This document shows positions 1-64,000 of a DNA stretch of 64,000 nt, in pieces. Below the pieces are notes generated by a model. That model ran no database searches. It was not told where the DNA came from and was given only the letters and a program-made list of their open reading frames with translations. How positions within the stretch are numbered: position 1 is the stretch's first letter; every line of letters starts with the position of its first letter. Source of the DNA: Cenarchaeum sp. Lineage in GTDB: Archaea > Thermoproteota > Nitrososphaeria > Nitrososphaerales > Nitrosopumilaceae. The stretch lies in assembly GCA_965242695.1 (NCBI GenBank), contig CBDESU010000001.1, positions 1,600,001 to 1,664,000 of the forward strand, read 5' to 3'. The position numbers and the translations under genes were made by a program.

Positions 1-206
1 GTCCAGAACGGCAGGCGGCGCCGGCTGCGGTTCCACGGCATCGGTAGGTGCTCGGCCGGCCCGCGCGGCCCTGCCGGCCGCAGGGCCGGCTCTTCAAGGC
101 ATTCCCCGGACGCCGGCGCCTCCATGATGCGCCCCGCGCGGCATGCCCTGGCCGCGCGGCGGGCGCCGTCGGCCGATGCCGGCCGCAGGCTGCGCGCGGC
201 CCCAGG

Positions 207-1259
207 CTATGCCGACCTTGCCCGGAACTCGCGGATGCCGAATATCTGGAAGGGAAACTGCGTGACCGTCCGCTCGAGCGCCTCGCGCATCCGCCTCTTT
301 CGCTCCTCTGCCGAGAGGCCCTCTAGGGGGCACATGCCGACGAGCGGCGTATTCTCGATCGGCACGAGCCGCCCGTCGCCGCACTCGTGCTCGGGCGCGC
401 ACCCGACGCAGTACATGTAGTCCCTGCTGTTCTCGATGCACGTGCAGCACGCCTTTGTCGCATCCTCGGCGTGGCACGAGCTGCACTCGTACTCTACGGG
501 ATCGTTGCGCGCAAGGAGCCCGATCGGAGAGTCCATCCCGGCGCTGCTCGCCTCGGCGTACGCCGTGATCTTGATCTCCAGCCGCTCGACAGAGTCGAAC
601 GTGTACCAAAAGCTCGACTTGTGCTGTATGATGTCGCGCAGCGGGACGCTCATGGGGCGCGACTCGTCGAGCCCCCTGCGCATCATCTGGTACAGCATGT
701 AGCGCGGATCGTCGTCGTCGTCGTCGTCGTCGTACCCGTAGTCCTCGTCGTCGTCGTCCTCGTCGTCGTCCTCGTCGTACTCGTCGCCGTCCCCGCCGTC
801 GGTGTCGGAAAAGACCTCGCCGCGCACGATGAAGCGGCTCTGGTGCTCGGGACAGCATACGGCCCACGCCTCGCGGAGCAGCTCGTCAAGGTCGGACAGG
901 GTCGCCATTATATGCGCCCGCAGGAACATCCAGTAGTCGGGCCGGTTCGGGTCGGTCAGCTTTAGGATCAGCGCATCCCGGTTCGGCGGGGCCGGCGGCG
1001 TGGCATCTTCCTCCTCCTCGTCCACCGCCAGCCCGCCGGCGCCCTTTTTTCGGGACCCCTTGCCCTTGCCCTTCCCCTTGGGCTTGGCCTTGGCCTTGGG
1101 CTTTGCCTTCTTGGCCGGCTTTTCCGGGCCGGCGGTGATCTTCATGTCTATGTGCTTCTTGAGGTGGGTGCCCATCCTGGCGCCGTCTACCTTTTCGTCG
1201 CACCACGCGCAGCGCCCGTCGGACAACGCGCGGCGGCCCGATCCGCCACTATAATACAA
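207..1259 (-). CDS. pRiA4b ORF3-like / Zn-binding hypothetical protein with Lys-rich and acidic tracts
   Basis: N-terminal CxxC..H..H; core YWMFL..ATLSDLDELLREAW.CC.H resembles pRiA4b ORF3-like proteins; C-terminal CxxC clusters ending ENTPLVGMC; TTG start. Confidence 0.55.
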   Translation of the reverse strand: MYYSGGSGRRALSDGRCAWCDEKVDGARMGTHLKKHIDMKITAGPEKPAKKAKPKAKAKPKGKGKGKGSRKKGAGGLAVDEEEEDATPPAPPNRDALILKLTDPNRPDYWMFLRAHIMATLSDLDELLREAWAVCCPEHQSRFIVRGEVFSDTDGGDGDEYDEDDDEDDDDEDYGYDDDDDDDDPRYMLYQMMRRGLDESRPMSVPLRDIIQHKSSFWYTFDSVERLEIKITAYAEASSAGMDSPIGLLARNDPVEYECSSCHAEDATKACCTCIENSRDYMYCVGCAPEHECGDGRLVPIENTPLVGMCPLEGLSAEERKRRMREALERTVTQFPFQIFGIREFRARSA

Positions 1260-1318
1260 TGCGGTTTGCCCGGGGCCGCAGACCGGCGCGCCGCCGGCGC
1301 CGCCCGCCCCCTGCGGGC

Positions 1319-1696
1319 CTAGGCGCCCGACGCCATCGACTTTATCGCGTTGACCAGGTCGATCTTGGCCTTTAGGGGCATCTCTGGCTCTACCGTCACG
1401 AATATGGTGTACCGGCTCGTGTACACGACCAGCTGCGAGACCTTTTCGCGCTCGACATGGACGTAGCGCACCTTGCCGAGCGTGCGGTCAAACTCCTTGC
1501 GCATCTGGCGGCGCTGCGCGACCTGGCGGCAAAAGTGCTCTTCCTCCTTTTGCGACTCGAGCGAGGCCTTGCCCTTTTTCATAATCCCCTCTACGATGTC
1601 GCCCTTTGGGTTGATGATGGCCACAAAGCGCATCTTTGGGCTCCGCTCGATGATCTTCTCGGCCATCTTGAGCAGTGCCGCCTTTCCCGCCGCCAC
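1319..1696 (-). CDS. DUF6659-like thaumarchaeal small protein
   Basis: MRFVAII..G...R.EFD.TLG.V pattern shared with paralogs at 40728 and 45511. Confidence 0.65.
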   Translation of the reverse strand: MAAGKAALLKMAEKIIERSPKMRFVAIINPKGDIVEGIMKKGKASLESQKEEEHFCRQVAQRRQMRKEFDRTLGKVRYVHVEREKVSQLVVYTSRYTIFVTVEPEMPLKAKIDLVNAIKSMASGA

Positions 1697-1729
1697 GCGG
1701 GGCGCGCCCCGCGCGCAGGTTATAACCCT

Positions 1730-2146
1730 TTATCGGCGCAGGCGCGGCAGCAGGCCCGCGACAAGCCCCGCGTACTCGTCGTCCGAGAACATGGTGACCG
1801 CCGGCCGCTCCCTCGAGTCGGCCGACCGGACGGCGTCAAGGTGGTAGCACGAGCCGGCGCCGCCCCTGAGCAGCGCGAACCTGAACGCGGGGCACGAGCA
1901 GTAGCCGCGATCGGGGTCGACCCAGTGCTCCTCGCCCTCGCCGACGACCGTCCAGACGCGCCGGCCGCTCGGCTCGAACGCATGCATCTTTACGCCTCCG
2001 CCGTCGGCTATCCTGCCCGCCCTTGCTGCCTTGGAGGGCGCGCCTGCGCGCCGCGGCCGCGCCGTCCGCGCCGCCCGCTGCGCCTGCGGCCCCGGCGGCC
2101 CCCCGCCGGCGCGCTGCGCCGCGGCATCCGCGGTACCGGACGACAT
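1730..2146 (-). CDS. SWIM zinc-finger protein
   Basis: YCSCPAF...CYH SWIM motif; start uncertain (ATG 2146 or 1987); TATA-like tataaaa at about 2168. Confidence 0.7.
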   Translation of the reverse strand: MSSGTADAAAQRAGGGPPGPQAQRAARTARPRRAGAPSKAARAGRIADGGGVKMHAFEPSGRRVWTVVGEGEEHWVDPDRGYCSCPAFRFALLRGGAGSCYHLDAVRSADSRERPAVTMFSDDEYAGLVAGLLPRLRR

Positions 2147-2236
2147 GCGGGCGCGGGGCGGCCCCGCTATAAAAGGGGGATTCGGGCCGTGCGGGGCGTG
2201 CCGGCGGGAGGGGAAGGCGGGCGGGCCGTGGCCAGG

Positions 2237-3016
2237 ATGCTCGCCCCCCGCCCCGCCCTGCTGCTGGAGGGGAGGCGGCGGCTCTTGGCCGTGTCCGACC
2301 TGCACATCGGGCTAGAGGACGGCCTGGCCGCCAACGACATACACGTCGACCCGTCGGGTACGGCCGACGAGGCCATATCCGACATGCAGGAGGCAGTGCG
2401 CGAGGCCCGCCCCGACGCGCTCGTCATTCTCGGCGACGTCAGGTCGGGGACGCGCTCCATATCGGCCGCCGAGTGGGACGGCGTGCCGAGGTTTCTCGAG
2501 GCGGCCCAGAGGGCGGCCGGCTCTGTCATCCTCGTGCCCGGCAACCACGACTCGAACATTGCAAGGCTCGCCCCCGACGGGGTGTCGCTGACGAGCCCCG
2601 CCGGGACGGTCCTCGAGGGCTCGCTCCTCACGCACGGGCATGCCATGCCGTCGGACAACCTCGCGTGGGTCGGCAGGATAGTCATGGGCCACCTGCACCC
2701 CGTGTTCGCCAGCGAGGGATCGCTGCTCGACGGCGAGCGCGTGTGGGTCTCGGTCCGTACGGACAGGTCGGCCGTGTTCCCGTCGCGATCGGGCCCGCTG
2801 GAGGTCACCGTACTGCCGTCTTTCAGCAGGCACCTGCACCGGGGCGGGCGGCGCGGGCCGAGGGGGCGCAGGGGGCGGCGCGGCAGGTCGATCTCGCCGA
2901 TAATGGAGAGGATTGCGGCGGCGTGGCGGCGGGGCAGCCCGGGGGTCTCGGCCAGGATTGCGACGCTGGAGGGGGCCGTGATCGGCGACGAGTCGTCCCT
3001 CGGCTGCGTGCTGTGA
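2237..3016 (+). CDS. Calcineurin-like metallophosphoesterase
   Basis: DLHIG, LGD, GNHD, THGH, GHLHP motifs. Confidence 0.85.
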   Translation: MLAPRPALLLEGRRRLLAVSDLHIGLEDGLAANDIHVDPSGTADEAISDMQEAVREARPDALVILGDVRSGTRSISAAEWDGVPRFLEAAQRAAGSVILVPGNHDSNIARLAPDGVSLTSPAGTVLEGSLLTHGHAMPSDNLAWVGRIVMGHLHPVFASEGSLLDGERVWVSVRTDRSAVFPSRSGPLEVTVLPSFSRHLHRGGRRGPRGRRGRRGRSISPIMERIAAAWRRGSPGVSARIATLEGAVIGDESSLGCVL

Positions 3017-3097
3017 CTGACATCTGATGCCGGGCGGCTCGCGTGCGCGCGATGCAGAGGCGCCGGCGGCCCGGCCGCAGGGGCGGGCGCGGGCGGG

Positions 3098-3475
3098 ACG
3101 GCGATCGCATCTTCGCGGCAGTGTGCGGGCGGAACTCGGCGGAGGACGGGGCGACGTGCAGGACCGTACGGCGATCGCATCTTCGCGGCAGTGCGCGGGC
3201 GGAACTCGGCGGAGGACGGGGCGACGTGCAGGACCGTACGGCGATCGCATCTTCGCGGCAGTGTGCGGGCGGAACTCGGCGGAGGACGGGGCGACGTGCA
3301 GGACCGTACGGCGATCGCATCTTCGCGGCAGTGTGCGGGCGGAACTCGGCGGAGGACGGGGCGACGTGCAGGACCGTACGGCGATCGCATCTTCGCGGCA
3401 GTGTGCGGGCGGAACTCGGCGGAGGACGGGGCGACGTGCAGGACCGTACGGCGATCGCATCTTCGCGGCAGTGCG
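3098..3475. repeat. Intergenic tandem repeat, 70-bp unit x ~5.3
   Basis: Units start at 3101, 3171, 3241, 3311, 3381 and 3451 (gcgatcgcatcttcgcggcagtg...); one T/C variant position. Confidence 0.97.
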
Positions 3476-3492
3476 CCGCTGCCGGCCCGCCG

Positions 3493-6400
3493 TCAGGTCT
3501 GGGCGGGCGCCGAGGCGGCATCGTCGGGCGGCGCAGGCGGCTGCGCCGGCCGCGGGGCCGGATCGCCGCCTGCGCTGTCCCGGTACGGCTCGATCGGCAG
3601 CCGCGTCGTCTCGTTGCCGCGCAGCCACTCTAGCGTGCGCGCGAACGACTCGGCCAGCTCGGGAGTCGTGAGGACCGGCACGCCGAGCTCGAGCGCCTTG
3701 CGCCGTATCTGGTACTCGTCGTAGAGCATGCCGACGTACTTTTCGAGCGTAGAGGTGCTCGGCACGTTTACGATAAAGTCGATCTCGCGGCCGTGCAGCA
3801 GGTCGGCGATGTTCGGCTTGCGGTCCGGCTCGCTGATCTTGTGGACTATGCGCACGCCGGGTATCTTTTCGCGCAAAAACTCGGCCGTATGCTCGGTCGC
3901 AAGTATGCCAAAGCCGAGCGAGTCGAGGAGGGCGACGGTCGGCAGGAGCCGCTCCTTGTTCTCGGTGCCGCCTATGGTCACGAGCGCCGTGCCAGACCGC
4001 GGCAGGCTGTACCCGACCGACGTGAGCCCCTTTGAGAGGGCGTCGTAAAAGCTCGTCCCAAAGCATGCGGCCTCGCCGGTCGACTGCATCTCGACGCCGA
4101 GGACCATGTCGGCCCCGTCGAGCTGCATGAACGAGAACTGCGGCACCTTTATGCCGTAGGTCGGGATGCGCCGCCAGTGGTCGTCGGGCACGGGCGGCAG
4201 GGCCTCGCCGAGGACGGCGCGGGCGGCAAGGTAGATCAGGTTGGTGCGGACGAGCTTTGAGACGAACGGCATCGAGCGCGATGCGCGTATGTTCAGCTCT
4301 ATGACGTACGGCTGCCCGTCGAGGACCAGAAACTGGAGGTTGAACGGCCCGCGCACGCGGAACGCCGTCGCGATCCTCCTCGTATAGTCGGATATGGTGT
4401 CGACTGCGCTGTTGCTGAGGCGCCACGGCGGTATGCACATCATCGCGTCGCCCGAGTGGACGCCGGCGCTGTCGATGTGCTCTACGATGGCGCCGATCAC
4501 GACGTTTCTTCCGTCGCAGACGCCGTCGACGTCCACCTCTAGCGCGCCGAGCATGAACTTTGATATGACGACGGGGTGGTCCGGGGACACGGACGTCGCC
4601 TGCCCGACGTACTTTTTGAGCTCGCCCGGCGACCAGACGACCTTCATCGCTGCCCCGCTGAGCACGTACGACGGCCGCACTATGACGGGGTAGCCGACGC
4701 GGCGCGCAAACTCGCGCGCGCCGGCGATGTCCGAGAACGCCTGCCACGGCGGCTGCCGTATGTGCAGCGAGTCGAGGACGGCGCTGAACTTTGAGCGGTC
4801 CTCGGCCGCATCGACGTCGGCTGGGCCCGTGCCGATGATCTCGATGCCGCTTGCGGCAAGGGCCGGCGTGAGGTTGTTTGCCACCTGCCCGCCGACGCAC
4901 GTGACGACGCCCCTCGGCGACTCGAACTCGGCGATGTCCATTATGCGCTCGTGCGTGATCTCCTCAAAGTACAGGCGGTCGCACACGTCGTAGTCGGTCG
5001 ATACGGTCTCGGGGTTGCAGTTGACGACGGCGATGCTCTTCTCGCCGCGCTCCCGCAGGCCCCACACCATGTTTACGGTGCCCCAGTCGAACTCTACGCT
5101 GCTGCCTATGCGGTACGGGCCGGCGCCGAGCACGACGATGCCGCGCCGGCCGGGGGGCGCGGACACGTCGTCCGAGGAGCCACCGTACGTCACGTACAGG
5201 TAGTTTGTGCGGGCCGGCCACTCGGCGGCTAGCGTGTCGATCTGCTTTACCGACGGTATGATCCCGGCGGCCTTGCGGGCCCGCCGCACGTCCGACTCGG
5301 CGGCGGACGCGGCGCGCGCGATCTGCGCGTCCGAAAAGCCGAGGCGCTTGGCGCGGCGCAGCGTGTCGGGAGGCGGGATGGACGGGGCGGCAGAGGGGGC
5401 CGCAGAGGCCGGCGAAGAGCCGCCCGCCGCCGACGCGGCGGCGGACGGCGCCGGGCGGCCGGCGCCGCCCCCGCCGAGCTCGACGCCCATGCGCACTATA
5501 TTGGCGATCTTTTCGACGAACCAGGGGTCGATTGCGGACAGGCCGCGTATGCGGGCCACGGGCATTCCCCTCCGCAGCGCCTCGGCCACATGGTGGAGGA
5601 TCATGTCGTCGTGGTGCGCGAGCCTGTCCTCGAGCTCCTCGTCTGACAGGCTTCCGGCGCCGCCGGCGGCATCGCGGTTCAGGACCATGCCGTCGCAGCC
5701 GATGCCGAGCATGCGGACGGCCTTTTGGAGCGACTCTTCAAACGTGCGGCCGATGGCCATGACCTCGCCGACCGACTTCATCGTCACGCCGAGCCTTCGG
5801 TTGACGCGCTCGAACTTTGCAAAGTCCCAGCGCGGGTGCTTGCAGACCACATAGTCGAGGGACGGCTCAAAGCACGCCGTCGTCGAGCGCGTAATGTTGT
5901 TGGCAAGCTCGGGCAGCGAGTGGCCGAGCCCGATCTTGGCGGACATGTACGCGAGCGGGTAGCCGGTCGCCTTGCTGGCAAGGGCCGACGAGCGCGACAG
6001 GCGCGGGTTTATCTCGATTGCGGCGTACCGGTCGGACTCTGTGTCGAGGGCGTACTGGATGTTGCACTCGCCGACGATTCCGACGTGCCGAGTGGCCCGC
6101 AGCGCGGCCGAGCGCATCGCGTGGTACTCGGAGTTGTCTATGGTCTGCGACGGGGCCACGACGATGTTGTCGCCGGTGTGCACCCTCATCGACAGCACGT
6201 TCTCCATGTTGCATACGATGACGTTGTTGCCAGCGCCGTCGCGCATCACCTCGTACTCTATCTGCTTCCAGTCGCCGACGTACTCCTCTACGAGGACCTG
6301 GCCGACGAGGCTTGCGTTTATTCCGCGCCCGACGATCTCGTGCAGCTCGATCTCGTTGTGCGCGATTCCGCCGCCCTTGCCGCCGAGAGTGTACGCCACC

Positions 6401-6928
6401 CGGACTATGACGGGATAGCCGAGCTCGGCGGCCGCCTCGCGCGCGCCGGCAAAGTCCGTCACCGTGCGGCTGCGGAGGACGGGTACGCCGCACTCTGTCA
6501 TGGAGTCCTTGAACAGCTGCCTGTCCTCGGTCCGGCGTATGCCGGACACGGGCGTGCCGAGGACGCGCACGCCGTACCGCTCGAGCGCGCCGGACTCGTC
6601 GAGGCCGACGCCGCAGTTTAGGGCCGTCTGCCCGCCGTACGCGAGCATGAGGCCGTCAGGCCGCTCGGACTCTATGATCGACTCTACGTACTCGGGCGTG
6701 ACGGGCAGCAGGTAGACGCGGTCGGCGAACCGCGTGTCCGTCTGGATGGTCGCCACGTTGGGGTTGACGAGCACGCTCTGCACGCCGTCCTCGCGTATGG
6801 CCTTGAGGCACTGGCTGCCGGAGTAGTCGAACTGGCGGCCGCCGTACGCGGCTCTCGCCGGCCTCTCCGATCTTGATGGCCCCGCTGCCTAGCACGAGCA
6901 CCTTTCCGGGCGCCTCTGCCCTAGCCAG
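3493..6928 (-). CDS. carB: Carbamoyl-phosphate synthase large subunit, split by a 22-nt putative intron at 6832-6853
   Basis: Two ATP-grasp domains and a C-terminal MGS-like domain; the N-terminal KVLVLGSGAIKIGEAGE is in a different frame from FDYSGSQCLKA; start is either CTG 6928 or GTG 6901. Confidence 0.93.
6832..6853 (-). other. Putative archaeal bulge-helix-bulge/loop (BHB/BHL) mRNA intron in carB
   Basis: RNA GGCG-AG^A-GCCGC-GUACG-GCGGC-CGCC-AG^U: 4-bp central helix, 3-nt bulge, 5-bp intron stem; removal restores GGC GAG TTC GAC (GEFD). Confidence 0.8.
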
Positions 6929-8159
6929 ACCCGGCCGCCCCCGCGGCGTGCGCGGCCCTGCCGTCGTTCATCATGAGCGCGCCGAGCCGCTCAAATATGA
7001 ACCTGCAATCGTATGGGCCCGGCGAGGCCTCGGGGTGGAACTGGACGGCGATGCAGCGGCGCGACCGGTGGCGTATGCCCTCGACGGTGCGGTCGTCCGT
7101 GTTGGAGAACCACAGGTCAAAGTCGGTCCCGCCGAGCGAGTCGGGGTCTATGCAGTAGCCGTGGTTCTGGCTAGTGACGTACACCTGGCCGTCGTCCAGG
7201 TTGAGGCACGACTTGTTCTGGCCGCGGTGGCCGTACTTTAGCTTGTACGTGCGCGCGCCGCCGGCAAGCCCGATGATCTGCGCGCCGAGGCATATGCCGA
7301 GGGTCGGCACGTCGCCGTCGATGAGCGCCCTTGCGGTCTCGATCGTGGCCGCGCAGCGCTGCGGGTCGCCCGGCCCGTTGCTAATGACGACGCCCGACGG
7401 GTCCATCGCCATGATGCGGCCTGCGGGCGTGTCCCACGGCACCCTGACGACGCCGTACCCGAGCCGGCGCACGCTGCGTATGATGGCGTTCTTTGCGCCC
7501 GTGTCGATGACGACGACGGGGCCGCGCGCGGCGGCGCCCGGGGGAGGGGGGGCATCGGCAGGGGCGGGCTGATCGGGGCGGGCAGGCGGCTGCCCGGGCG
7601 GCGAGGCCCGCACGCCGTACCGCACGTCCGAGGCCGTCGAGACCTCGCCCATAAACTCCTCAGAGTCGTAGCGCCGCGCGGCGGCGAGGCCCTCGCGGAC
7701 CGCATCCGCATCGACTTTTTCGCCCGGGGCGGCGACGGCGAGCGCGGCCATCATGACGCCGCCCTCGCGCAGCCGCTTTGTCAGGGCCCTCGTGTCGATT
7801 CCCGATATGCCGGGGACGCCGTGCCCGTGCAGCCACTCGTCGAGCGTCATCGACAGCCTCCAGTGGCTCGCCGTCAGGGACAGCTCGTGGACGACGAGGC
7901 CTCGCGCCTGTATGCGGTCCGACTCGAAGTGCCGCGGTATGCCGTCCTCGTCCCTGTCGGCGGGGTCTGGGACGCCGTAGTTTCCCACGAGGGGGTACGT
8001 GAGGGTGAGCAGCTGGCCGCGGTACGACGGGTCGGTGAGCGTCTCTGTATAGCCGACCATTCCGGTGTTGAAGACTAGCTCGCCGTGCGCGGTAGTCGGG
8101 CTTCCGAACCCCTCGCCCCCGAGGACGGTGCCGTCGTCGAGTACGAGCGCCGCGTCCAT
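6921..8159 (-). CDS. carA: Carbamoyl-phosphate synthase small subunit
   Basis: GELVFNTGMVGY, SNGPGDP, GICLG, QFHPE motifs. Confidence 0.97.
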   Translation of the reverse strand: MDAALVLDDGTVLGGEGFGSPTTAHGELVFNTGMVGYTETLTDPSYRGQLLTLTYPLVGNYGVPDPADRDEDGIPRHFESDRIQARGLVVHELSLTASHWRLSMTLDEWLHGHGVPGISGIDTRALTKRLREGGVMMAALAVAAPGEKVDADAVREGLAAARRYDSEEFMGEVSTASDVRYGVRASPPGQPPARPDQPAPADAPPPPGAAARGPVVVIDTGAKNAIIRSVRRLGYGVVRVPWDTPAGRIMAMDPSGVVISNGPGDPQRCAATIETARALIDGDVPTLGICLGAQIIGLAGGARTYKLKYGHRGQNKSCLNLDDGQVYVTSQNHGYCIDPDSLGGTDFDLWFSNTDDRTVEGIRHRSRRCIAVQFHPEASPGPYDCRFIFERLGALMMNDGRAAHAAGAAGSG

Positions 8160-8329
8160 GCCCGCGTAGCGGGCCTCTTTTGTTGGAATGTCCGACCCCC
8201 CGCCCGGCGCGCCGCCGGCGAGCTATGTATATCGTGGGGCGGCCCGGCGGCGCGATGCGGGGCTCGCCCGGGTCAAGGCCGGGCGCACTGGCAGGTTAAT
8301 AGCAGGGCGCCGCGCGCGGGTGGACGGCA

Positions 8330-9577
8330 ATGGCAGAGCAGGGGGCGCCCCCCATATACCTCGACTACAACGCGACGACGCCCGTGGACCGGCGGGTAGT
8401 CGATGCGATGCTGCCGTGGATGTCGTACAGGTTTGGCAACCCGGCTAGCGCCGGCCACGCGGCCGGGCGCGAGGCGCGGCATGCCGTCGAGGAGGCGCGC
8501 GGGCAGGTGGCTGATATGGTCGGGATGAACAGGCCCGACGTGGTCTTTACGTCCGGCGCGACAGAGGCCAACAACCTTGCCGTGCGCGGCCTGTACCCCG
8601 GCAGCGGCGACGGCGTCTCCATGCACATGCTCGCCGGCGCGACCGAGCACAAGTCCGTCCTCGAGGCGGGCCGGTCGATAGAGGAAGAATACATGAGCGG
8701 CTCGCTGTGCAGCATCGTCCCGGTCCTCGGCGACGGCACGCTCGACCTCGGCGCGCTAGAGTCGGAGATGTCCAGATGGCACGGGGAGATAGACGTCGTG
8801 TCCGTAATGGCCGCCAACAGCGAGACGGGCGTGATCCACCCCGTAAAGGAGGCGGCCGAGATCGTGCACGCCCACGGCTCGATCCTGCACTGCGATGCGA
8901 CGCAGGCGGCCGGCCGCGTGCCGTTTGATGCCGGCGCGCTCGGCGCAGACATGGTGACGATCAGCGCCCATAAAATGTACGGCCCAAAGGGGTGCGGGGC
9001 CCTCGTGGCGACCAGGGAAGCCAGGCGCCTGCTCGGGCCCATGCTGCACGGCGGCGGGCACGAGGACGGCCTGCGCAGCGGCACCCTCAACGTGCCCGGA
9101 ATAGTCGGGTTCGGGGTAGCCTGTACGATAGCCGCGGACGAGGGGCTCGCCGACGCGCCGCGCCAGGAAGGGCTGCGCGACCGGTTCGAGGAGGCGCTGG
9201 CCAAAGAGGTCCCCGACGTAGAGTTCAACGGGGCCGGCGCGCCCCGCCTGCCGAACACGTCGAATGCGAGGGTGCCCGGCGCGATGGCAGAGATGATTCT
9301 CGCCAACGTGCGGCGCGTGCAGATCGCCACCGGCAGCGCCTGCACGTCGGCGGCCGTCGAGCCGTCGCACGTGCTGCTAGCGATGGGCCTCGGCAGGGAA
9401 GAGGCAGGCGAGTGCGTGAGGGTCTCGTTTGGCAGGCCGTCGACGGAGGAGGATGCGGATGCGGCGGCGCTCGACATCGCCGCCGCCGCGGGCTTTATAC
9501 GCGGGCTGGAGGCGCGCGCCGCCGGCATGGATGCGGCGGCAATAGGAGCGGCGGCACGCGCGGAGGCCGCGTCCTGA
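8330..9577 (+). CDS. sspA: Cysteine desulfurase (SspA/DndA/IscS-like) heading the phosphorothioation operon
   Basis: YLDYNATTP, FTSGATEANN, SAHKMYGPKG (PLP Lys), GSACTS (catalytic Cys); stop overlaps the next start. Confidence 0.85.
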   Translation: MAEQGAPPIYLDYNATTPVDRRVVDAMLPWMSYRFGNPASAGHAAGREARHAVEEARGQVADMVGMNRPDVVFTSGATEANNLAVRGLYPGSGDGVSMHMLAGATEHKSVLEAGRSIEEEYMSGSLCSIVPVLGDGTLDLGALESEMSRWHGEIDVVSVMAANSETGVIHPVKEAAEIVHAHGSILHCDATQAAGRVPFDAGALGADMVTISAHKMYGPKGCGALVATREARRLLGPMLHGGGHEDGLRSGTLNVPGIVGFGVACTIAADEGLADAPRQEGLRDRFEEALAKEVPDVEFNGAGAPRLPNTSNARVPGAMAEMILANVRRVQIATGSACTSAAVEPSHVLLAMGLGREEAGECVRVSFGRPSTEEDADAAALDIAAAAGFIRGLEARAAGMDAAAIGAAARAEAAS

Positions 9578-10554
9578 TGCGCCCTGACGAGGCGGCCCCC
9601 GTCGCATCGTTCTCGCGGCACGAGACGTTCCACCTCCGGTACGGGTGGCTCAAGAAGGGGTATGATGCGATCGCAAGGGATCCGCACGCGTTCACGCGCG
9701 ACGATGCGACGGTGAGGCTCGGCGTCGGCAAGAACATGGTAAGGTCGATCCGGTTCTGGGGGCTGGCGGCAAAGGTGTACGAGGCCGACAAGAAGACAAA
9801 GACTGCAAGGCCGACGGAGATGGGCCGCGCGCTGCTCGACGATGCGGGCGGGATGGACCCGTACCTAGAGAGGCCCGACACCCTGTGGATACTCCACTGG
9901 CTCGTCTTTGCGCCCCCCTGCCTGCTGCCGGCGTGGTGGGTGCTGGTCAACGATGCGCTGGCCGGATCCGTCGTCGTGGCCACCGACGACATGAGGAGGA
10001 GGGTGCGCGATGCGGTAGAGTCGGTCGACGCGTGGAGGCGGCCGAGCCCCCGCTCGGTCGACAAGGACTTTGACGTGTTCGTCCACACGTACTCGTCGAG
10101 GAGGGGGCGCGACATGGTAGAGGACTATCTGGACTGCCCGTTTCGCAGCCTGCACGTGCTCCGGCAGGGCACGCGCGACGAGATGAGGTTTGTGCAGGGC
10201 CCAAAGCCCGGCCTCTCGCCGCTCGCCGCCGCGTTCGCATGCCTAGACTTTGCCGACAGGTCGGGGTCGGCAGGGCGCACGGCGAGCGTCCACCGGCTGG
10301 CCATGGAGGCTGGCAGTCCCGGCAGGGCCCTCAGGCTTGACGAGGCCGACATGGCCGATCTCTTGGCGGGGGCCGCCGACGAGTGCGATGCGATCGCGGT
10401 GCGCAACGTAAACGGCGCGCAGAGCCTCGCGTTCGGGGACGGGGCGGGCGCGGCCCGGGAAGAGGTGCTGCGGGCGATATACGGGCGGCGGGCGCGTAGG
10501 AAGGGCAGGAAGAGGATCGCCGCTCCGGCGACTCTGGAGGTCGAGGCCGCATGA
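9577..10554 (+). CDS. sspB: DUF4007 protein, SspB-like
   Basis: FSRHETFHLRYGWLKKG and LGVGKNMVRSIRFW are DUF4007 hallmarks. Confidence 0.85.
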   Translation: MRPDEAAPVASFSRHETFHLRYGWLKKGYDAIARDPHAFTRDDATVRLGVGKNMVRSIRFWGLAAKVYEADKKTKTARPTEMGRALLDDAGGMDPYLERPDTLWILHWLVFAPPCLLPAWWVLVNDALAGSVVVATDDMRRRVRDAVESVDAWRRPSPRSVDKDFDVFVHTYSSRRGRDMVEDYLDCPFRSLHVLRQGTRDEMRFVQGPKPGLSPLAAAFACLDFADRSGSAGRTASVHRLAMEAGSPGRALRLDEADMADLLAGAADECDAIAVRNVNGAQSLAFGDGAGAAREEVLRAIYGRRARRKGRKRIAAPATLEVEAA

Positions 10555-12648
10555 CCCGTGCGAGGGCCGCAGGGGCAGGCAAGAGGGGCGCCGCTCCGGC
10601 AAGGGCGGCCGCGGCCCAAGCGGCTGCCGCAAGGACGGCCGCAAAAAAGAGACACGGTGAAGCCACGCCGCTCACGAGGATCGTGCGCGTGAGGCCGCCG
10701 GCGTACGCCTCGGTCAGCATAGAGAACGACCTGCACGACAAGGGCGGCGGCGCGCTAGACGGCTACATACCCGGCGCGGGCACGCTCGACACCGTATCGC
10801 GGCTTGGCGCCGGCATGCGCGGCGGCAAGCGCGGGCATGCAATCTCGGTGACCGGCCCGTACGGGTCGGGCAAGTCCGCAATGGCCGTATTCCTAGACGC
10901 CCTGCTTGCGCCCAAAAAGTCGCGCGAGTACGCAACGGCAAAAGAGATACTGCGCGAGGCGGACTCCCGCCTTGCCGACGTGTTCGACAAGTCGAGGCTG
11001 CAGCTCGGCATACAGCGGCGCGGGATGATCCGGTGCATGGCGACGGCCAAGCGCGAGCCCGTGTCGGCGACGATACTGCGCGCGCTAGACGCCGGGGCCC
11101 GGCGGCGCTTTGGGGACTACAAGGAGTCCGACTTTGAGGGCGCATCTGCCCTGTCCCGCATGGTGCGCGGCCTGGGCCGCGGCACGGCCCCCGACGCGGC
11201 CGCCGTCGCCGAGGCGGCGCGAGGCATGTGCACGGCCGATCCGGTCATTGTCGTGATCGACGAGTTTGGCAAGAACGTAGAGTACTTTACCGACGAGAAC
11301 ACGCGCGAGGGCGACCTGTTCCTGCTGCAGGAGCTCGCCGAGATGTCGGGCGCCTCGAGGGGCGTGCGCCTGTTCGTTGTGACGATGCAGCACATGGCGT
11401 TCGAAGAGTACGCGTCGGGCGCCTCGTCGTCGCAGAGGCGCGAGTGGGCAAAGGTGCAGGGCAGGTTCGACGACATACCGTTTGCAAACTCGCCAGAGCA
11501 GGCAAGGCGGCTCGTCAGGAGCGTCCTGGGGCCGGCCGGAACGGGCGGCAAAAAGGTCGGCACGGCGCTTCGCAAGTGGTCAAGGGATCAGGCCGGCAGG
11601 GCCGCGGCCATGGGGCTCGGCGGCGACTTGGACGAGGGGCTGCTGCACTCGTGCTACCCGCTACACCCGCTCTCGCTAGAGGTGCTGCCCGAGCTGTGCT
11701 CTAGGTACGGGCAGCACGAGCGCACGCTGATCTCGTTCATGGCCGGCGGCGGCGAGCATACGGTGGCGGGCTTTGTCGACAGGGCCGCGTGGGACGGGGC
11801 GGGGCAGCCGCCGACCGTAATGCTCGACGCGCTGTACGACTACTTTGTGGCCGGCTCGGCCCTGGTCCGCTCGGCGTCGTCGTCGGGCGCATCCAGGCTC
11901 TTGGAGATAGAGACCATAATACGCGACACGCAGGGGCTGTCCGACGACGAGTCGCGCGTGCTAAAGGCCGTCGGCGTGCTGAACCTGGTAGGGAGGGCCG
12001 GCAGGCTGCGTGCCTCGCGCAGCATGGTCGCGTACGCGGCCGGCATTGCAAGGCCCGATGCGGCCCTAAAGTCGCTCGAAAAGCGGTCAATACTGACGTA
12101 CCGCCGGCACTCTGACGAGTACCGCGTGTGGCACGGCACCGATGTCGATGTGCAGATGAGCCTGGATAACGCGCGCCGCAGGCTGGTTGCAATGCCGCTT
12201 ACCGGCCTGCTAAAGGCCACGCTGCCGCTCGACCCCGTGGTGGCGGCCCGGCATGCACTGCAGACCGGCACGACCCGAATATTCGAGAGGGTGTTTGCAG
12301 GGGCGGCCGAGGTAGCATCCGTCCAGCCTGGGCCAGGGTTTGACGGGGTGATCGTGTACCTGGCCGGCGAGGAGAGTGAAGGTCAGAAGGGCGGCGACAC
12401 TCCCCTGCCTGCGGCCGGCAGTCAAGAGGGGAAGAGGCCAGCTGTCGTAATCAGGGCGGCCGATCTAGAGGCCCTGCGCGAGGCTGCCCTGGAGGTCGCA
12501 TCCGTGCGAGACGTTCGCGACAACAGCCCAGAGGTGCAGGCCGACTGGGTGGCGCGCCGCGAGATTACCGAGCGCCTAGCTTGGGCAGAGTCGGCCCTAG
12601 AGAGGGCGTTTGAGGGGGCGTACGGTACAGGGAGTATGATACTAAGCG
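10551..12648 (+). CDS. sspC: SspC-like P-loop ATPase, N-terminal part (truncated at the inversion breakpoint; ORF runs on into unrelated sequence to 12887)
   Basis: Walker A GPYGSGKS, Walker B IDEFGKN, EWAKVQGRF, CYPLHP, GQHERTL. Confidence 0.85.
12634..12648 (+). repeat. Left inverted repeat of putative invertible segment
   Basis: GTATGATACTAAGCG; 14/15 match to the reverse complement of 14238-14252; sits in the dyad ATGATA-N8-TATCAT. Confidence 0.8.
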
Positions 12649-12792
12649 TTATCATCGCGTTTTCTCCTTCTAGGCGTCACGGACAGGCGCGATCGGCGCC
12701 CGGCAGGGCGTTCGGACGGCCGTACAGGGCCGCGTGGACCTCTGCGGCCAAGGGCAGGCCGCGGGCGCCGGCAGCATGGATCGCCGCACAGC

Positions 12793-14250
12793 CTAGCGCC
12801 GCTTGCCCCCCGACAGCCTGCCGCTCAGCTCGGCGAGCAGGGCCTTCACGCCGTCGCCGGCAAGCCCCCTTGCCTGCAGGTCCCTGATGGCACGATCGGC
12901 GGCCCTCTTGACGTGTGGTGCCTTGTCGGGCGGCAGGGCGACGATCGCATTCTCCTCGCCCCCATCTGGCCGCGTCACGGTCACGCGGTACGCAGGATGG
13001 TCGTATGCGTCGGACACCTCTGCGAGGTGCATCGATGCCAAGCGGGAGAACCGAGCCGAGATGTCCCTCAGCTTGTTGGTAAACAGGACGCGCTGCTCGT
13101 CGCTCCACTCGGACGGTGGCATGCCCGTGAGTGTGAGGGCCACGTATTTTATCCAGTCCTCGTTGCTCTCCAGCACGTCGTTTGACACGGCAGTCAGGAA
13201 CACCTTCATCTCGCGGTCCAGCACGTGCGGGGCTACCACTGCGGCCGCCCTCGAAAGCTTTTTGCGGGTCGACATCAAGGTAGACTTCAACACATCCTTG
13301 ACAAGGCCGCCAAGCATTACGCTGAACGCCCCTGACAGCTCGGCCAGCGACTTTGCAAGGGCGGTGGCAAACTTGTATATTTTTTCTTGTCCGGGGTCGA
13401 CATGACCAGACATGGCATCATAACCGAGTGCCCGAGGCAACGACTTTAGGAGCAGTGAGTCCGGTTCGACGGCCGTCTCGACGGCTAGGCGCACGGCGAG
13501 CGCCCTCTTGCTGAGCATCCGGGTCTTTTTGATATGTGGTGGGAGTGATGCATAGACGCCCACGAGGTGGGAGACGACGTCAAGGAGTGATGCCTTTGCC
13601 GCATCTTCCGGGGGCTGGACTCCAAGCTTGCCGGCGACCTGTCGTATGGTGGCCATGGCTGCCACGCCTTGTCCAAAGTATTTTATTTCAAAATGGGCAG
13701 GATTCCTGACAAGGCGCTCTGTAATCTCTGTCGTTATGGCGCGGCAGTACGTCCCGTGCTCGTACAGTGCGATGCGGTCTCGGTGCACGAGCAGGACGGA
13801 CACTGCAAGTAGGGGCATCAGTCCGGCCTTTACGCCGTAGGGCGGTTTGGAGAGTGACTCGTACACTGCAAGCAGGGACAGACGTTTGCCGGCATCTCTT
13901 GCCATCCCGACAATCTTTTTCCATGCAGGCTTGAAGTCTGCCCGGGAGGGAGATCGCATTACATGCACAAGGCCGGGCGCGCGGTGCATTCCCGATCGCG
14001 ACAGGACGGCCTCGTAGATCGCCCTGTCGGGGCCCCACCCCTCGATGCCCAAGAGTGGTGCGTCCGCCCGCTCGACCATGCCGCCGAGGAGCCTGTACAG
14101 GGCCGTCGAGCCCTGCGGCGTCAGCGCGTTGCGGTTGATCATCTCGTTGAAGACGTGCGGCGTGTTCGTGTACCACTGGTCACAGTACTCTGAGGCGATC
14201 GAGCTGGGGGTGTCCGAGCCCTTTGTATGCCCAGTATCGCTTAATATCAT
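12793..14250 (-). CDS. sspC: SspC-like ATPase, C-terminal part in inverted orientation
   Basis: CDQWY..TP...NEMINR..L..QG, GPDRAIY, PPYGVKAGL, IALYEHG motifs typical of SspC C-terminal halves; begins MILS in register with the N-terminal part. Confidence 0.8.
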   Translation of the reverse strand: MILSDTGHTKGSDTPSSIASEYCDQWYTNTPHVFNEMINRNALTPQGSTALYRLLGGMVERADAPLLGIEGWGPDRAIYEAVLSRSGMHRAPGLVHVMRSPSRADFKPAWKKIVGMARDAGKRLSLLAVYESLSKPPYGVKAGLMPLLAVSVLLVHRDRIALYEHGTYCRAITTEITERLVRNPAHFEIKYFGQGVAAMATIRQVAGKLGVQPPEDAAKASLLDVVSHLVGVYASLPPHIKKTRMLSKRALAVRLAVETAVEPDSLLLKSLPRALGYDAMSGHVDPGQEKIYKFATALAKSLAELSGAFSVMLGGLVKDVLKSTLMSTRKKLSRAAAVVAPHVLDREMKVFLTAVSNDVLESNEDWIKYVALTLTGMPPSEWSDEQRVLFTNKLRDISARFSRLASMHLAEVSDAYDHPAYRVTVTRPDGGEENAIVALPPDKAPHVKRAADRAIRDLQARGLAGDGVKALLAELSGRLSGGKRR

Positions 14251-14252
14251 AC
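14238..14252 (-). repeat. Right inverted repeat of putative invertible segment
   Basis: + strand CGCTTAATATCATAC, reverse complement GTATGATATTAAGCG. Confidence 0.8.
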
Positions 14253-14268
14253 CCGTGCGCCTCGGCCC

Positions 14269-15105
14269 GTGCGCCACGTCTGCGGCATCTCGGGCGGCAA
14301 GGACTCTAGCGCCTTGGCCGTGTACATGCGCGAGAGGGTACCCGACATGGAGTACTTTTTCTGCGACACGGGCGCCGAGCTGCCCGAGACGTACGCATAC
14401 CTTGCCAAGCTAGAGGTCGTCCTAGGCAAGCCGATCGCGCGCCTCAACTCGACGAGGGGGTTCGACCACTACTTTGAGGTGTTCAGGGGAACGCTACCCT
14501 CGCCTCAGATGAGGTGGTGCACCACGCTCCTCAAGATAAAGCCGCTGGAGGAGTGGATAGGCGACGAGGAGGTCGTCTCGTACGTGGCCATACGGGCCGA
14601 CGAGAGCAACCGCAAGGGATACATCTCGACAAAGCCGAACATACGCACAAAGTTCCCGTTCGTTGACGACGACATCGACCACGCTGGTGTGATCCGCATA
14701 CTGGAGGACTCTGGGCTTAACTTGCCCGACTACTACAAATGGAGGACGCGGTCGGGATGCTATTTTTGCTTCTTCCAGCGCAAGGCCGAGTGGGTGGGCC
14801 TGGCCGAGCACCATCCTGAGTTGTTCAAAAGGGCCGTGTCTATAGAACAAAAAATATTAAAAGATGCAGGTATAGACGGTGACGCATCATTCGAATCTAA
14901 CGCAATGAAAAATGGTAACTATACTTGGTCGCCCGGCGAAACATTGGAACAGCTTTTAAAACGCAAAGATGATATAATACGTAATCACAAAAAACGTCTT
15001 GAAAAATCTAGATCTGCACAAAAAAATCGACCGTTAATAAGCATTCTGGCAGAAAGTTTAGATAGTGAAAGTTCCGACACGGGATGCACGGTATGCCATC
15101 TATAG
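14269..15105 (+). CDS. sspD: PAPS reductase-family protein, SspD/DndC-like
   Basis: SGGKDS PP-loop, RWCT..LKIKP, RSGCYFCFFQ, terminal CTVCHL. Confidence 0.88.
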   Translation: MRHVCGISGGKDSSALAVYMRERVPDMEYFFCDTGAELPETYAYLAKLEVVLGKPIARLNSTRGFDHYFEVFRGTLPSPQMRWCTTLLKIKPLEEWIGDEEVVSYVAIRADESNRKGYISTKPNIRTKFPFVDDDIDHAGVIRILEDSGLNLPDYYKWRTRSGCYFCFFQRKAEWVGLAEHHPELFKRAVSIEQKILKDAGIDGDASFESNAMKNGNYTWSPGETLEQLLKRKDDIIRNHKKRLEKSRSAQKNRPLISILAESLDSESSDTGCTVCHL

Positions 15106-15330
15106 GTGATAAAAATGACAACAGGTATTAGTTATAAACTAAGCGATCTTATAAAAGAATCGATTCATGAGAAAGAAGGGCCAGACAGTATAAACGAATT
15201 GCTTGTAGACATACTTGAAAAAGAAGCTGAATGGCAATATGAAAGCCCCTATGATGCACTAGCAGAGTTTAAAAAAACATACAAGAAATTAATTCAATTG
15301 CATTGTCCATACAAGGTGGGATCAAATTGA
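15106..15330 (+). CDS. Small protein of the SMC-ATPase module (PbeB-like by position)
   Basis: 74-aa ORF tightly packed between sspD and the ATPase; AT-rich. Confidence 0.55.
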   Translation: MIKMTTGISYKLSDLIKESIHEKEGPDSINELLVDILEKEAEWQYESPYDALAEFKKTYKKLIQLHCPYKVGSN

Positions 15331-17504
15331 ATGGGGAGTATAGGATCGTGGAGGTTCGCCTGAATAACTACAGGCAATATTATGGTTCTGTCACGGTGAC
15401 ACTTGCGTCACAAAAAGACAGATTTGCAGCTGTGATCGGAAACAATGGCGCGGGTAAATCCAACATTCTTAATGCGATCAATTGGTGCTTTTTTCACAAA
15501 GAACCACACATGCGGCAGCTTGAAGGACTTCCAATCATCAACATCAAGCGTATCAAGGAAGCCGATGAAGAATCAAAAATTGAAATGAGTGTATCCGTAA
15601 TACTTGAGCAGGGTACGACAAAATATAACGTAACTAGAAAACTTGCGGTTGTTAAACACAAATTGGAAGTGGGTGCTGATGGCGAGTACCGAATTATTAA
15701 CCTAGAAGATGCACCATATAGTGAGCTTATGCCTGTAGGATTTGAAAAGCTTTACAATCTTTCAAGGCCAACATTTCACAGGTCTGAAAATGGCGGGACC
15801 TGGGAAGATCAAACAAAGTCACATAGATTCAGTGCAATAGTAAATCAAATATTGCCAGAATCGCTATCGAAGTTTTTCTTGTTGGATGGGGAATTTCTCG
15901 AGAAGTTTTTCGATGGACAACAAAAAATTAGCGAAGGTGTGAGGCAAATTTCACAACTTAATGTTTTGGAGGAAACATTGAATCATATAAAACGTGTAAA
16001 ATCGTCAGGTCGTGCTAATTATGATAATCAAAAAGTAAATGATCTCGAAGACAAAATCAAATTACATGAAAAATGGCTGGATTCGTTGGGCGATAACGGT
16101 GAAGAGTTAACGGATGAACTTATACCCGGTACTGATAGGGCATATCACAAAAATGGAGTGCCGAGGGAAAAAGACCTGAAAAGTGCACTAGTATACCTAG
16201 ACAGTGAGCGTAACAACATTCGTAAAAAGCTGTATGAACAAGGACAAATATCCAACGCAGATCTTCATAAGAAAAAGGCAGAGCTGGATGATAAAGTTAG
16301 CAATGTCGGTAGTCAACGATACAAAATTATAAAGCAGCAAAGAGATCTGCTGATTAAACAAAGTCCTAAAATAATGCTGGGCGAGGCCTTGAAGAATACG
16401 ATTGACATGGTGAATGTCGAAATAGAAAAAGGCAAGCTTCCAAATCGAAGTAAAATCATATTAGCTAATGATCTCCTGTCAAGAGAAACTTGCATTTGTG
16501 GAACAAGTCTTAAAACTGGAACCAGAGCGCGTGACAACGTAGAATCAATGAGGGCATCAGTCTACGACGATGTTGATCTAGACTTGGCCAATGATATTAA
16601 GTATGCAAATGAACAAGATGTAGGAAAGATGGTGGAAGTTAAGAAAATGATAGGCAAGAACACGATTGAAATCAATGACTTTGGAGACACATTACGAAAG
16701 ATTGGTGAAGAGATATTAGAGATTAAGAATCAGATAGTTGATGACTCGGATGATCAATTTCAACTGATGACACAACAGGGGCAGCGCATAGACAGGGATT
16801 ATGACAAGGTCCAAAAAGAACTAAGTGATATTGGGTTAGAGATTAAACGGCGGCAAGGAGATTTGAAATCGTGCAGGCAGGACTTGAGCGCCATAAATGT
16901 CAGTAATGAGAAAGTGGCAAGGAGATTATATGAATCAAAAGTGTTAGAACAAGTACATGACTTGCTCGAATCGCTTTGTGAAGATTTAAGCGACAGTATA
17001 AGAAAAAAAATTCAAGATAAAACAACTATGTATTTTAAAAAAATAATGTGGAAGGAGGGATTTTTCGAGCAGGTCCAAATCGACAAGGATTACAGGCTTA
17101 AGTTGCTAACGACGACGGGATTTGATGCTATCGATAGCCTAGCTGCTGGAGAGAAATTGTTTCTTGCGTTCGCATTTGTTGCGGCCCTCCGTGAAATCAC
17201 GGGCTACAGATTTCCATTAGTCATCGATAGCCCGCTTGGAAAAGTGGCAGGAACACCACGAAGGCTATTAGCCAAACAGTTGCCCGTTTTTCTTCCTAAC
17301 TCACAATTGGTTTTGTTAGTCACTAACACAGAATATTTGGTCCCACTTCCTACTAACGATGAAGACCCAAAACCTGGAAAATCGTTCAAGAGTATACTGT
17401 CTGAAAAAGTGAGCGTGTGCGAGTCCGTCATAGAGTTACACAAGGCAAACCACAGCTCTAAGGTCGTTCCGTACGACAACGGGGGGATGGATAATGACTA
17501 CTGA
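15327..17504 (+). CDS. SMC/Rad50-like ABC ATPase with CxC hook (PbeC/DndD-like)
   Basis: NYRQY, Walker A GNNGAGKS, FFLLDGE, long coiled coils, CICG, signature LAAGE, Walker B LVIDSP; TTG start overlaps the upstream stop. Confidence 0.85.
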   Translation: MNGEYRIVEVRLNNYRQYYGSVTVTLASQKDRFAAVIGNNGAGKSNILNAINWCFFHKEPHMRQLEGLPIINIKRIKEADEESKIEMSVSVILEQGTTKYNVTRKLAVVKHKLEVGADGEYRIINLEDAPYSELMPVGFEKLYNLSRPTFHRSENGGTWEDQTKSHRFSAIVNQILPESLSKFFLLDGEFLEKFFDGQQKISEGVRQISQLNVLEETLNHIKRVKSSGRANYDNQKVNDLEDKIKLHEKWLDSLGDNGEELTDELIPGTDRAYHKNGVPREKDLKSALVYLDSERNNIRKKLYEQGQISNADLHKKKAELDDKVSNVGSQRYKIIKQQRDLLIKQSPKIMLGEALKNTIDMVNVEIEKGKLPNRSKIILANDLLSRETCICGTSLKTGTRARDNVESMRASVYDDVDLDLANDIKYANEQDVGKMVEVKKMIGKNTIEINDFGDTLRKIGEEILEIKNQIVDDSDDQFQLMTQQGQRIDRDYDKVQKELSDIGLEIKRRQGDLKSCRQDLSAINVSNEKVARRLYESKVLEQVHDLLESLCEDLSDSIRKKIQDKTTMYFKKIMWKEGFFEQVQIDKDYRLKLLTTTGFDAIDSLAAGEKLFLAFAFVAALREITGYRFPLVIDSPLGKVAGTPRRLLAKQLPVFLPNSQLVLLVTNTEYLVPLPTNDEDPKPGKSFKSILSEKVSVCESVIELHKANHSSKVVPYDNGGMDNDY

Positions 17505-17922
17505 TCTAGATGCAAAATTCCCCGAAGTTTTGTATGATCGAAGCTTGAATGAGAAACTGCTTGAACTTGTCAATCAAGATTGGTCACCATTTAAGGGGCA
17601 TACTATGGCCGACGTGTTCATCTACACTATGGCATACGCATTTTCACGCAACATGAAAGCAAGGCCGCTAAGCCCAAAACCCATGAAACTTCCCCCCCAG
17701 GCATTTGATGCCGAAAAACGAACATTGATGCGCTCGCTTGCAATGCATGTTAAAAACGATATTTCAGTGATTAAGAACAACAACGAAGTTATAACGATAT
17801 GTGCCGAATATTCTAACGCTGGAACTACAGAAGTTTACAATACATTGTACAATAAAGAGCACAACGTCACATCGGAAAATGTGTTGGAAGAGTTTTTGGA
17901 GGAGCGTGACAATTCATGCTAG
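17494..17922 (+). CDS. Small DndE/PbeD-like protein
   Basis: 142 aa, overlaps the ATPase stop; F...MAYAF...EYSNAG pattern reminiscent of Dnd-associated small proteins. Confidence 0.5.
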   Translation: MTTDLDAKFPEVLYDRSLNEKLLELVNQDWSPFKGHTMADVFIYTMAYAFSRNMKARPLSPKPMKLPPQAFDAEKRTLMRSLAMHVKNDISVIKNNNEVITICAEYSNAGTTEVYNTLYNKEHNVTSENVLEEFLEERDNSC

Positions 17923-18886
17923 GCATAATAGGAACATCGGCAAGCACAAGGCGTACGGCAAGATGTACAAAGTGGCATCTATTGCAGATCCAAGGCATTA
18001 CTAGACAAGTCAGAGGGATTGAACATGACACTAATGAATAATAAGTTCGAACCAAAGATGTGCTGGGATTCTGACACAGACAACATACTTGATGACTTTT
18101 ATCTTCAGGGGTTAAAAAATAGCAAGAAGTATGATCGTCTTGCAGGGTATTTTTCATCAACACTATTTGTCAGAACTGCATATGAAACGCTAGATTTTAT
18201 AAAACGTGGTGGGAGAATAAGAATTGTGACCAGTGCCACACTTTCGTATAACGATTTAGATACAATAAAAAACATAAATCACTATGCAAATGCTGTAGAC
18301 GAATCATTCTTAAACGAAATAGTAAAAAATACTAATGAAATAGAACATAAATGTAAATCATTATTTGGCTGGTTGTTGAATCAAAAGGTCGAAGGGAAGC
18401 CGCAGTTAGAAATCAAAATTGCAATGCCAAAAAGGCCTACAGGCATATTTCATCAAAAAGTTGGAATATTTACTCTTGTAGACAACAGCATAGTGACATT
18501 TTCTGGATCAGTTAATGAAACAGTCAAAGGCTGGCAGGACAATGTTGAGCAATTTAAAGTGTTCATGAGTGGAAAGGACAGAACAAACGAACATGCAATC
18601 AAAAATGACCAAGATAATTTTGAAAGGTATTGGAAAAATCAAAATTCTGGATACAAAGTTGTGAACTTACCAAAAGCAGTCACCACCCATTTGCTGTCTA
18701 TTGCCCCCAATTCGGAATCAGAGTTTAAGTCGTTAGTAGACCACTTGGAAAAGAAATTCTACAAAAAGCGTGTTAGATCATCAGGCATAGTGTTGAGAGA
18801 CTATCAAGAAAAGGCAATAGAATTATGGGCAAAAAATAATTTTCGCGGCATATTCGCAATGGCAACGGGTACTGGTAAAACATATA

Positions 18887-20339
18887 TTGTTCACGTCATA
18901 AAGATTTGACTTATTTTACCCAAACTATTTGACGCGGTCAGGGTCTGCAAACAGTGGGATGTATTTTTTGGGCGACTTCGGTACCGGTTGATCGCCGTAT
19001 TTGCGGATTATATAATTCAACGCTCCTTCTTTACCATGTCGATTTTTTCTTCGCTTTATGTTTCGCCTGTATGCATACGGACTTCTCAATAGATATTTCC
19101 AAAGGTTGAGGCGAGGGTTTAACATAGTGTTAAGGTATCTTAGTGTCTTCCGCCTCTTTTTTGTAATACTTGAAAAATATTCATCATAGAACTCGGCAAG
19201 CTTGGTTTGGCGCCAATTTGCCTCCTGTAGACTCAAGTATGACGACCCCGGTGGAAGATAAAATATGATTATCATGTTTTCCATCTTGTCAATGAAATCC
19301 TTTAGTTTCTTGGACTTGTGCCATCCTGCGTTGTCAGAGATCACCACGATTGGGCCGAATTCTTCGACCGCTTTTTTCAAAAGCTTGATGACACCATCAG
19401 TGTTGGCTGCGTCGTACATAACGTTGCAATGCCGAGCAACGCCATTTTTGTCGGGCTCGGTGGTCAGTCCCAGTGCGACACACTTGGAACCCTCTCCAAT
19501 GTAGGGCACCTTGACGGCCTCGCCCGGGGGCGACCAGTAGATCAGCTTGCCGTTCGCGTCTTGGTATACTATCATCTCGTCCTCGATCACCACTAGATAA
19601 CCCTCTTTTTTGAGCGCCAAAATCTGGGGTAGGACCACTTTGCGCCAGTAGTAGACCTCGTGCGGTTCGGGCGATCCAACGTGTGCCTTCTCTGCCTTCT
19701 TTCCGGTCAGGCCTTCCTCGTGCAGTATGCGCAGGGCCTGCCTTTTGGACATTCTTAACTTGCACAGTTTGTACATTTCAGTGATAAGCTTGCGGGGGGT
19801 AATACGACCGCCGTTTTTCTTGATATTTTTGATCGCCTTTTTGACCAGTTTGCGATCATAAACGTGCGGTCGTCCCTGCCCGCCCTTATCGTACAGCCCG
19901 TTGACCCCCTTCAAGGTGAATCTTTTCATGTAATTTCTGACCGAACCTGTGGATACGCTTAGCTCTTCCGCGGTCATTTTGCAGGCCTTTGTTTTTTTCA
20001 TTTTTGATTTTTTGATCTTTACGCGAACAGAATTAACAACTAGCATTCTTTTTAGAGCCCTTGGATCTTTCTCCACCTTGATTGCTCTTTGGAGATTTCC
20101 TAACCTCATTGCCCGCCGACGCTCAGCGGGGTCTATTATATCTAGGCCTGCGTCCAAATGCCTAGAATGAAAAATTGAGTATCAGCTTTTTAGTATAAAT
20201 GATTAAAATCTATGGAATCAATTGATATCAAATCAAGTCCTGGGTGGAGTGTATGCAACCACATCGTCTGCAATCGATCGTTAATGGTTGATGGTTGGCT
20301 TGCTTCACAATTAGTGTCAAAACTTTATGTCCTAAACAA
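18887..20339 (-). mobile_element. IS630/Tc1-family insertion sequence #1
   Basis: Imperfect TIRs TTGTTCACGTCATAAAGATTTGAC / TTGTTTAGGACATAAAGTTTTGAC; TA duplication at 18885-86 and 20340-41. Confidence 0.9.
18925..20157 (-). CDS. IS630-family transposase
   Basis: N-terminal HTHs; DDE motifs EDEM, SDNAGWHKS, YLPPGSSYLSLQEANW. Confidence 0.9.
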   Translation of the reverse strand: MDAGLDIIDPAERRRAMRLGNLQRAIKVEKDPRALKRMLVVNSVRVKIKKSKMKKTKACKMTAEELSVSTGSVRNYMKRFTLKGVNGLYDKGGQGRPHVYDRKLVKKAIKNIKKNGGRITPRKLITEMYKLCKLRMSKRQALRILHEEGLTGKKAEKAHVGSPEPHEVYYWRKVVLPQILALKKEGYLVVIEDEMIVYQDANGKLIYWSPPGEAVKVPYIGEGSKCVALGLTTEPDKNGVARHCNVMYDAANTDGVIKLLKKAVEEFGPIVVISDNAGWHKSKKLKDFIDKMENMIIIFYLPPGSSYLSLQEANWRQTKLAEFYDEYFSSITKKRRKTLRYLNTMLNPRLNLWKYLLRSPYAYRRNIKRRKNRHGKEGALNYIIRKYGDQPVPKSPKKYIPLFADPDRVK

Positions 20340-21816
20340 TACTGCGCTAGGAGGAATCAGCAAAGTGCTGGAAAATGAAAAACGGACAATTGTAATAATT
20401 TCATCTCCACAAAAACACATTGCTGATCAATGGAGAGAGAATATAAAATCATGGAATCAAGGTGTTAAAAAAAAGGATGCGTTGGGAGAACGAGTAGTCA
20501 TGGCCTATAGCGAAAATCCCAGATGGAAAAAAGATATGGATGAATTGGTGTATAAGTTTAACAAGAATGTAATTGGCCATGATCGATTTTTAGTCAATAG
20601 TTGTATAATATGTACAACACACAACACATTTGCGACAGATAAGTTTATTAACAGGATACTCATGATGAAGAAAAACAATGCCAATGTTTTATTAATAGCA
20701 GATGAAGTACATGGAATGGGTTCCCCCAATCGTCAGAACGGGTTGAGTATGCATTATCAATACCGGTTAGGTCTTAGTGCAACACCAATACGTCATTACG
20801 ACGAATTAGGCACAAAAAAAATCCAGGAATACTTTACAAAAACAGTCTACGAACTCCCACTTCAAACAGCGATTTCTGAAGGCTATCTGGTCCAATATAG
20901 TTACCATCCACACTATATCGAACTTACTGATGCAGAGCTAATCGAGTATAGGGATCTAACGATAAGACTCGCTAAAAAATACATGGCCAAAGCAAGGGGT
21001 GAAAAAGTTGATGAAAGTGACACGAGATTGGAAGAGATGAGATCTAACATAATTGCTACGGCCATAAATAAGTATAATCAATTTGAAAATATAATAGATG
21101 GGTATGGAAATTCTCTTACGCGGTGCTTGGTATATTGTCATCCAAAACAAATTGATACTGCAACAAAAATTTTGACTGCGAAAAATATCATAAACACAAA
21201 AATTACGTGGAAGGACCCTGCTCATGATCGAGAACGGATCATTAATGCACTGGAAAACGAACAATATCAATGTGTCACTGCGATACGTTGCCTAGACGAG
21301 GGGTACGATATACCGGCCGCAAAGTTGGCCATAATTTTAGCTAGTTCAGGAGATCCCCGCCAATATATACAACGTAGAGGAAGAGTGTTACGGCGATTTC
21401 CATGTAAGGATCACGCAGAAATACATGACATATTAGTAAAACCGTCACGAATTGTTGATCAAAATGTCGAAGTGTCAAGATACATAAAAAAATTAGTGGC
21501 GCGTGAACTACTACGTCATAAAGAATTTGCAGATGCCGCATTCAACAAAAAAGAAGCATATGAAAAGGTTTATGATACGGCACAAAATTATGAAATTGTC
21601 TTGGATGAACTTTCACCGTCGTATATAGAATCAATTTAAAGATTATTTTCATAAAGCAATATTACCCGCTCCAGATCAGATCAGATCTCCCATACAACAT
21701 TAGTACTGCCGATCGTAATGTCACATCATCTGTCGTATTACCGGTTCTGTCAATTGTACATTGAGGCCGACAGACGTTTAAAACCGTCAAGCCGTGTTCT
21801 GAAAAATTCAGAGGGG

Positions 21817-23586
21817 TCAGTCACGGTGTAACCGATCTATCTTGTTGTAGTGCATGGAGTCTCGTTCACGTGCCTCTATTACGTTAGCCTTTACATCTTC
21901 GGTCAGCTGCTCAGAGAGCGGAAGGCTGCAAGGGTCTACGGCCAAGCGGCGGCTCATGCAGTACTCGGCAAGGCAGTAGTACACGTCGCTAATCAGCGTG
22001 GGCAGCACATCCGCGTACAACGGACGCCCCGGCACGGCTTCCGACGGGCCTGCTGGGCCGCCCGGGGAAGCCGGAGGGCGTGCCACCAGAGATGCGTTCG
22101 CCGCCACCGCCCTGCCGCGCCTCCTGCACAGGCCTTGCATCCTCGGCCCCGCCGTCGACGTCGACTGCGACCTCGGACCGCCCTGCCGTGCCTCCTGCAC
22201 AGGCCTTGTATTGCCCCGATCAGCTTCTGCAGCACGGCGCGCTCGGCGCGTGCGGATGGCCGGGCCTCGCAGGCCATCGCATGGGTCGACTTGACGGCCG
22301 TCATGAGGTGGAGCGCATGATCAAGCAAAGAGCCTTCGTCGTCGTCGGCATCGTGCCATCTTGTGGGCGGGCCAAGGTCGACGAGGGCTTGATCCTCAGG
22401 GCCTACCGGCGATGCGTGCCGTCCGCCCGCCAGGTCGCGCCAAGCGCCGACAACCCGCCCCAGGCCATGCCTCAGTTCGTCAAGGCGTTCCGGCACTGGG
22501 CCGAGCCCGCACGCTTTCTCGAGCAGGTCTGGAAGGCCCACGCCCTCGAGCCCCAAGGCGGCATCTTTCACTGCCTTCGGCCACGGTGGCTAGGGCGCCC
22601 AGTGGCATCCAGTATACGGCGGCCCTCGTCGGTCAGGTCGTAGTAGTAGTGCGGTTTGTTGACGGGCCTCGAATTGAAGTCGGGGTCTGCGATGATCCAC
22701 CTTTGGCACCCCTCTGGCGCGCCGTGCAGCCTTGCGCCGCGCAACGGGTCGTACCGGCGATCGCCGCGCGACGGGCCTCCCATCCGCCGATCAGACTCTG
22801 CCTCGACCAGTGACAGGGCCGCGCCAATGCCGGCGTGCGAGCAGATCGGGCCGGTCGCGTCTAGGATCAGCATGGTGGTCCATATGTAGCCGGGCACCGT
22901 GCGGATATCGGGATCGGTCGATGCCACCGGCTCGACTGTCAGTATGTGATCGGGGCTGCGCGGCACCGGCCTCGGCGTATCCAGCCACAGCGCGGCGTCC
23001 TGTAGCGGTCGGACGGACCAGGTTTGAGGGCGTATGAAAGGTGGTCAAAGTCGGACATGGTCGTGACCTCTTCGAGCCAGGTTTGAACCTGGTCGTAGAG
23101 TCCGAGCCGGCCGAGCAGCCATCCCCTGGCCCTGAGCCGGTGCCACGGCGTGTCGGACTCCTTGGCCTCGTCGCTACCATAGTACTCTAGCGCGGCGCGG
23201 TAGCCGCCGCGCCCTACCGCATCCCGCATGTAGCCGCCTATGCGGTGGTCGTCCAGCTCGGGCCTGGCATACAGGCCATGCAGGGCCGCCGCCGGCGCGG
23301 GACGGACCGCGGGATACAGGATCTTGGCGGACACTCGGCCCTGCGGCGGATTTCTGAGGGCCTGCCGAGTGCTGCCCAGGCTGACCACATCGTATCCAGA
23401 GGGGCCCGGCATTCTGGGCGCAACATCTTCGCCGCCGCCCCACGGTACCGCCCCGCCAGGCGCCTCGGCGGCCCCCCTGTCCGACGCCACACGGTAACTT
23501 CCCACGCGGCGGGGTCGCAGGCATGCCATATAAAAGTGGGGCGTCAACCGCTGTCCCGCCAGTCGTCGTGTAGGATCCTGCCGCAC
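21817..23586 (-). pseudogene. Frameshifted paralog of the winged-helix family at 23590 and 27642
   Basis: Same motifs spread over four frames; 1-nt deletion near 22992, degenerate junction near 22590, internal duplication at about 22107/22178. Confidence 0.8.
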
Positions 23587-23589
23587 AGA

Positions 23590-25206
23590 TCACTTGGCGC
23601 CAGGACGGCCATCCACATCGCTGTAGAGAGGGTTGTCCTTTGTGAGCGCCTCGATTATTTCGGCCTTTTCCTCATCGGCAAACTGCTCGGAGAGCGGAAG
23701 GCGGCACGGATCCACCGCCAGGCTGCGGCTCTCGCAGTACTCGCCCAGGCAGTAGTACAGGTCGCAGATCAGCGCGGACGAGACGTCCGAGAAGAGCGGG
23801 CGCCGCGGCGCGTTTTTTCCATTCCACCCTGTACCGCCGCCCTCGAATACGGCATCGGGGCCGGCCCGGGATACGACCGCCGCCACTGCCACGGCATGCT
23901 TCCTGCACTGGCCCCGCAGCGCCCCGATCAGCGTCTCCAGTACGGCATTTTCGGCGGCGGAGGTCGGCTTGGCCTCGCATGCGATCTTGTGGGCCGGCTC
24001 GAGTACCGCCATGAGGGAGAGCGTATGATCTAGCACAGTCCCGCCGATTGCGTCCACATTGGGCAGATTTGTGGCCGCCCCCAGGTCGGCCAGCACCTGA
24101 TCCTCCGGGCTTACCGGTGCTGCATCGATTCCCTTTTCCTGGTTCTCCCATGCGCTGTGAAGCATGGCAAGCTTGTCCCTTATTTTGCCGAGATCTTCCC
24201 GCGGGCCGCCAAGCCTGCATGCGCCCTCTAGCAGGTCGGGCAGCGACATGCCCCCGAGCCCCGATGCGGCCGCCTCCACCGCCTTTGGCCACGGCGCGCC
24301 TGCGGCCTTTGCATCGCGCAGGGCCCTGCGCCCCTCGTCTGTCAGGTCGTAGTAGTAGTGGGGTCTGCTGATGAACCACGGGTCAAAGTCGATGTCGGCG
24401 ATGATCCACCTGTGGCATCCCTCCGGCGCGCCGTGCAGCCTTGCGCCGCGCAGCGGGTCGTATCGACAGCCGCCGCCTGCATGGCCGCGCATCGGCCGAT
24501 CCGCCTCTGTTCCAACCAGGAAGGCAGCAGCCCCGAGGCCTGCGTGCGAGCAGATAGGGCCGGTCGCATCAAGGATCAGCATGTTGGTCCATATGTAGTC
24601 CGGCACCGCGCCGGCGTCGGAGGCAGCCGCCGCCACCGGCTCGAGCGTCAGTATGCGATCCACGCTGCGCGGCACCGGCCTTGGCGTCTCCAGCCACATT
24701 GGCGGCGTCCTGTAGCCTGCACGCGGGCCCGAACAGGCGTCGTCCAAGAGATGGTCAAATTGGTCTAATGGTGAAACGTCTTCAAGCCAGTCTTTCATCT
24801 GATCACAGAGTCCAAGCCTCCCGAGCAGCCAGCCCACGGCCCTGAGCCGGCGTCGCTCCGTATGGGCCGCCTTGGCCTCTTCGCTGCCATAGTACTCTAG
24901 CGCGGCGCGGTAGCCGCCGCGCTCTATCGCATCCCGCATGTAGCCGCCAGTCGACTCGCTGTCCAGTTCGGGCCTAGTGTGCAGTGCGAGCTGTCCCACC
25001 AGTGTCGCCGACCGGGCCGAGTGGCGCGGCGCCGCGAGCGAAGCCAGACTCTGCATCTCGCCACCAACAGCCAGTGGAGTGCCTGCCGTAGTGCCAGCGA
25101 CAGGACTGGCGGTAGTGGCGGCCCCGGGCGCCGTGCCCTCGCCGCGGCCCCATGCGGCTACCACGGTCGCTGGCATGTCGACTGGCGCCTCGCAGCGCTT
25201 TCCCAT
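23590..25206 (-). CDS. Hypothetical protein with a degenerate SocA/YwgA-like winged-helix core
   Basis: LILDATGPI...FL...YDP...HYYYDLTDEGR; highly similar to 27642-29447. Confidence 0.65.
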   Translation of the reverse strand: MGKRCEAPVDMPATVVAAWGRGEGTAPGAATTASPVAGTTAGTPLAVGGEMQSLASLAAPRHSARSATLVGQLALHTRPELDSESTGGYMRDAIERGGYRAALEYYGSEEAKAAHTERRRLRAVGWLLGRLGLCDQMKDWLEDVSPLDQFDHLLDDACSGPRAGYRTPPMWLETPRPVPRSVDRILTLEPVAAAASDAGAVPDYIWTNMLILDATGPICSHAGLGAAAFLVGTEADRPMRGHAGGGCRYDPLRGARLHGAPEGCHRWIIADIDFDPWFISRPHYYYDLTDEGRRALRDAKAAGAPWPKAVEAAASGLGGMSLPDLLEGACRLGGPREDLGKIRDKLAMLHSAWENQEKGIDAAPVSPEDQVLADLGAATNLPNVDAIGGTVLDHTLSLMAVLEPAHKIACEAKPTSAAENAVLETLIGALRGQCRKHAVAVAAVVSRAGPDAVFEGGGTGWNGKNAPRRPLFSDVSSALICDLYYCLGEYCESRSLAVDPCRLPLSEQFADEEKAEIIEALTKDNPLYSDVDGRPGAK

Positions 25207-25783
25207 ACGTCGGGGGCGCCTGCTTGCAGTATAAAATGGGTGTGCCGGCCGCAGTCCCGCCTAGCCGTGTTACTGGTGCCTATTGCGCAGATCAGTCAAG
25301 CGTGGGCCGGCCCCCGTGCGGCAGATAGGCGTCGAACTTCCCCCGTCTTTGATTTCATCACAGCGTTGCCAACCCTACGAAGCAGATAATGACGATATCC
25401 GTGAAATACGCTGTCGAGAGAGCCGTAAGGGCACAGCGCGGGCCCCTGCCGGCGCACCGATGCGGCCCGCCCCGCCTACAAGAATCGACCCCCTAGGCGG
25501 TAGGTATCGACTACTTTAAGCCCAAACGTCTTGAAGATCTCGTCGGCAAAGATGGTAAAGTCCATATCATGGGTCCAAAACTCCACCGTGTACAGCTGTG
25601 CATAGTGCGCTGCTGTCGACAGTATTTTAAGGTCGTTGACGTCGGATCCTAGAACTGGATCTTCCAGTAACCGGCCTTTTTTCTTCTTCCAGCTAGCAAA
25701 CTTTGAGTTTTCAGGATCATCGCTTATCGAGGCATACATTTTTCGTGCGGCAGAAACATGCTCGAGCTCGTCGTGACGCTTTA

Positions 25784-27345
25784 TAGGGGTTCTACTAAAG
25801 TTGACAAGAATTGACCAGGTGTCAAGATCCCTTCACCCCTGTGGTGGTATAGCAGGGACGACAGGGTAGGGCATGGGGCGAAAGGGATCGATTCCAGTGG
25901 GCAAGGGCTTCATGCCTGGCACGAGCGCCCACAAGCTCAAGCGCCTTGCCAACAAGGAGATGGACGCGCTGACGGCCAAGAGGTACATGGCCTCGTACCA
26001 CCGCAAGAAGGGCAGGTCGTTCAACGAGATAGCCGGGATGGTCCTTGCATCGTACGACGCGGTCAGGGACTGGCTGGTGAAGATGCACAAGGGGGGCCTG
26101 AAGGCGGCCCCGCGGGGCAAGAGCCCCGGCAGGCGCCGATCAATTCCGCTCGAGATCCGCTGGGAGTTGATCATGGACGTCTTCATGGGGCCGCAGGCGG
26201 CCGGCTACAAGGCCAACGTGTGGACGTTCAAACTCCTGCACGACCATCTTGAGAAAAAGTACAAGGTGAAGATAGCATACTCGACGGCCGCAAAGAACTT
26301 CAAGGAGATGGGCATACGGCTCAAGGTGCCCCGCCCCGCACACCCAAAGGCGGCGAGCCTCGAGGAGCGGCTCGCCTTCCAGGCGGAGGCGCGCGCCAGG
26401 ATCAAGGAGGCCGCCGCGGCCGGCTACCATACGGTCTTCATCGACGAGGGCCATGCGCAGGGCTACAAGAACGGGCGCGAGACGGCGGGGTGAGGGGGGT
26501 CGAGATCGTGCGCACGTCGAGCGTCGGGCGCGCACGCCTGAGCTTCTTCGTAGCCGTCGGCTACGGGTGGGTCTTCGTCATGGAGTGCCCCGGCCGGGCC
26601 AACAGCGAGGCGTACATGAGGTTCCTTGACAGGGTCAGCGCCCTAGTCGGCAAGATTCAGACCATAGACGACAACGCCGGATACCACACCTCGGACAGGT
26701 CCAGTGACCACATCCGGGACAACGCGGACCGCCTGAGGCGCATACCCACGCTTCCGTACACGCCCAACGACAACGTCGCCGAGCCGCAGATCCGCGGCAT
26801 AAAGACCGCCATGTCCAACGTAGGGCTCGACAGCGTCGGGGCCATAAGCGGCGAGCTCGGGTGGTGCTTTGAGAGCGACCTAGTCGTCCCGGTCGAGTTC
26901 TACGACTATGCGACTACGGTCGACGCGCCGCAGATCAGCCCCCGCAAGGCGGCGGGGATCAAGAAAAGGCTCGGGCCGGGAGAGCACTTTGTGTACGTGC
27001 AGAGGAGAATGCCGGAAGAGGAGATCACCCTGCCGACCATCGAAGAGATTCAAGCGAAGGAGGACAAGATACTCCCTCCAGAAAAGCGCACAGAGTTACC
27101 CCCTGTGCTGGCCAATTCGAACATTCCTGCCAACTTTCTTGCGAGGCTTCCCCAGATATTGCTTGAGGAATAGAGTGGCATGCCCCGCTGCGATAAATGT
27201 TGCACTTGTGCCGCGCTGCGGAATAACAATTTACGATACAATTGTTTTGTGTAACTGTTTTGTGTAACTGTTTTCTGTGACTTTTTTTCGACCGTAATTG
27301 CATGCAATCTTCAATACGTTTTCGTGAACTCAGATAGAACCCCTA
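25784..27345 (+). mobile_element. IS630/Tc1-family insertion sequence #2
   Basis: TIR TAGGGGTTCTA (perfect) plus imperfect extension; TA duplication at 25782-83 and 27346-47. Confidence 0.9.
25873..27173 (+). CDS. IS630 transposase split into two frames (25873-26493 and 26490-27173)
   Basis: HTH, W.F, PRP.HPKA, FIDE | DDNAGYH, LPYTPNDNVAE; -1 shift at GCGGGGTGAGGGGGG. Confidence 0.8.
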
Positions 27346-27641
27346 TACGTGCTCAAGGTATTTAGAAAGCATCTTTTGCGCAGGCCCCATCACTCTCTGG
27401 GCCGTTTGATGGCCCAATTTTTGTATCAGGTCTTTGGAAATGTTGCGCTCTGCCTCAATCGCCGCCGTTTCGGGGACAAAAACGTGCGGCAGTTGATCTA
27501 GGCATCTCCTCATCACGTCCGCCCTGCGCCCGGTCGGAGGCATGCCAGAGTCATGCAGCATCCGCTCTCTGACATAGTCGATCACGCCATTGGCATCGGC
27601 GCACACATGTATCGTGGGATGTCCGCCAGGGTGCATCTGTA

Positions 27642-29447
27642 TCACCCACCGCTGCGCGAATCGGCCATGTCGGCGTAGAGGGGGTTGTCCTTTGTGAATG
27701 CCTCCATCATAGACGCCTTTTCCTCCTCGCTAAGCCGCTCGGAGAGCGGAAGGCGGCGCGGATCAGATGCCAGGTTGCGGCTCTCGCAGTACTCGCCCAG
27801 GCAGTAGTACAGGTCGCAGATCAGCGCGGGCGCCGCGTCCGAGTACAGCGGGCGCCGCAGCGTGTTAGCCACCAGCCCCGTGTGGGCGTCGCTCGCAGTG
27901 GCAGTGTGTTGAATCGCCCGGGACGCGGCCGCCACTACAGCATCTGCATGCCTCCTGCACTGATCCTGGAGCGCCCCGATCAGCGCCTGCAGTACGGACA
28001 CCTCGGCATCCGAGGGAGACTCGGCTTCGCATGCGATTTTGTGGGTCGACTCAATCACTGCCATGAGGCAGAGGAGGTGATCTGCCGCTGAGCCTGTGCC
28101 GCTGCCAGGGTGGGGCCGCCTCGCAATCGTCCCGAGGTCGACTAGCGCCCGATCCTCTGCATTCATCGGCGTCGCATCCGTTCCTTTTTCCTGGCATTCC
28201 CATGCATCGAGAAGCTGTGCAAGCCCGTCTCTCATCTTGCCAAGATCGTTACGGTTGCCGCCAAGCCCACATGCGCTCTCAAGCAGGTCTGAAAGGGACA
28301 TGCCCCCGAGTCGCGATGCTGCCGCCTCCGCCGCCTTTGACCACGGGGCGCCGGCAGCCCTAGCAGCCGCCAGTATCCCGCGCCCCTCGTCGGTCAGGTC
28401 GTAGTAGTAGTGGGGCTCTTCAATGAGCCACGGTTCAAAGTCGATGTCGGCAATGATCCACCTGTGGCAACCATCGGGCGCGCCGTGCAGCCTTGCGCCG
28501 CGGAGCGGGTCGTACCGGCCAGGGCCGCATGCCTGGCCGCGCATCTGCTGACCCGCCCCCGCGCCGACCAGGAACGCGGCCGCGCCGAGGCCGGCGTGCG
28601 AGCAGATAGGACCGGTCGCATCAAGGATCAGCATGTTGGTCCATATGTAGTCCGGCACTGTGTGAATGTCTAGATCGGGCGCGGCGGCCGGCTCCACCGT
28701 CAGGATGTGATCTGCGCTGCGCTGGACTGGCTTTGGTTCTTCCAGCCACAGTGCGGGCGTCCTGTAGGCGGCGCGTTGGACGGATACGCGGGCGTCCAAG
28801 AGATGGTCAAAGTCGGGCAGAGCTGTGGCCTCTTCAAGCCAGCTATCCAGCTGATCGTAGAGCCCGAGCCTCCCGAGCAGCCAGCCGCGTAGCCTGAGCC
28901 GATGCCACGGCGTGTCGGATTCTTTGGCCTCGTCGCTACCATAGTACCCGAGTGCGGCGCGGTAGCCGCCGCGCCCTATCGCATCCCGCATGTAGCTGCC
29001 AACCATGTCGCTGTCGGGTTCGGGCCTAGCAAGCAGGACACGGGGTGCCGCCAAGGTCGTCGACGGGGCAGGGCGGCGTAAAGTCACGTTGGCCAGTGCC
29101 ACGCTCTGCGGGACATCCCCGATCGCTTGTTGCATGCCACCCTTGACGCCAGTGACTGGCCGGGCCGAAGCGTCCTCTAGTACGACATTCCCGTCGGCGC
29201 CCCATGGCGCCTTTCCGCCTACCGCCTTGCCAATCCTGGCGCTCGGCGCCTCGTGTCGATCACCCACGCGGCAAGGTCGTATGGATCCTATATAAGCCGT
29301 ACGCCGGCACAGATCGCAGGCTGGGCGCATGCCCGGCTCGAAGACGCCGTGGCTCGAATCGGCCAACGGGGCATCCCACCCGCAGCGCGAGTCAAGTGCC
29401 CCAAGTCGACGACAGACACTGCAAGCGATCTGCCCGGCGATGTGCAT
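27642..29447 (-). CDS. Winged-helix family paralog upstream of the PIN gene (true start probably downstream of 29447)
   Basis: Shares GYMRDA.GRGGYRAAL, LILDATGPICSHAG, HYYYDLTDEGR, LICDLYYCLGEYC; stop overlaps the PIN start. Confidence 0.65.
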   Translation of the reverse strand: MHIAGQIACSVCRRLGALDSRCGWDAPLADSSHGVFEPGMRPACDLCRRTAYIGSIRPCRVGDRHEAPSARIGKAVGGKAPWGADGNVVLEDASARPVTGVKGGMQQAIGDVPQSVALANVTLRRPAPSTTLAAPRVLLARPEPDSDMVGSYMRDAIGRGGYRAALGYYGSDEAKESDTPWHRLRLRGWLLGRLGLYDQLDSWLEEATALPDFDHLLDARVSVQRAAYRTPALWLEEPKPVQRSADHILTVEPAAAPDLDIHTVPDYIWTNMLILDATGPICSHAGLGAAAFLVGAGAGQQMRGQACGPGRYDPLRGARLHGAPDGCHRWIIADIDFEPWLIEEPHYYYDLTDEGRGILAAARAAGAPWSKAAEAAASRLGGMSLSDLLESACGLGGNRNDLGKMRDGLAQLLDAWECQEKGTDATPMNAEDRALVDLGTIARRPHPGSGTGSAADHLLCLMAVIESTHKIACEAESPSDAEVSVLQALIGALQDQCRRHADAVVAAASRAIQHTATASDAHTGLVANTLRRPLYSDAAPALICDLYYCLGEYCESRNLASDPRRLPLSERLSEEEKASMMEAFTKDNPLYADMADSRSGG

Positions 29448-29522
29448 TCAACGGATGCCCGGCTTGATGGGGTCAAGATAGGAGCGGTGGCAGTGCCACG
29501 CCCTCGCCCGGTCCCACCCAGC

Positions 29523-30716
29523 CTACAGCGCCTGGAACTGCTCGCTCCACTGGTAGTAGGCGCGCAGCATTTCGTGCGATACGCTCGGCTTGCGCCGGAT
29601 CATTATATCCTTGAAGTCGGCCATTGTGATGTCCCGCGGCTGCTGCGGCTCCTCGCCGGACACCGGCTCGCGGTACTCGGGGTCGCTGAACAGCTCGTGC
29701 ACGACGCGCAGCTGGGCCGCCTGGCAGACGTCCTTTATGTCGCTCGCGCTGTACCCCTCGAACAGCTTTGCGAGCACCGGTATGCGCAACTTTGCATCCT
29801 TCTTTAGCGGCTCGGTGTACAGCTCGAACAGGTTATGCCGCGCCTCGATCGTCGGGAGGTTCACGTAGATGCGCTTCTGGAAGCGGCGCAGGAACGGGTG
29901 GTCGAGGCTCCACGGCTTGTTCGTCGCCCCGATGACGTACATCATGAGGTCCTTGCCCTTGCCGTTGACGCCGTCCATCTCGGTGAGGAACTGGTTCTTT
30001 ACGCGCACCTCGCCTCCGACCTCGCTGTTGCGCGAGCCGAGCAGCGAGTCTACCTCGTCGACGAACAGTATGACGGGCTTGCCCTCCTTCTCGGCGTAGC
30101 CGCGGGCCATCGAGAACAGCTTTGAGACGTTCTTCTCGGCCTCGCCGAGCCACTTGCTCATCATCGAGGCCGCATCGACGTTGATGAAGTAGCCTTCGAT
30201 CTCGCTCGCCGTCGCCGCCGCGAGTATGGTCTTGCCGCACCCCGGGGGCCCGTACAGGAGCATGCCGCGCGGCCAGCCGAGCGGGAACAGGTCGCCCCTC
30301 TTTGACGGGTACACGATCGACTCGCGCAGGGCGTTCTTTGCGTCGTCGAGCCCGATGACCTCGGACCAGCTAATGTCGGGCTTTTCCTTCATGATGAGCT
30401 CGTCAAAGTCGTTCTTGGTCTGCTGCTCCTCGATCTGCGCCTTCTGCTCGGCAGGCGGCGCGCTCGGGTCGACCGCCGGCTCTATCGACGTGGAGTCGCG
30501 CAGCATCTTTATGCGCTTCTGGTACGACGCGCTGCGCTCGCGGTAGATCGGGTTGAGCTTGCTGCCGGGGTACAGCTGGATGAGGCGCATGAGCGAGTCG
30601 ATGGCCTTCTGGTAGTTTGTAATGGCCATGCCGCGCGCCCCCTGCGAGTCGCACTTGATGGCCTCCGAGGCGTACTTGCTCGCGCTGTTCTCTAGCTCTT
30701 GCGGCGCCATGCTCAA
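29523..30716 (-). CDS. cdvC: Cell-division AAA ATPase CdvC (Vps4)
   Basis: N-terminal MIT domain, GPPGCGKT, SKWLGE, FVDEVD, GATNKPW, RRFQKRIY. Confidence 0.92.
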   Translation of the reverse strand: MSMAPQELENSASKYASEAIKCDSQGARGMAITNYQKAIDSLMRLIQLYPGSKLNPIYRERSASYQKRIKMLRDSTSIEPAVDPSAPPAEQKAQIEEQQTKNDFDELIMKEKPDISWSEVIGLDDAKNALRESIVYPSKRGDLFPLGWPRGMLLYGPPGCGKTILAAATASEIEGYFINVDAASMMSKWLGEAEKNVSKLFSMARGYAEKEGKPVILFVDEVDSLLGSRNSEVGGEVRVKNQFLTEMDGVNGKGKDLMMYVIGATNKPWSLDHPFLRRFQKRIYVNLPTIEARHNLFELYTEPLKKDAKLRIPVLAKLFEGYSASDIKDVCQAAQLRVVHELFSDPEYREPVSGEEPQQPRDITMADFKDIMIRRKPSVSHEMLRAYYQWSEQFQAL

Positions 30717-30717
30717 C

Positions 30718-31329
30718 CTATACCACTGCTCCTGTCCGGTATGCCCGCCCGCGTTGGTAATGGGCGGTGTCGGATCCGGTCGACTTGGGGGTCAAATTTT
30801 CTACACCTGCGGGCCGCGCCGCAGGCGCCGACGGGGCCGGATCGGCGCCCCTGACCGTCCGCGAGGCGCCCGCGGCGGGCGCTGCGCCGCCGAACAGGGG
30901 CGGCCCCTCCGACGGCCCTGGCCCGCCGGTGGCCGCAGGGCCTGGCGCGGCGGCGGCTACTGGCCCGCCAAGGAGCACAGAGCCGACGCTCGCGTGCGCC
31001 TCGCGGATGCGGCGTATCGAGTCCTCGGCCGACAGGACCAGCTCGCCCATCTCGTCGTCGATGCCGTCAAGTCCCTCTGTCGAGCGCTCGATCACCTCTA
31101 CGAGCGCCCCGAGCAGGGCGCGCAGCTCGCGCCTGTCCTCGTACTTTACGAGCAGGTAGCGCGCCGCCTGGAGGACGGCGTCAAAGTCGCGCAGATCCTC
31201 GGGGGCGACCGCGTTTACGGCCCTGCGGTCCGCGTCCGAGAGGGCGGCGAGCCTCTCGGATGCGAGGGCCGATGCGGCCCCGATCCGGGCCTCGTCTGCC
31301 GCCCCCCCTGTCCTGCCCCCTAGCAGCAT
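30718..31329 (-). CDS. Hypothetical protein upstream of cdvC
   Basis: Helical N-half and Pro/Ala-rich linker; operon-like packing. Confidence 0.6.
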   Translation of the reverse strand: MLLGGRTGGAADEARIGAASALASERLAALSDADRRAVNAVAPEDLRDFDAVLQAARYLLVKYEDRRELRALLGALVEVIERSTEGLDGIDDEMGELVLSAEDSIRRIREAHASVGSVLLGGPVAAAAPGPAATGGPGPSEGPPLFGGAAPAAGASRTVRGADPAPSAPAARPAGVENLTPKSTGSDTAHYQRGRAYRTGAVV

Positions 31330-32174
31330 GCGCGCGTCACGGCCAGCATGCGCGCGCCGTGCATATCAGGGTACAGCCGCCTTAGTTTAGACTCGGCGGT
31401 CAACTTTGCTTGAGCCAGCGCGGCCGACGAGGCGGCGTTGGACCTGCCAAAGTCGAGCCTGGCGTCGGCGACGGCGGCAGAGTCGGCCAGGACGCCGCCG
31501 AGGACGGACGAGGCCTCGCACAGGAGCGCGCTCTGGGCAGGGTACGAGGCGTGCAGGGCCGAGCTGACGCGGCGCAGGACGGCAATGGCCGCAGGCACCT
31601 CGTCCGTCACGGGGGCCGAGCGGCCGGCGCGCCCAAGCCACGAGGCCGCCTCCAAGAGGGCCAGGACGGCCGTGCGCGCGGCAAGCTCGCCGGCCAGCGC
31701 GGCGGGCAGGGACGTGTGCGCGGCGGCCGCGCGCATGATGCCTGGGCGGCCCGCCGCTGCCGCGCCCGACTCGCCGGCGCCTACAGGGGCGGCCTCCGCC
31801 GCCGCCAGCCGCCGGTTGCGGCGCGAGATATCCTGCAGCTCGGCCGACAGCCCGGTACAGATGTCGCCGAGCAGGGAGCGCGCGTACTCTAGGCGCGGCA
31901 GTATCTCCCTCGTACGCGCAGCCGCCGCGGCGTCGCCGACTCGGGGGCGCGCTGCCTCTGCTGCGCAGGCCGCTGTCGCCCCCGCCGGCTGCCCGCGCCT
32001 GCGGCGGCCGGGGGAGCGCCCCCTCCCGGTCCTACCCGATGCCTCCACGCCCCCTCCTGCCGCCCTCGCATAAGAGGGCGGTGTAACGGGGCCGGCCGTT
32101 GCCGCGGATACGCTCGGGGCGGTGACACGCGCGGGGCCGGCCGCGGGCCGCGCGGGGCGATATTTTTTGGCCAT
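31320..32174 (-). CDS. Divergent ESCRT-III/CdvB-like helical protein
   Basis: C-terminal LGGVLADSA..LDF..SN....L.QAKL.AE.KL..LYPD resembles Snf7/CdvB tails; next to cdvC; start uncertain. Confidence 0.5.
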   Translation of the reverse strand: MAKKYRPARPAAGPARVTAPSVSAATAGPVTPPSYARAAGGGVEASGRTGRGRSPGRRRRGQPAGATAACAAEAARPRVGDAAAAARTREILPRLEYARSLLGDICTGLSAELQDISRRNRRLAAAEAAPVGAGESGAAAAGRPGIMRAAAAHTSLPAALAGELAARTAVLALLEAASWLGRAGRSAPVTDEVPAAIAVLRRVSSALHASYPAQSALLCEASSVLGGVLADSAAVADARLDFGRSNAASSAALAQAKLTAESKLRRLYPDMHGARMLAVTRACC

Positions 32175-32228
32175 CGTGTTAAACCAAATTTACACCGCAG
32201 GCTAGGCCCGCGCGCGCGCAGTGCAGGC

Positions 32229-33431
32229 ATGGCAGACGACGGGACGCTCCACGTAAGCCTCGAGGAGTTTGGGCTTAGCAGGTACGAGGCGCTCGTGTAC
32301 GTGGCCCTGCTCTCCGAGGGAGAGGTCTCGGCGGCGGGGCTGTCGTACGCGTCCGGCGTGCCGCGCACAAAGGTGTACCCGACCCTGCACAAGCTGGAGA
32401 AGAAGGGCCTCGTCATCGTCTCGAACGGCAGGCCGCAGGTGTGCACGCCGGTCGCCCCCGAGGACGCATTCGACGGCGTCATACAGGAGCACATCAGCCG
32501 CGTCGACGCCATGAACACCCTCGTGGCCGGCCTCAAGCGCCTCAACGACGAGAGCCGGCGGCGGCGCGGGTCGCGCGAGAGGAGGTACGTCGACCTGGCC
32601 GCATCGAGCACGCGCGGGCACCTCGCCAAGATGATCGGCGGGGCAAAGGAGTCGGTGCGCGCAATGGTCGGCCACGTCGGCGCATCGCTGCTCGCCGAGT
32701 GCCGCGGGGCCCTCGCATCGGCCTCGCAGAGGGGCGTGGCGATCCGCATCGTAATGCCGGCCGAGCTTGTCGGCACGGCCCCGCACAGGGACCTGACCGA
32801 CTGCGGCGAGGTGAGGGCAGGCGGCGCCGTCAACGGGTGCGTCATGTTCGACGGCGCGGACGCGATGTTCGTCGACGGGGCCGGAGGCAGGTCGGCCGTC
32901 ATACCGGCCGACGGCGCCGTCGGGGCCGGCCAGTCCGAGCTGTTCGATCGCGTGTGGGAAGACTCGGCGAGCACGGACGGCCTTGCGGACATGACCGGCG
33001 GCGAGGTGCGCGACGTGTACGCGATGGTCGGCGCCGTCGGCAGGGGCGGAGGCGGCGTGCTCGGCGGCGTCCTCGGGGCGCGGCGCGCGGCAGGGGCGCC
33101 GGCGCGCGGCCGGGGCGGCCGCAGCGAGGCGGGCGCCGACGTGCTCGGCGCGGTCGAGAGGATATCCGGCGTCAGCCTCGCCGGCCGCGGCATGGACGAC
33201 GTCGTCGAGATGGTCGATACGGCCCTGCGCGTGGCGTGCTCGGGCCGCGTCGAGCTTGACGGCGGCTCGGGCAGCGTGTCGATCAGGTCGCCGCTCAACG
33301 GCGGCAGCTGCCTGCCGTGGGCCGCCGTGCTCGACGGCTGGCTTGCGCGCGAGGGGTACACCACCCGCACGACCCGCCGCTCGGACGCGGGCGGCGGCGA
33401 GGCCGTGTACATCAGGTTTGCAAAGGGTTAA
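32229..33431 (+). CDS. TrmB-family transcriptional regulator
   Basis: FGLSRYEA.VYVALL..G...A..LS..SGVPRTKVY..L..LE.KG. Confidence 0.88.
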   Translation: MADDGTLHVSLEEFGLSRYEALVYVALLSEGEVSAAGLSYASGVPRTKVYPTLHKLEKKGLVIVSNGRPQVCTPVAPEDAFDGVIQEHISRVDAMNTLVAGLKRLNDESRRRRGSRERRYVDLAASSTRGHLAKMIGGAKESVRAMVGHVGASLLAECRGALASASQRGVAIRIVMPAELVGTAPHRDLTDCGEVRAGGAVNGCVMFDGADAMFVDGAGGRSAVIPADGAVGAGQSELFDRVWEDSASTDGLADMTGGEVRDVYAMVGAVGRGGGGVLGGVLGARRAAGAPARGRGGRSEAGADVLGAVERISGVSLAGRGMDDVVEMVDTALRVACSGRVELDGGSGSVSIRSPLNGGSCLPWAAVLDGWLAREGYTTRTTRRSDAGGGEAVYIRFAKG

Positions 33432-33455
33432 GGGCGGCGCATCGGCGGTCCGGCC

Positions 33456-33917
33456 GTGGGAGCAGAGGAGAGACTCGCCGAGATCGGCATCATCCTGCCC
33501 GAGCCGCCGGCCCCCGCCGGCTCGTACGTTCCGGTCGCCGTCTACGGCGGCGCGGCGTACGTGTCAGGGCAGATACCGGTCGGCGCCGACGGCAGGCTAG
33601 AGTACGTCGGCAGGGTCAGCGCGCAGAACGCCGACGAGGCCGCCGATGCGGCCCGCCTGTGCGCCGTCAACGTTCTGGCCCAGCTAAAGGCCGAGCTCGG
33701 CTCGCTCGACAGGGTCGCGCGCATCGTCAGGGTCGCAGGATTCGTAAACTCCAAGCCCGGCTTCTATGGCCACCCGGCCGTCGTCAACGAGGCGTCCGAC
33801 GTGTTCTTTCGGGCGTTTGGAGAGGACGGACGGCACTCGCGCATTGCGGTCGGTGCATCGGGCCTGCCGCTCGGCGCCATGGTCGAGATAGAGGCCGTCG
33901 CGGGAATACGCCCGTGA
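33456..33917 (+). CDS. RidA/YjgF-family protein
   Basis: YVSGQIP, GRHSRIAVG..LPLGA.VEIE. Confidence 0.9.
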   Translation: MGAEERLAEIGIILPEPPAPAGSYVPVAVYGGAAYVSGQIPVGADGRLEYVGRVSAQNADEAADAARLCAVNVLAQLKAELGSLDRVARIVRVAGFVNSKPGFYGHPAVVNEASDVFFRAFGEDGRHSRIAVGASGLPLGAMVEIEAVAGIRP

Positions 33918-33935
33918 CCTGCGGGGGCGGCGCCC

Positions 33936-34967
33936 TCACAGCGCCTTGTTCAGCGCCCTGATGAACGACCGTATCGACTTTTTCGGTATGGATGCGCCGC
34001 ACGCCTTGTCGTGGCCGCCGCCCGATCCGCCCGCCTCCAGGGCGAGCTTGTTGACGAGGCGGCCGAGGTGCGTGCGGCACCTGCGCGAGCCGCGTATGGA
34101 CACGGCGCAGTCGTCGGCGTCCTTGCGCTCGCGGTACGCAAGCCCGACCTCGCGCCCGGACAGCCCAAGGACAAAGTTGACGACGCCGCCGGGCGAGACG
34201 TCCGTCGCCTCCATGTAGCCGAGCGAGCTCATCCGCCGCATGTCGTGGCGGACGCGCGTGACCGTCTCGGCGAGCCTCTCCATCTGCGTCTGTGCAAACG
34301 CAAACGACCCGTCCAGCTCGAACGGGTACTTTGAGTCGGCCAGCTTTGCGACCATGTCCTCCAGGTAGTCGGCGTCCTTTTGGTGGCCCGTAATGCAGTA
34401 CGTCAGCACGGTCGCGTTGATCAGGACGAACTGGCGGTCGTACATCTCGAGCAGGTGCAGGCCGGCCGGCCTGTCGTCCATGTAGTCCGTGACGGCAGCG
34501 CAGGCGGCCACGAACGCTGCGTGGTCCGGCAGGCGGCGCCTGAACGCGGCGTGCACCTGGACCGTCGTGCACTCGTTGACGTCGTGGATGAGCTTTGCGC
34601 CGCACTTTGCGATGCGCGCGGCGATGCGCGGGTTGATGTCGTGGTGGTCGATGTACGTGACGGCCACGCGCCGCCTGCGCAGCGACTCTACGATCTCGGC
34701 AAACTCTGCCTCGTGGCGCTTGTTGAGGCCCAGGTCGCAGATGTACAGCGCCTTGAGCGACGCATCGGCCGCAAGGCCGCGCAGCGCATCCATCTGCTCG
34801 GTGTAGTCGACAAGGACAGACTCGCCGCCGAACGCGGCGCGGACGAGAGCGGCCGAGCTGATTCCGTCGGCGTCCTCCCTGTGCGACATGCATACGATGC
34901 GCGTCTTTGCCGGCGCCCTTGCCCTCTTGCCAGCAGATGCCACGGCGGCGATCGACCGCGGCCTCAT
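33936..34967 (-). CDS. DHH/DHHA1 phosphoesterase
   Basis: HREDADG, CDLG, IDHH, GGGHDKACGA. Confidence 0.88.
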   Translation of the reverse strand: MRPRSIAAVASAGKRARAPAKTRIVCMSHREDADGISSAALVRAAFGGESVLVDYTEQMDALRGLAADASLKALYICDLGLNKRHEAEFAEIVESLRRRRVAVTYIDHHDINPRIAARIAKCGAKLIHDVNECTTVQVHAAFRRRLPDHAAFVAACAAVTDYMDDRPAGLHLLEMYDRQFVLINATVLTYCITGHQKDADYLEDMVAKLADSKYPFELDGSFAFAQTQMERLAETVTRVRHDMRRMSSLGYMEATDVSPGGVVNFVLGLSGREVGLAYRERKDADDCAVSIRGSRRCRTHLGRLVNKLALEAGGSGGGHDKACGASIPKKSIRSFIRALNKAL

Positions 34968-35570
34968 TTAAACCAAAATTTGCGGCGCGCGGGGCGAGGG
35001 GGGGACGGTGCGGCCCCGGACGGAGGGGGGGGACAAGGCCGCAGGGTCGCGCCGGATCCCCGCGCCGGATCCCTGCGCCGCCTGAGCGGGGGCGGGGAGA
35101 TCGTGCGCGGGCCGGCCCTCGGCTTTTCCGGATGCGCCGCCCGGCGGCGGCGCCGCCGCATGCCCTGTGCGCGGCGGCGCGGGGCGCATGCGGAGTCGCG
35201 GCGGATGGGGGAGGGCTCAGGCGGCGCGCATCCGGACAGTCGGCCGCAGCGCACGCATGCATTATGCTCGCCTGCCGCCTGCGGCCCGCCAGTCCCTCCC
35301 CCCCCCCCCGCAGTCGGCCGCAGCGCACGCATGCGCGGTGACCGCCCTCCCGCAATGGCCGCATCGGCAGCTCGCGGCCGGCTTGCCGATCGTCCTGCCC
35401 TCAGGCAGATGCCGTTTGCACGGGCGGCCGCGCCTGCAGGCGCCGCGCTTGCCGCCGCCCGGCGCGTTTGCGCCGTACAGGATGGCCATGGCGGTAGAAT
35501 ACTAGACGTCATAATACGGGGCCTTACTAGATAATCTAGGGTTTAAATAGCCACATATGACCGCCTGTCC

Positions 35571-36209
35571 ATGGAAAGGAACAGCAACGGAAGCCAACAA
35601 GCGCGAGCCAAAGGGCGCGTACTGCGCGTCGGCGGCGGCGTGCGCAGGCACACCATACGAAGGCAGCTATACATATACCTGTCCCTGATCGGCACTGGCG
35701 CCTATTTCGTAGCGGAGAGCGGGCTTGAGAAGCTGCACCTGATCAGCGAGGGCGCAGCTTTTATAATGGTCGGCATCGTGGGCCTAATCATGTCCACTAC
35801 CACGACGGACATAGGGCAGAGCCTCATGCTCGCCGTCCGCGAGGAGGGCAAGACGACGCGCGCGGTGAACAGGAAGCTTGTCAAGCACATGGTCAAAGTC
35901 CTCGACAACACCGTCCGCGAGGAGGGCAGGCAGACGCGCGCGGCGATCGAAGAGATCGGCAGGCAGGCTGAGGAGCGCGACGCACGCATGGAGAAGCGGC
36001 TGGATCGGATGTCTTCCGCAGTCGAAGCCGTGTCGAACGACATCAAGGCCGTGTCGAACGACATCAAGGCCGTGTCGAACGACATCAAGGCCGTGTCGAA
36101 CGACATCAAGGCCGTGTCGAACGACATCAAGGCCGTGTCAGACGACAACCGCGAGTTCTTCAGGCAGATGCTCGAGTCTCAGAACCGCATCCTTGAGAAG
36201 GTGTCCTAG
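35571..36209 (+). CDS. Membrane-anchored coiled-coil protein, copy 1
   Basis: Two hydrophobic segments followed by (AVSNDIK)x5; TTTAAATA about 25 nt upstream. Confidence 0.75.
   Translation: MERNSNGSQQARAKGRVLRVGGGVRRHTIRRQLYIYLSLIGTGAYFVAESGLEKLHLISEGAAFIMVGIVGLIMSTTTTDIGQSLMLAVREEGKTTRAVNRKLVKHMVKVLDNTVREEGRQTRAAIEEIGRQAEERDARMEKRLDRMSSAVEAVSNDIKAVSNDIKAVSNDIKAVSNDIKAVSNDIKAVSDDNREFFRQMLESQNRILEKVS
36027..36131 (+). repeat. 21-bp coding tandem repeat x5 (heptad)
   Basis: gccgtgtcgaacgacatcaag x5. Confidence 0.95.
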
Positions 36210-36280
36210 GCGGGGGCATCTCCCCCTCCCCCTTTTTTGCAAGTCTGGCGCCCGGCGCCCGTGCACGGGGCCTGGTAAAA

Positions 36281-36820
36281 GTGCGAGGCGAGGCGTGGGG
36301 GGCACACCATGCAAGGCAGCTATGCACATGCCTGTCCCTGATCGGCACTGGCGCCTATTTCGTAGCGGAGAGCGGGCTTGAGAAGCTGCACCTGATCAGC
36401 GAGGGCGTCGCCTTGATATTGGTCGGCATTGTGGGCCTAATCATGTCCACTACCACGACGGACATAGGGCAGAGCCTCATGCTCGCCGTCCGCGAGGAGG
36501 GCAAGACGACGCGCGCGGTGAACAGGAAGCTTGTCAAGCACATGGTCAAAGTCCTCGACAACACCGTCCGCGAGGAGGGCAGGCAGACGCGCGCGGCGAT
36601 CGAGGAGATCGGCAGGCAGGCGGAGGAGCGCGACGCACGCATGGAGAAGCGGCTGGATCGGATGGCTTCCGCCGTCGAAGCCGTGTCGAACGACATCAAG
36701 GCCGTGTCGAACGACATCAAGGCCGTGTCGAACGACATCAAGGCCGTGTCGAACGACAACCGCGAGTTCTTCAGGCAGATGCTCGAGGCTCAGAACCGCA
36801 TCCTTGAGAAGGTGTCCTAG
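36281..36820 (+). CDS. Membrane-anchored coiled-coil protein, copy 2 (altered 5' end)
   Basis: Near-identical to copy 1 from about 36300; (AVSNDIK)x3 at 36680-36742. Confidence 0.6.
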   Translation: MRGEAWGAHHARQLCTCLSLIGTGAYFVAESGLEKLHLISEGVALILVGIVGLIMSTTTTDIGQSLMLAVREEGKTTRAVNRKLVKHMVKVLDNTVREEGRQTRAAIEEIGRQAEERDARMEKRLDRMASAVEAVSNDIKAVSNDIKAVSNDIKAVSNDNREFFRQMLEAQNRILEKVS

Positions 36821-37469
36821 GCTGGGACCGCCCCTCTTTTTGCAAGTTGGTAGCACGGCATCCGTGCACGGGTCTGGAAAAAATGACGGCAGGAACCAAG
36901 GCGCCAGAGTCCTAGCGGCCCAGGGGCGATCCAAGCGTCGGGCAGTTTTTTGCAGACTTTTTCGGAGCGGTACGGCGCCGGGCAGGATGCCGTGGGCAGT
37001 AGCGGCGAGTTGCATCTCAACTGTGCGGCAAGGCAGGCCTAGGCGCCAGCGGGTCGCGGTCCGCGCCGGCCGAATCGTGCAGGAGTGCATGCGGCGCCCG
37101 ATCGGCCGAACAGCGGCCGCAGGCGGCGCGAGTCCTGCGCGCGGCGCGGCCGGCTTGCGCTGGCATGCCATGGCGGGCCGTCATGCACCCGCGCCGGGGC
37201 GGCAGCCGGATCGCATGCGGCACGACGGGGGCATTCCACAGCCCGTCCCGCAGCGTCCCGCCCCGTGCATGGATCCGGCGCGCGCGGAGGGCACAGAGCC
37301 GTGCGCGCGGCGCATGCCCAGATACGGCGGTCTTTGCGGGACTCCCCCGCCGGCGCAGGCCGCGCAGGCCGCCAGTGGCCAGGCGGGGAGCGGCGGGGAG
37401 CGACACGGGGCAGAGTGCGGGGCAATGCTTCAGCTGCGCCGAATGCAGGCAGTGCTGCGCGCATCTTCG

Positions 37470-37802
37470 CTAGGATGCGGCGGCGCCGGCGCGCGGGCCC
37501 TGGTCCCCGCCGCCCCGTCCTCCGCCTGCCGCCGTAGCGGCAGCCGCGGCCGCCCGCCCGCGGCGCAGGCCGCGGGCAGGCCGCCGCCCCCTGAGGGGCC
37601 CTCCGGGGGCAGATCCCGCGGGCGCCGCCGGGATGCCCCCCCTGCGGCCGTTCCCCGCGCTGTTCAGGTACGCGTCGTAGAACGACATCCCGGACGCGCG
37701 TGCGCGCGCGTCGATGTCCTGCAGGCGCCTCAGCTCGGACGGCGAGGCGGCCAGCACGAGCTCGTCGACCTGCCGCTCAAAGCTGCGCTGCGCGTCGGCC
37801 AT
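37470..37802 (-). CDS. Small hypothetical protein
   Basis: MADAQRSFERQVDELV...DARARASGMSFYD; similar to the 39348 ORF. Confidence 0.55.
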   Translation of the reverse strand: MADAQRSFERQVDELVLAASPSELRRLQDIDARARASGMSFYDAYLNSAGNGRRGGIPAAPAGSAPGGPLRGRRPARGLRRGRAAAAAATAAGGGRGGGDQGPRAGAAAS

Positions 37803-38102
37803 GCCGCATGTCGCCGCGGCGGCCAATACGCGGCAGCTCAACTAGTTTTGACAAGCCGGTAAAGATAGTTTGGGCAGCGGCCGAAGCAGACCGCCCCGCA
37901 GGGCGCGCATGCGGCCGGCCTCGCCCGGCGCGGCGGCGGGGCCCGCGCCGCGGCGCATGCGGCCGGCCTCGGCGGCGGCGCAACGGCGGGCCCCGCGCCG
38001 CGGCGCATGCGGCCGGCCTCGCCCGGCGCGGCGGCGGGGCCCGCGGGGCCCCGCCGGGCACCCCGTCCTAGGTTTAATAGGCATGCGCGGGGCCAAGGCG
38101 GC

Positions 38103-39266
38103 GTGGATACAAAGAACATCGGGCTGAGGGGCATACCGGTGGCCGACACGAGGATATCGAACATCGACGGTGCCAACGGCCGCCTCATATACCGCGGGTA
38201 CGACATTGCCGACCTCGTTGAAAAGTCCAACTTTGAGGAGGTCGCGTACCTCCTGCTCCACGACGATCTGCCGACAAGGGAGCAGCTGTCCGAGTTCAAG
38301 TCGAGGCTTACCGACGCGAGGCAGATACCAAAGCAGATGCAGATCAACATGGGCAACTGGCGCAAGGACGCCGACCCCATGGACATGCTACAGGCGTTCA
38401 CGGCCGCCCTGGCCGGCTACTACGACGAGGAGTTCTCGAGCAAGGCGGCAAGCTACGACAGGGCGTCGAACCTGCTCGGCAAGGTGCCGACGATAGTGGC
38501 AAGCTGGCAGCGCATCCGCAACAACCTTCCCCTCGTCGACCCCGACCCGTCGCTGGGCCACGCGGCCAACTTCCTGCATATGATGTCCGGCGAGAGGCCC
38601 GACCCAGAGGTTGAAAAGATATTCGACGTGTGCCTCATACTGCACGCCGACCACACGTTCAACGCCTCGACGTTCACCGCAAGGCAGGTCGCCTCGACGA
38701 GGGCCCACATGTACTCGGCGGCCAGCGCGGCGATCGGCTCGCTCAGCGGCGAGCTGCACGGCGGCGCAAACTACGAGGTCATGAGGATGCTGCTCGACAT
38801 CGGCTCCGAGGACAGCGTCGACGGGTGGGTCAGGTCCCGCATGGACGCCGGCGAGCGCATAATGGGGATGGGCCACGCCGTGTACAGGACGTACGATCCC
38901 AGGGCGCGCGTCCTCAAGGAGATGTCGCGCAAGATGGGCGCCAAGACGGGCGAGCCGTGGTTCCGCATAACGGAGAGGGTCGAGGAGGCCACAAAGCGCG
39001 AGATGTCCGAGCGCAAGGGCATCGACATCTACCCGAACGTAGACCTGTACAGCGCGTCGCTGTACTACATGCTAAAGATACCGATGGACCTGAACACGCC
39101 GATATTCGCCATATCGAGGGTGGCCGGGTGGGCCGCCCACGTGATCGAGGAAAAGTTCGCCGAGGCGGCCCCAAAGCCGGCCCTGTACAGGCCGAGGGCC
39201 GTGTACGTCGGCAAGGACTGCGGCCCAGGCGGCTGCGAGTACAAGCCCATAGACCTGCGCGGCTAG
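38103..39266 (+). CDS. gltA: Citrate synthase
   Basis: LIYRGY, HADHTFNAST, LHGGAN, GMGHAVY..DPR, PNVDLYS. Confidence 0.96.
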   Translation: MDTKNIGLRGIPVADTRISNIDGANGRLIYRGYDIADLVEKSNFEEVAYLLLHDDLPTREQLSEFKSRLTDARQIPKQMQINMGNWRKDADPMDMLQAFTAALAGYYDEEFSSKAASYDRASNLLGKVPTIVASWQRIRNNLPLVDPDPSLGHAANFLHMMSGERPDPEVEKIFDVCLILHADHTFNASTFTARQVASTRAHMYSAASAAIGSLSGELHGGANYEVMRMLLDIGSEDSVDGWVRSRMDAGERIMGMGHAVYRTYDPRARVLKEMSRKMGAKTGEPWFRITERVEEATKREMSERKGIDIYPNVDLYSASLYYMLKIPMDLNTPIFAISRVAGWAAHVIEEKFAEAAPKPALYRPRAVYVGKDCGPGGCEYKPIDLRG

Positions 39267-39347
39267 CGCCGCCGCGGGGCGGCGGCCGGCGCTGCGCGTC
39301 CGCCATCCGCAGGCGCGCATCCCGCCGCCGCGCGCGGGGCGGCGCGG

Positions 39348-39572
39348 TCAGTTGCGCGCGTTCATCCACCGGCCGGCGCGCACGCACGTGTCGCGCCTGT
39401 ACAGCGCCTCGAAGACCATGTCGTAGAACGTGATGCCGCGCCGGCGCGCCTCCGAGTCGAGCCATCGGAGGGCCGATGCGAGCTCGGGATCGTCCGACGA
39501 GGACTCTACGAGACCGTCGACGACATCCTCGAACACGACGGGCACCTCGCCGCATGCGGACGCTCTCCCCAT
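39348..39572 (-). CDS. Small hypothetical protein
   Basis: WLD.EA..RGITFYDMVFE; distant similarity to the 37470 ORF. Confidence 0.6.
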   Translation of the reverse strand: MGRASACGEVPVVFEDVVDGLVESSSDDPELASALRWLDSEARRRGITFYDMVFEALYRRDTCVRAGRWMNARN

Positions 39573-39687
39573 GCCGCAGGTGCGCGGCGCGGGGGCTTAG
39601 CGCCGGGGTCGAACTTTGTAGACCCGGTGGTGAAGCAATCTAGACGGGCCGGCGCCTAGAGGGGGCGGCAACGGTCAAATCCCCGCC

Positions 39688-40731
39688 GTGCGCGGGGGCG
39701 GCGTGGCGTTCCTAGAGGTCGACGGCCTGTCGGCAGAGTACGCAGGGGCCGGCGGCGCGCCGCCGGTGAGGGCCCTCGAGGGCGCCTCGCTGCGCGCCGA
39801 GAGGGGCGAGTGCATCGGCGTGGCCGGCGCTAGCGCGTGCGGCAAGAGCACGCTGGGCCTGGCCATCATGCGCTCGCTGCGCGGCGGGGCCGTAACGGCC
39901 GGCTCTGCCACGCTCGGCGGCGACTCCGTGCTCGGGCCGTCGGATGCCGAGTTTGATGCCGCGTGGCGGTGGAAGCGCATATCGATGATCTTCCAGGGCG
40001 CGATGAGCTCGCTGGATCCCGTCTTTACCGTGCGCGAGCAGCTCGCCGAGGCGCTTGCGGTGCACGGGGCAGGCGGCGGCGGCGCGGACGGGGCGATCGA
40101 GAGGGCCGTCGAGTCTGTCGGCCTCGACGCGGGCGTCCTGCCAAAGTACCCGCACGAGCTGAGCGGCGGGATGAAGCAGCGCGTCGTGATCGCGCTCGCT
40201 CTGATCCTCAGGCCGGACCTGGTCATCGCCGACGAGCCGACGACCGCCCTTGACGTGCTAGTCCAGGCGCAGATCATACGGCTGCTCAGGCGCCTAAAGT
40301 CCGACGAGGGGACCACGCTCATGGTCATTACGCACGACCTTGCCGTCCTCTCCGAGCTTGCCGACCGGATCGCGATCATGTACGCCGGCCAGATCGTCGA
40401 GTTCGGGCCGGCAGACCGCGTATACAAGGGCCCGCTGCACCCGTACACGCAGGGGCTGCTCTCGTCGATACCGACCCTGCGGGGGCCGCGGCCGGGGCAC
40501 ATCGCCGGATCCCCGCCCGGCCTCTCGCCGCCGCCCGAGGGATGCAGGTTTGCCGCCCTGTGCCCGCGCGCGTTCGAGAGGTGCTCTGACGACCCGCCCG
40601 AGTTTCCGGCGCGCGGCGGGTACGTAAAGTGCTGGCTGTACGAGGGCGGCGCGGCCGAGGGGGGCGCTGGGGCGGCCGAGGGGGGCGCTGGGGCGGCCGA
40701 GCAGGGCGATCCAGCGCAGGGAGCCGGCTAG
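39688..40731 (+). CDS. oppD: Peptide/nickel ABC transporter ATP-binding protein (OppD/DppD)
   Basis: GASACGKST, LSGGMKQR, IADEPTTALDV, ITHDL, HPYT, GCRF..C. Confidence 0.9.
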   Translation: MRGGGVAFLEVDGLSAEYAGAGGAPPVRALEGASLRAERGECIGVAGASACGKSTLGLAIMRSLRGGAVTAGSATLGGDSVLGPSDAEFDAAWRWKRISMIFQGAMSSLDPVFTVREQLAEALAVHGAGGGGADGAIERAVESVGLDAGVLPKYPHELSGGMKQRVVIALALILRPDLVIADEPTTALDVLVQAQIIRLLRRLKSDEGTTLMVITHDLAVLSELADRIAIMYAGQIVEFGPADRVYKGPLHPYTQGLLSSIPTLRGPRPGHIAGSPPGLSPPPEGCRFAALCPRAFERCSDDPPEFPARGGYVKCWLYEGGAAEGGAGAAEGGAGAAEQGDPAQGAG

Positions 40732-41105
40732 GAGTGCGCCCTTACGATCGGAAGGCACGAGTCGATGATCCGCAGCACCTCGCTGCGCACCACCTTGCGG
40801 TCGATCGATATCCAGGCCGTCAGGCGGCCGATCGTGAACGAGATCGTCTGCACGCGCGTACGCTCCTCCCAGGCGAACTTGACCGTGCCGAGGCTCTTGT
40901 CAAAGTGCGACTCGAGCTCGTTCCTGATGGCAATGTTCGAGAACTGGTGGCGCGTGCTCTTCGTGTCCAGCAGCGCCTTGAGCCCCTCGCGCCGGTAGTG
41001 GGAGAGCACCTCGCCGTTCGGCCCAATGACCGCGACAAAGCGTATGAAGGGGCTGATCGCGGCGATCGCATCGGTGATCTCGCGGTGCTTTTTTGCGGCT
41101 ACCAA
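40728..41105 (-). CDS. DUF6659-like protein
   Basis: IRFVAVI..NG...FDKSLG.V; paralog of the 1319 ORF. Confidence 0.65.
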   Translation of the reverse strand: MVAAKKHREITDAIAAISPFIRFVAVIGPNGEVLSHYRREGLKALLDTKSTRHQFSNIAIRNELESHFDKSLGTVKFAWEERTRVQTISFTIGRLTAWISIDRKVVRSEVLRIIDSCLPIVRAHS

Positions 41106-41245
41106 CGGGCCGCGCCGGATCGGGGCCGTATTTTAGGCAACCGCGCCCCGCCCTCGCCCCGCGCGGCGGCGGCGGGGGCCGGCGCCGCCGGACGGCGGCG
41201 GCTCCCCGATCTCGTTAAATACAATCCTAGCGGGCACGGCGCCGG

Positions 41246-41938
41246 TTGGACGTTGCCGATCTCTTCCCGTTCGACCCGGGTGGTGGGTACCTGCTGCTCT
41301 CGCTTGTCAGCTTTTTCGGCTCGCTCATCCCGTTCGTCCCCGTCCCGTCGTTCCTGCTCCTCGCCACCATGGCCGTCGGCGACCAGTTCAACCTGCACGC
41401 GCTCGCCCTCTCGTCGGCCCTGCTGGCTGCGGGCGCCAAGCAGATCATATTCTACGCCAGCTACGGGGGCGGGCGCATCATCGGCGCAAGGTCGCGCCTC
41501 CGCATGAGGCCGTTCGAGAGGCTCGTGCGCAGGTACGGCGCGGCCGCCGCGTTCGTCGCCGCGGCCACGCCCATACCCGACGACATCGTGTACGTCCCGC
41601 TGGGCATTGCAAAGTACAACCCGCTTCGGTTCTTCGCCGCCACCCTGGCCGGCAAGGTCGTACTCCACTACATCATAGTCGTCGTGGCCCACTTTCTCGG
41701 CCTGTCGATCGTCGAGCCGTTCCTAGAGGACATCGACGATGCGACCCCCGTGTACATCGGCATTGCGATATTCGGCGCGGCCCTCACTTCGGTCGTCATC
41801 GTGCTGCTGCGGCTCGACTGGGCAAGGGTGCTCGGCAGGGTCGCGCCGTGGACGCTCGACGACGGGGAGGAGGGCCGATCCGGGCGGGGCCCCGGCGCGG
41901 GCGAGGGCCCGGGCGGCCCTGCGGCTAGGCGATCTTGA
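41246..41938 (+). CDS. DedA/VTT (YqaA-like) membrane protein
   Basis: Multiple hydrophobic segments; AATPIPDD...PLG..KY..F..GK. Confidence 0.85.
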   Translation: MDVADLFPFDPGGGYLLLSLVSFFGSLIPFVPVPSFLLLATMAVGDQFNLHALALSSALLAAGAKQIIFYASYGGGRIIGARSRLRMRPFERLVRRYGAAAAFVAAATPIPDDIVYVPLGIAKYNPLRFFAATLAGKVVLHYIIVVVAHFLGLSIVEPFLEDIDDATPVYIGIAIFGAALTSVVIVLLRLDWARVLGRVAPWTLDDGEEGRSGRGPGAGEGPGGPAARRS

Positions 41939-42527
41939 AGTTCCACATCTTTTCGACGCCGTGCCGAATGCCGACCCTGCCGGACTCGGACACGGACGGG
42001 CCGGCGCCGGGGCCCGAGCCCGCCGCGATGTAGACCTCGCTCCCCGAGTCGGTAAGGTCGGCCCCGTACTGCGCCTTGTTGATCTGCATGGCCATGGTCA
42101 GCTTTGCCGGCCCGTCGGCCAGGCCGTCGACCCCGTCCCTGCCGCGGTTGCGCATCATCAGGTCGGCGCCGTCGACCGGCCGGACCGCGCGTATGAGGAC
42201 CGCGCCGGCATCCGAGGCCCCTGCCCGCGCCACCGCGTTGATGCAGTAGTGCATGCCGTACGTAAAGTAGACGTACGCGGTTCCGACCGTGCCGAACATT
42301 GCCCTGTTGCGCTTGGACATGCCGCGGTACGCGTGGCTGGCCGGATCGTCGGACGACCCGTACGCCTCGGTCTCGGTTATTATCCCGGACATTACGAGCG
42401 GCCGCGCCGCGCCGCGCCGGCCGCCGGCGCCCCCCTCGACCCGCACGAGCAGGGCGCCGAGCAGGTCCCTCGCAACGCTCGTCGTCTCGCGCGCATAGAA
42501 CGAGCGCGGCAGCGGCCTTGCCCTCAC
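41925..42527 (-). CDS. mpg: DNA-3-methyladenine glycosylase (AAG/MPG family)
   Basis: ARDLLG, ETEAY, YVYFTYGMHYC.N, AVLIRA, GPAKL, RVGI. Confidence 0.92.
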   Translation of the reverse strand: MRARPLPRSFYARETTSVARDLLGALLVRVEGGAGGRRGAARPLVMSGIITETEAYGSSDDPASHAYRGMSKRNRAMFGTVGTAYVYFTYGMHYCINAVARAGASDAGAVLIRAVRPVDGADLMMRNRGRDGVDGLADGPAKLTMAMQINKAQYGADLTDSGSEVYIAAGSGPGAGPSVSESGRVGIRHGVEKMWNFKIA

Positions 42528-43174
42528 TTTTGCCCCGCCCCCCGGGCCATGGCCGCGAGCGCCCTCATGTCGTCCCTGAGCGCCGGCATCATGGACTTGT
42601 TGTAGATCGTCGCCGCCGGATGGACCGTTATGAAGTAGTCCATCCCCCCGCGCCGCACCGTCGTGCCGCGGTGCCGCGATATGCCGGTCATTCCGAGCAG
42701 CGCGCCGAGCGCCGTGTTGCCCATGATGCAGATCACCGACGGGCGCACGATCGATATCTCCGCATCCAGGTGGGCCCTGCAGGCGGCGCCCTCCTCGTCG
42801 GTCGGGGCGCGGTTGCCGGGCGGCCGGCACTTTACGACGTTTGTAATGTACACCGAGTCGCGCCGCAGGCCGGCGGCCTCCAGCGCATCGTCGAGTCGGG
42901 CGCCGGCGGCCCCGACGAACGGCTCGCCTCGCAGGTCCTCGGATCTGCCCGGCGCCTCGCCGACGAGCATTATCGCCGACGGGACGGCGCCGCGGCCTGG
43001 CACCGCGTGCGTGCGCCCCTCGCACAGGCCGCAGTCCGTGCACTCGGTGACGCGCAGGCGGGCCGCCTCGATCGAGGCACCTCCGGTGCCGGCGCTCAAG
43101 GCCCGTCCCCGCCTCCCCCGGCCGCGCATGCGCTGCGCGTCGGCGGCGGCCTGCGCTCCATGCGCGGGCCCCAA
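42524..43174 (-). CDS. udg: Uracil-DNA glycosylase family 4
   Basis: CxxCxL Fe-S motif, GEAPG, PFVG, NVVKCRPPGNR, HPAA; start uncertain. Confidence 0.92.
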   Translation of the reverse strand: MGPAHGAQAAADAQRMRGRGRRGRALSAGTGGASIEAARLRVTECTDCGLCEGRTHAVPGRGAVPSAIMLVGEAPGRSEDLRGEPFVGAAGARLDDALEAAGLRRDSVYITNVVKCRPPGNRAPTDEEGAACRAHLDAEISIVRPSVICIMGNTALGALLGMTGISRHRGTTVRRGGMDYFITVHPAATIYNKSMMPALRDDMRALAAMARGAGQK

Positions 43175-43231
43175 ATCGGCTCCTTTTACGCCTTTGGATG
43201 CCTGCCGGCATCGGGCGGCGGCGCCCGGCGG

Positions 43232-43414
43232 CTACGGGCCGTTCGGCGACGAGACGGCCGGCATCGTATAGTACATCTCGTCCTCGAACGCATCGTCGGC
43301 GCGGCCCAGCCGCCGCAGGTGCCCCAGGTACTCGACGCCGTCCCTGTAGAACCGCCCGTTGCGGGCCGGCCGGCGCGCCTCCCGCCCCGCGCCGCCAGCG
43401 GCACCGCCCCCCAT
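43232..43414 (-). CDS. Small hypothetical protein
   Basis: Protein-like C-terminus FEDEMYYTMPAVSSP; co-oriented with udg. Confidence 0.45.
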   Translation of the reverse strand: MGGGAAGGAGREARRPARNGRFYRDGVEYLGHLRRLGRADDAFEDEMYYTMPAVSSPNGP

Positions 43415-43566
43415 GCCGGCCCGTCGCGCGGCCCGCATTTTCCCCGCCCCGTCAACAAGGCTTGCTCGGCAGGTCAAATTGGGCAGGCCGGCCGGCGCGG
43501 GAGGCCCGGCGCGCGGGGCCGGCGGGGGCGCCCAATTCCTTTATGGGGCCGCGCGCCTGGCGTGGC

Positions 43567-43938
43567 ATGGGCAGGTCGGAGAGGGCCAGGGCGATGGCCC
43601 TTGAGCGCATGGACGCGCTCGTGTCGAGTGCCATCCTCAACGCGCGCGCCGACCCCGCTCTTGCCGCCCGCCAGGCCGCCGCGGCAAGGGCCATCAGCAC
43701 TCGGCACCGCGTCCGCATGCCGTACGGCCTGCGGATGGCGTTCTGCAGGAGGTGCAAGAGCTTTGCGGCGCCGGGGCCCGGCGCCCGCGTGCGCATCGGC
43801 AGGTCCCAGGTCAGGGCCGTGAGGATCACGTGCCGGCTGTGCGGCCACACCTACCGCCGCGTGCTCCCGGCGCCCGGCGGGGGCGCGCGGGGCCGGCGGG
43901 CGGGCAAGGACGCGCCGTCGGGCGCGGGCGCCTTATAA
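43567..43938 (+). CDS. rnp4: RNase P protein component Rpp21 (Rpr2)
   Basis: A.ERM..L, FCRRC...PG...RVR, CRLCG..YR. Confidence 0.85.
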   Translation: MGRSERARAMALERMDALVSSAILNARADPALAARQAAAARAISTRHRVRMPYGLRMAFCRRCKSFAAPGPGARVRIGRSQVRAVRITCRLCGHTYRRVLPAPGGGARGRRAGKDAPSGAGAL

Positions 43939-43953
43939 ACGGGCGGGCAAGAC

Positions 43954-43966
43954 TTATAAATTATAA
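43954..43966 (+). promoter_or_regulatory. Putative TATA box of tfb
   Basis: TTATAAATTATAA island in GC-rich DNA, 20-30 nt before the start codon. Confidence 0.55.
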
Positions 43967-43984
43967 GGGCGGCCCGCCATCGAA

Positions 43985-44887
43985 TTGAACCGCCCGCTAG
44001 AGCTGACAAGGGGGTGCCCCGCATGCGCGCAGCGCCGCATCATCACCGACGAGAACACCGGCGAGATGTTCTGCGCCGCGTGCGGGTACGTCATCACGGA
44101 CAGGATCGCCGACGAGGGCGCCGAGTGGAGGGCCTTTTCGAGCGACGACGTGAACAGGTCTAGGGTCGGCGCGCGCACGTCGCTGAAGATGCACGACATG
44201 GGCCTGTCGACGGTCATTGGCCCCGTCAACAAGGACTCTACGGGCAAGCCGCTGCCGTCGACGGTCAAGACGTCGATCGAGAGGCTCCGCACCTGGGACA
44301 ACCGCACGCAGGCGCACTCTTCGTCCGACCGCAACCTCCGCCAGGCCCTCAACGAGATGGGCAAGATGAAGGACAAGCTGGCCCTCGGCGATGCGGTCAT
44401 TGAAAAGGCCGCCTACATCTACCGCAAGGCCATGGAGAAGCAGCTCGTCCGCGGCAGGTCCATACACGGCATGGTCGCCGCGTGCGTGTACGCCGCCTGC
44501 CGGACGACCGAGACGCCGCGCACCCTTGACGACATCGGCGATGGGATAAACGTGAGGCGCAAGGACGTCGCAAGGTGCTACCGGCTCCTGTACAGGGAGC
44601 TGGACCTGAAGATGCCCGTCGTCGACCCCGTAAAGGGCGTCTCGCGGATAGCGAGCATCGCAAAGCTGAGCGAGAGGACGAAGCGGAGGGCCATACGCAT
44701 ACTGGACAAGGCCAAGAGGCTCGGCATGGTCGCCGGCAAGGACCCCATGGGCATCGCCGCCGCTGCGCTGTACCTGGCCTGCATCAGCAACGGCGAGGTA
44801 AAGTCGCAGAGGGACATTTCGATCGCCTCGGGGGTCACCGAGGTGACGATCCGCAACCGGTGCGCCGGCCTCAAGAAGATCGCCTGA
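43985..44887 (+). CDS. tfb: Transcription initiation factor IIB
   Basis: Zn ribbon CPAC..CAACG, EWRAF, HDMGLST, two cyclin repeats, GVTEVTIRNR. Confidence 0.96.
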   Translation: MNRPLELTRGCPACAQRRIITDENTGEMFCAACGYVITDRIADEGAEWRAFSSDDVNRSRVGARTSLKMHDMGLSTVIGPVNKDSTGKPLPSTVKTSIERLRTWDNRTQAHSSSDRNLRQALNEMGKMKDKLALGDAVIEKAAYIYRKAMEKQLVRGRSIHGMVAACVYAACRTTETPRTLDDIGDGINVRRKDVARCYRLLYRELDLKMPVVDPVKGVSRIASIAKLSERTKRRAIRILDKAKRLGMVAGKDPMGIAAAALYLACISNGEVKSQRDISIASGVTEVTIRNRCAGLKKIA

Positions 44888-45164
44888 GCCACTGCCGGCA
44901 GGGCGGGGCGGCGCTGGCTCGGCACGACGCTACGGGGCGCCTCCCGGCCGCATACCACGGCAACCCACGGCCCGCCGCACACGACGATCCCGTCCCGGCT
45001 GAGGGGCGCCTCCTGCTGCGCGCTGCGGCGGCCCCGGTCGCCGCGCGTCCCGCAGCCGGCCCGCCCCGCCGGCGCATTCGCGCAGCAGCCTAGGGCGCGG
45101 CAGGGCGGCAGGAGCGGGCCGCGGGCCGCGAATGAGGGAAAGAAAAGAGGGGGCGGCGGAGGGG

Positions 45165-45404
45165 CTACTCTTGGCCCTCGATGCCCATGAGCGTCAGCGT
45201 GGAGCGGATCTTGTCGATCTTGCGTATCTTCCACGTGATGGTCTCGCGAAGCACGCTGACCTCGGGGGCATCCACCTTTGCAAGTATGTCGTACGCCCCG
45301 AACGTCCCGTGCACCTCCTTGACTGCGTCGAGCGCCTTTAGCTGCCCTATGACCGCCTCTTCCGAGCCGAGCTCGCAGTTGATCAGCACGTATGCCGATG
45401 CCAT
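45165..45404 (-). CDS. Lrp/AsnC ligand-binding (RAM) domain protein
   Basis: AYVLIN..G.E...GTFGAYDI.AKV...IRKI..IRSTLTL. Confidence 0.88.
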   Translation of the reverse strand: MASAYVLINCELGSEEAVIGQLKALDAVKEVHGTFGAYDILAKVDAPEVSVLRETITWKIRKIDKIRSTLTLMGIEGQE

Positions 45405-45510
45405 TGCCGTCAGTGCCGGGCCGCAGTATATAGGGCAATCCGGCCAAAAACCTCACAGATGCAAGGCGAGGCGGCGGATTTCCAAACGGATGGACGCCCG
45501 CGGCGCGGCG

Positions 45511-45918
45511 CTAAAAGTAGCCGGGCCCCGCCGCCTTGAGCGGCTTGACGGCGTCGAGTATCTTGAACGGGATGGCGCCAAAGTCCATGTCCCTCTCGCC
45601 CGAGGCGAGCAGGACGGCGTTGTCGGCCAGCGGGAAGCTCATGAGTATGACCTTGTCCCGGTACGAGAGCGAAAAGTGGACCGCGCCGAGCTCGGCGTCG
45701 AACTCGCGCCGCATCCTCACGCGCAGGACTAGCTCCATGAACATCATCTCGTCCTGCTGCTTTGCCTCTAGCGACTGCAGGTCGCCCTTCATGCCGCCTG
45801 CGACGAGGTGGCCCCGGTGGTTGATGATCCTGGCCGACCGCATCTTCGGGTCGATGTCCATAACGGCCTTGCAGATGGCCTCGGCGTCGATCTCCCCGCC
45901 CATGCCCGCCGTGCCCAA
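45511..45918 (-). CDS. DUF6659-like protein
   Basis: DPKMRSARII..G..VAGG...RMRREFD..LG.V. Confidence 0.7.
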   Translation of the reverse strand: MGTAGMGGEIDAEAICKAVMDIDPKMRSARIINHRGHLVAGGMKGDLQSLEAKQQDEMMFMELVLRVRMRREFDAELGAVHFSLSYRDKVILMSFPLADNAVLLASGERDMDFGAIPFKILDAVKPLKAAGPGYF

Positions 45919-45955
45919 CCGATCTATTTATTGCGAACTGCCGGTTGGCTGGGGC

Positions 45956-47119
45956 ATGGCCGCGGGCGCATCGGGGGGCGGGGCAGGGCGGGACGACGGC
46001 CCGCCCGACACCAAGGCCAAGATCCGGGAGGCCGCGGGCGCATCGGAGGGCGGGACCGGGCGGGACGGCGAGGGATCCGCCGGCGGGGGCGCGGGCCACG
46101 GCGGGCAGCGGCAGGGGACAGGGGGCGCTGGCCACGGCGGGCAGCGGCAGGGGACAGGGGGCGCTGGCGGCGGGCAGCGGCAGGGCGAGTCCGGCGCCGC
46201 GGGCGCGGCCGCGGGCCACGGCGGGCAGCGGCAGGGCGAGTCCGGCGCCGCGGGCGCGGCCGCGGGCCACGGCGGGCAGCGGCAGGGCGAGTCCGGCGCC
46301 GCGGGCGCGGCCGCGGGCCACGGCGGGCAGCGGCAGGGCGAGTCCGGCGCCGCGGGCGCGGCCGCGGGCCACGGCGGGCAGCGGCAGGGCGAGTCCGGCG
46401 CCGCGGGCGCGGCCGCTGGGTCGGAGACCGGCAGAGGGCAGGCCGCAGGAGGGGACGCCCGCACCCGCCCCGGCACGGGGTCGGATGCCGGCGGTGCCGA
46501 CCCCCTCGCGGACGCGCGGGAGCAGTTCAGGCACGTCTCGCTGTTCTGGACGGACCTGATACACCTGATGTCAAGCAAGCCGCAGGCTCTCACCTCGGCG
46601 GGCCCCATGCGCAACTACGCCGAGAATGCAAAGGCGATCGCAACGGAGATGCTCGCCGCAGGCCAGGACGCGGCGGAGTTTAGCGAGGCGCTCTCAAAGT
46701 ACTACGACCAGCTCGCAGCCACGTGGGCAAGCGCGCAGCGCAAGGTCGACGCAAAGCTGCCGCGCATACCAAACGACCTCGAGCGCTTCGAGGCGTACAA
46801 GCGCGTGTGGATAGACATGTTCGACAACGACTTTACCGAGCTGTTCGACTCGAAGGGGTTCGGCGACAACTACGGCCGCCTAGTCTCGAAGGAGCTGGAC
46901 CTGGCGCGCCACTGGAACAACATAATGAACGTCGTGCTGCGCTCTGCAAACCTGCCGAACAAAAAGGACATCGACGGGGTGTACCGCGAGCTGCACGGCC
47001 TCAAGCGGCGCATCTCAAAGCTAGAGTCCGAGAACCGGCGGCTGAGGGCGGCGGCCGGGGAGTCCGGCGCGGGCGGCGGCCCGCCGGCGCCCGGCGAGGG
47101 GGGCGCCGATGCGCCATGA
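45956..47119 (+). CDS. phaE: Poly(3-hydroxyalkanoate) synthase subunit PhaE with a repeat-expanded N-terminus
   Basis: YKRVWIDMFDNDF..LF.S..F and LP.K.DID.VY.ELH.LKRR; overlaps the phaC start. Confidence 0.85.
   Translation: MAAGASGGGAGRDDGPPDTKAKIREAAGASEGGTGRDGEGSAGGGAGHGGQRQGTGGAGHGGQRQGTGGAGGGQRQGESGAAGAAAGHGGQRQGESGAAGAAAGHGGQRQGESGAAGAAAGHGGQRQGESGAAGAAAGHGGQRQGESGAAGAAAGSETGRGQAAGGDARTRPGTGSDAGGADPLADAREQFRHVSLFWTDLIHLMSSKPQALTSAGPMRNYAENAKAIATEMLAAGQDAAEFSEALSKYYDQLAATWASAQRKVDAKLPRIPNDLERFEAYKRVWIDMFDNDFTELFDSKGFGDNYGRLVSKELDLARHWNNIMNVVLRSANLPNKKDIDGVYRELHGLKRRISKLESENRRLRAAAGESGAGGGPPAPGEGGADAP
46091..46416 (+). repeat. 51-bp coding tandem repeat in phaE
   Basis: AGHGGQRQGESGAAGAA units (46211, 46262, ...) plus shorter variants. 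Confidence 0.9.
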
Positions 47120-48180
47120 CCGACGAGGTCGTCGACCCGAGGGTAGTCGAGGCGCTGCTAAAGTTTGGCCACAACGTCAGCGTCGCGCCGCGCCTTGTCG
47201 CGGCCCCCGACGAGATCAGCATCGAGACGACCGACCACGACGTGGTGCACGTGCACGACAAGGTGCGCCTGCTCCACTACAGGCCGCTCGCTCCGCGCCG
47301 CCGCCGCACCCCCGTCGTCATCGCGTACGCCCTGATCAACCGGTACCACATACTCGACATACACCCGCGCAAGAGCTGGGTGCGCAGCCTGCTCTCGCAG
47401 GGGTTCGACGTGTACATGATAGACTGGGGCACGCCGTCCGACGCCGACCGCTACCTGGACTTTGACGACTACGTCAACGGATACATCGACGGCTGCGTCG
47501 ACTTTGCAATGGCCGAGTCCGGATCCGGCACGGTCTCGCTTCAGGGGTACTGCACCGGCGGCACGCTGGCGGTCACGTACGCGGCCCTGCACCCGGAAAA
47601 GGTCCGCAACCTGGTGGCGACGGCGCCGGTCATCGACGGCTGGCGCGACACGACGGTCGTGAGCAACATTGCAAAGCACGTCGACGTCGACAAGATGGTC
47701 GATACGATAGGCAACATGCCGCCCGAGTTCATGTACTACTGCTTTTCCGTCCTCAAGCCGTTCGAGCAGGGCATCGAAAAGTACGTCAACTTCTTCAAGA
47801 ACATAGAGAACGAGGGCTTTGTAGACGGGTTCATGCGGGTCGAAAAGTGGCTCGCCGACACGCCCCCGATACCCGGCGAGCTGTTCCGGCAGTGGATAAG
47901 GGACATCTACCAGAAGAACCTCCTGGTCAACAGCCGCATGGAGGTCGGCGGCCGCCGGGTCGACCTCAAGGACATCCGCATGCCGATATTCACGCAGGTC
48001 GCCGTCGGCGACCACCTCGTCTCGCCCGAGTGCAGCATGCCGCTGCACTACGCGGTAGGCAGCGACGACAAGGTCATGCGCATCTACCCGACCGGCCACG
48101 TCGGGATGATAGCAAGCTCGCTGTCGCAAAAGAGGGTCCTGCCCGAGCTCGGGCGGTGGCTGGCCGAGAGGTCGGAATGA
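47116..48180 (+). CDS. phaC: Class III PHA synthase PhaC
   Basis: YALINR..ILD, IDWG, lipase-box GYCTGG, DHLV, TGHVG. Confidence 0.92.
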   Translation: MTDEVVDPRVVEALLKFGHNVSVAPRLVAAPDEISIETTDHDVVHVHDKVRLLHYRPLAPRRRRTPVVIAYALINRYHILDIHPRKSWVRSLLSQGFDVYMIDWGTPSDADRYLDFDDYVNGYIDGCVDFAMAESGSGTVSLQGYCTGGTLAVTYAALHPEKVRNLVATAPVIDGWRDTTVVSNIAKHVDVDKMVDTIGNMPPEFMYYCFSVLKPFEQGIEKYVNFFKNIENEGFVDGFMRVEKWLADTPPIPGELFRQWIRDIYQKNLLVNSRMEVGGRRVDLKDIRMPIFTQVAVGDHLVSPECSMPLHYAVGSDDKVMRIYPTGHVGMIASSLSQKRVLPELGRWLAERSE

Positions 48181-49922
48181 CGGCCGGTGGGAGGGGGCGC
48201 CCGCGGGGGCGGGCGCCGCCCGTCTTGCTCAACGAGTTCTACTCGGAGATGGCAAGGCGTGCGCGCGACGCGGGGATAAAGCTGCCGCACCGCGTCCGGC
48301 GGCAGGGGGTACAACCGGCAGACGACGGCTGGCGCGACCGCACCCTCGCTGAAATGTACGAGAATACGGACCAGGCGCACCGCAGGAAGCTCGGCCAGTT
48401 TGCCACGCCCCCCGACATTGCAGAGTTCATGGTGTCGTACGGGCTGCGCGGGGGAGTCAGGACCGTCCTGGATCCCGCCTGCGGCACCGGAATATTCCTG
48501 GACAAGCTCCTAGAGGCCGGCAGCGGGGCCGCCCTGTACGGAATCGACGTCGACCCCATGATGGTCAACGCCTGCCACCTCGACATGCTGGCAAAGCACG
48601 GCGCGCCGGCGGCCGGGCATCTGCGCCTGCTCGCGGCCGACTATCTGGCAGGCGATGCCAACGTTCCGGCGGCGGACTTTCTGGTCTGCAACCCGCCGTA
48701 CGTCAACTTTCACGGGTTCGACCGCGCGCTGATATCCCGCGTAGAAAGGGATGCGGGGGCGAGGCTGAGCAGGCTTACAAACCTGTACGCCCTCTTCATG
48801 ATAAGGGCGCCGCGCTCCGTCAGGGAGGGCGGAACGATGGTGTTCATCACGCCGGCCGAGTTCTTCTACACTGGGTACGGGAGGGCCGTAAAGTCGTTCA
48901 TGGCCGAGAACCTCACCCTGGACGCCTTCATAACATTCGACTTTGCAAGGACTGTGTTCGGCAAGGCCCTGACGACCTCCACCATATCCGTCATGACCAA
49001 CAAAAGGCCCGCCGCCGGCCACGCGACCGCGTTCGTCGCCGCCAGGTCCCTAGACGGCGTGCGCAGGGCCATCGAGGGAGACCCGCAAAAGGGCGTCAGG
49101 GTGAGGCGCGTGCGGCAGGAAGAGATGGATTCCGGATCGAGGTGGCAGAACTACCTTGCCGCCCCGCGGCCCGCGGGCGGGCGGGGGCGCGCATTACTCG
49201 TCCCGCTCTCGCACGAGGCCGACGTCAAGCGGGGGATTGCAAGCGGGTCGAACGCCTTCTTCACCCTCACGGATGCCGAGCGCGACCAGTGGGGGATCGA
49301 GGACAGGTTCCTCGTGCCGGTCGTATCCAGGGCCGGGCAGTGCCGCGGGTACGAGATCACGCGGAGGCACATGAGGGATCTTGGCGCCGCCGGCCACAAG
49401 ATCCACCTGCTGTACTGCACCGGCCCACCGTCGGCGAGCCTCCGCCGCTACATAGCGGACGGCGAGCGGCGCGGAATCGACAGGGGGTACCTGTGCAGGC
49501 ACAGGACACCGTGGTACTCTACGGAGGCGAGGGAGCCCGCGCCGATACTTGCGACCGTGTTCAGCAGGGACAACATGAGGTTCGTCCACAACAGGGCCGG
49601 ATGCCTAAACCTCGCGTCGCACCACTGCATCTACCCGCGCTACGGCGACAGCGCAAGGGTCAGGGCCCTGCTCTGCTACCTCAACTCGTCGCACTGCATG
49701 TCGGCGCAGGTAGGGGCGCGGCGCGAGTACGGCAACGGCCTGCACAAGTTCGAGCCCGGCGACCTGAAGGAGCTTCCCGTCCTCCCCGTGAGCCGCCTAG
49801 GCGCTAGAGCCGTCTCGGAGCTGGCGCGGCTGTTCGACGGCATGCGCATGGGAACCGGCGGCGCACGGGAGCGCGCCGACAAGGGGGTGTCAGAGGCCAT
49901 CGCAAGCTTGGGGCGCCCCTGA
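48177..49922 (+). CDS. N6-adenine DNA methyltransferase (gamma class, Eco57I/TaqI-like)
   Basis: GQFATP, LDPACGTGIF, NPPY, NLY..F, C-terminal target-recognition region. Confidence 0.88.
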   Translation: MTAGGRGRPRGRAPPVLLNEFYSEMARRARDAGIKLPHRVRRQGVQPADDGWRDRTLAEMYENTDQAHRRKLGQFATPPDIAEFMVSYGLRGGVRTVLDPACGTGIFLDKLLEAGSGAALYGIDVDPMMVNACHLDMLAKHGAPAAGHLRLLAADYLAGDANVPAADFLVCNPPYVNFHGFDRALISRVERDAGARLSRLTNLYALFMIRAPRSVREGGTMVFITPAEFFYTGYGRAVKSFMAENLTLDAFITFDFARTVFGKALTTSTISVMTNKRPAAGHATAFVAARSLDGVRRAIEGDPQKGVRVRRVRQEEMDSGSRWQNYLAAPRPAGGRGRALLVPLSHEADVKRGIASGSNAFFTLTDAERDQWGIEDRFLVPVVSRAGQCRGYEITRRHMRDLGAAGHKIHLLYCTGPPSASLRRYIADGERRGIDRGYLCRHRTPWYSTEAREPAPILATVFSRDNMRFVHNRAGCLNLASHHCIYPRYGDSARVRALLCYLNSSHCMSAQVGARREYGNGLHKFEPGDLKELPVLPVSRLGARAVSELARLFDGMRMGTGGARERADKGVSEAIASLGRP

Positions 49923-50641
49923 CGGGCGGCGGTGCGGATCGGGGTGCTGTCGCCTCTCTTTAAAATCTTATACACACCCTTCTGCGGCACACCTTGATGC
50001 GGCTACCATAGGCGGCAAGTGGACCGAGGAGGATACCCTTCTGTGCAGGAGGGCCAGAGAAAGCGGCACGGTCATTGACAAGGCGACGGGCGAGCCCATG
50101 ACGTTTGCCAAGATGCGCGCGCAGTACGACGACTACGAGCCCGTCCGCGCTGGCCGAGTCGACTTTGAAACGTTTATAAAAGACAGGATCGGAGTGCGCC
50201 CACTTGAAGACTGAGCGATTTGTGCCTACGTACAGCATTTACAGGCAGTACAGCATTGAATGGCACACCCGCAGGATTTTTGTCGACAAGTGCATCGAAG
50301 AGCTTGAGCGCGGACGGCCGTAATCATGCGCTGCCCCGATCGCAACGACTCGTATGCTGACTGCGGCACCTGTCGCATATACTTTGACAGCCGCCGCAAC
50401 CTTCTCGAGTACAAAATTACCCGGGGGGAACCCTGCGAATAGGGGAGGCGCGCGCCCGCTGCGGGCGCAGCAAGCGGCGCAGGTCTACTCGACGGGACGC
50501 AGGCCGCGCCGGCGAGACGGTTCGTCTATCCCTCTTCTCCCCCTGCAATGCGCTGGCCGCCCGATGCGCAAAGTGCCAAGACGGGACGGCGGCGCTGCGT
50601 CCCGCGGATGACTTTTATACCGCCGGTAGCCCCCGCCCGGC

Positions 50642-51283
50642 ATGGCGGCGGCCAAGAGGGGCGCAAAGAGGGCTGGCAGGGCGGCGGCCGCACCGCGGGC
50701 AAAAAAGGGGCCTCACGTGGTCGGCGTCGAGGTCCTGCGGCAGAACGGCCTAGACGTCGACGAGCTCGTCCGCCAGCTCGTCGTCAACTCGTCGGTCGAG
50801 TTCACCGCGTACTACTACTTTACGCTGCTTCGCGCCAACTGCACGGGGCTGGAGGGCGAGGGAATCAAGGGGATCATCGAGGATGCGAGGCTCGAGGACC
50901 TGAGCCACTTCGAGTCGTGCATCGAGCGCATCTACCAGCTAGGCGGGCAGCTGCCCCGCGATGCGACCGACTATATCCGCATGTCCGGCTGCGAGTTCCT
51001 CCGGCTGCCGCCCGGCAACCCGACAGACCTCAAGGAGATACTCGAGAGGTGCCTAAAGGCCGAGCAGGGGGCGATCGTGAACTGGAACAAGGTCTGCCGC
51101 ATGACCGAGGGCAAGGATCCCGCCACGTACGACATCGCCAAGGACATACTCGCCGAGGAGATCGAGCACGAGTCGTGGTTTCTGGAGCTGCTGCACGGCA
51201 GGCCATCGGGCCACATGAGGCGCAGGTACGCCGGCGAGCGGCCGCACACGCGCAAGCACTCGCGCGCGCTCGACATGGCCTGA
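50642..51283 (+). CDS. dps: DPS-like ferritin-superfamily protein
   Basis: EFTAYYY, EDARLEDLSHFE, AE..AI..W, EEIEHE. Confidence 0.9.
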   Translation: MAAAKRGAKRAGRAAAAPRAKKGPHVVGVEVLRQNGLDVDELVRQLVVNSSVEFTAYYYFTLLRANCTGLEGEGIKGIIEDARLEDLSHFESCIERIYQLGGQLPRDATDYIRMSGCEFLRLPPGNPTDLKEILERCLKAEQGAIVNWNKVCRMTEGKDPATYDIAKDILAEEIEHESWFLELLHGRPSGHMRRRYAGERPHTRKHSRALDMA

Positions 51284-51305
51284 CCGCCCCGATCGCGGCG
51301 CGCCG

Positions 51306-52826
51306 TCAGCCTAGCAGGCAGTACGCGTAGCCGGCCCGCATCGTCGGGTACATGACGCTAGCCCTGCTGTCCGAGTGTAGCAGCCCTATCGTGTGGCCGA
51401 GCTCGTGCGTCATTATCCGCCGGACGGTATCGACGTCGTACAGCTGGAACGTCCCGTCGCACGCATAGTCGCCGAGTGCGACCTCGACGACGCCCTTGCC
51501 GACGTGGGCGTGGCCGAGCACGCCCTCGCCCAGGTCGCGCACGACCCAAGTCACCCACACGTTGGCAAGGTCCTTTCTGTCCGTGTGCTCGAACCTCACC
51601 TTTGCATCGCGCCCGCCGGCGGTCAGGCCCTGCCCCTCCCAGTACGCCAGCGAGTCCGAGAGCGTGCCGACGTGGTCTAGCGGCAGGCCCGAGGGCTGCT
51701 CGTTGACGTACATGTGGTACGTGACGACGACGGTCCCGTCGGGCGCCGCGCGCGCACCGGGGCTCGGGAACGACGTGGACGCCCTGGCCGCCTCGTCGTC
51801 AAAGTTCCACTTTATGTAGTCGCGCATGAACTTTTTGATCACCTCGCCGCTCGGGTTGGGGTGCTCTACGTACCTCGTCTCGCCGGCGGCGCTTGCCACC
51901 GCGTGGAGGTAGCTGTCGAGCGCGGACAGCTCGGCGGCGCGGTAGCGCTCGGCAGCGCCCTCCGGCAGGGGGCGCTGCGGCGGGTGCGCCAGGCCGGCGT
52001 CGAACATGTAGCGCAGCGCCGAGACGAACTCGGCCGGGCGCGATGCGCCGGCCCCCCACGCGGATGCGGAATCCTCGACCCAGGCGGGCAGCGCCCGCGG
52101 CCGCGATCGGTCCGACTCGCTCGGCAGCGGGTCTGGGCGCGGCACGCCCACCACGCCGATCCCCGCCAGGTGGGAAAAGGCGGCGGCAAACTCGGCGTCG
52201 GTTGTGCGGCCGGCGGCCCACGCGGCGGCTATCGCGCGCGTCCACTCGGGCGCGGCCGCCGGCACGCCCCTGTTGTCGAGCATGTCCGGCCGCCCGGTCG
52301 GCTCGTACGGGAACTTTGCAAGCACGCCGGATACGACGTCGCGGTAGTTGCGCGCCACCTCCCAGTCGGGATCGGCCAGGGCGGCCTCGGCCAGGTAGCG
52401 CTCGGCCTCGGCGTACTCGCCCAGGTTGCCAAGCCCCATGCCAAGGCCGGCGAGCGCCAGGGCGTCGGACCTGTCGGCCTGGTGGGCCCTGTAGAACTGC
52501 TTGATCGAGCCGGCGTCATCGCCGATGCTCGACAGCGCTACGCCCTTCATGTTCAGGGCCGCCGCGTACTGCGGCCAGTCGGCAAGCACGCCGTCGTAGA
52601 CGGCGATCGCCTCGCGGTGGCGGCCCTCCGAGGACATCTCCAGCCCCGAGGCTACCGCCTCGGCTGCGTCGGCGCGCGAGATCTTGGCGGCGTCGGCGTC
52701 CGGCAGGCAGCCGGCCGCGGCGGCGGCCACTGCGGCCAGCGCCACGATGGCGGCGCCGGATGCGCGGGCGGCGCGGCGGCGGTCGAGGCCTGCCGGCTGC
52801 GCGAGCCGCCAAGAGGGATCGCACAT
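51306..52826 (-). CDS. Secreted TPR + matrixin-type zinc metalloprotease
   Basis: Signal-like hydrophobic N-terminus, TPR repeats, P.W..A..W thaumarchaeal repeats, HELGHTIGLLH and Met-turn SVMYP. Confidence 0.85.
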   Translation of the reverse strand: MCDPSWRLAQPAGLDRRRAARASGAAIVALAAVAAAAAGCLPDADAAKISRADAAEAVASGLEMSSEGRHREAIAVYDGVLADWPQYAAALNMKGVALSSIGDDAGSIKQFYRAHQADRSDALALAGLGMGLGNLGEYAEAERYLAEAALADPDWEVARNYRDVVSGVLAKFPYEPTGRPDMLDNRGVPAAAPEWTRAIAAAWAAGRTTDAEFAAAFSHLAGIGVVGVPRPDPLPSESDRSRPRALPAWVEDSASAWGAGASRPAEFVSALRYMFDAGLAHPPQRPLPEGAAERYRAAELSALDSYLHAVASAAGETRYVEHPNPSGEVIKKFMRDYIKWNFDDEAARASTSFPSPGARAAPDGTVVVTYHMYVNEQPSGLPLDHVGTLSDSLAYWEGQGLTAGGRDAKVRFEHTDRKDLANVWVTWVVRDLGEGVLGHAHVGKGVVEVALGDYACDGTFQLYDVDTVRRIMTHELGHTIGLLHSDSRASVMYPTMRAGYAYCLLG

Positions 52827-52971
52827 GCGGCGCACTAGCCCCGTTCCGATATTAACCGAGCACGCGGCCGCCGCCTGCGGCCGGCTGGGAACGCATTGGC
52901 GGACACCCGGAGGCGCAGGCGCGGCGGGAGCAGCAAGCGGCCCGCGCCGCAGAAGCCTTTTTACCACACGC

Positions 52972-53568
52972 ATGCCGACCAGCCGCATGGACGGCGGCGG
53001 CGGCGAAGACGCAAAGGCGCGCATTGCGCGGCTCGGCGCCGAGCTCGACGCGCTCGCGCAGCCCGACGACCTGCCCGGCATGATCCTGTCGGGCAACGCG
53101 GTTCGAAGGAGCGAGTACCTAGAGGCGGCCAACCTGAAGCGGTCCGAGATCATCGCCGCGTACAGGGAGCATACGGCCCACCTCGAGGGCCTTGTCGCGG
53201 CAGCCCTCGAGATCCAGTCCGAGCTGACCGAGCTTGTCCGCATGCAGTCCGAGATGGCGCCTGGCAGGTCAGGAAGGGCCAGGTCGGGCTCCGGCGGCGG
53301 GGCGGCCAAGAAGGCCGCTTCGGCGGGAAGGGCCAGGTCGGGCTCCGGCGGCGGGGCGGCCAAGAAGGCCGCTTCGGCGGGAAGGGCCAGGTCGGGCTCC
53401 GGCGGCGGGGCGGCCAAGAAGGCCGCTTCGGCGGGAAGGGCCAGGTCGGGCTCCGGCGGCGGGGCGGCCAAGAAGGCCGCTTCGGCGGGAAGGGCCAGGT
53501 CGGGCTCCGGCGGCGGGGCGGCCAAGAGGGCGGCGGGAAGGGCCAAGGCGGGCAGGCGCCGCCGCTAG
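52972..53568 (+). CDS. Coiled-coil hypothetical protein with a basic repeat tail
   Basis: Helical N-domain, then (GRARSGSGGGAAKKAASA)x~5. Confidence 0.65.
   Translation: MPTSRMDGGGGEDAKARIARLGAELDALAQPDDLPGMILSGNAVRRSEYLEAANLKRSEIIAAYREHTAHLEGLVAAALEIQSELTELVRMQSEMAPGRSGRARSGSGGGAAKKAASAGRARSGSGGGAAKKAASAGRARSGSGGGAAKKAASAGRARSGSGGGAAKKAASAGRARSGSGGGAAKRAAGRAKAGRRRR
53272..53545 (+). repeat. 54-bp coding tandem repeat x~5
   Basis: ggaagggccaggtcgggctccggcggcggggcggccaagaaggccgcttcggcg units. Confidence 0.93.
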
Positions 53569-54743
53569 GGGCCGGCAGGGCGCGCGCGGCGCACCGCGGC
53601 AACGTCGCCGGCGACGATCCGTTTAGTTGCAGACCCCGTCTCCACTAGCAGGGCGCCGTCCCCGTCAAGGCCGGCGGCCGTCCCCCGTACAGTGCGCCCG
53701 CCGCACTCTACGTCCACCTCGCGGCCAATCATCGACGAGCGTGCGGCCCACCTGCGGGCCACGCTGCCGGCCTCACCCCCGCCGCCGCGGCCGCCGCGCG
53801 CCAGCCCCTCAAGCTCCGCCTCGAGGCGCACGAGGAACTCCCGCGCCAGAAGGGCGGGATCCAACGCAGGCCCCCCGCCGCCGCGGCCCTGCGCTGCAAG
53901 GCTCGCCGCGCCGGCGTGGCCCCTCGGCTCGCCGGCCGCCGCGTCAATCTCCGCCGCATCGACGGCAATGTTGACTCCAACGCCGACTATGACCGAGTCC
54001 ATTACGCCCGATGCTCCGGCCGACGCATCGACCAGTATTCCGGCCGCCTTGCGCCCCCCGACGAGCAGATCGTTGGGCCACTTCAGGTCGGCCTCGATGC
54101 CGGCCGACCTTGATATTGCATCGGCCAGCGCCAGGGCGGCCGACAGCGGGACAAGAGTGGCCGCGCCGGCAGGGGGCCCCGGCTCGGCCACCACGGACAT
54201 CCACAGGCCGCCGGGCGGGGACACCCACCGCCTGCCTAGCCGTCCGCGGCCGGCCGTCTGCGTTCCTGCCACGACCACCAGGCCGTCGGCGCTCCCCCCC
54301 GCACCCGCCGCCAGCGATCGGGCCCGCTCCTGCGTAGAGTCGGCCGATCCGTAAAAGACCACGCGCGAGCCGAGGCGGGCGGCGCCGGGCGGGCCGCATG
54401 CTTCGCCCGGGCCGCGGCCGCGGCCGGCGATCTCCCACGGCAGCGCAAGCGGCGCGGGTCCCCGGGCAAGCAGGTACGCGCGGCTCCCGGTTCCGCCCGC
54501 ATCGATCACCGCGTACCCTAGCGAGCGCAGCTCGGCCACGCGCAGGGCCACCTCGCCCTCCCCGATCCCCAGGCGCACGGCAAGCTGCGCGGCAGGCTGA
54601 GGCGCGCCGGCTGGATCCCGCAGTGCGAGCAGCAGGGCCTCCGCCGCGCATTCCGTGCGCGAGTCGTACACGATCCCCGGCGGGACGGCGGGCAATGCCA
54701 AGGCTGATCCTCCATCACTGCCAACAGGGTCTGCAGGTGGCAA
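53565..54743 (-). CDS. birA: Biotin-protein ligase with N-terminal HTH
   Basis: DSTQ, QTAGRGRLGRRW.SP.GGLWMS, KWPNDL..GRKAAGIL, GVGVN. Confidence 0.92.
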   Translation of the reverse strand: MPPADPVGSDGGSALALPAVPPGIVYDSRTECAAEALLLALRDPAGAPQPAAQLAVRLGIGEGEVALRVAELRSLGYAVIDAGGTGSRAYLLARGPAPLALPWEIAGRGRGPGEACGPPGAARLGSRVVFYGSADSTQERARSLAAGAGGSADGLVVVAGTQTAGRGRLGRRWVSPPGGLWMSVVAEPGPPAGAATLVPLSAALALADAISRSAGIEADLKWPNDLLVGGRKAAGILVDASAGASGVMDSVIVGVGVNIAVDAAEIDAAAGEPRGHAGAASLAAQGRGGGGPALDPALLAREFLVRLEAELEGLARGGRGGGGEAGSVARRWAARSSMIGREVDVECGGRTVRGTAAGLDGDGALLVETGSATKRIVAGDVAAVRRARPAGP

Positions 54744-54777
54744 CGTGGCGCCCCGCAGCCCCGGCTATCCGGCGCAG

Positions 54778-55326
54778 CTAGAACCCAAGGTCAAAGCCGC
54801 CGCCGTCAAAGCCAGAGTCGACGCCGCCGTCCATGCCGCCCTCGTCGCCGGCCGTGCCGTCGCCGCCTCCGTCCTGGCCTCCTGCATCCTCGGGAATCTG
54901 GTCGGCCGGCACGTAGTCGGACATCGGCGCGCCGATCATGCTGAACATCATAGAGAACATCATCATGTCGATGACGCCGAAGAATATCATCATCGGGAAC
55001 AGGCCCCTGAACCCGTCCATCTCGCGGTTCAGGCCGTCCTTGTCCTTGGACTTGTACATCTGGACCATGCGGTCCCAGTTGCCCTGCATCTCGTGCAGGC
55101 GGCGCTCCAGCTCCTCGTCGCCCTTTTGCGTCGTCGACAGCTCTACCTTCTTGCCGAGCCACCCCTTCTTCTCTACGACGCGGATCAGGCCCCTCTTCTC
55201 CAGGTCCTCGAGGGCCGCGTCGAGCTCACGCGGGGTGAGCCGCGTCTCCTTTGCGATCTTGCCGAACTTTTTGATGCCCCTGCGTATGGCGCCGAGGACC
55301 ATGATGTCGCTTGGCTCGTAGTCCAC
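54778..55326 (-). CDS. Winged-helix protein with a hydrophobic Met-rich segment and acidic tail
   Basis: HTH-like N-terminus, LE.RGLI, T.KG..EL; GTG start. Confidence 0.7.
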   Translation of the reverse strand: MDYEPSDIMVLGAIRRGIKKFGKIAKETRLTPRELDAALEDLEKRGLIRVVEKKGWLGKKVELSTTQKGDEELERRLHEMQGNWDRMVQMYKSKDKDGLNREMDGFRGLFPMMIFFGVIDMMMFSMMFSMIGAPMSDYVPADQIPEDAGGQDGGGDGTAGDEGGMDGGVDSGFDGGGFDLGF

Positions 55327-55552
55327 GGGCGCGGGCCGCCTGCGCGCTATAAAAAACGTTGCGGGGGGCGGCTTGGCAGGGCGCGCGGGGGCTAGGGGTC
55401 GGACAGGCAGGCCGCATGCTCCCGCCTCTGGCGTGCGATCGCAGAGGCAGGCGGCGCGCGGCCCGAAATGCCAGGCGGGGGCGGTATCTCGGCACGAGTA
55501 CGCCCGATCGCGGCTGCGCCGCAGTTATAGGAGCGCGCCCGTGCGCGGCTGC

Positions 55553-55975
55553 ATGGACGAGCGCGATGCCCACGGCGATGCCGACATACGCCGCATCCTC
55601 TCTCGCCGCCGCGTGGCCGTCGTCGGCATGTCAAGGGATCCCTCAAAGGACGCGCATATGGTGCCGCGGTACCTGATCCGGCACGGGTACGACGTCGTCC
55701 CCGTCAACCCGCTGGCAGGCGAGATACTCGGTCGGCGATCCTACCCGTCCACATCCGCCGTCGACGGCCCGATAGACACGCTCTGCGTGTTCCGGCCGTC
55801 CGGCCAGGTCCTGCCCGCCGTCCTCGATGCGTTGCCCAAGAGGCCGCGCGCCGTGTGGCTGCAGGAGGGTATCCACAACGCCGAGGCCGAGGAGGCCGCA
55901 GGGCGCTCCGGCGCCGAGGTCGTATTCAACCGGTGCATGCTCGCCGAGCATCGCCGCCTGGTGGCGGGACGATGA
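55553..55975 (+). CDS. CoA-binding protein (YccU-like)
   Basis: VAVVGMS, GY.V.PVNP, VFRP, VWLQEG, NRC. Confidence 0.9.
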   Translation: MDERDAHGDADIRRILSRRRVAVVGMSRDPSKDAHMVPRYLIRHGYDVVPVNPLAGEILGRRSYPSTSAVDGPIDTLCVFRPSGQVLPAVLDALPKRPRAVWLQEGIHNAEAEEAAGRSGAEVVFNRCMLAEHRRLVAGR

Positions 55976-56400
55976 CGGAAGAGTCCTGCCGGGGCGGCGG
56001 CGAGGGCGGCGGCCCCGACGAGAGCCTGCTCGAGTGCCTGCGCAGGGCGGCCGCCGAGTACGGCGCCCGCACCGGCATGCAGGCGCGCGTCGAGTCGACT
56101 CCGTCCGGCGCCGTCAAGGCCTACGGTCCGTCCGCATCCCCCATCGGCAGGGCCCTTGACGGCCTGGCTGACGTGCGCGAGCTTTCGTACACGGCAGCCG
56201 AGCACCACCCGTTCTGGCCGCTGCTGTACCACGCGGCCGACGTGGCCGAGGCCGTCCTTGCAAAGTGGGAGGGGGACCGGCGGCTGGAGCCCGGCGAGAT
56301 CGATGAGATGCGCTGGTCGCTCGGCGTGATGGGCGACGCGCTCGACCGCCTTTCCGCGGGCGCGGGCGACGGCAAGGGGGACGGGCAACCCGACGCGTGA
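55972..56400 (+). CDS. Hypothetical protein
   Basis: ATGA overlap with the upstream gene; HP.W..LYH pattern. Confidence 0.6.
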   Translation: MTEESCRGGGEGGGPDESLLECLRRAAAEYGARTGMQARVESTPSGAVKAYGPSASPIGRALDGLADVRELSYTAAEHHPFWPLLYHAADVAEAVLAKWEGDRRLEPGEIDEMRWSLGVMGDALDRLSAGAGDGKGDGQPDA

Positions 56401-56452
56401 CGGGCGTTCGGGGGCCGGCCCGCGCCGGAAAAAACAGGGGAAGTGCGAATGC

Positions 56453-56824
56453 TCACCCTATCCGCTTGTACACGACCTTGAACTCTTCGGCCAGGGTGTA
56501 CGCGAGGTTGAGCAGGTGGCACAGCTCGTTCATCGTTCCCTTGCCGTGGGCAAGCTGCCGCAGGAACGTGAGCGCCTTCATGTCCGAGTTTGGCGCGAGC
56601 GGCGCATCGCCGTTCCATGTGCGGAACGCGGATGCCACCTCTAGGCAAAAGTTGAGGACAAACTGCTCGCGGCCCTTCACCCCGGCGCCCGCGTCGGACG
56701 TGCGCCAGAACAGGGCCTCGCCGAGCGTGCGGAACTCGTTGCGCCTGTCTATGAACAACATGTCGAGGGCCCTAGCAGCCCTCTCGCCGCCGTACTCTTG
56801 CGTAAGCATGGTCATTGCAGGCAT
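56453..56824 (-). CDS. Hypothetical protein
   Basis: Normal globular composition; AT-rich promoter-like stretch upstream. Confidence 0.6.
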   Translation of the reverse strand: MPAMTMLTQEYGGERAARALDMLFIDRRNEFRTLGEALFWRTSDAGAGVKGREQFVLNFCLEVASAFRTWNGDAPLAPNSDMKALTFLRQLAHGKGTMNELCHLLNLAYTLAEEFKVVYKRIG

Positions 56825-56913
56825 GATTACCCTTCTAGATATAAGGCGTTGTGTGATGCTGCCTTACATGTGTTTGAAATTTAGGGCAAACAGCGTGCAC
56901 ATATCCGTTGCTC

Positions 56914-58338
<1,425 letters not shown>

Positions 58339-58380
58339 GCCCCTGCACCGCCCGCCGCAACGGCCCCACCCGCGGCACCC

Positions 58381-58686
58381 TCAGACGTCGACGTAGATGC
58401 CATCGCCCCTCTCCTCGGCCCCGTACGTCTCGAGGCGGACGTCCTTGAGGTAGTCTAGCAGCTTGCCGGACTTGTAGTTATAGTGCCAAAAGTGGTGGGG
58501 GCACTCTATGACGTCGCCGTCTATCCTGCCGCCGGCGATCGACTGCTCCTGGTGGGCGCAGACGGCGTCGATCGCATGCAGGCGCCCGTCCGAGTTGATC
58601 AGCGCGATCCTCCTGCCGTCCACCTCGAACTCGGCGCTGCCGCCCCTAGGCACGCTGCCCCTGCCGGCTATCCGCCTCCAGGCCAC
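58381..58686 (-). CDS. Rieske [2Fe-2S] ferredoxin
   Basis: CAHQ...IECPHH; GTG start 58686 with TTTAAATA-like AT box upstream. Confidence 0.85.
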   Translation of the reverse strand: MAWRRIAGRGSVPRGGSAEFEVDGRRIALINSDGRLHAIDAVCAHQEQSIAGGRIDGDVIECPHHFWHYNYKSGKLLDYLKDVRLETYGAEERGDGIYVDV

Positions 58687-58961
58687 GCCGTCCCCGCCGC
58701 CGGCGCGGTTATTTAGATTGCCTCGCGCGGCGCGGCGGCCGGCACCGGCCCGGCGCCCGCGCGCGGCGATGGCAGCCGTCGCATCCCCCGTCCTGGGAAT
58801 TTGCAAAAGACGGCGCATGCCGTCAAGATCCCGCGCCAAAAAGCGCCCCGAGTGGAAAAAATCCCCGGCCATCGTGGCCGCAATGCACCGCCCCGCCAGC
58901 GGCCGCCGGCCCCCCTTCAAAATGGCAAGGGTTATAACGCCCCCGCGGGCGGCGCCGGACG

Positions 58962-60260
58962 ATGGCAGACAAGCCCCACTTGAACATGATCATCACGGGC
59001 CACATCGACAACGGCAAGTCGACTACGATGGGCCACTTCCTGATGGATCTCGGCGTCGTCGACGAGCGCACGATCGCCTCGCACGCCGAAGAGTCTGAAA
59101 AGACCGGCAAGGGCGACACGTTCAAGTATGCGTGGGTCATGGACAACATAAAGGACGAGAGGGAGAGGGGCATTACCATCGACTTGGCGTTCCAAAAGTT
59201 CGAGACGCCAAAGTACTTCTTCACGCTCATCGATGCGCCAGGCCACCGCGACTTCATCAAGAACATGATCACCGGCGCGTCCGAGGCAGACTGCGCCGTG
59301 CTCGTCCTGTCCGCAAAGGAGGGAGAGACCGACACCGCGACGGCCCCCGGCGGCCAGGCGCGCGAGCATGCATTCCTGCTAAAGACGCTCGGCGTCAACC
59401 AGCTGATCGTCGCCATCAACAAGATGGACGACAGCAAGTATTCCGAGGACGCCTACAAGGCGGCGACCGAAAAGGGGCAGGCGCTCATAAAGTCGGTCGG
59501 GTACAAGGTCGACCAGGTTCCGTTCATACCCGTGTCTGGCTGGAAGGGCGACAACCTCGTCAAAAAGTCCGAGAACATGGGCTGGTACAAGGGCAAGACG
59601 CTCCTAGAGGCGTTTGACGACTTTACCGTCCCCGACAAGCCGACCGGCAAGCCTCTGCGCATGCCGATCCAGGACGTGTACACGATCACCGGCGTCGGCA
59701 CCGTCCCCGTCGGCAGGGTCGAGACCGGGACGATGAAGCCGGCCGACAAGATCATCGTAATGCCGTCTGGCGCGCAGGGCGAGATAAAGTCTATCGAGAC
59801 GCACCACACCGAGATGAAGTCGGCCGAGGCCGGCGACAACATTGGGTGCAACCTGCGCGGCATCGACAAGAAGGACATCAAGAGGGGCGACGTCATCGGC
59901 ACTCCCGACGCCCCGCCCACCGTGGCAAAGGAGTTTCTCGCCCAGATCATCGTCATCCACCACCCGACGGCCGTCGCGCCAGGCTACACGCCCGTCATGC
60001 ACTGCCACACGGCGCAGGTGGCCGCGACGATCACCGAGTTTGTCTCGAAGATCAACCCCGCGACCGGCGCAGTAGAGGAAGAGGGGCCAAAGTTCCTAAA
60101 GGTCGGCGACTCTGCCATGGTAAAGGTGCGGCCCGTCCGCCCCACGCCGATCGAGACGTTCAAGGAGTTTCCCGAGATGGGCCGCTTTGCGCTGCGCGAC
60201 ATGGGCGCGACCATTGCGGCCGGCATCGTAAAGGAAATAACAGAGCGGCACAACGCCTAG
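58962..60260 (+). CDS. tuf: Translation elongation factor EF-1alpha
   Basis: GHIDNGKST, ERERGITID, DAPGHRDF, NKMD, MGRFALRDMG. Confidence 0.98.
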   Translation: MADKPHLNMIITGHIDNGKSTTMGHFLMDLGVVDERTIASHAEESEKTGKGDTFKYAWVMDNIKDERERGITIDLAFQKFETPKYFFTLIDAPGHRDFIKNMITGASEADCAVLVLSAKEGETDTATAPGGQAREHAFLLKTLGVNQLIVAINKMDDSKYSEDAYKAATEKGQALIKSVGYKVDQVPFIPVSGWKGDNLVKKSENMGWYKGKTLLEAFDDFTVPDKPTGKPLRMPIQDVYTITGVGTVPVGRVETGTMKPADKIIVMPSGAQGEIKSIETHHTEMKSAEAGDNIGCNLRGIDKKDIKRGDVIGTPDAPPTVAKEFLAQIIVIHHPTAVAPGYTPVMHCHTAQVAATITEFVSKINPATGAVEEEGPKFLKVGDSAMVKVRPVRPTPIETFKEFPEMGRFALRDMGATIAAGIVKEITERHNA

Positions 60261-60276
60261 CGGCCGCATCGTATGG

Positions 60277-60594
60277 ATGGTGCGTGCAATGGGCCAGATA
60301 GCGCGCGTAAAGCTTGCCAGCACCAACCTTGCAAAGCTAGAGGCGGTCTGCGAGGATATAGTCGGAATCGGCCGCAAGACCGGCGTCAAGGTGAGGGGGC
60401 CCATACCGCTGCCCGTCAAGAGGCTCAACATACCGACGCGCAAGTCGCCGTGCGGCAACGGCACCGAGACGTACGAAAAGTGGGAGTGGCGGCTCCACAA
60501 GAGGATCATCGACATAAACGCCGACGCAAAGGCCCTCAAGCACCTCATACGCCTAAACCCCGACGACGTGCGCATCGAGATGGTAATGAAGTAG
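60277..60594 (+). CDS. rps10: 30S ribosomal protein S10
   Basis: GPIPLP, RKSPCG.G..T.EKWE.R.HKR.ID; start may be 60289. Confidence 0.96.
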   Translation: MVRAMGQIARVKLASTNLAKLEAVCEDIVGIGRKTGVKVRGPIPLPVKRLNIPTRKSPCGNGTETYEKWEWRLHKRIIDINADAKALKHLIRLNPDDVRIEMVMK

Positions 60595-61061
60595 GCGCAT
60601 ATGGCGGGCGCCGCCTCGCGGCGCGCCTTCCGCCCCCCAGAGTTCCCCCACATACATCCTCCCCGTCCCCCTTTGCGTCGCGGCCCCATGCCGCGGGCAT
60701 GCGGCGGCCTCCGCCCCCCGCCCGCCGGCTCGGTGCGCACCACGGGGGCGGGCAAGGCGGCCGGCCCAGGCATCGGAAGCGGCGTCGGACATCGGGGCGG
60801 CACGGGGAAGTGGCAGGCCTGCGGCAGTGCCGCCTGCGCCCCCGGGCGCATAGTCCGCACGGGCTGCGATCGGGGTGCGGGATGCGAACGGTCCGCGGGC
60901 CGCCGGCGCGATTAGCCGGCCGGCATGCTCCGTGTCCGCCTAGCGCCGCGGCCTTGTCCGGCGGCTGCGGGCCGCCCGCGCGTTCAACTGGCCGGCATGC
61001 CCCTTGCAGGGGTGCAACCCCCCGCATCACGGCACGGCCCCCATCGAGGCCCGGCCGCGGC

Positions 61062-62585
61062 CTATCCGAGCAGCAGGAACATGGACGCGGGCACCGCCGC
61101 AAACCCGGCCCGCTCGCCGAGCTCGCCCCTTGTGACCAGCACGCCCCCCTTTGCCCCCGTCGCCTTTCTAAAGTCCGACAGGCCGTACAGGTCGCTGCGC
61201 GAGATGTTGCCCTGGTACTTGACCTCGATCGGCACGAGTGACCTCGAGTCGCGCACCACAAGGTCGACCTCCCTCCTTGCCCTTCCGCCCCCCATCCAGT
61301 AGAACACCGCATGGGCCTTGCGGAACCCGACCTTGGTCGGCGCCAGGGCAAACGCCAGGCGGGTTGCGTGGTCCGCCACCGCCTGCTCGACAAGCGCGGC
61401 CTTTTTTTCCGGGTCTGCCAGGCGCTCGACGCTAGCGTCGAACGGATCGCCCTGTATGTACGCGCCGCTGTGGGCGTGGAAGAAGAACGGATCCTGCAGG
61501 TACAGCTTTTTCGGGCTGTCGAACTTTGGCCTATCCGTCGCCGAGTTGTACCTGTACAGCACGTGCAGTGCGAACGTGTCGTCGAGCGCCTCGATGCACC
61601 CCTCCACCGTATGCGGGCTCTCTATCCCGGTGTCCCGCCTCAGCGAGCTCCACGAGACGCCGCTGCCGGTCGAGCGCAGTATGTTGGGAACCAGCCGCGA
61701 TATGTTCGAGACGTTCCTGCCCGACCGCGCCAGGTCCCTCTCCGCCCCGGCCAGGTACGCCTCGTACGTGGCCCGCTCTATGCGCATCGTCCTCTGGAAC
61801 TCGTCGACGACGGCCGGCATTCCGCCCGCCTTGAGGTACGCGTCGAGGTGACCGTCAAGATCGGACTTGTACGCCGACAGGTCCGCCAGCACGGCGTCGG
61901 CGGCCCCCGACGCCACCTCCCTTGCAAGCCGCGCCCTGCCGGCGGCGTCCGCAAGCCCCAGATCGGACAGCCTCCCCGCAATCTCCCCGTCCCTGGCGCG
62001 CACGAACTCGCCAAAGCTCATCGGCCGGAGCACCTTGTCGAGTGGATCGTCGTTGGTCGTCGTCCCCCGCCGGCCCGTCATCGACTCGGCCCCGCGCCTC
62101 ACGTCCATGGAGTGCGAGCCGGACACCACTACCGTGTGGCCCTCCAGCCGGCCCATGTCCCTTAGCAGCTTTAGGGCCTTTTGCCAGTCCCGCACTGACG
62201 ATATCTCGTCAAGAAAGACAAACCGCCTGCCCTCGGCCGCCCCGCCCACCCGCGCAGAGTACTCGTCGAGCACGCCGACCACGTCGGCGGGGCTGCCGCC
62301 GAGGTCGAACGAGTAGTACATGACGTTCCACCGCGGGACGGCGGCGGCGAGCAGCCGCTTCACCTCCAGCTTCAGCAGCGTCGTCTTGCCCACCTGCCGC
62401 GGCCCGCGCAGCGAGTAGATCAGATCGCCATCCCTGAACGAGTGGTCCCGGCCAGCATCCCTGCGAACCTTGGACTTTTCCCACGCCTTGACGCTCGGAT
62501 CGTCGCCCATGTCATACTCCGCTCTCCACCACGGGTTGAAGCTTTCAAGACTCAGCACCGACACGACCCTAGGCACGATGGGCAT
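61062..62585 (-). CDS. AAA_14 ATPase with DUF4143 (PD-(D/E)xK-like) C-terminus
   Basis: NPWW, GPRQVGKTT, FLDEI, SGS, PMSF.EF, GGMP, KKLY..D, EVD...PIEVKY. Confidence 0.88.
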   Translation of the reverse strand: MPIVPRVVSVLSLESFNPWWRAEYDMGDDPSVKAWEKSKVRRDAGRDHSFRDGDLIYSLRGPRQVGKTTLLKLEVKRLLAAAVPRWNVMYYSFDLGGSPADVVGVLDEYSARVGGAAEGRRFVFLDEISSVRDWQKALKLLRDMGRLEGHTVVVSGSHSMDVRRGAESMTGRRGTTTNDDPLDKVLRPMSFGEFVRARDGEIAGRLSDLGLADAAGRARLAREVASGAADAVLADLSAYKSDLDGHLDAYLKAGGMPAVVDEFQRTMRIERATYEAYLAGAERDLARSGRNVSNISRLVPNILRSTGSGVSWSSLRRDTGIESPHTVEGCIEALDDTFALHVLYRYNSATDRPKFDSPKKLYLQDPFFFHAHSGAYIQGDPFDASVERLADPEKKAALVEQAVADHATRLAFALAPTKVGFRKAHAVFYWMGGGRARREVDLVVRDSRSLVPIEVKYQGNISRSDLYGLSDFRKATGAKGGVLVTRGELGERAGFAAVPASMFLLLG

Positions 62586-63754
62586 TATAAATGTCCTAGT
62601 ATTATGCCGCATGTTTGCTTATAAACGGCTGTCAAAATGCTACTAGTTTGTTTATAATCTACTTGCAGGGAAAGTGCACAGTCAGATATAAGCAAAAGCG
62701 ACGTATGGGTGGTGGCGGCACGGCATCTGGGCGCCGGCGAACCCGGTGCGGCCGCGCGGCCTGTAGGACAGGTCGCATGGCCGGAAGTGCCGGACAGTAT
62801 CAACACACGACGCATGCAGGCAAGCTGTGAGTGGCGCCCCCAAGGGTCGCGGCAACGGCAGGTGTCAGGATCGCCGCCGCGCACAGCACGGCTGCGGTGG
62901 CATCCTCTGCCATCGGCACCGACGCATCTCCAAGGCCGCCATGCACCGCAGGGCGCCCCTTTTGGGCTGCGCTGACGTTCAGGACGGCTGGGCGCGGCCA
63001 GCGCACGGTCTGCCCGCGTCAGATCGAGTTTGCGCTCAGCGGCCTGATCCGGACTAGGCAGGCGGCCCGTTCACGCCAAGCTGAGCCGTCGCAGGTAGCC
63101 GTCGCGCGCACCTGACAGGGCCGGCGCCGCAACAAGAGTGCGTGCGGGTGACTTGGCCGCACAGTTTATCACGGCATGGCCGCGCCGCATCGTGGTTGTA
63201 CCGCACTTGCATGGGGGAGGTGGCGCGCACGAAGACTGGCAGGTACGCGGAGGTGGCGCAGCCAGCTAGTGCTGGCTTACGCCACCCCTAAGAACCGCCC
63301 TTTGACGGCCCCTGACCGCGCCCCCCACCATGGCTATAAATCCCCTCATCCCGAGTCTAGGAATCCCCGGAGCGGCCAAACGCGCCGCCACGCCCGTGCC
63401 CCGCAGCGGGCGCGTACAGGCTTGCATGTCGTGCCAGAGGCTCCCGCTTGCCAACGCCGCCGGCTCTCGGCAGCAGCCGGTGCGTACAGGCTTGCATGTC
63501 GTGCCACAAAGGCTCAGCACCAACAAAGTGCAGGCGCCTCCCGAGACGCCGTGAGAGAACTCCCAAGTGGACCCATTGGAGACCAGAACTGGCGCCCAAG
63601 GGCCAGAGTGCACTCCACTCTGTAGAGCATGCATCCCCGTGCCGGCCGAGAGCATGGGCATGGCAGAGAGGTCCGGATAGGATCAGGCAAGAATCGACGT
63701 CTCGCCCGCACTCATCCTGTAACTCTTATATGCGGCATGGGTGCGCTACCGGGC

Positions 63755-64000
63755 ATGTACGAGATGTATGTCGATGAGAGCGGCAACCCGGCGCCCGCAG
63801 TCGAATCGTGCGGGGAGGACTACTTCGTCCTAGTCGGCATTGCTGTGCATGAAAAGGATGCCAGTGCTGCAAGGATGCGCGTCAGGGATCTCAATCAAGA
63901 GATTTCCACCACGGCGGGCTGCGCCGTGCCCGAATTTCACGCCGTAGATATTTGGAACTCCAGAGGGTTCTTTGACAAGCGCGAGCACCCCGTCACCCTG
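63755..64000 (+). CDS. DUF3800-family protein, partial (runs off the window end)
   Basis: Translated by hand: MYEMYVDESGNP...YFVLVGIAV...EFHAVDI; TTATAT box at about 63726. Confidence 0.75.
   Translation, partial: MYEMYVDESGNPAPAVESCGEDYFVLVGIAVHEKDASAARMRVRDLNQEISTTAGCAVPEFHAVDIWNSRGFFDKREHPVTL

What the first reader, a model, noticed from the sequence alone, without database searches (positions are those of the whole stretch)
12634..14252. Invertible ~1.6-kb segment inside sspC: candidate ON/OFF switch for DNA phosphorothioation
Seen: the C-terminal half of SspC lies on the opposite strand in an otherwise co-directional operon. It is bounded by inverted repeats GTATGATACTAAGCG (12634-48) and GTATGATATTAAGCG (reverse complement of 14238-52). 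Both read M-I-L-S in the frames of the two halves, so re-inversion gives ...AFEGAYGTGS-MILS-DTGHTKGSDTPSSIASEYCD..., a continuous 695+485=1180-aa ORF with no internal stops. The left site has dyad arms (ATGATA..TATCAT) around a TAAGCG core, resembling tyrosine-recombinase (Xer/dif-like) sites. Inference: an intragenic inverton, assembled in the OFF state, phase-varies the sulfur epigenome. No recombinase is encoded in the window, so it would act in trans. A one-off inactivating inversion is also possible.
Basis: partly seen in the sequence, partly recalled or inferred. Interest (0 to 1): 0.88.

Follow-up and report, generated by a model that had tools for sequence, protein, structure and literature searches.

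The report
Invertible switch splitting archaeal sspC
A 1.6-kb piece of DNA in a probably sponge-associated archaeon flips between two orientations, which breaks or restores a gene needed to put sulfur marks on DNA, so the cell population probably carries an on/off switch for this DNA-marking defence system.

Summary
They are the only such pair in the 3.9-Mb genome. Flipping the interior in silico gives one 1180-codon sspC that aligns collinearly with intact SspC.

New evidence makes a real, recurrent inversion likely. Contigs of 4 of 4 public runs (2 studies) carry junctions of both orientations, and their ends fall where a k=31 graph of a mixed population predicts. One database protein spans the restored junction at 100% identity. 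A sister species (81% DNA identity) has the same split layout and the same sites, conserved amid diverged flanks. Both halves are under purifying selection (dN/dS 0.26 and 0.21).

Protein searches found 10 related clusters with an N-part-only ORF, so the split state dominates assemblies.

The host is an archaeon with no XerA, XerD or serine recombinase detected. One divergent, syntenic tyrosine recombinase elsewhere is the candidate invertase; this is inference only.

The sites have a 7-6-7 layout, and contig ends place the crossover in the TAAGCG core. The right site overlies the sspD TATA-like box.

Switching within a clone, and any effect on phosphorothioation, are not shown.

The parts
8330..9577 (+). 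sspA (cysteine desulfurase)
   Evidence: Pfam Aminotran_5 at 212.9 bits. PADLOC SspA at 403 bits, profile 1-368 of 374.
8992..10554 (+). sspB. The ORF is given as listed. The DUF4007 part is residues 207-497, so the real start is probably near 9600.
   Evidence: Pfam DUF4007 at 258.5 bits. PADLOC SspB at 283.8 bits.
10551..12635 (+). sspC N-terminal part, codons 1-695 (P-loop ATPase region)
   Evidence: PADLOC SspC PDLC02781 profile 3-635, 621.8 bits. AAA_16 weak hit. dN/dS 0.26 against G004.
12634..12655 (+). Left recombination site. The 15-nt repeat is 12634-12648. Outer arm 12636-12642, core TAAGCG 12643-12648, inner arm 12649-12655.
   Evidence: 22 of 23 positions are identical in G004, against 46 of 95 in the next non-coding stretch. 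Contigs end at 12648 and begin at 12643, as a simulated mix of both states predicts.
12649..14237 (.). Invertible interior (1589 nt)
   Evidence: Both orientations are seen in contigs of 4 of 4 runs. The interior is in the opposite relative orientation in G002, G003, G015 and G021.
12649..12887 (+). Nonsense tail (79 codons plus stop) added to the N-part in the assembled state
   Evidence: Poorly conserved against G004.
12649..12792 (-). Non-coding spacer. In the restored state it lies between the sspC stop and the right site.
12793..14250 (-). sspC C-terminal part, 485 codons from the ATG inside the repeat
   Evidence: PADLOC SspC profile 655-1101, 348 bits. dN/dS 0.21 against G004. Listed in the protein collection as P0003.
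14231..14252 (-). Right recombination site. The 15-nt repeat is 14238-14252. Core 14238-14243, variable base 14244, outer arm 14244-14250. The inner arm 14231-14237 is degenerate.
   Evidence: 15 of 15 positions are identical in G004, against 40 of 60 and 11 of 16 beside it. Contigs end at 14243 and begin at 14238.
14241..14248 (+). TATA-like octamer inside the right repeat, 21-28 nt upstream of the sspD start. This is an inferred promoter element.
   Evidence: It lies in the only cluster of 8-mers with at least 7 A/T in 14200-14352, which spans 14240-14251. Relatives have TATA-like boxes at the same distance from sspD.
14269..15105 (+). sspD (PAPS-reductase-like)
   Evidence: PADLOC SspD at 363.5 bits, profile 1-276 of 277. 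Pfam PAPS_reduct. dN/dS 0.125.
15303..21639 (+). Low-GC Pbe-like effector module. It holds a PbeC-like gene (15303-17504), a 142-aa ORF (17494-17922), and PbeA in two pieces (18019-18909 and 20212-21639). An IS630-like transposase gene (18925-20157, minus strand) splits PbeA.

Best explanation
This is a programmed, recurrent site-specific inversion (a 'partial intergenic' inverton) that toggles sspC between a split form and an intact form.

Anatomy. There are two 20-bp sites. One lies in a variable linker of sspC. The other lies on the TATA-like box just upstream of sspD. Each has an outer 7-nt arm, an identical 6-bp core (TAAGCG) and an inner arm. A recombinase encoded elsewhere exchanges strands within the core and flips the 1589-nt interior.

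Assembled orientation. sspC is cut after codon 699. The N-part gets a ~79-codon nonsense tail. The 485-codon C-part faces the other way, with no promoter-like element in front of it. SspABCD cannot write phosphorothioate, and the PT-dependent effector next door stays silent.

Flipped orientation. An intact 1180-aa SspC is made and the system is on.

The split state predominates in assemblies, so the switch looks OFF-biased. The likeliest invertase is the single, highly divergent tyrosine recombinase at G000:C1:2155936-2157513.

What is shown: the repeats, collinearity of the fused protein, both orientations in sequence data, conservation of the sites, and purifying selection on both halves. 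What is inferred: reversibility within a lineage, the identity of the recombinase, the loss of PT writing in the split state, and the benefit (bet-hedging between defence and its cost).
For: 1. Both orientations exist. In Logan contigs of runs X7, X8, X11 (one study) and X10 (another study) there are loose ends of 15 letters. At 12634 they equal the reverse complement of 14253-14267 (X7, X8). At 14252 they equal the reverse complement of 12619-12633 (X7, X10, X11) (equalities checked). So 4 of 4 runs show at least one flipped-state junction. Assembled-state junction contigs are also present (X10 record 3 at 12619-12672; X8 record 29 at 13466-14267).

2. A k=31 de Bruijn graph of a simulated mix of both states predicts unitig ends at 12648, 12643, 14243 and 14238, plus 54-nt junction unitigs. 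The contigs end at exactly those places.

3. P0020 (465 aa, on a 16,431-nt contig) is an exact substring, residues 282-746, of the in-silico flipped SspC. It is absent from the assembled-state ORF.

4. Sister species G004 (81% DNA identity over query 112-4392) has the same split layout, the same repeat cores and the same C/T difference between left and right. The sites are 22 of 23 and 15 of 15 identical, against 46 of 95, 40 of 60 and 11 of 16 in adjacent sequence.

5. dN/dS between G000 and G004 is 0.26 for the N-part (692 codons), 0.21 for the C-part (484 codons) and 0.125 for sspD. Both halves are open in both species.

6. The forward-plus-reverse pair of the 13-nt core pattern occurs in 2 of 401 genomes of the family, G000 and G004. 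Eight other genomes have single hits, about as many as the reversed-pattern control.

7. Ten 90%-identity clusters carry N-part-only ORFs that read through the site (6 as MILS, 4 as VILS; the inner arm reads V-[IT]-[IM] in all 10). Seven clusters carry C-part-only ORFs starting MIL[S/R].

8. Contigs of the interior stop next to the variable base, so that base stays with the outer flanks and the crossover lies on the core side. A 7-6-7 layout fits tyrosine recombinase sites (the comparison is from general knowledge).

9. PF00589 gives a single hit in G000 and one in G004. The two proteins are 79% identical, the locus is syntenic over 9 kb, and R, K, HxxR, H and Y are invariant in 6 family members. 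The protein was not found in G002 or G003, which lack the repeats.

10. Switching PT off should be tolerated. Pbe and SspE both need PT to act, and PT-less cells were not harmed (passages read in PMC6459918, and PMC8092258).
Against: - All read-level evidence comes from contigs, not raw reads. Each junction is supported by only 15 letters of flank beyond the repeat, which is less than the tool's own 31-letter bridging rule. No ratio of states can be given.
- The samples are not clonal cultures as far as can be told, so co-existing fixed ON and fixed OFF strains are not excluded.
- All 10 related clusters with an N-part ORF are in the split state. No full-length SspC of 75% identity or more was found; the best was 64%. 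The only ON evidence is for the G000 strain, plus one variant flank in X11. A switch this OFF-biased is hard to tell from a stable split layout with rare flips.
- The link between the recombinase and the sites rests on elimination and on 2-versus-2 related genomes. Its Pfam score is barely over the cut-off (28.8 and 30.5 against 27.1). IS110-type enzymes are also present (4 in G000, 2 in G004).
- The inner arm of the right site is degenerate in G000.
- No RNA, phosphorothioate or phenotype data were available.
- In G000 the effector gene pbeA is broken by an IS, so this locus may be decaying.
Confidence: 0.68

Rival explanations
1. This is a standing polymorphism rather than a switch. The inversion arose once or a few times, by illegitimate or short-homology recombination at the 15-nt repeats or by a recombinase now gone. 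Fixed split and fixed intact alleles co-exist as different strains in the host-associated populations.
For: The data are contigs from non-clonal samples. X11 holds several strain variants (111 further differences not shown, and a variant flank at 12634). Consensus assemblies of all 10 related clusters are in the split state. pbeA is IS-disrupted in G000, which would fit a decaying system.
Against: An old fixed split allele should decay. Yet both halves are open and have dN/dS of 0.21-0.26 at dS of 0.45-0.67. The sites, including the arm that is non-coding in the intact state, are conserved amid diverged flanks and across 10 clusters. The intact-state junction carries flanks identical to the G000 strain, and P0020 is 100% identical over 465 aa. 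All 4 of 4 runs from 2 studies hold both states. A 15-nt repeat with a mismatch is a poor substrate for homologous recombination (general knowledge).
Confidence: 0.17
2. The split layout is the normal, working form in this clade. The N-part and C-part of SspC are made as two polypeptides from opposite strands and assemble. The fused orientation is a rare by-product.
For: The split state is the consensus in 10 of 10 related clusters. Both parts are under purifying selection. The repeat supplies an in-frame ATG at the head of the C-part in G000, in G004 and in the 6 other C-part clusters.
Against: No A/T-rich, TATA-like 8-mer lies upstream of the C-part on its strand. The only such cluster in 14200-14352 is the repeat itself, and it sits at the start codon rather than ~26 nt before it. 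The N-part has no stop at the site but a 75-82-codon unconserved tail. This model gives no reason for the conserved inverted sites, including the inner arm that reads as non-coding in the intact state. Intact relatives all have one fused gene: 122 full-length hits at E of 1e-30 or better.
Confidence: 0.1
3. This is an assembly artefact: the segment was placed in the wrong orientation, and there is only one true state.
For: Short inverted repeats at the edges of a segment are a classic place for orientation errors in long-read assemblies (general knowledge).
Against: Assembled-state junction contigs occur in independent k=31 contig sets (X10 record 3; X8 record 29) alongside flipped-state junctions. 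An independent assembly of another species shows the same layout. Ten protein clusters from other assemblies read through the site in the split state.
Confidence: 0.02

Closest known systems
Intragenic and 'partial intergenic' invertons (Chanin, West et al., preprint PMC10028968; passages read)
   Same: Short inverted repeats flank a segment whose flipping truncates a gene (their 'premature stop' class). The invertase is often unlinked and unknown. The elements are detected as mixed orientations in sequence data.
   Different: Here one repeat is in the gene and the other lies 144 nt past its stop, on the next gene's promoter box. The flipped piece is long (1.6 kb) and carries 41% of the protein. 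The host is an archaeon of a group not in their data (36 Euryarchaeota and 6 Crenarchaeota datasets). The target is a phosphorothioation gene; the word stem 'phosphorothio' occurs 0 times in that text.
Phase-variable restriction-modification systems. These include phasevarions and hsdS inversion systems with a tyrosine recombinase, as in Streptococcus pneumoniae and Mycoplasma pulmonis (recalled), and 'phase variation' of modification enzymes in the review passages of PMC12707154.
   Same: A DNA rearrangement changes an epigenetic writer within a population, and so changes defence and possibly gene expression.
   Different: Those systems shuffle specificity domains or slip repeats in methyltransferases. 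Here an ATPase of the sulfur-insertion machinery is switched all-or-none. No alternative cassette was seen.
The fimS switch of E. coli (FimB/FimE tyrosine recombinases, 9-bp inverted repeats, OFF-biased) (recalled)
   Same: Short inverted repeats, tyrosine-recombinase-type site layout, an apparent OFF bias, and a promoter element involved at one end.
   Different: fimS carries a promoter and no coding sequence, and its recombinases are encoded beside it. Here coding sequence is flipped and no recombinase is nearby.
Genes split and rejoined by site-specific recombination in development: sigK/skin in Bacillus and the nifD element in Anabaena (recalled)
   Same: A gene is kept in two parts, and a site-specific recombinase restores one reading frame through a site that encodes a few residues.
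   Different: Those cases are excisions and are irreversible in a terminal cell. Here it is an inversion that can in principle go both ways.
SspABCD with a PT-dependent effector (SspE, PMC8092258; PbeABCD, PMC6459918; passages read)
   Same: The gene order is sspA-B-C-D, followed by a Pbe-like module in G000 or a GmrSD/SspE-like gene in G004.
   Different: No inversion control is described in the passages read. [quoted passage not shown]

Membership tests
SspC (ATPase of the SspABCD phosphorothioation system) | Full-length collinear match to an SspC profile | tested here: met
   PADLOC PDLC02781: the N-part matches profile 3-635 and the C-part profile 655-1101 of 1104. The flipped frame is 1180 codons and collinear with intact G002 SspC.
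SspC (ATPase of the SspABCD phosphorothioation system) | Operon context with sspA, sspB and sspD | tested here: met
   SspA 403 bits, SspB 284 bits and SspD 364 bits, all on the + strand in that order.
SspC (ATPase of the SspABCD phosphorothioation system) | Needed for phosphorothioate writing | not testable with these tools
   No phosphorothioate data. The role is taken from review passages (PMC12707154).
Inverton (programmed invertible DNA element) | Segment bounded by inverted repeats | tested here: met
   15 nt, 14 of 15 matching, and unique in the genome.
Inverton (programmed invertible DNA element) | Both orientations present in sequence data of one population | tested here: met
   Junctions of both states occur in contigs of 4 of 4 runs, and P0020 spans the restored junction. 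These are contigs only, not raw reads.
Inverton (programmed invertible DNA element) | Repeats conserved among relatives beyond their surroundings | tested here: met
   22 of 23 and 15 of 15 against 46 of 95, 40 of 60 and 11 of 16. The site is read through in 10 clusters.
Inverton (programmed invertible DNA element) | A recombinase that flips it | tested here: inconclusive
   There is one divergent tyrosine recombinase and 4 IS110-type genes elsewhere in the genome. No test of action was possible.
Inverton (programmed invertible DNA element) | Reversible switching within a clone | not testable with these tools
   This needs culture, a time series or phased long reads.
Intragenic inverton in the strict sense (both repeats inside one gene) | Both repeats within the coding sequence of the same gene | tested here: not met
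   In the restored state the right repeat lies after the sspC stop (12793-12795 on the minus strand) and a 144-nt spacer. It fits the 'partial intergenic' class of PMC10028968.
Xer/dif chromosome-dimer resolution site | A XerA, XerC or XerD recombinase in the genome | tested here: not met
   TIGR02225: 0 of 3 genomes. NF040815: 0 of 2 genomes. Both models ring in all 14 control genomes. The candidate protein scores 24 bits against cut-offs of 220 and 335.
Xer/dif chromosome-dimer resolution site | A single site per replicon | tested here: not met
   There are two inverted copies 1.6 kb apart inside the ssp operon.
Tyrosine recombinase (candidate invertase, G000:C1:2155936-2157513) | Catalytic R...K...HxxR...H...Y signature and a Phage_integrase domain | tested here: met
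   PF00589 scores 28.8 and 30.5 bits against a cut-off of 27.1. phrog_216 integrase scores 27.5 bits. R283, K329, H412, R415, H438 and Y444/Y451 are invariant in 6 sequences. There is no PDB relative by sequence, and no fold was obtained.
Serine invertase (Hin/Gin type) | A resolvase-domain protein in the genome | tested here: not met
   PF00239: 0 of 3 genomes (G000, G004, G002). The model rings in 12 of 14 controls.

The most novel reading that the evidence does not exclude
A domesticated, very divergent tyrosine recombinase drives an OFF-biased, gene-splitting inversion switch for DNA phosphorothioation in a clade of probably sponge-associated, Xer-less archaea. This would be the first DNA-rearrangement mechanism for ON/OFF heterogeneity of the phosphorothioate epigenome, and the first inverton-controlled epigenetic writer in this archaeal group. 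One recombination site doubles as the TATA box of the next gene, so flipping may also retune sspD.
Probability: 0.4. Interest if true: 0.8.

Novelty: new variant of a known kind. Interest (0 to 1): 0.68.

Why it matters
Phosphorothioate marks are known to be partial and to differ from cell to cell. A 2018 review noted the likeness to phase variation but found no mechanism in dnd genes (PMC6435447). In the paper library searched, no paper links inversion or invertons to phosphorothioation:
- 'inverton' plus 'phosphorothioate' gave 1 paper, judged unrelated from its listing only.
- 'phosphorothioate', 'phase variation' and 'SspC', with at least 2 of the 3 terms, gave 60 papers. Of the 12 listed, none reports such a switch in its title or abstract.

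Here a concrete, testable switch is laid out, with mapped sites, a 6-bp crossover core and a candidate enzyme.

It also extends gene-altering invertons to an archaeal lineage with no long-read survey data and no Xer system. And it shows a recombination site sharing sequence with an archaeal promoter box.

Practically, sspC in these genomes will be annotated as two unrelated or broken genes, so the system may be scored as defective when it may be switchable.

Tried and rejected
- Related loci in JGI metagenome contigs with the C-part: none.
- Related loci in genome contigs: only a 36%-identical Vicinamibacteria SspC, used as an outgroup.
- Other copies of the site in the genome: none within 1 mismatch.
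- Other dyads with the same arms: one perfect 7-6-7 dyad at C2:1026150 with a different spacer. It lies inside coding-looking sequence and has no partner site. I took it as chance.
- Ends of the IS630-like element in pbeA: no likeness to the repeats.
- XerD, XerA and serine recombinase: not found.
- IS110-type loci of G000 and G004: not syntenic, so I took them as mobile copies rather than a dedicated invertase. They are not excluded.
- Structure prediction of the candidate recombinase: not accepted by the tool. I did not try again, so there is no fold evidence.
- PDB by sequence and by profile: nothing.
- Word depths. In X10 the assembled-state left junction contig has depth 4.1, against 7.9-9.2 on either side. 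This hints at a mix of similar shares, but the tool warns that contig depth is no share of cells, so no ratio is claimed.
They are only a weak hint of habitat.
- The joint 14100->14267 on opposite strands, in low-depth contigs of a ~92% relative, was not explained.
- Supplementary data of the inverton preprint could not be seen. They might list a similar element.


Full report
**What is in the sequence**

The window carries sspA (8330-9577), sspB (ending at 10554), an sspC N-part (10551 onward) and sspD (14269-15105), all on the + strand. The sspC C-part lies on the minus strand (14277/14250 down to 12793).

PADLOC's SspC profile PDLC02781 (1104 positions) is covered at 3-635 by the + ORF and at 655-1101 by the minus ORF.

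The two 15-nt repeats sit at 12634-12648 and, reversed, at 14238-14252. They match at 14 of 15 positions. None of 100 shuffles of the window gave two matches. In the whole genome (3,887,671 bases) no other copy has fewer than 2 mismatches.

Both repeats read M-I-L-S in the frames of the two halves. Flipping 12649-14237 in a script gives one frame of 1180 codons. That frame aligns without a break to the intact SspC of relative G002 (451 of 664 and 301 of 485 identical on the two sides) and to a Vicinamibacteria SspC. The junction falls in a variable linker between two conserved blocks; G002 has other residues there and no repeat.

**The organism**

The genome holds archaeal SSU and LSU rRNA genes (1450 bits over the whole SSU model). 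The window holds a 100-nt tRNA-Pro, which is probably intron-bearing.

Genome GC is 67-68%. Published sponge-associated Thaumarchaeota reach 67% GC (passages of PMC7848895). From this I infer, without proof, a sponge-associated ammonia-oxidising archaeon.

**Evidence that the segment really flips**

Four runs that hold the stretch (three samples of one study, one of another) are available only as Logan contigs. Laid on 11600-15300, they gave the following:
- Contigs of the left flank end at 12648.
- Contigs of the interior begin at 12643, and in X7 end at 14243.
- Contigs of the right flank begin at 14238.
- Contigs with 15 loose letters before 12634 equal the reverse complement of 14253-14267 (X7, X8).
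- Contigs with 15 loose letters behind 14252 equal the reverse complement of 12619-12633 (X7, X10, X11).

I checked these equalities and simulated a k=31 graph of an equal mix of both orientations, with the one variable base staying on the outer flanks. The simulation yields unitigs 11600-12648, 12643-14243 and 14238-15300, plus four 54-nt junction unitigs. This is the pattern seen, including X10's 54-nt contig at 12619-12672.

So 4 of 4 runs carry at least one flipped-state junction, and assembled-state junctions are there as well. In X11, a flipped-state junction also appears with a variant right flank, that is, in a second strain.

Independently, protein P0020 in the public collection (465 aa, on a 16,431-nt contig) is an exact substring, residues 282-746, of the flipped SspC. 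It does not occur in the assembled-state ORF.

The limits are plain. These are contigs, each junction rests on 15 letters of flank, no ratio of states can be read, and the samples are not known to be clonal.

**Evidence that it is kept by selection**

A 4.5-kb query over sspC-sspD matched 10 of 41 related genomes.
- G004 (same genus, 81% identity) matches in one collinear piece, so it has the same split layout.
- In G002, G003, G015 and G021 the interior matches on the strand opposite to the N-part match, so sspC is intact there.

G004 has the same repeat cores at both ends, with the same C (left) versus T (right) difference.

The left site is 22 of 23 identical between the species, against 46 of 95 in the next stretch, which is non-coding in the intact state. 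The right site is 15 of 15 identical, against 40 of 60 and 11 of 16 beside it.

Both halves are open in both species. dN/dS is 0.26 for the N-part (692 codons, dS 0.45), 0.21 for the C-part (484 codons, dS 0.67) and 0.125 for sspD. An old inactivating inversion would not leave this pattern.

Across 401 genomes of the family, the forward-plus-reverse pair of the 13-nt core pattern occurs only in G000 and G004. Eight genomes have single hits, as does the reversed control in a similar number.

**How widespread it is, and which state dominates**

A search with the C-part among proteins of similar length found 19 hits. Seven of these are clusters at 75-100% identity and 485-512 aa. Six start at the ATG of the repeat (MIL[S/R]); the seventh, P0005, carries the same motif after a 26-residue extension that is antisense to sspD.

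Among longer proteins (122 hits) the best is G002's SspC at 64% identity. No full-length form of 75% or more was found.

A search with the junction region of P0020 found 18 proteins. One spans the junction (P0020 itself). Ten are N-part-only ORFs of 287-808 aa that read through the site: six read MILS and four read VILS, and the inner arm reads V-[IT]-[IM] in all ten. Seven are C-part-only ORFs.

So the split state is the consensus in every related cluster sampled, on contigs from 1.6 kb to 3.98 Mb. A 1616-nt contig carrying only the C-part (P0007) has about the size of the interior unitig, which is 1601 nt in G000. That would fit a mixed population there too, but I could not fetch it.

This OFF bias is the main point against a freely flipping switch and for the rivals.

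**Anatomy of the sites**

The left site as assembled is a perfect dyad: a 7-nt arm (12636-12642), the core TAAGCG (12643-12648) and a 7-nt arm (12649-12655).

The right site shares the outer arm, apart from the one variable base, and the core. Its inner arm lies in codons 5-7 of the C-part. It is degenerate in G000 and closer to the consensus in G004.

Interior contigs stop exactly beside the variable base. So that base stays with the outer flanks, and strand exchange lies on the core side. Two inverted arms around a 6-bp identical overlap is the layout of tyrosine-recombinase sites (general knowledge).

The right repeat holds the only A/T-rich 8-mers between 14200 and 14352 (they start at 14240-14244), 21-28 nt before the sspD start. 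Relatives have TATA-like boxes at the same distance from sspD, for example in G002 and G021. I infer that the right site overlies the sspD promoter box, and that sspD has its own, probably leaderless, transcript. Whether flipping changes sspD expression is open.

**The recombinase**

The search results were:
- Serine recombinase: none in G000, G004 or G002.
- XerD: none in the 3 genomes.
- XerA: none in G000 or G004. The XerD and XerA models ring in all 14 control genomes.
- PF00589: one hit in G000 (C1:2155936-2157513, 526 aa; 28.8-30.5 bits against a cut-off of 27.1), one in G004 and none in G002.

The two PF00589 proteins are 79% identical. Their loci are collinear over 9 kb. R, K, HxxR, H and Y are invariant in six family members.

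The family occurs in 21 of 151 genomes of the family searched, with several copies in some, so it is an integrase family of this lineage. It has no PDB relative by sequence. It scores 24 bits on the Xer models.

IS110-type genes are also present (4 in G000, 2 in G004, 1 in G002) but are not syntenic.

So the tyrosine recombinase is the best candidate by elimination and by co-occurrence in two related genomes. That is weak evidence.

**Consequences**

In the split state SspC ends in a 75-82-codon unconserved tail. The C-part also has no promoter-like element before it.

SspC is one of the three core activities of PT writing (review passages, PMC12707154), so PT writing should stop in this state.

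The effector modules differ between the species. G000 has a low-GC (37-44%) Pbe-like module with pbeA split by an IS630-like element. G004 has a low-GC GmrSD/SspE-like gene.

Pbe and SspE both need PT to act, and PT-less cells were not harmed (passages of PMC6459918, and PMC8092258). An OFF switch in the writer should therefore silence defence without self-damage. This is inference from those papers, not from this organism.

**Comparison with what is known, and novelty**

Gene-altering invertons are known. The preprint by Chanin and colleagues defines intragenic and partial intergenic classes. It found 12 archaeal invertons in 42 datasets (36 Euryarchaeota, 6 Crenarchaeota), and does not mention phosphorothioation. 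This element fits their partial intergenic, premature-stop kind.

Phase-variable modification enzymes are also known.

Three things are new here:
- The target, a PT-writing ATPase. The searched library gave no prior link, and a review left the mechanism of PT heterogeneity open.
- The host group.
- The overlap of a recombination site with a promoter box.

I rate it a new variant of a known kind.

**Verdict**

- Programmed, recurrent inversion: 0.68.
- Co-existing fixed alleles: 0.17.
- Functional split gene: 0.10.
- Artefact: 0.02.

The leftover 0.03 is for readings not listed.

Noticed in passing
window 18019-21639: The PbeA-like gene (PLD plus helicase) is split into profile positions 8-283 and 284-671 by an IS630-like DDE_3 transposase gene on the minus strand (18925-20157). 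A 31-nt string from inside this element occurs at 4 places in the genome: C1:1619255, C1:2014092, C2:877673 and C2:981276. The IS is therefore multi-copy.
   Followed up: partly
window 14600-21800; L023 1-2500; L024 2000-11400: The DNA downstream of sspD is a low-GC island (37-44% against 68%). It differs between species. G000 has a Pbe-like module. G004 has one GmrSD_N+GmrSD_C (SspE-like) gene at 39% GC. In G002, 9 kb holding an HNH nuclease gene and IS66 and IS630 transposase genes lies between sspC and sspD. The GC drop begins inside the 3' half of sspD.
   Followed up: partly
whole genomes G000, G004, G002: No XerD was found in 3 of 3 genomes, no XerA in 2 of 2 and no serine recombinase in 3 of 3, although the Xer models ring in all 14 control genomes and the serine-recombinase model in 12 of 14. 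It is unclear how these 3-4 Mb, two-contig archaeal genomes resolve chromosome dimers.
   Followed up: no
G000:C1:2152000-2161000 (L012): The lone tyrosine recombinase gene lies tail to tail with a GmrSD_N/DUF262 gene (PADLOC NsnA, 145 bits). The whole 9-kb neighbourhood is collinear in G004.
   Followed up: partly
window 33203-33302: tRNA-Pro (CGG) is 100 nt long, which probably means it carries an intron.
   Followed up: no
window 14100 and 14267: Low-depth contigs in X7 and X8 (depth 21.8 and 7.4, ~92% identical in sspD) show a joint between 14100 and 14267 on opposite strands. The ON-state protein fragment P0020 also ends at about 14098. This could be a graph break in a conserved stretch, an indel, or a further rearrangement.
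   Followed up: no
window 12634-12648 and related proteins P0145, P0146, P0147, P0149: In 4 of 10 related clusters the N-part reads VILS instead of MILS at the left site. On the two contigs that also carry a C-part (P0005 with P0147, P0009 with P0149), the C-part keeps MILS. The outermost base of the outer arm is therefore free to differ between the two sites.
   Followed up: partly
window 12600-14600: The sspC C-part is lower in GC (59-62%) than the N-part (66-69%).
   Followed up: no
G000 and family: G000 (3.9 Mb), G004 (3.7 Mb) and G002 (3.2 Mb) are about twice the size of most genomes of their family, which are 0.8-2.7 Mb in the lists.
   Followed up: no
L013 2148-3815 (G000:C1:683148-684815): An IS110-type transposase gene has an N-terminal extension made of three near-identical ~45-residue repeats rich in K, P and A.
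   Followed up: no
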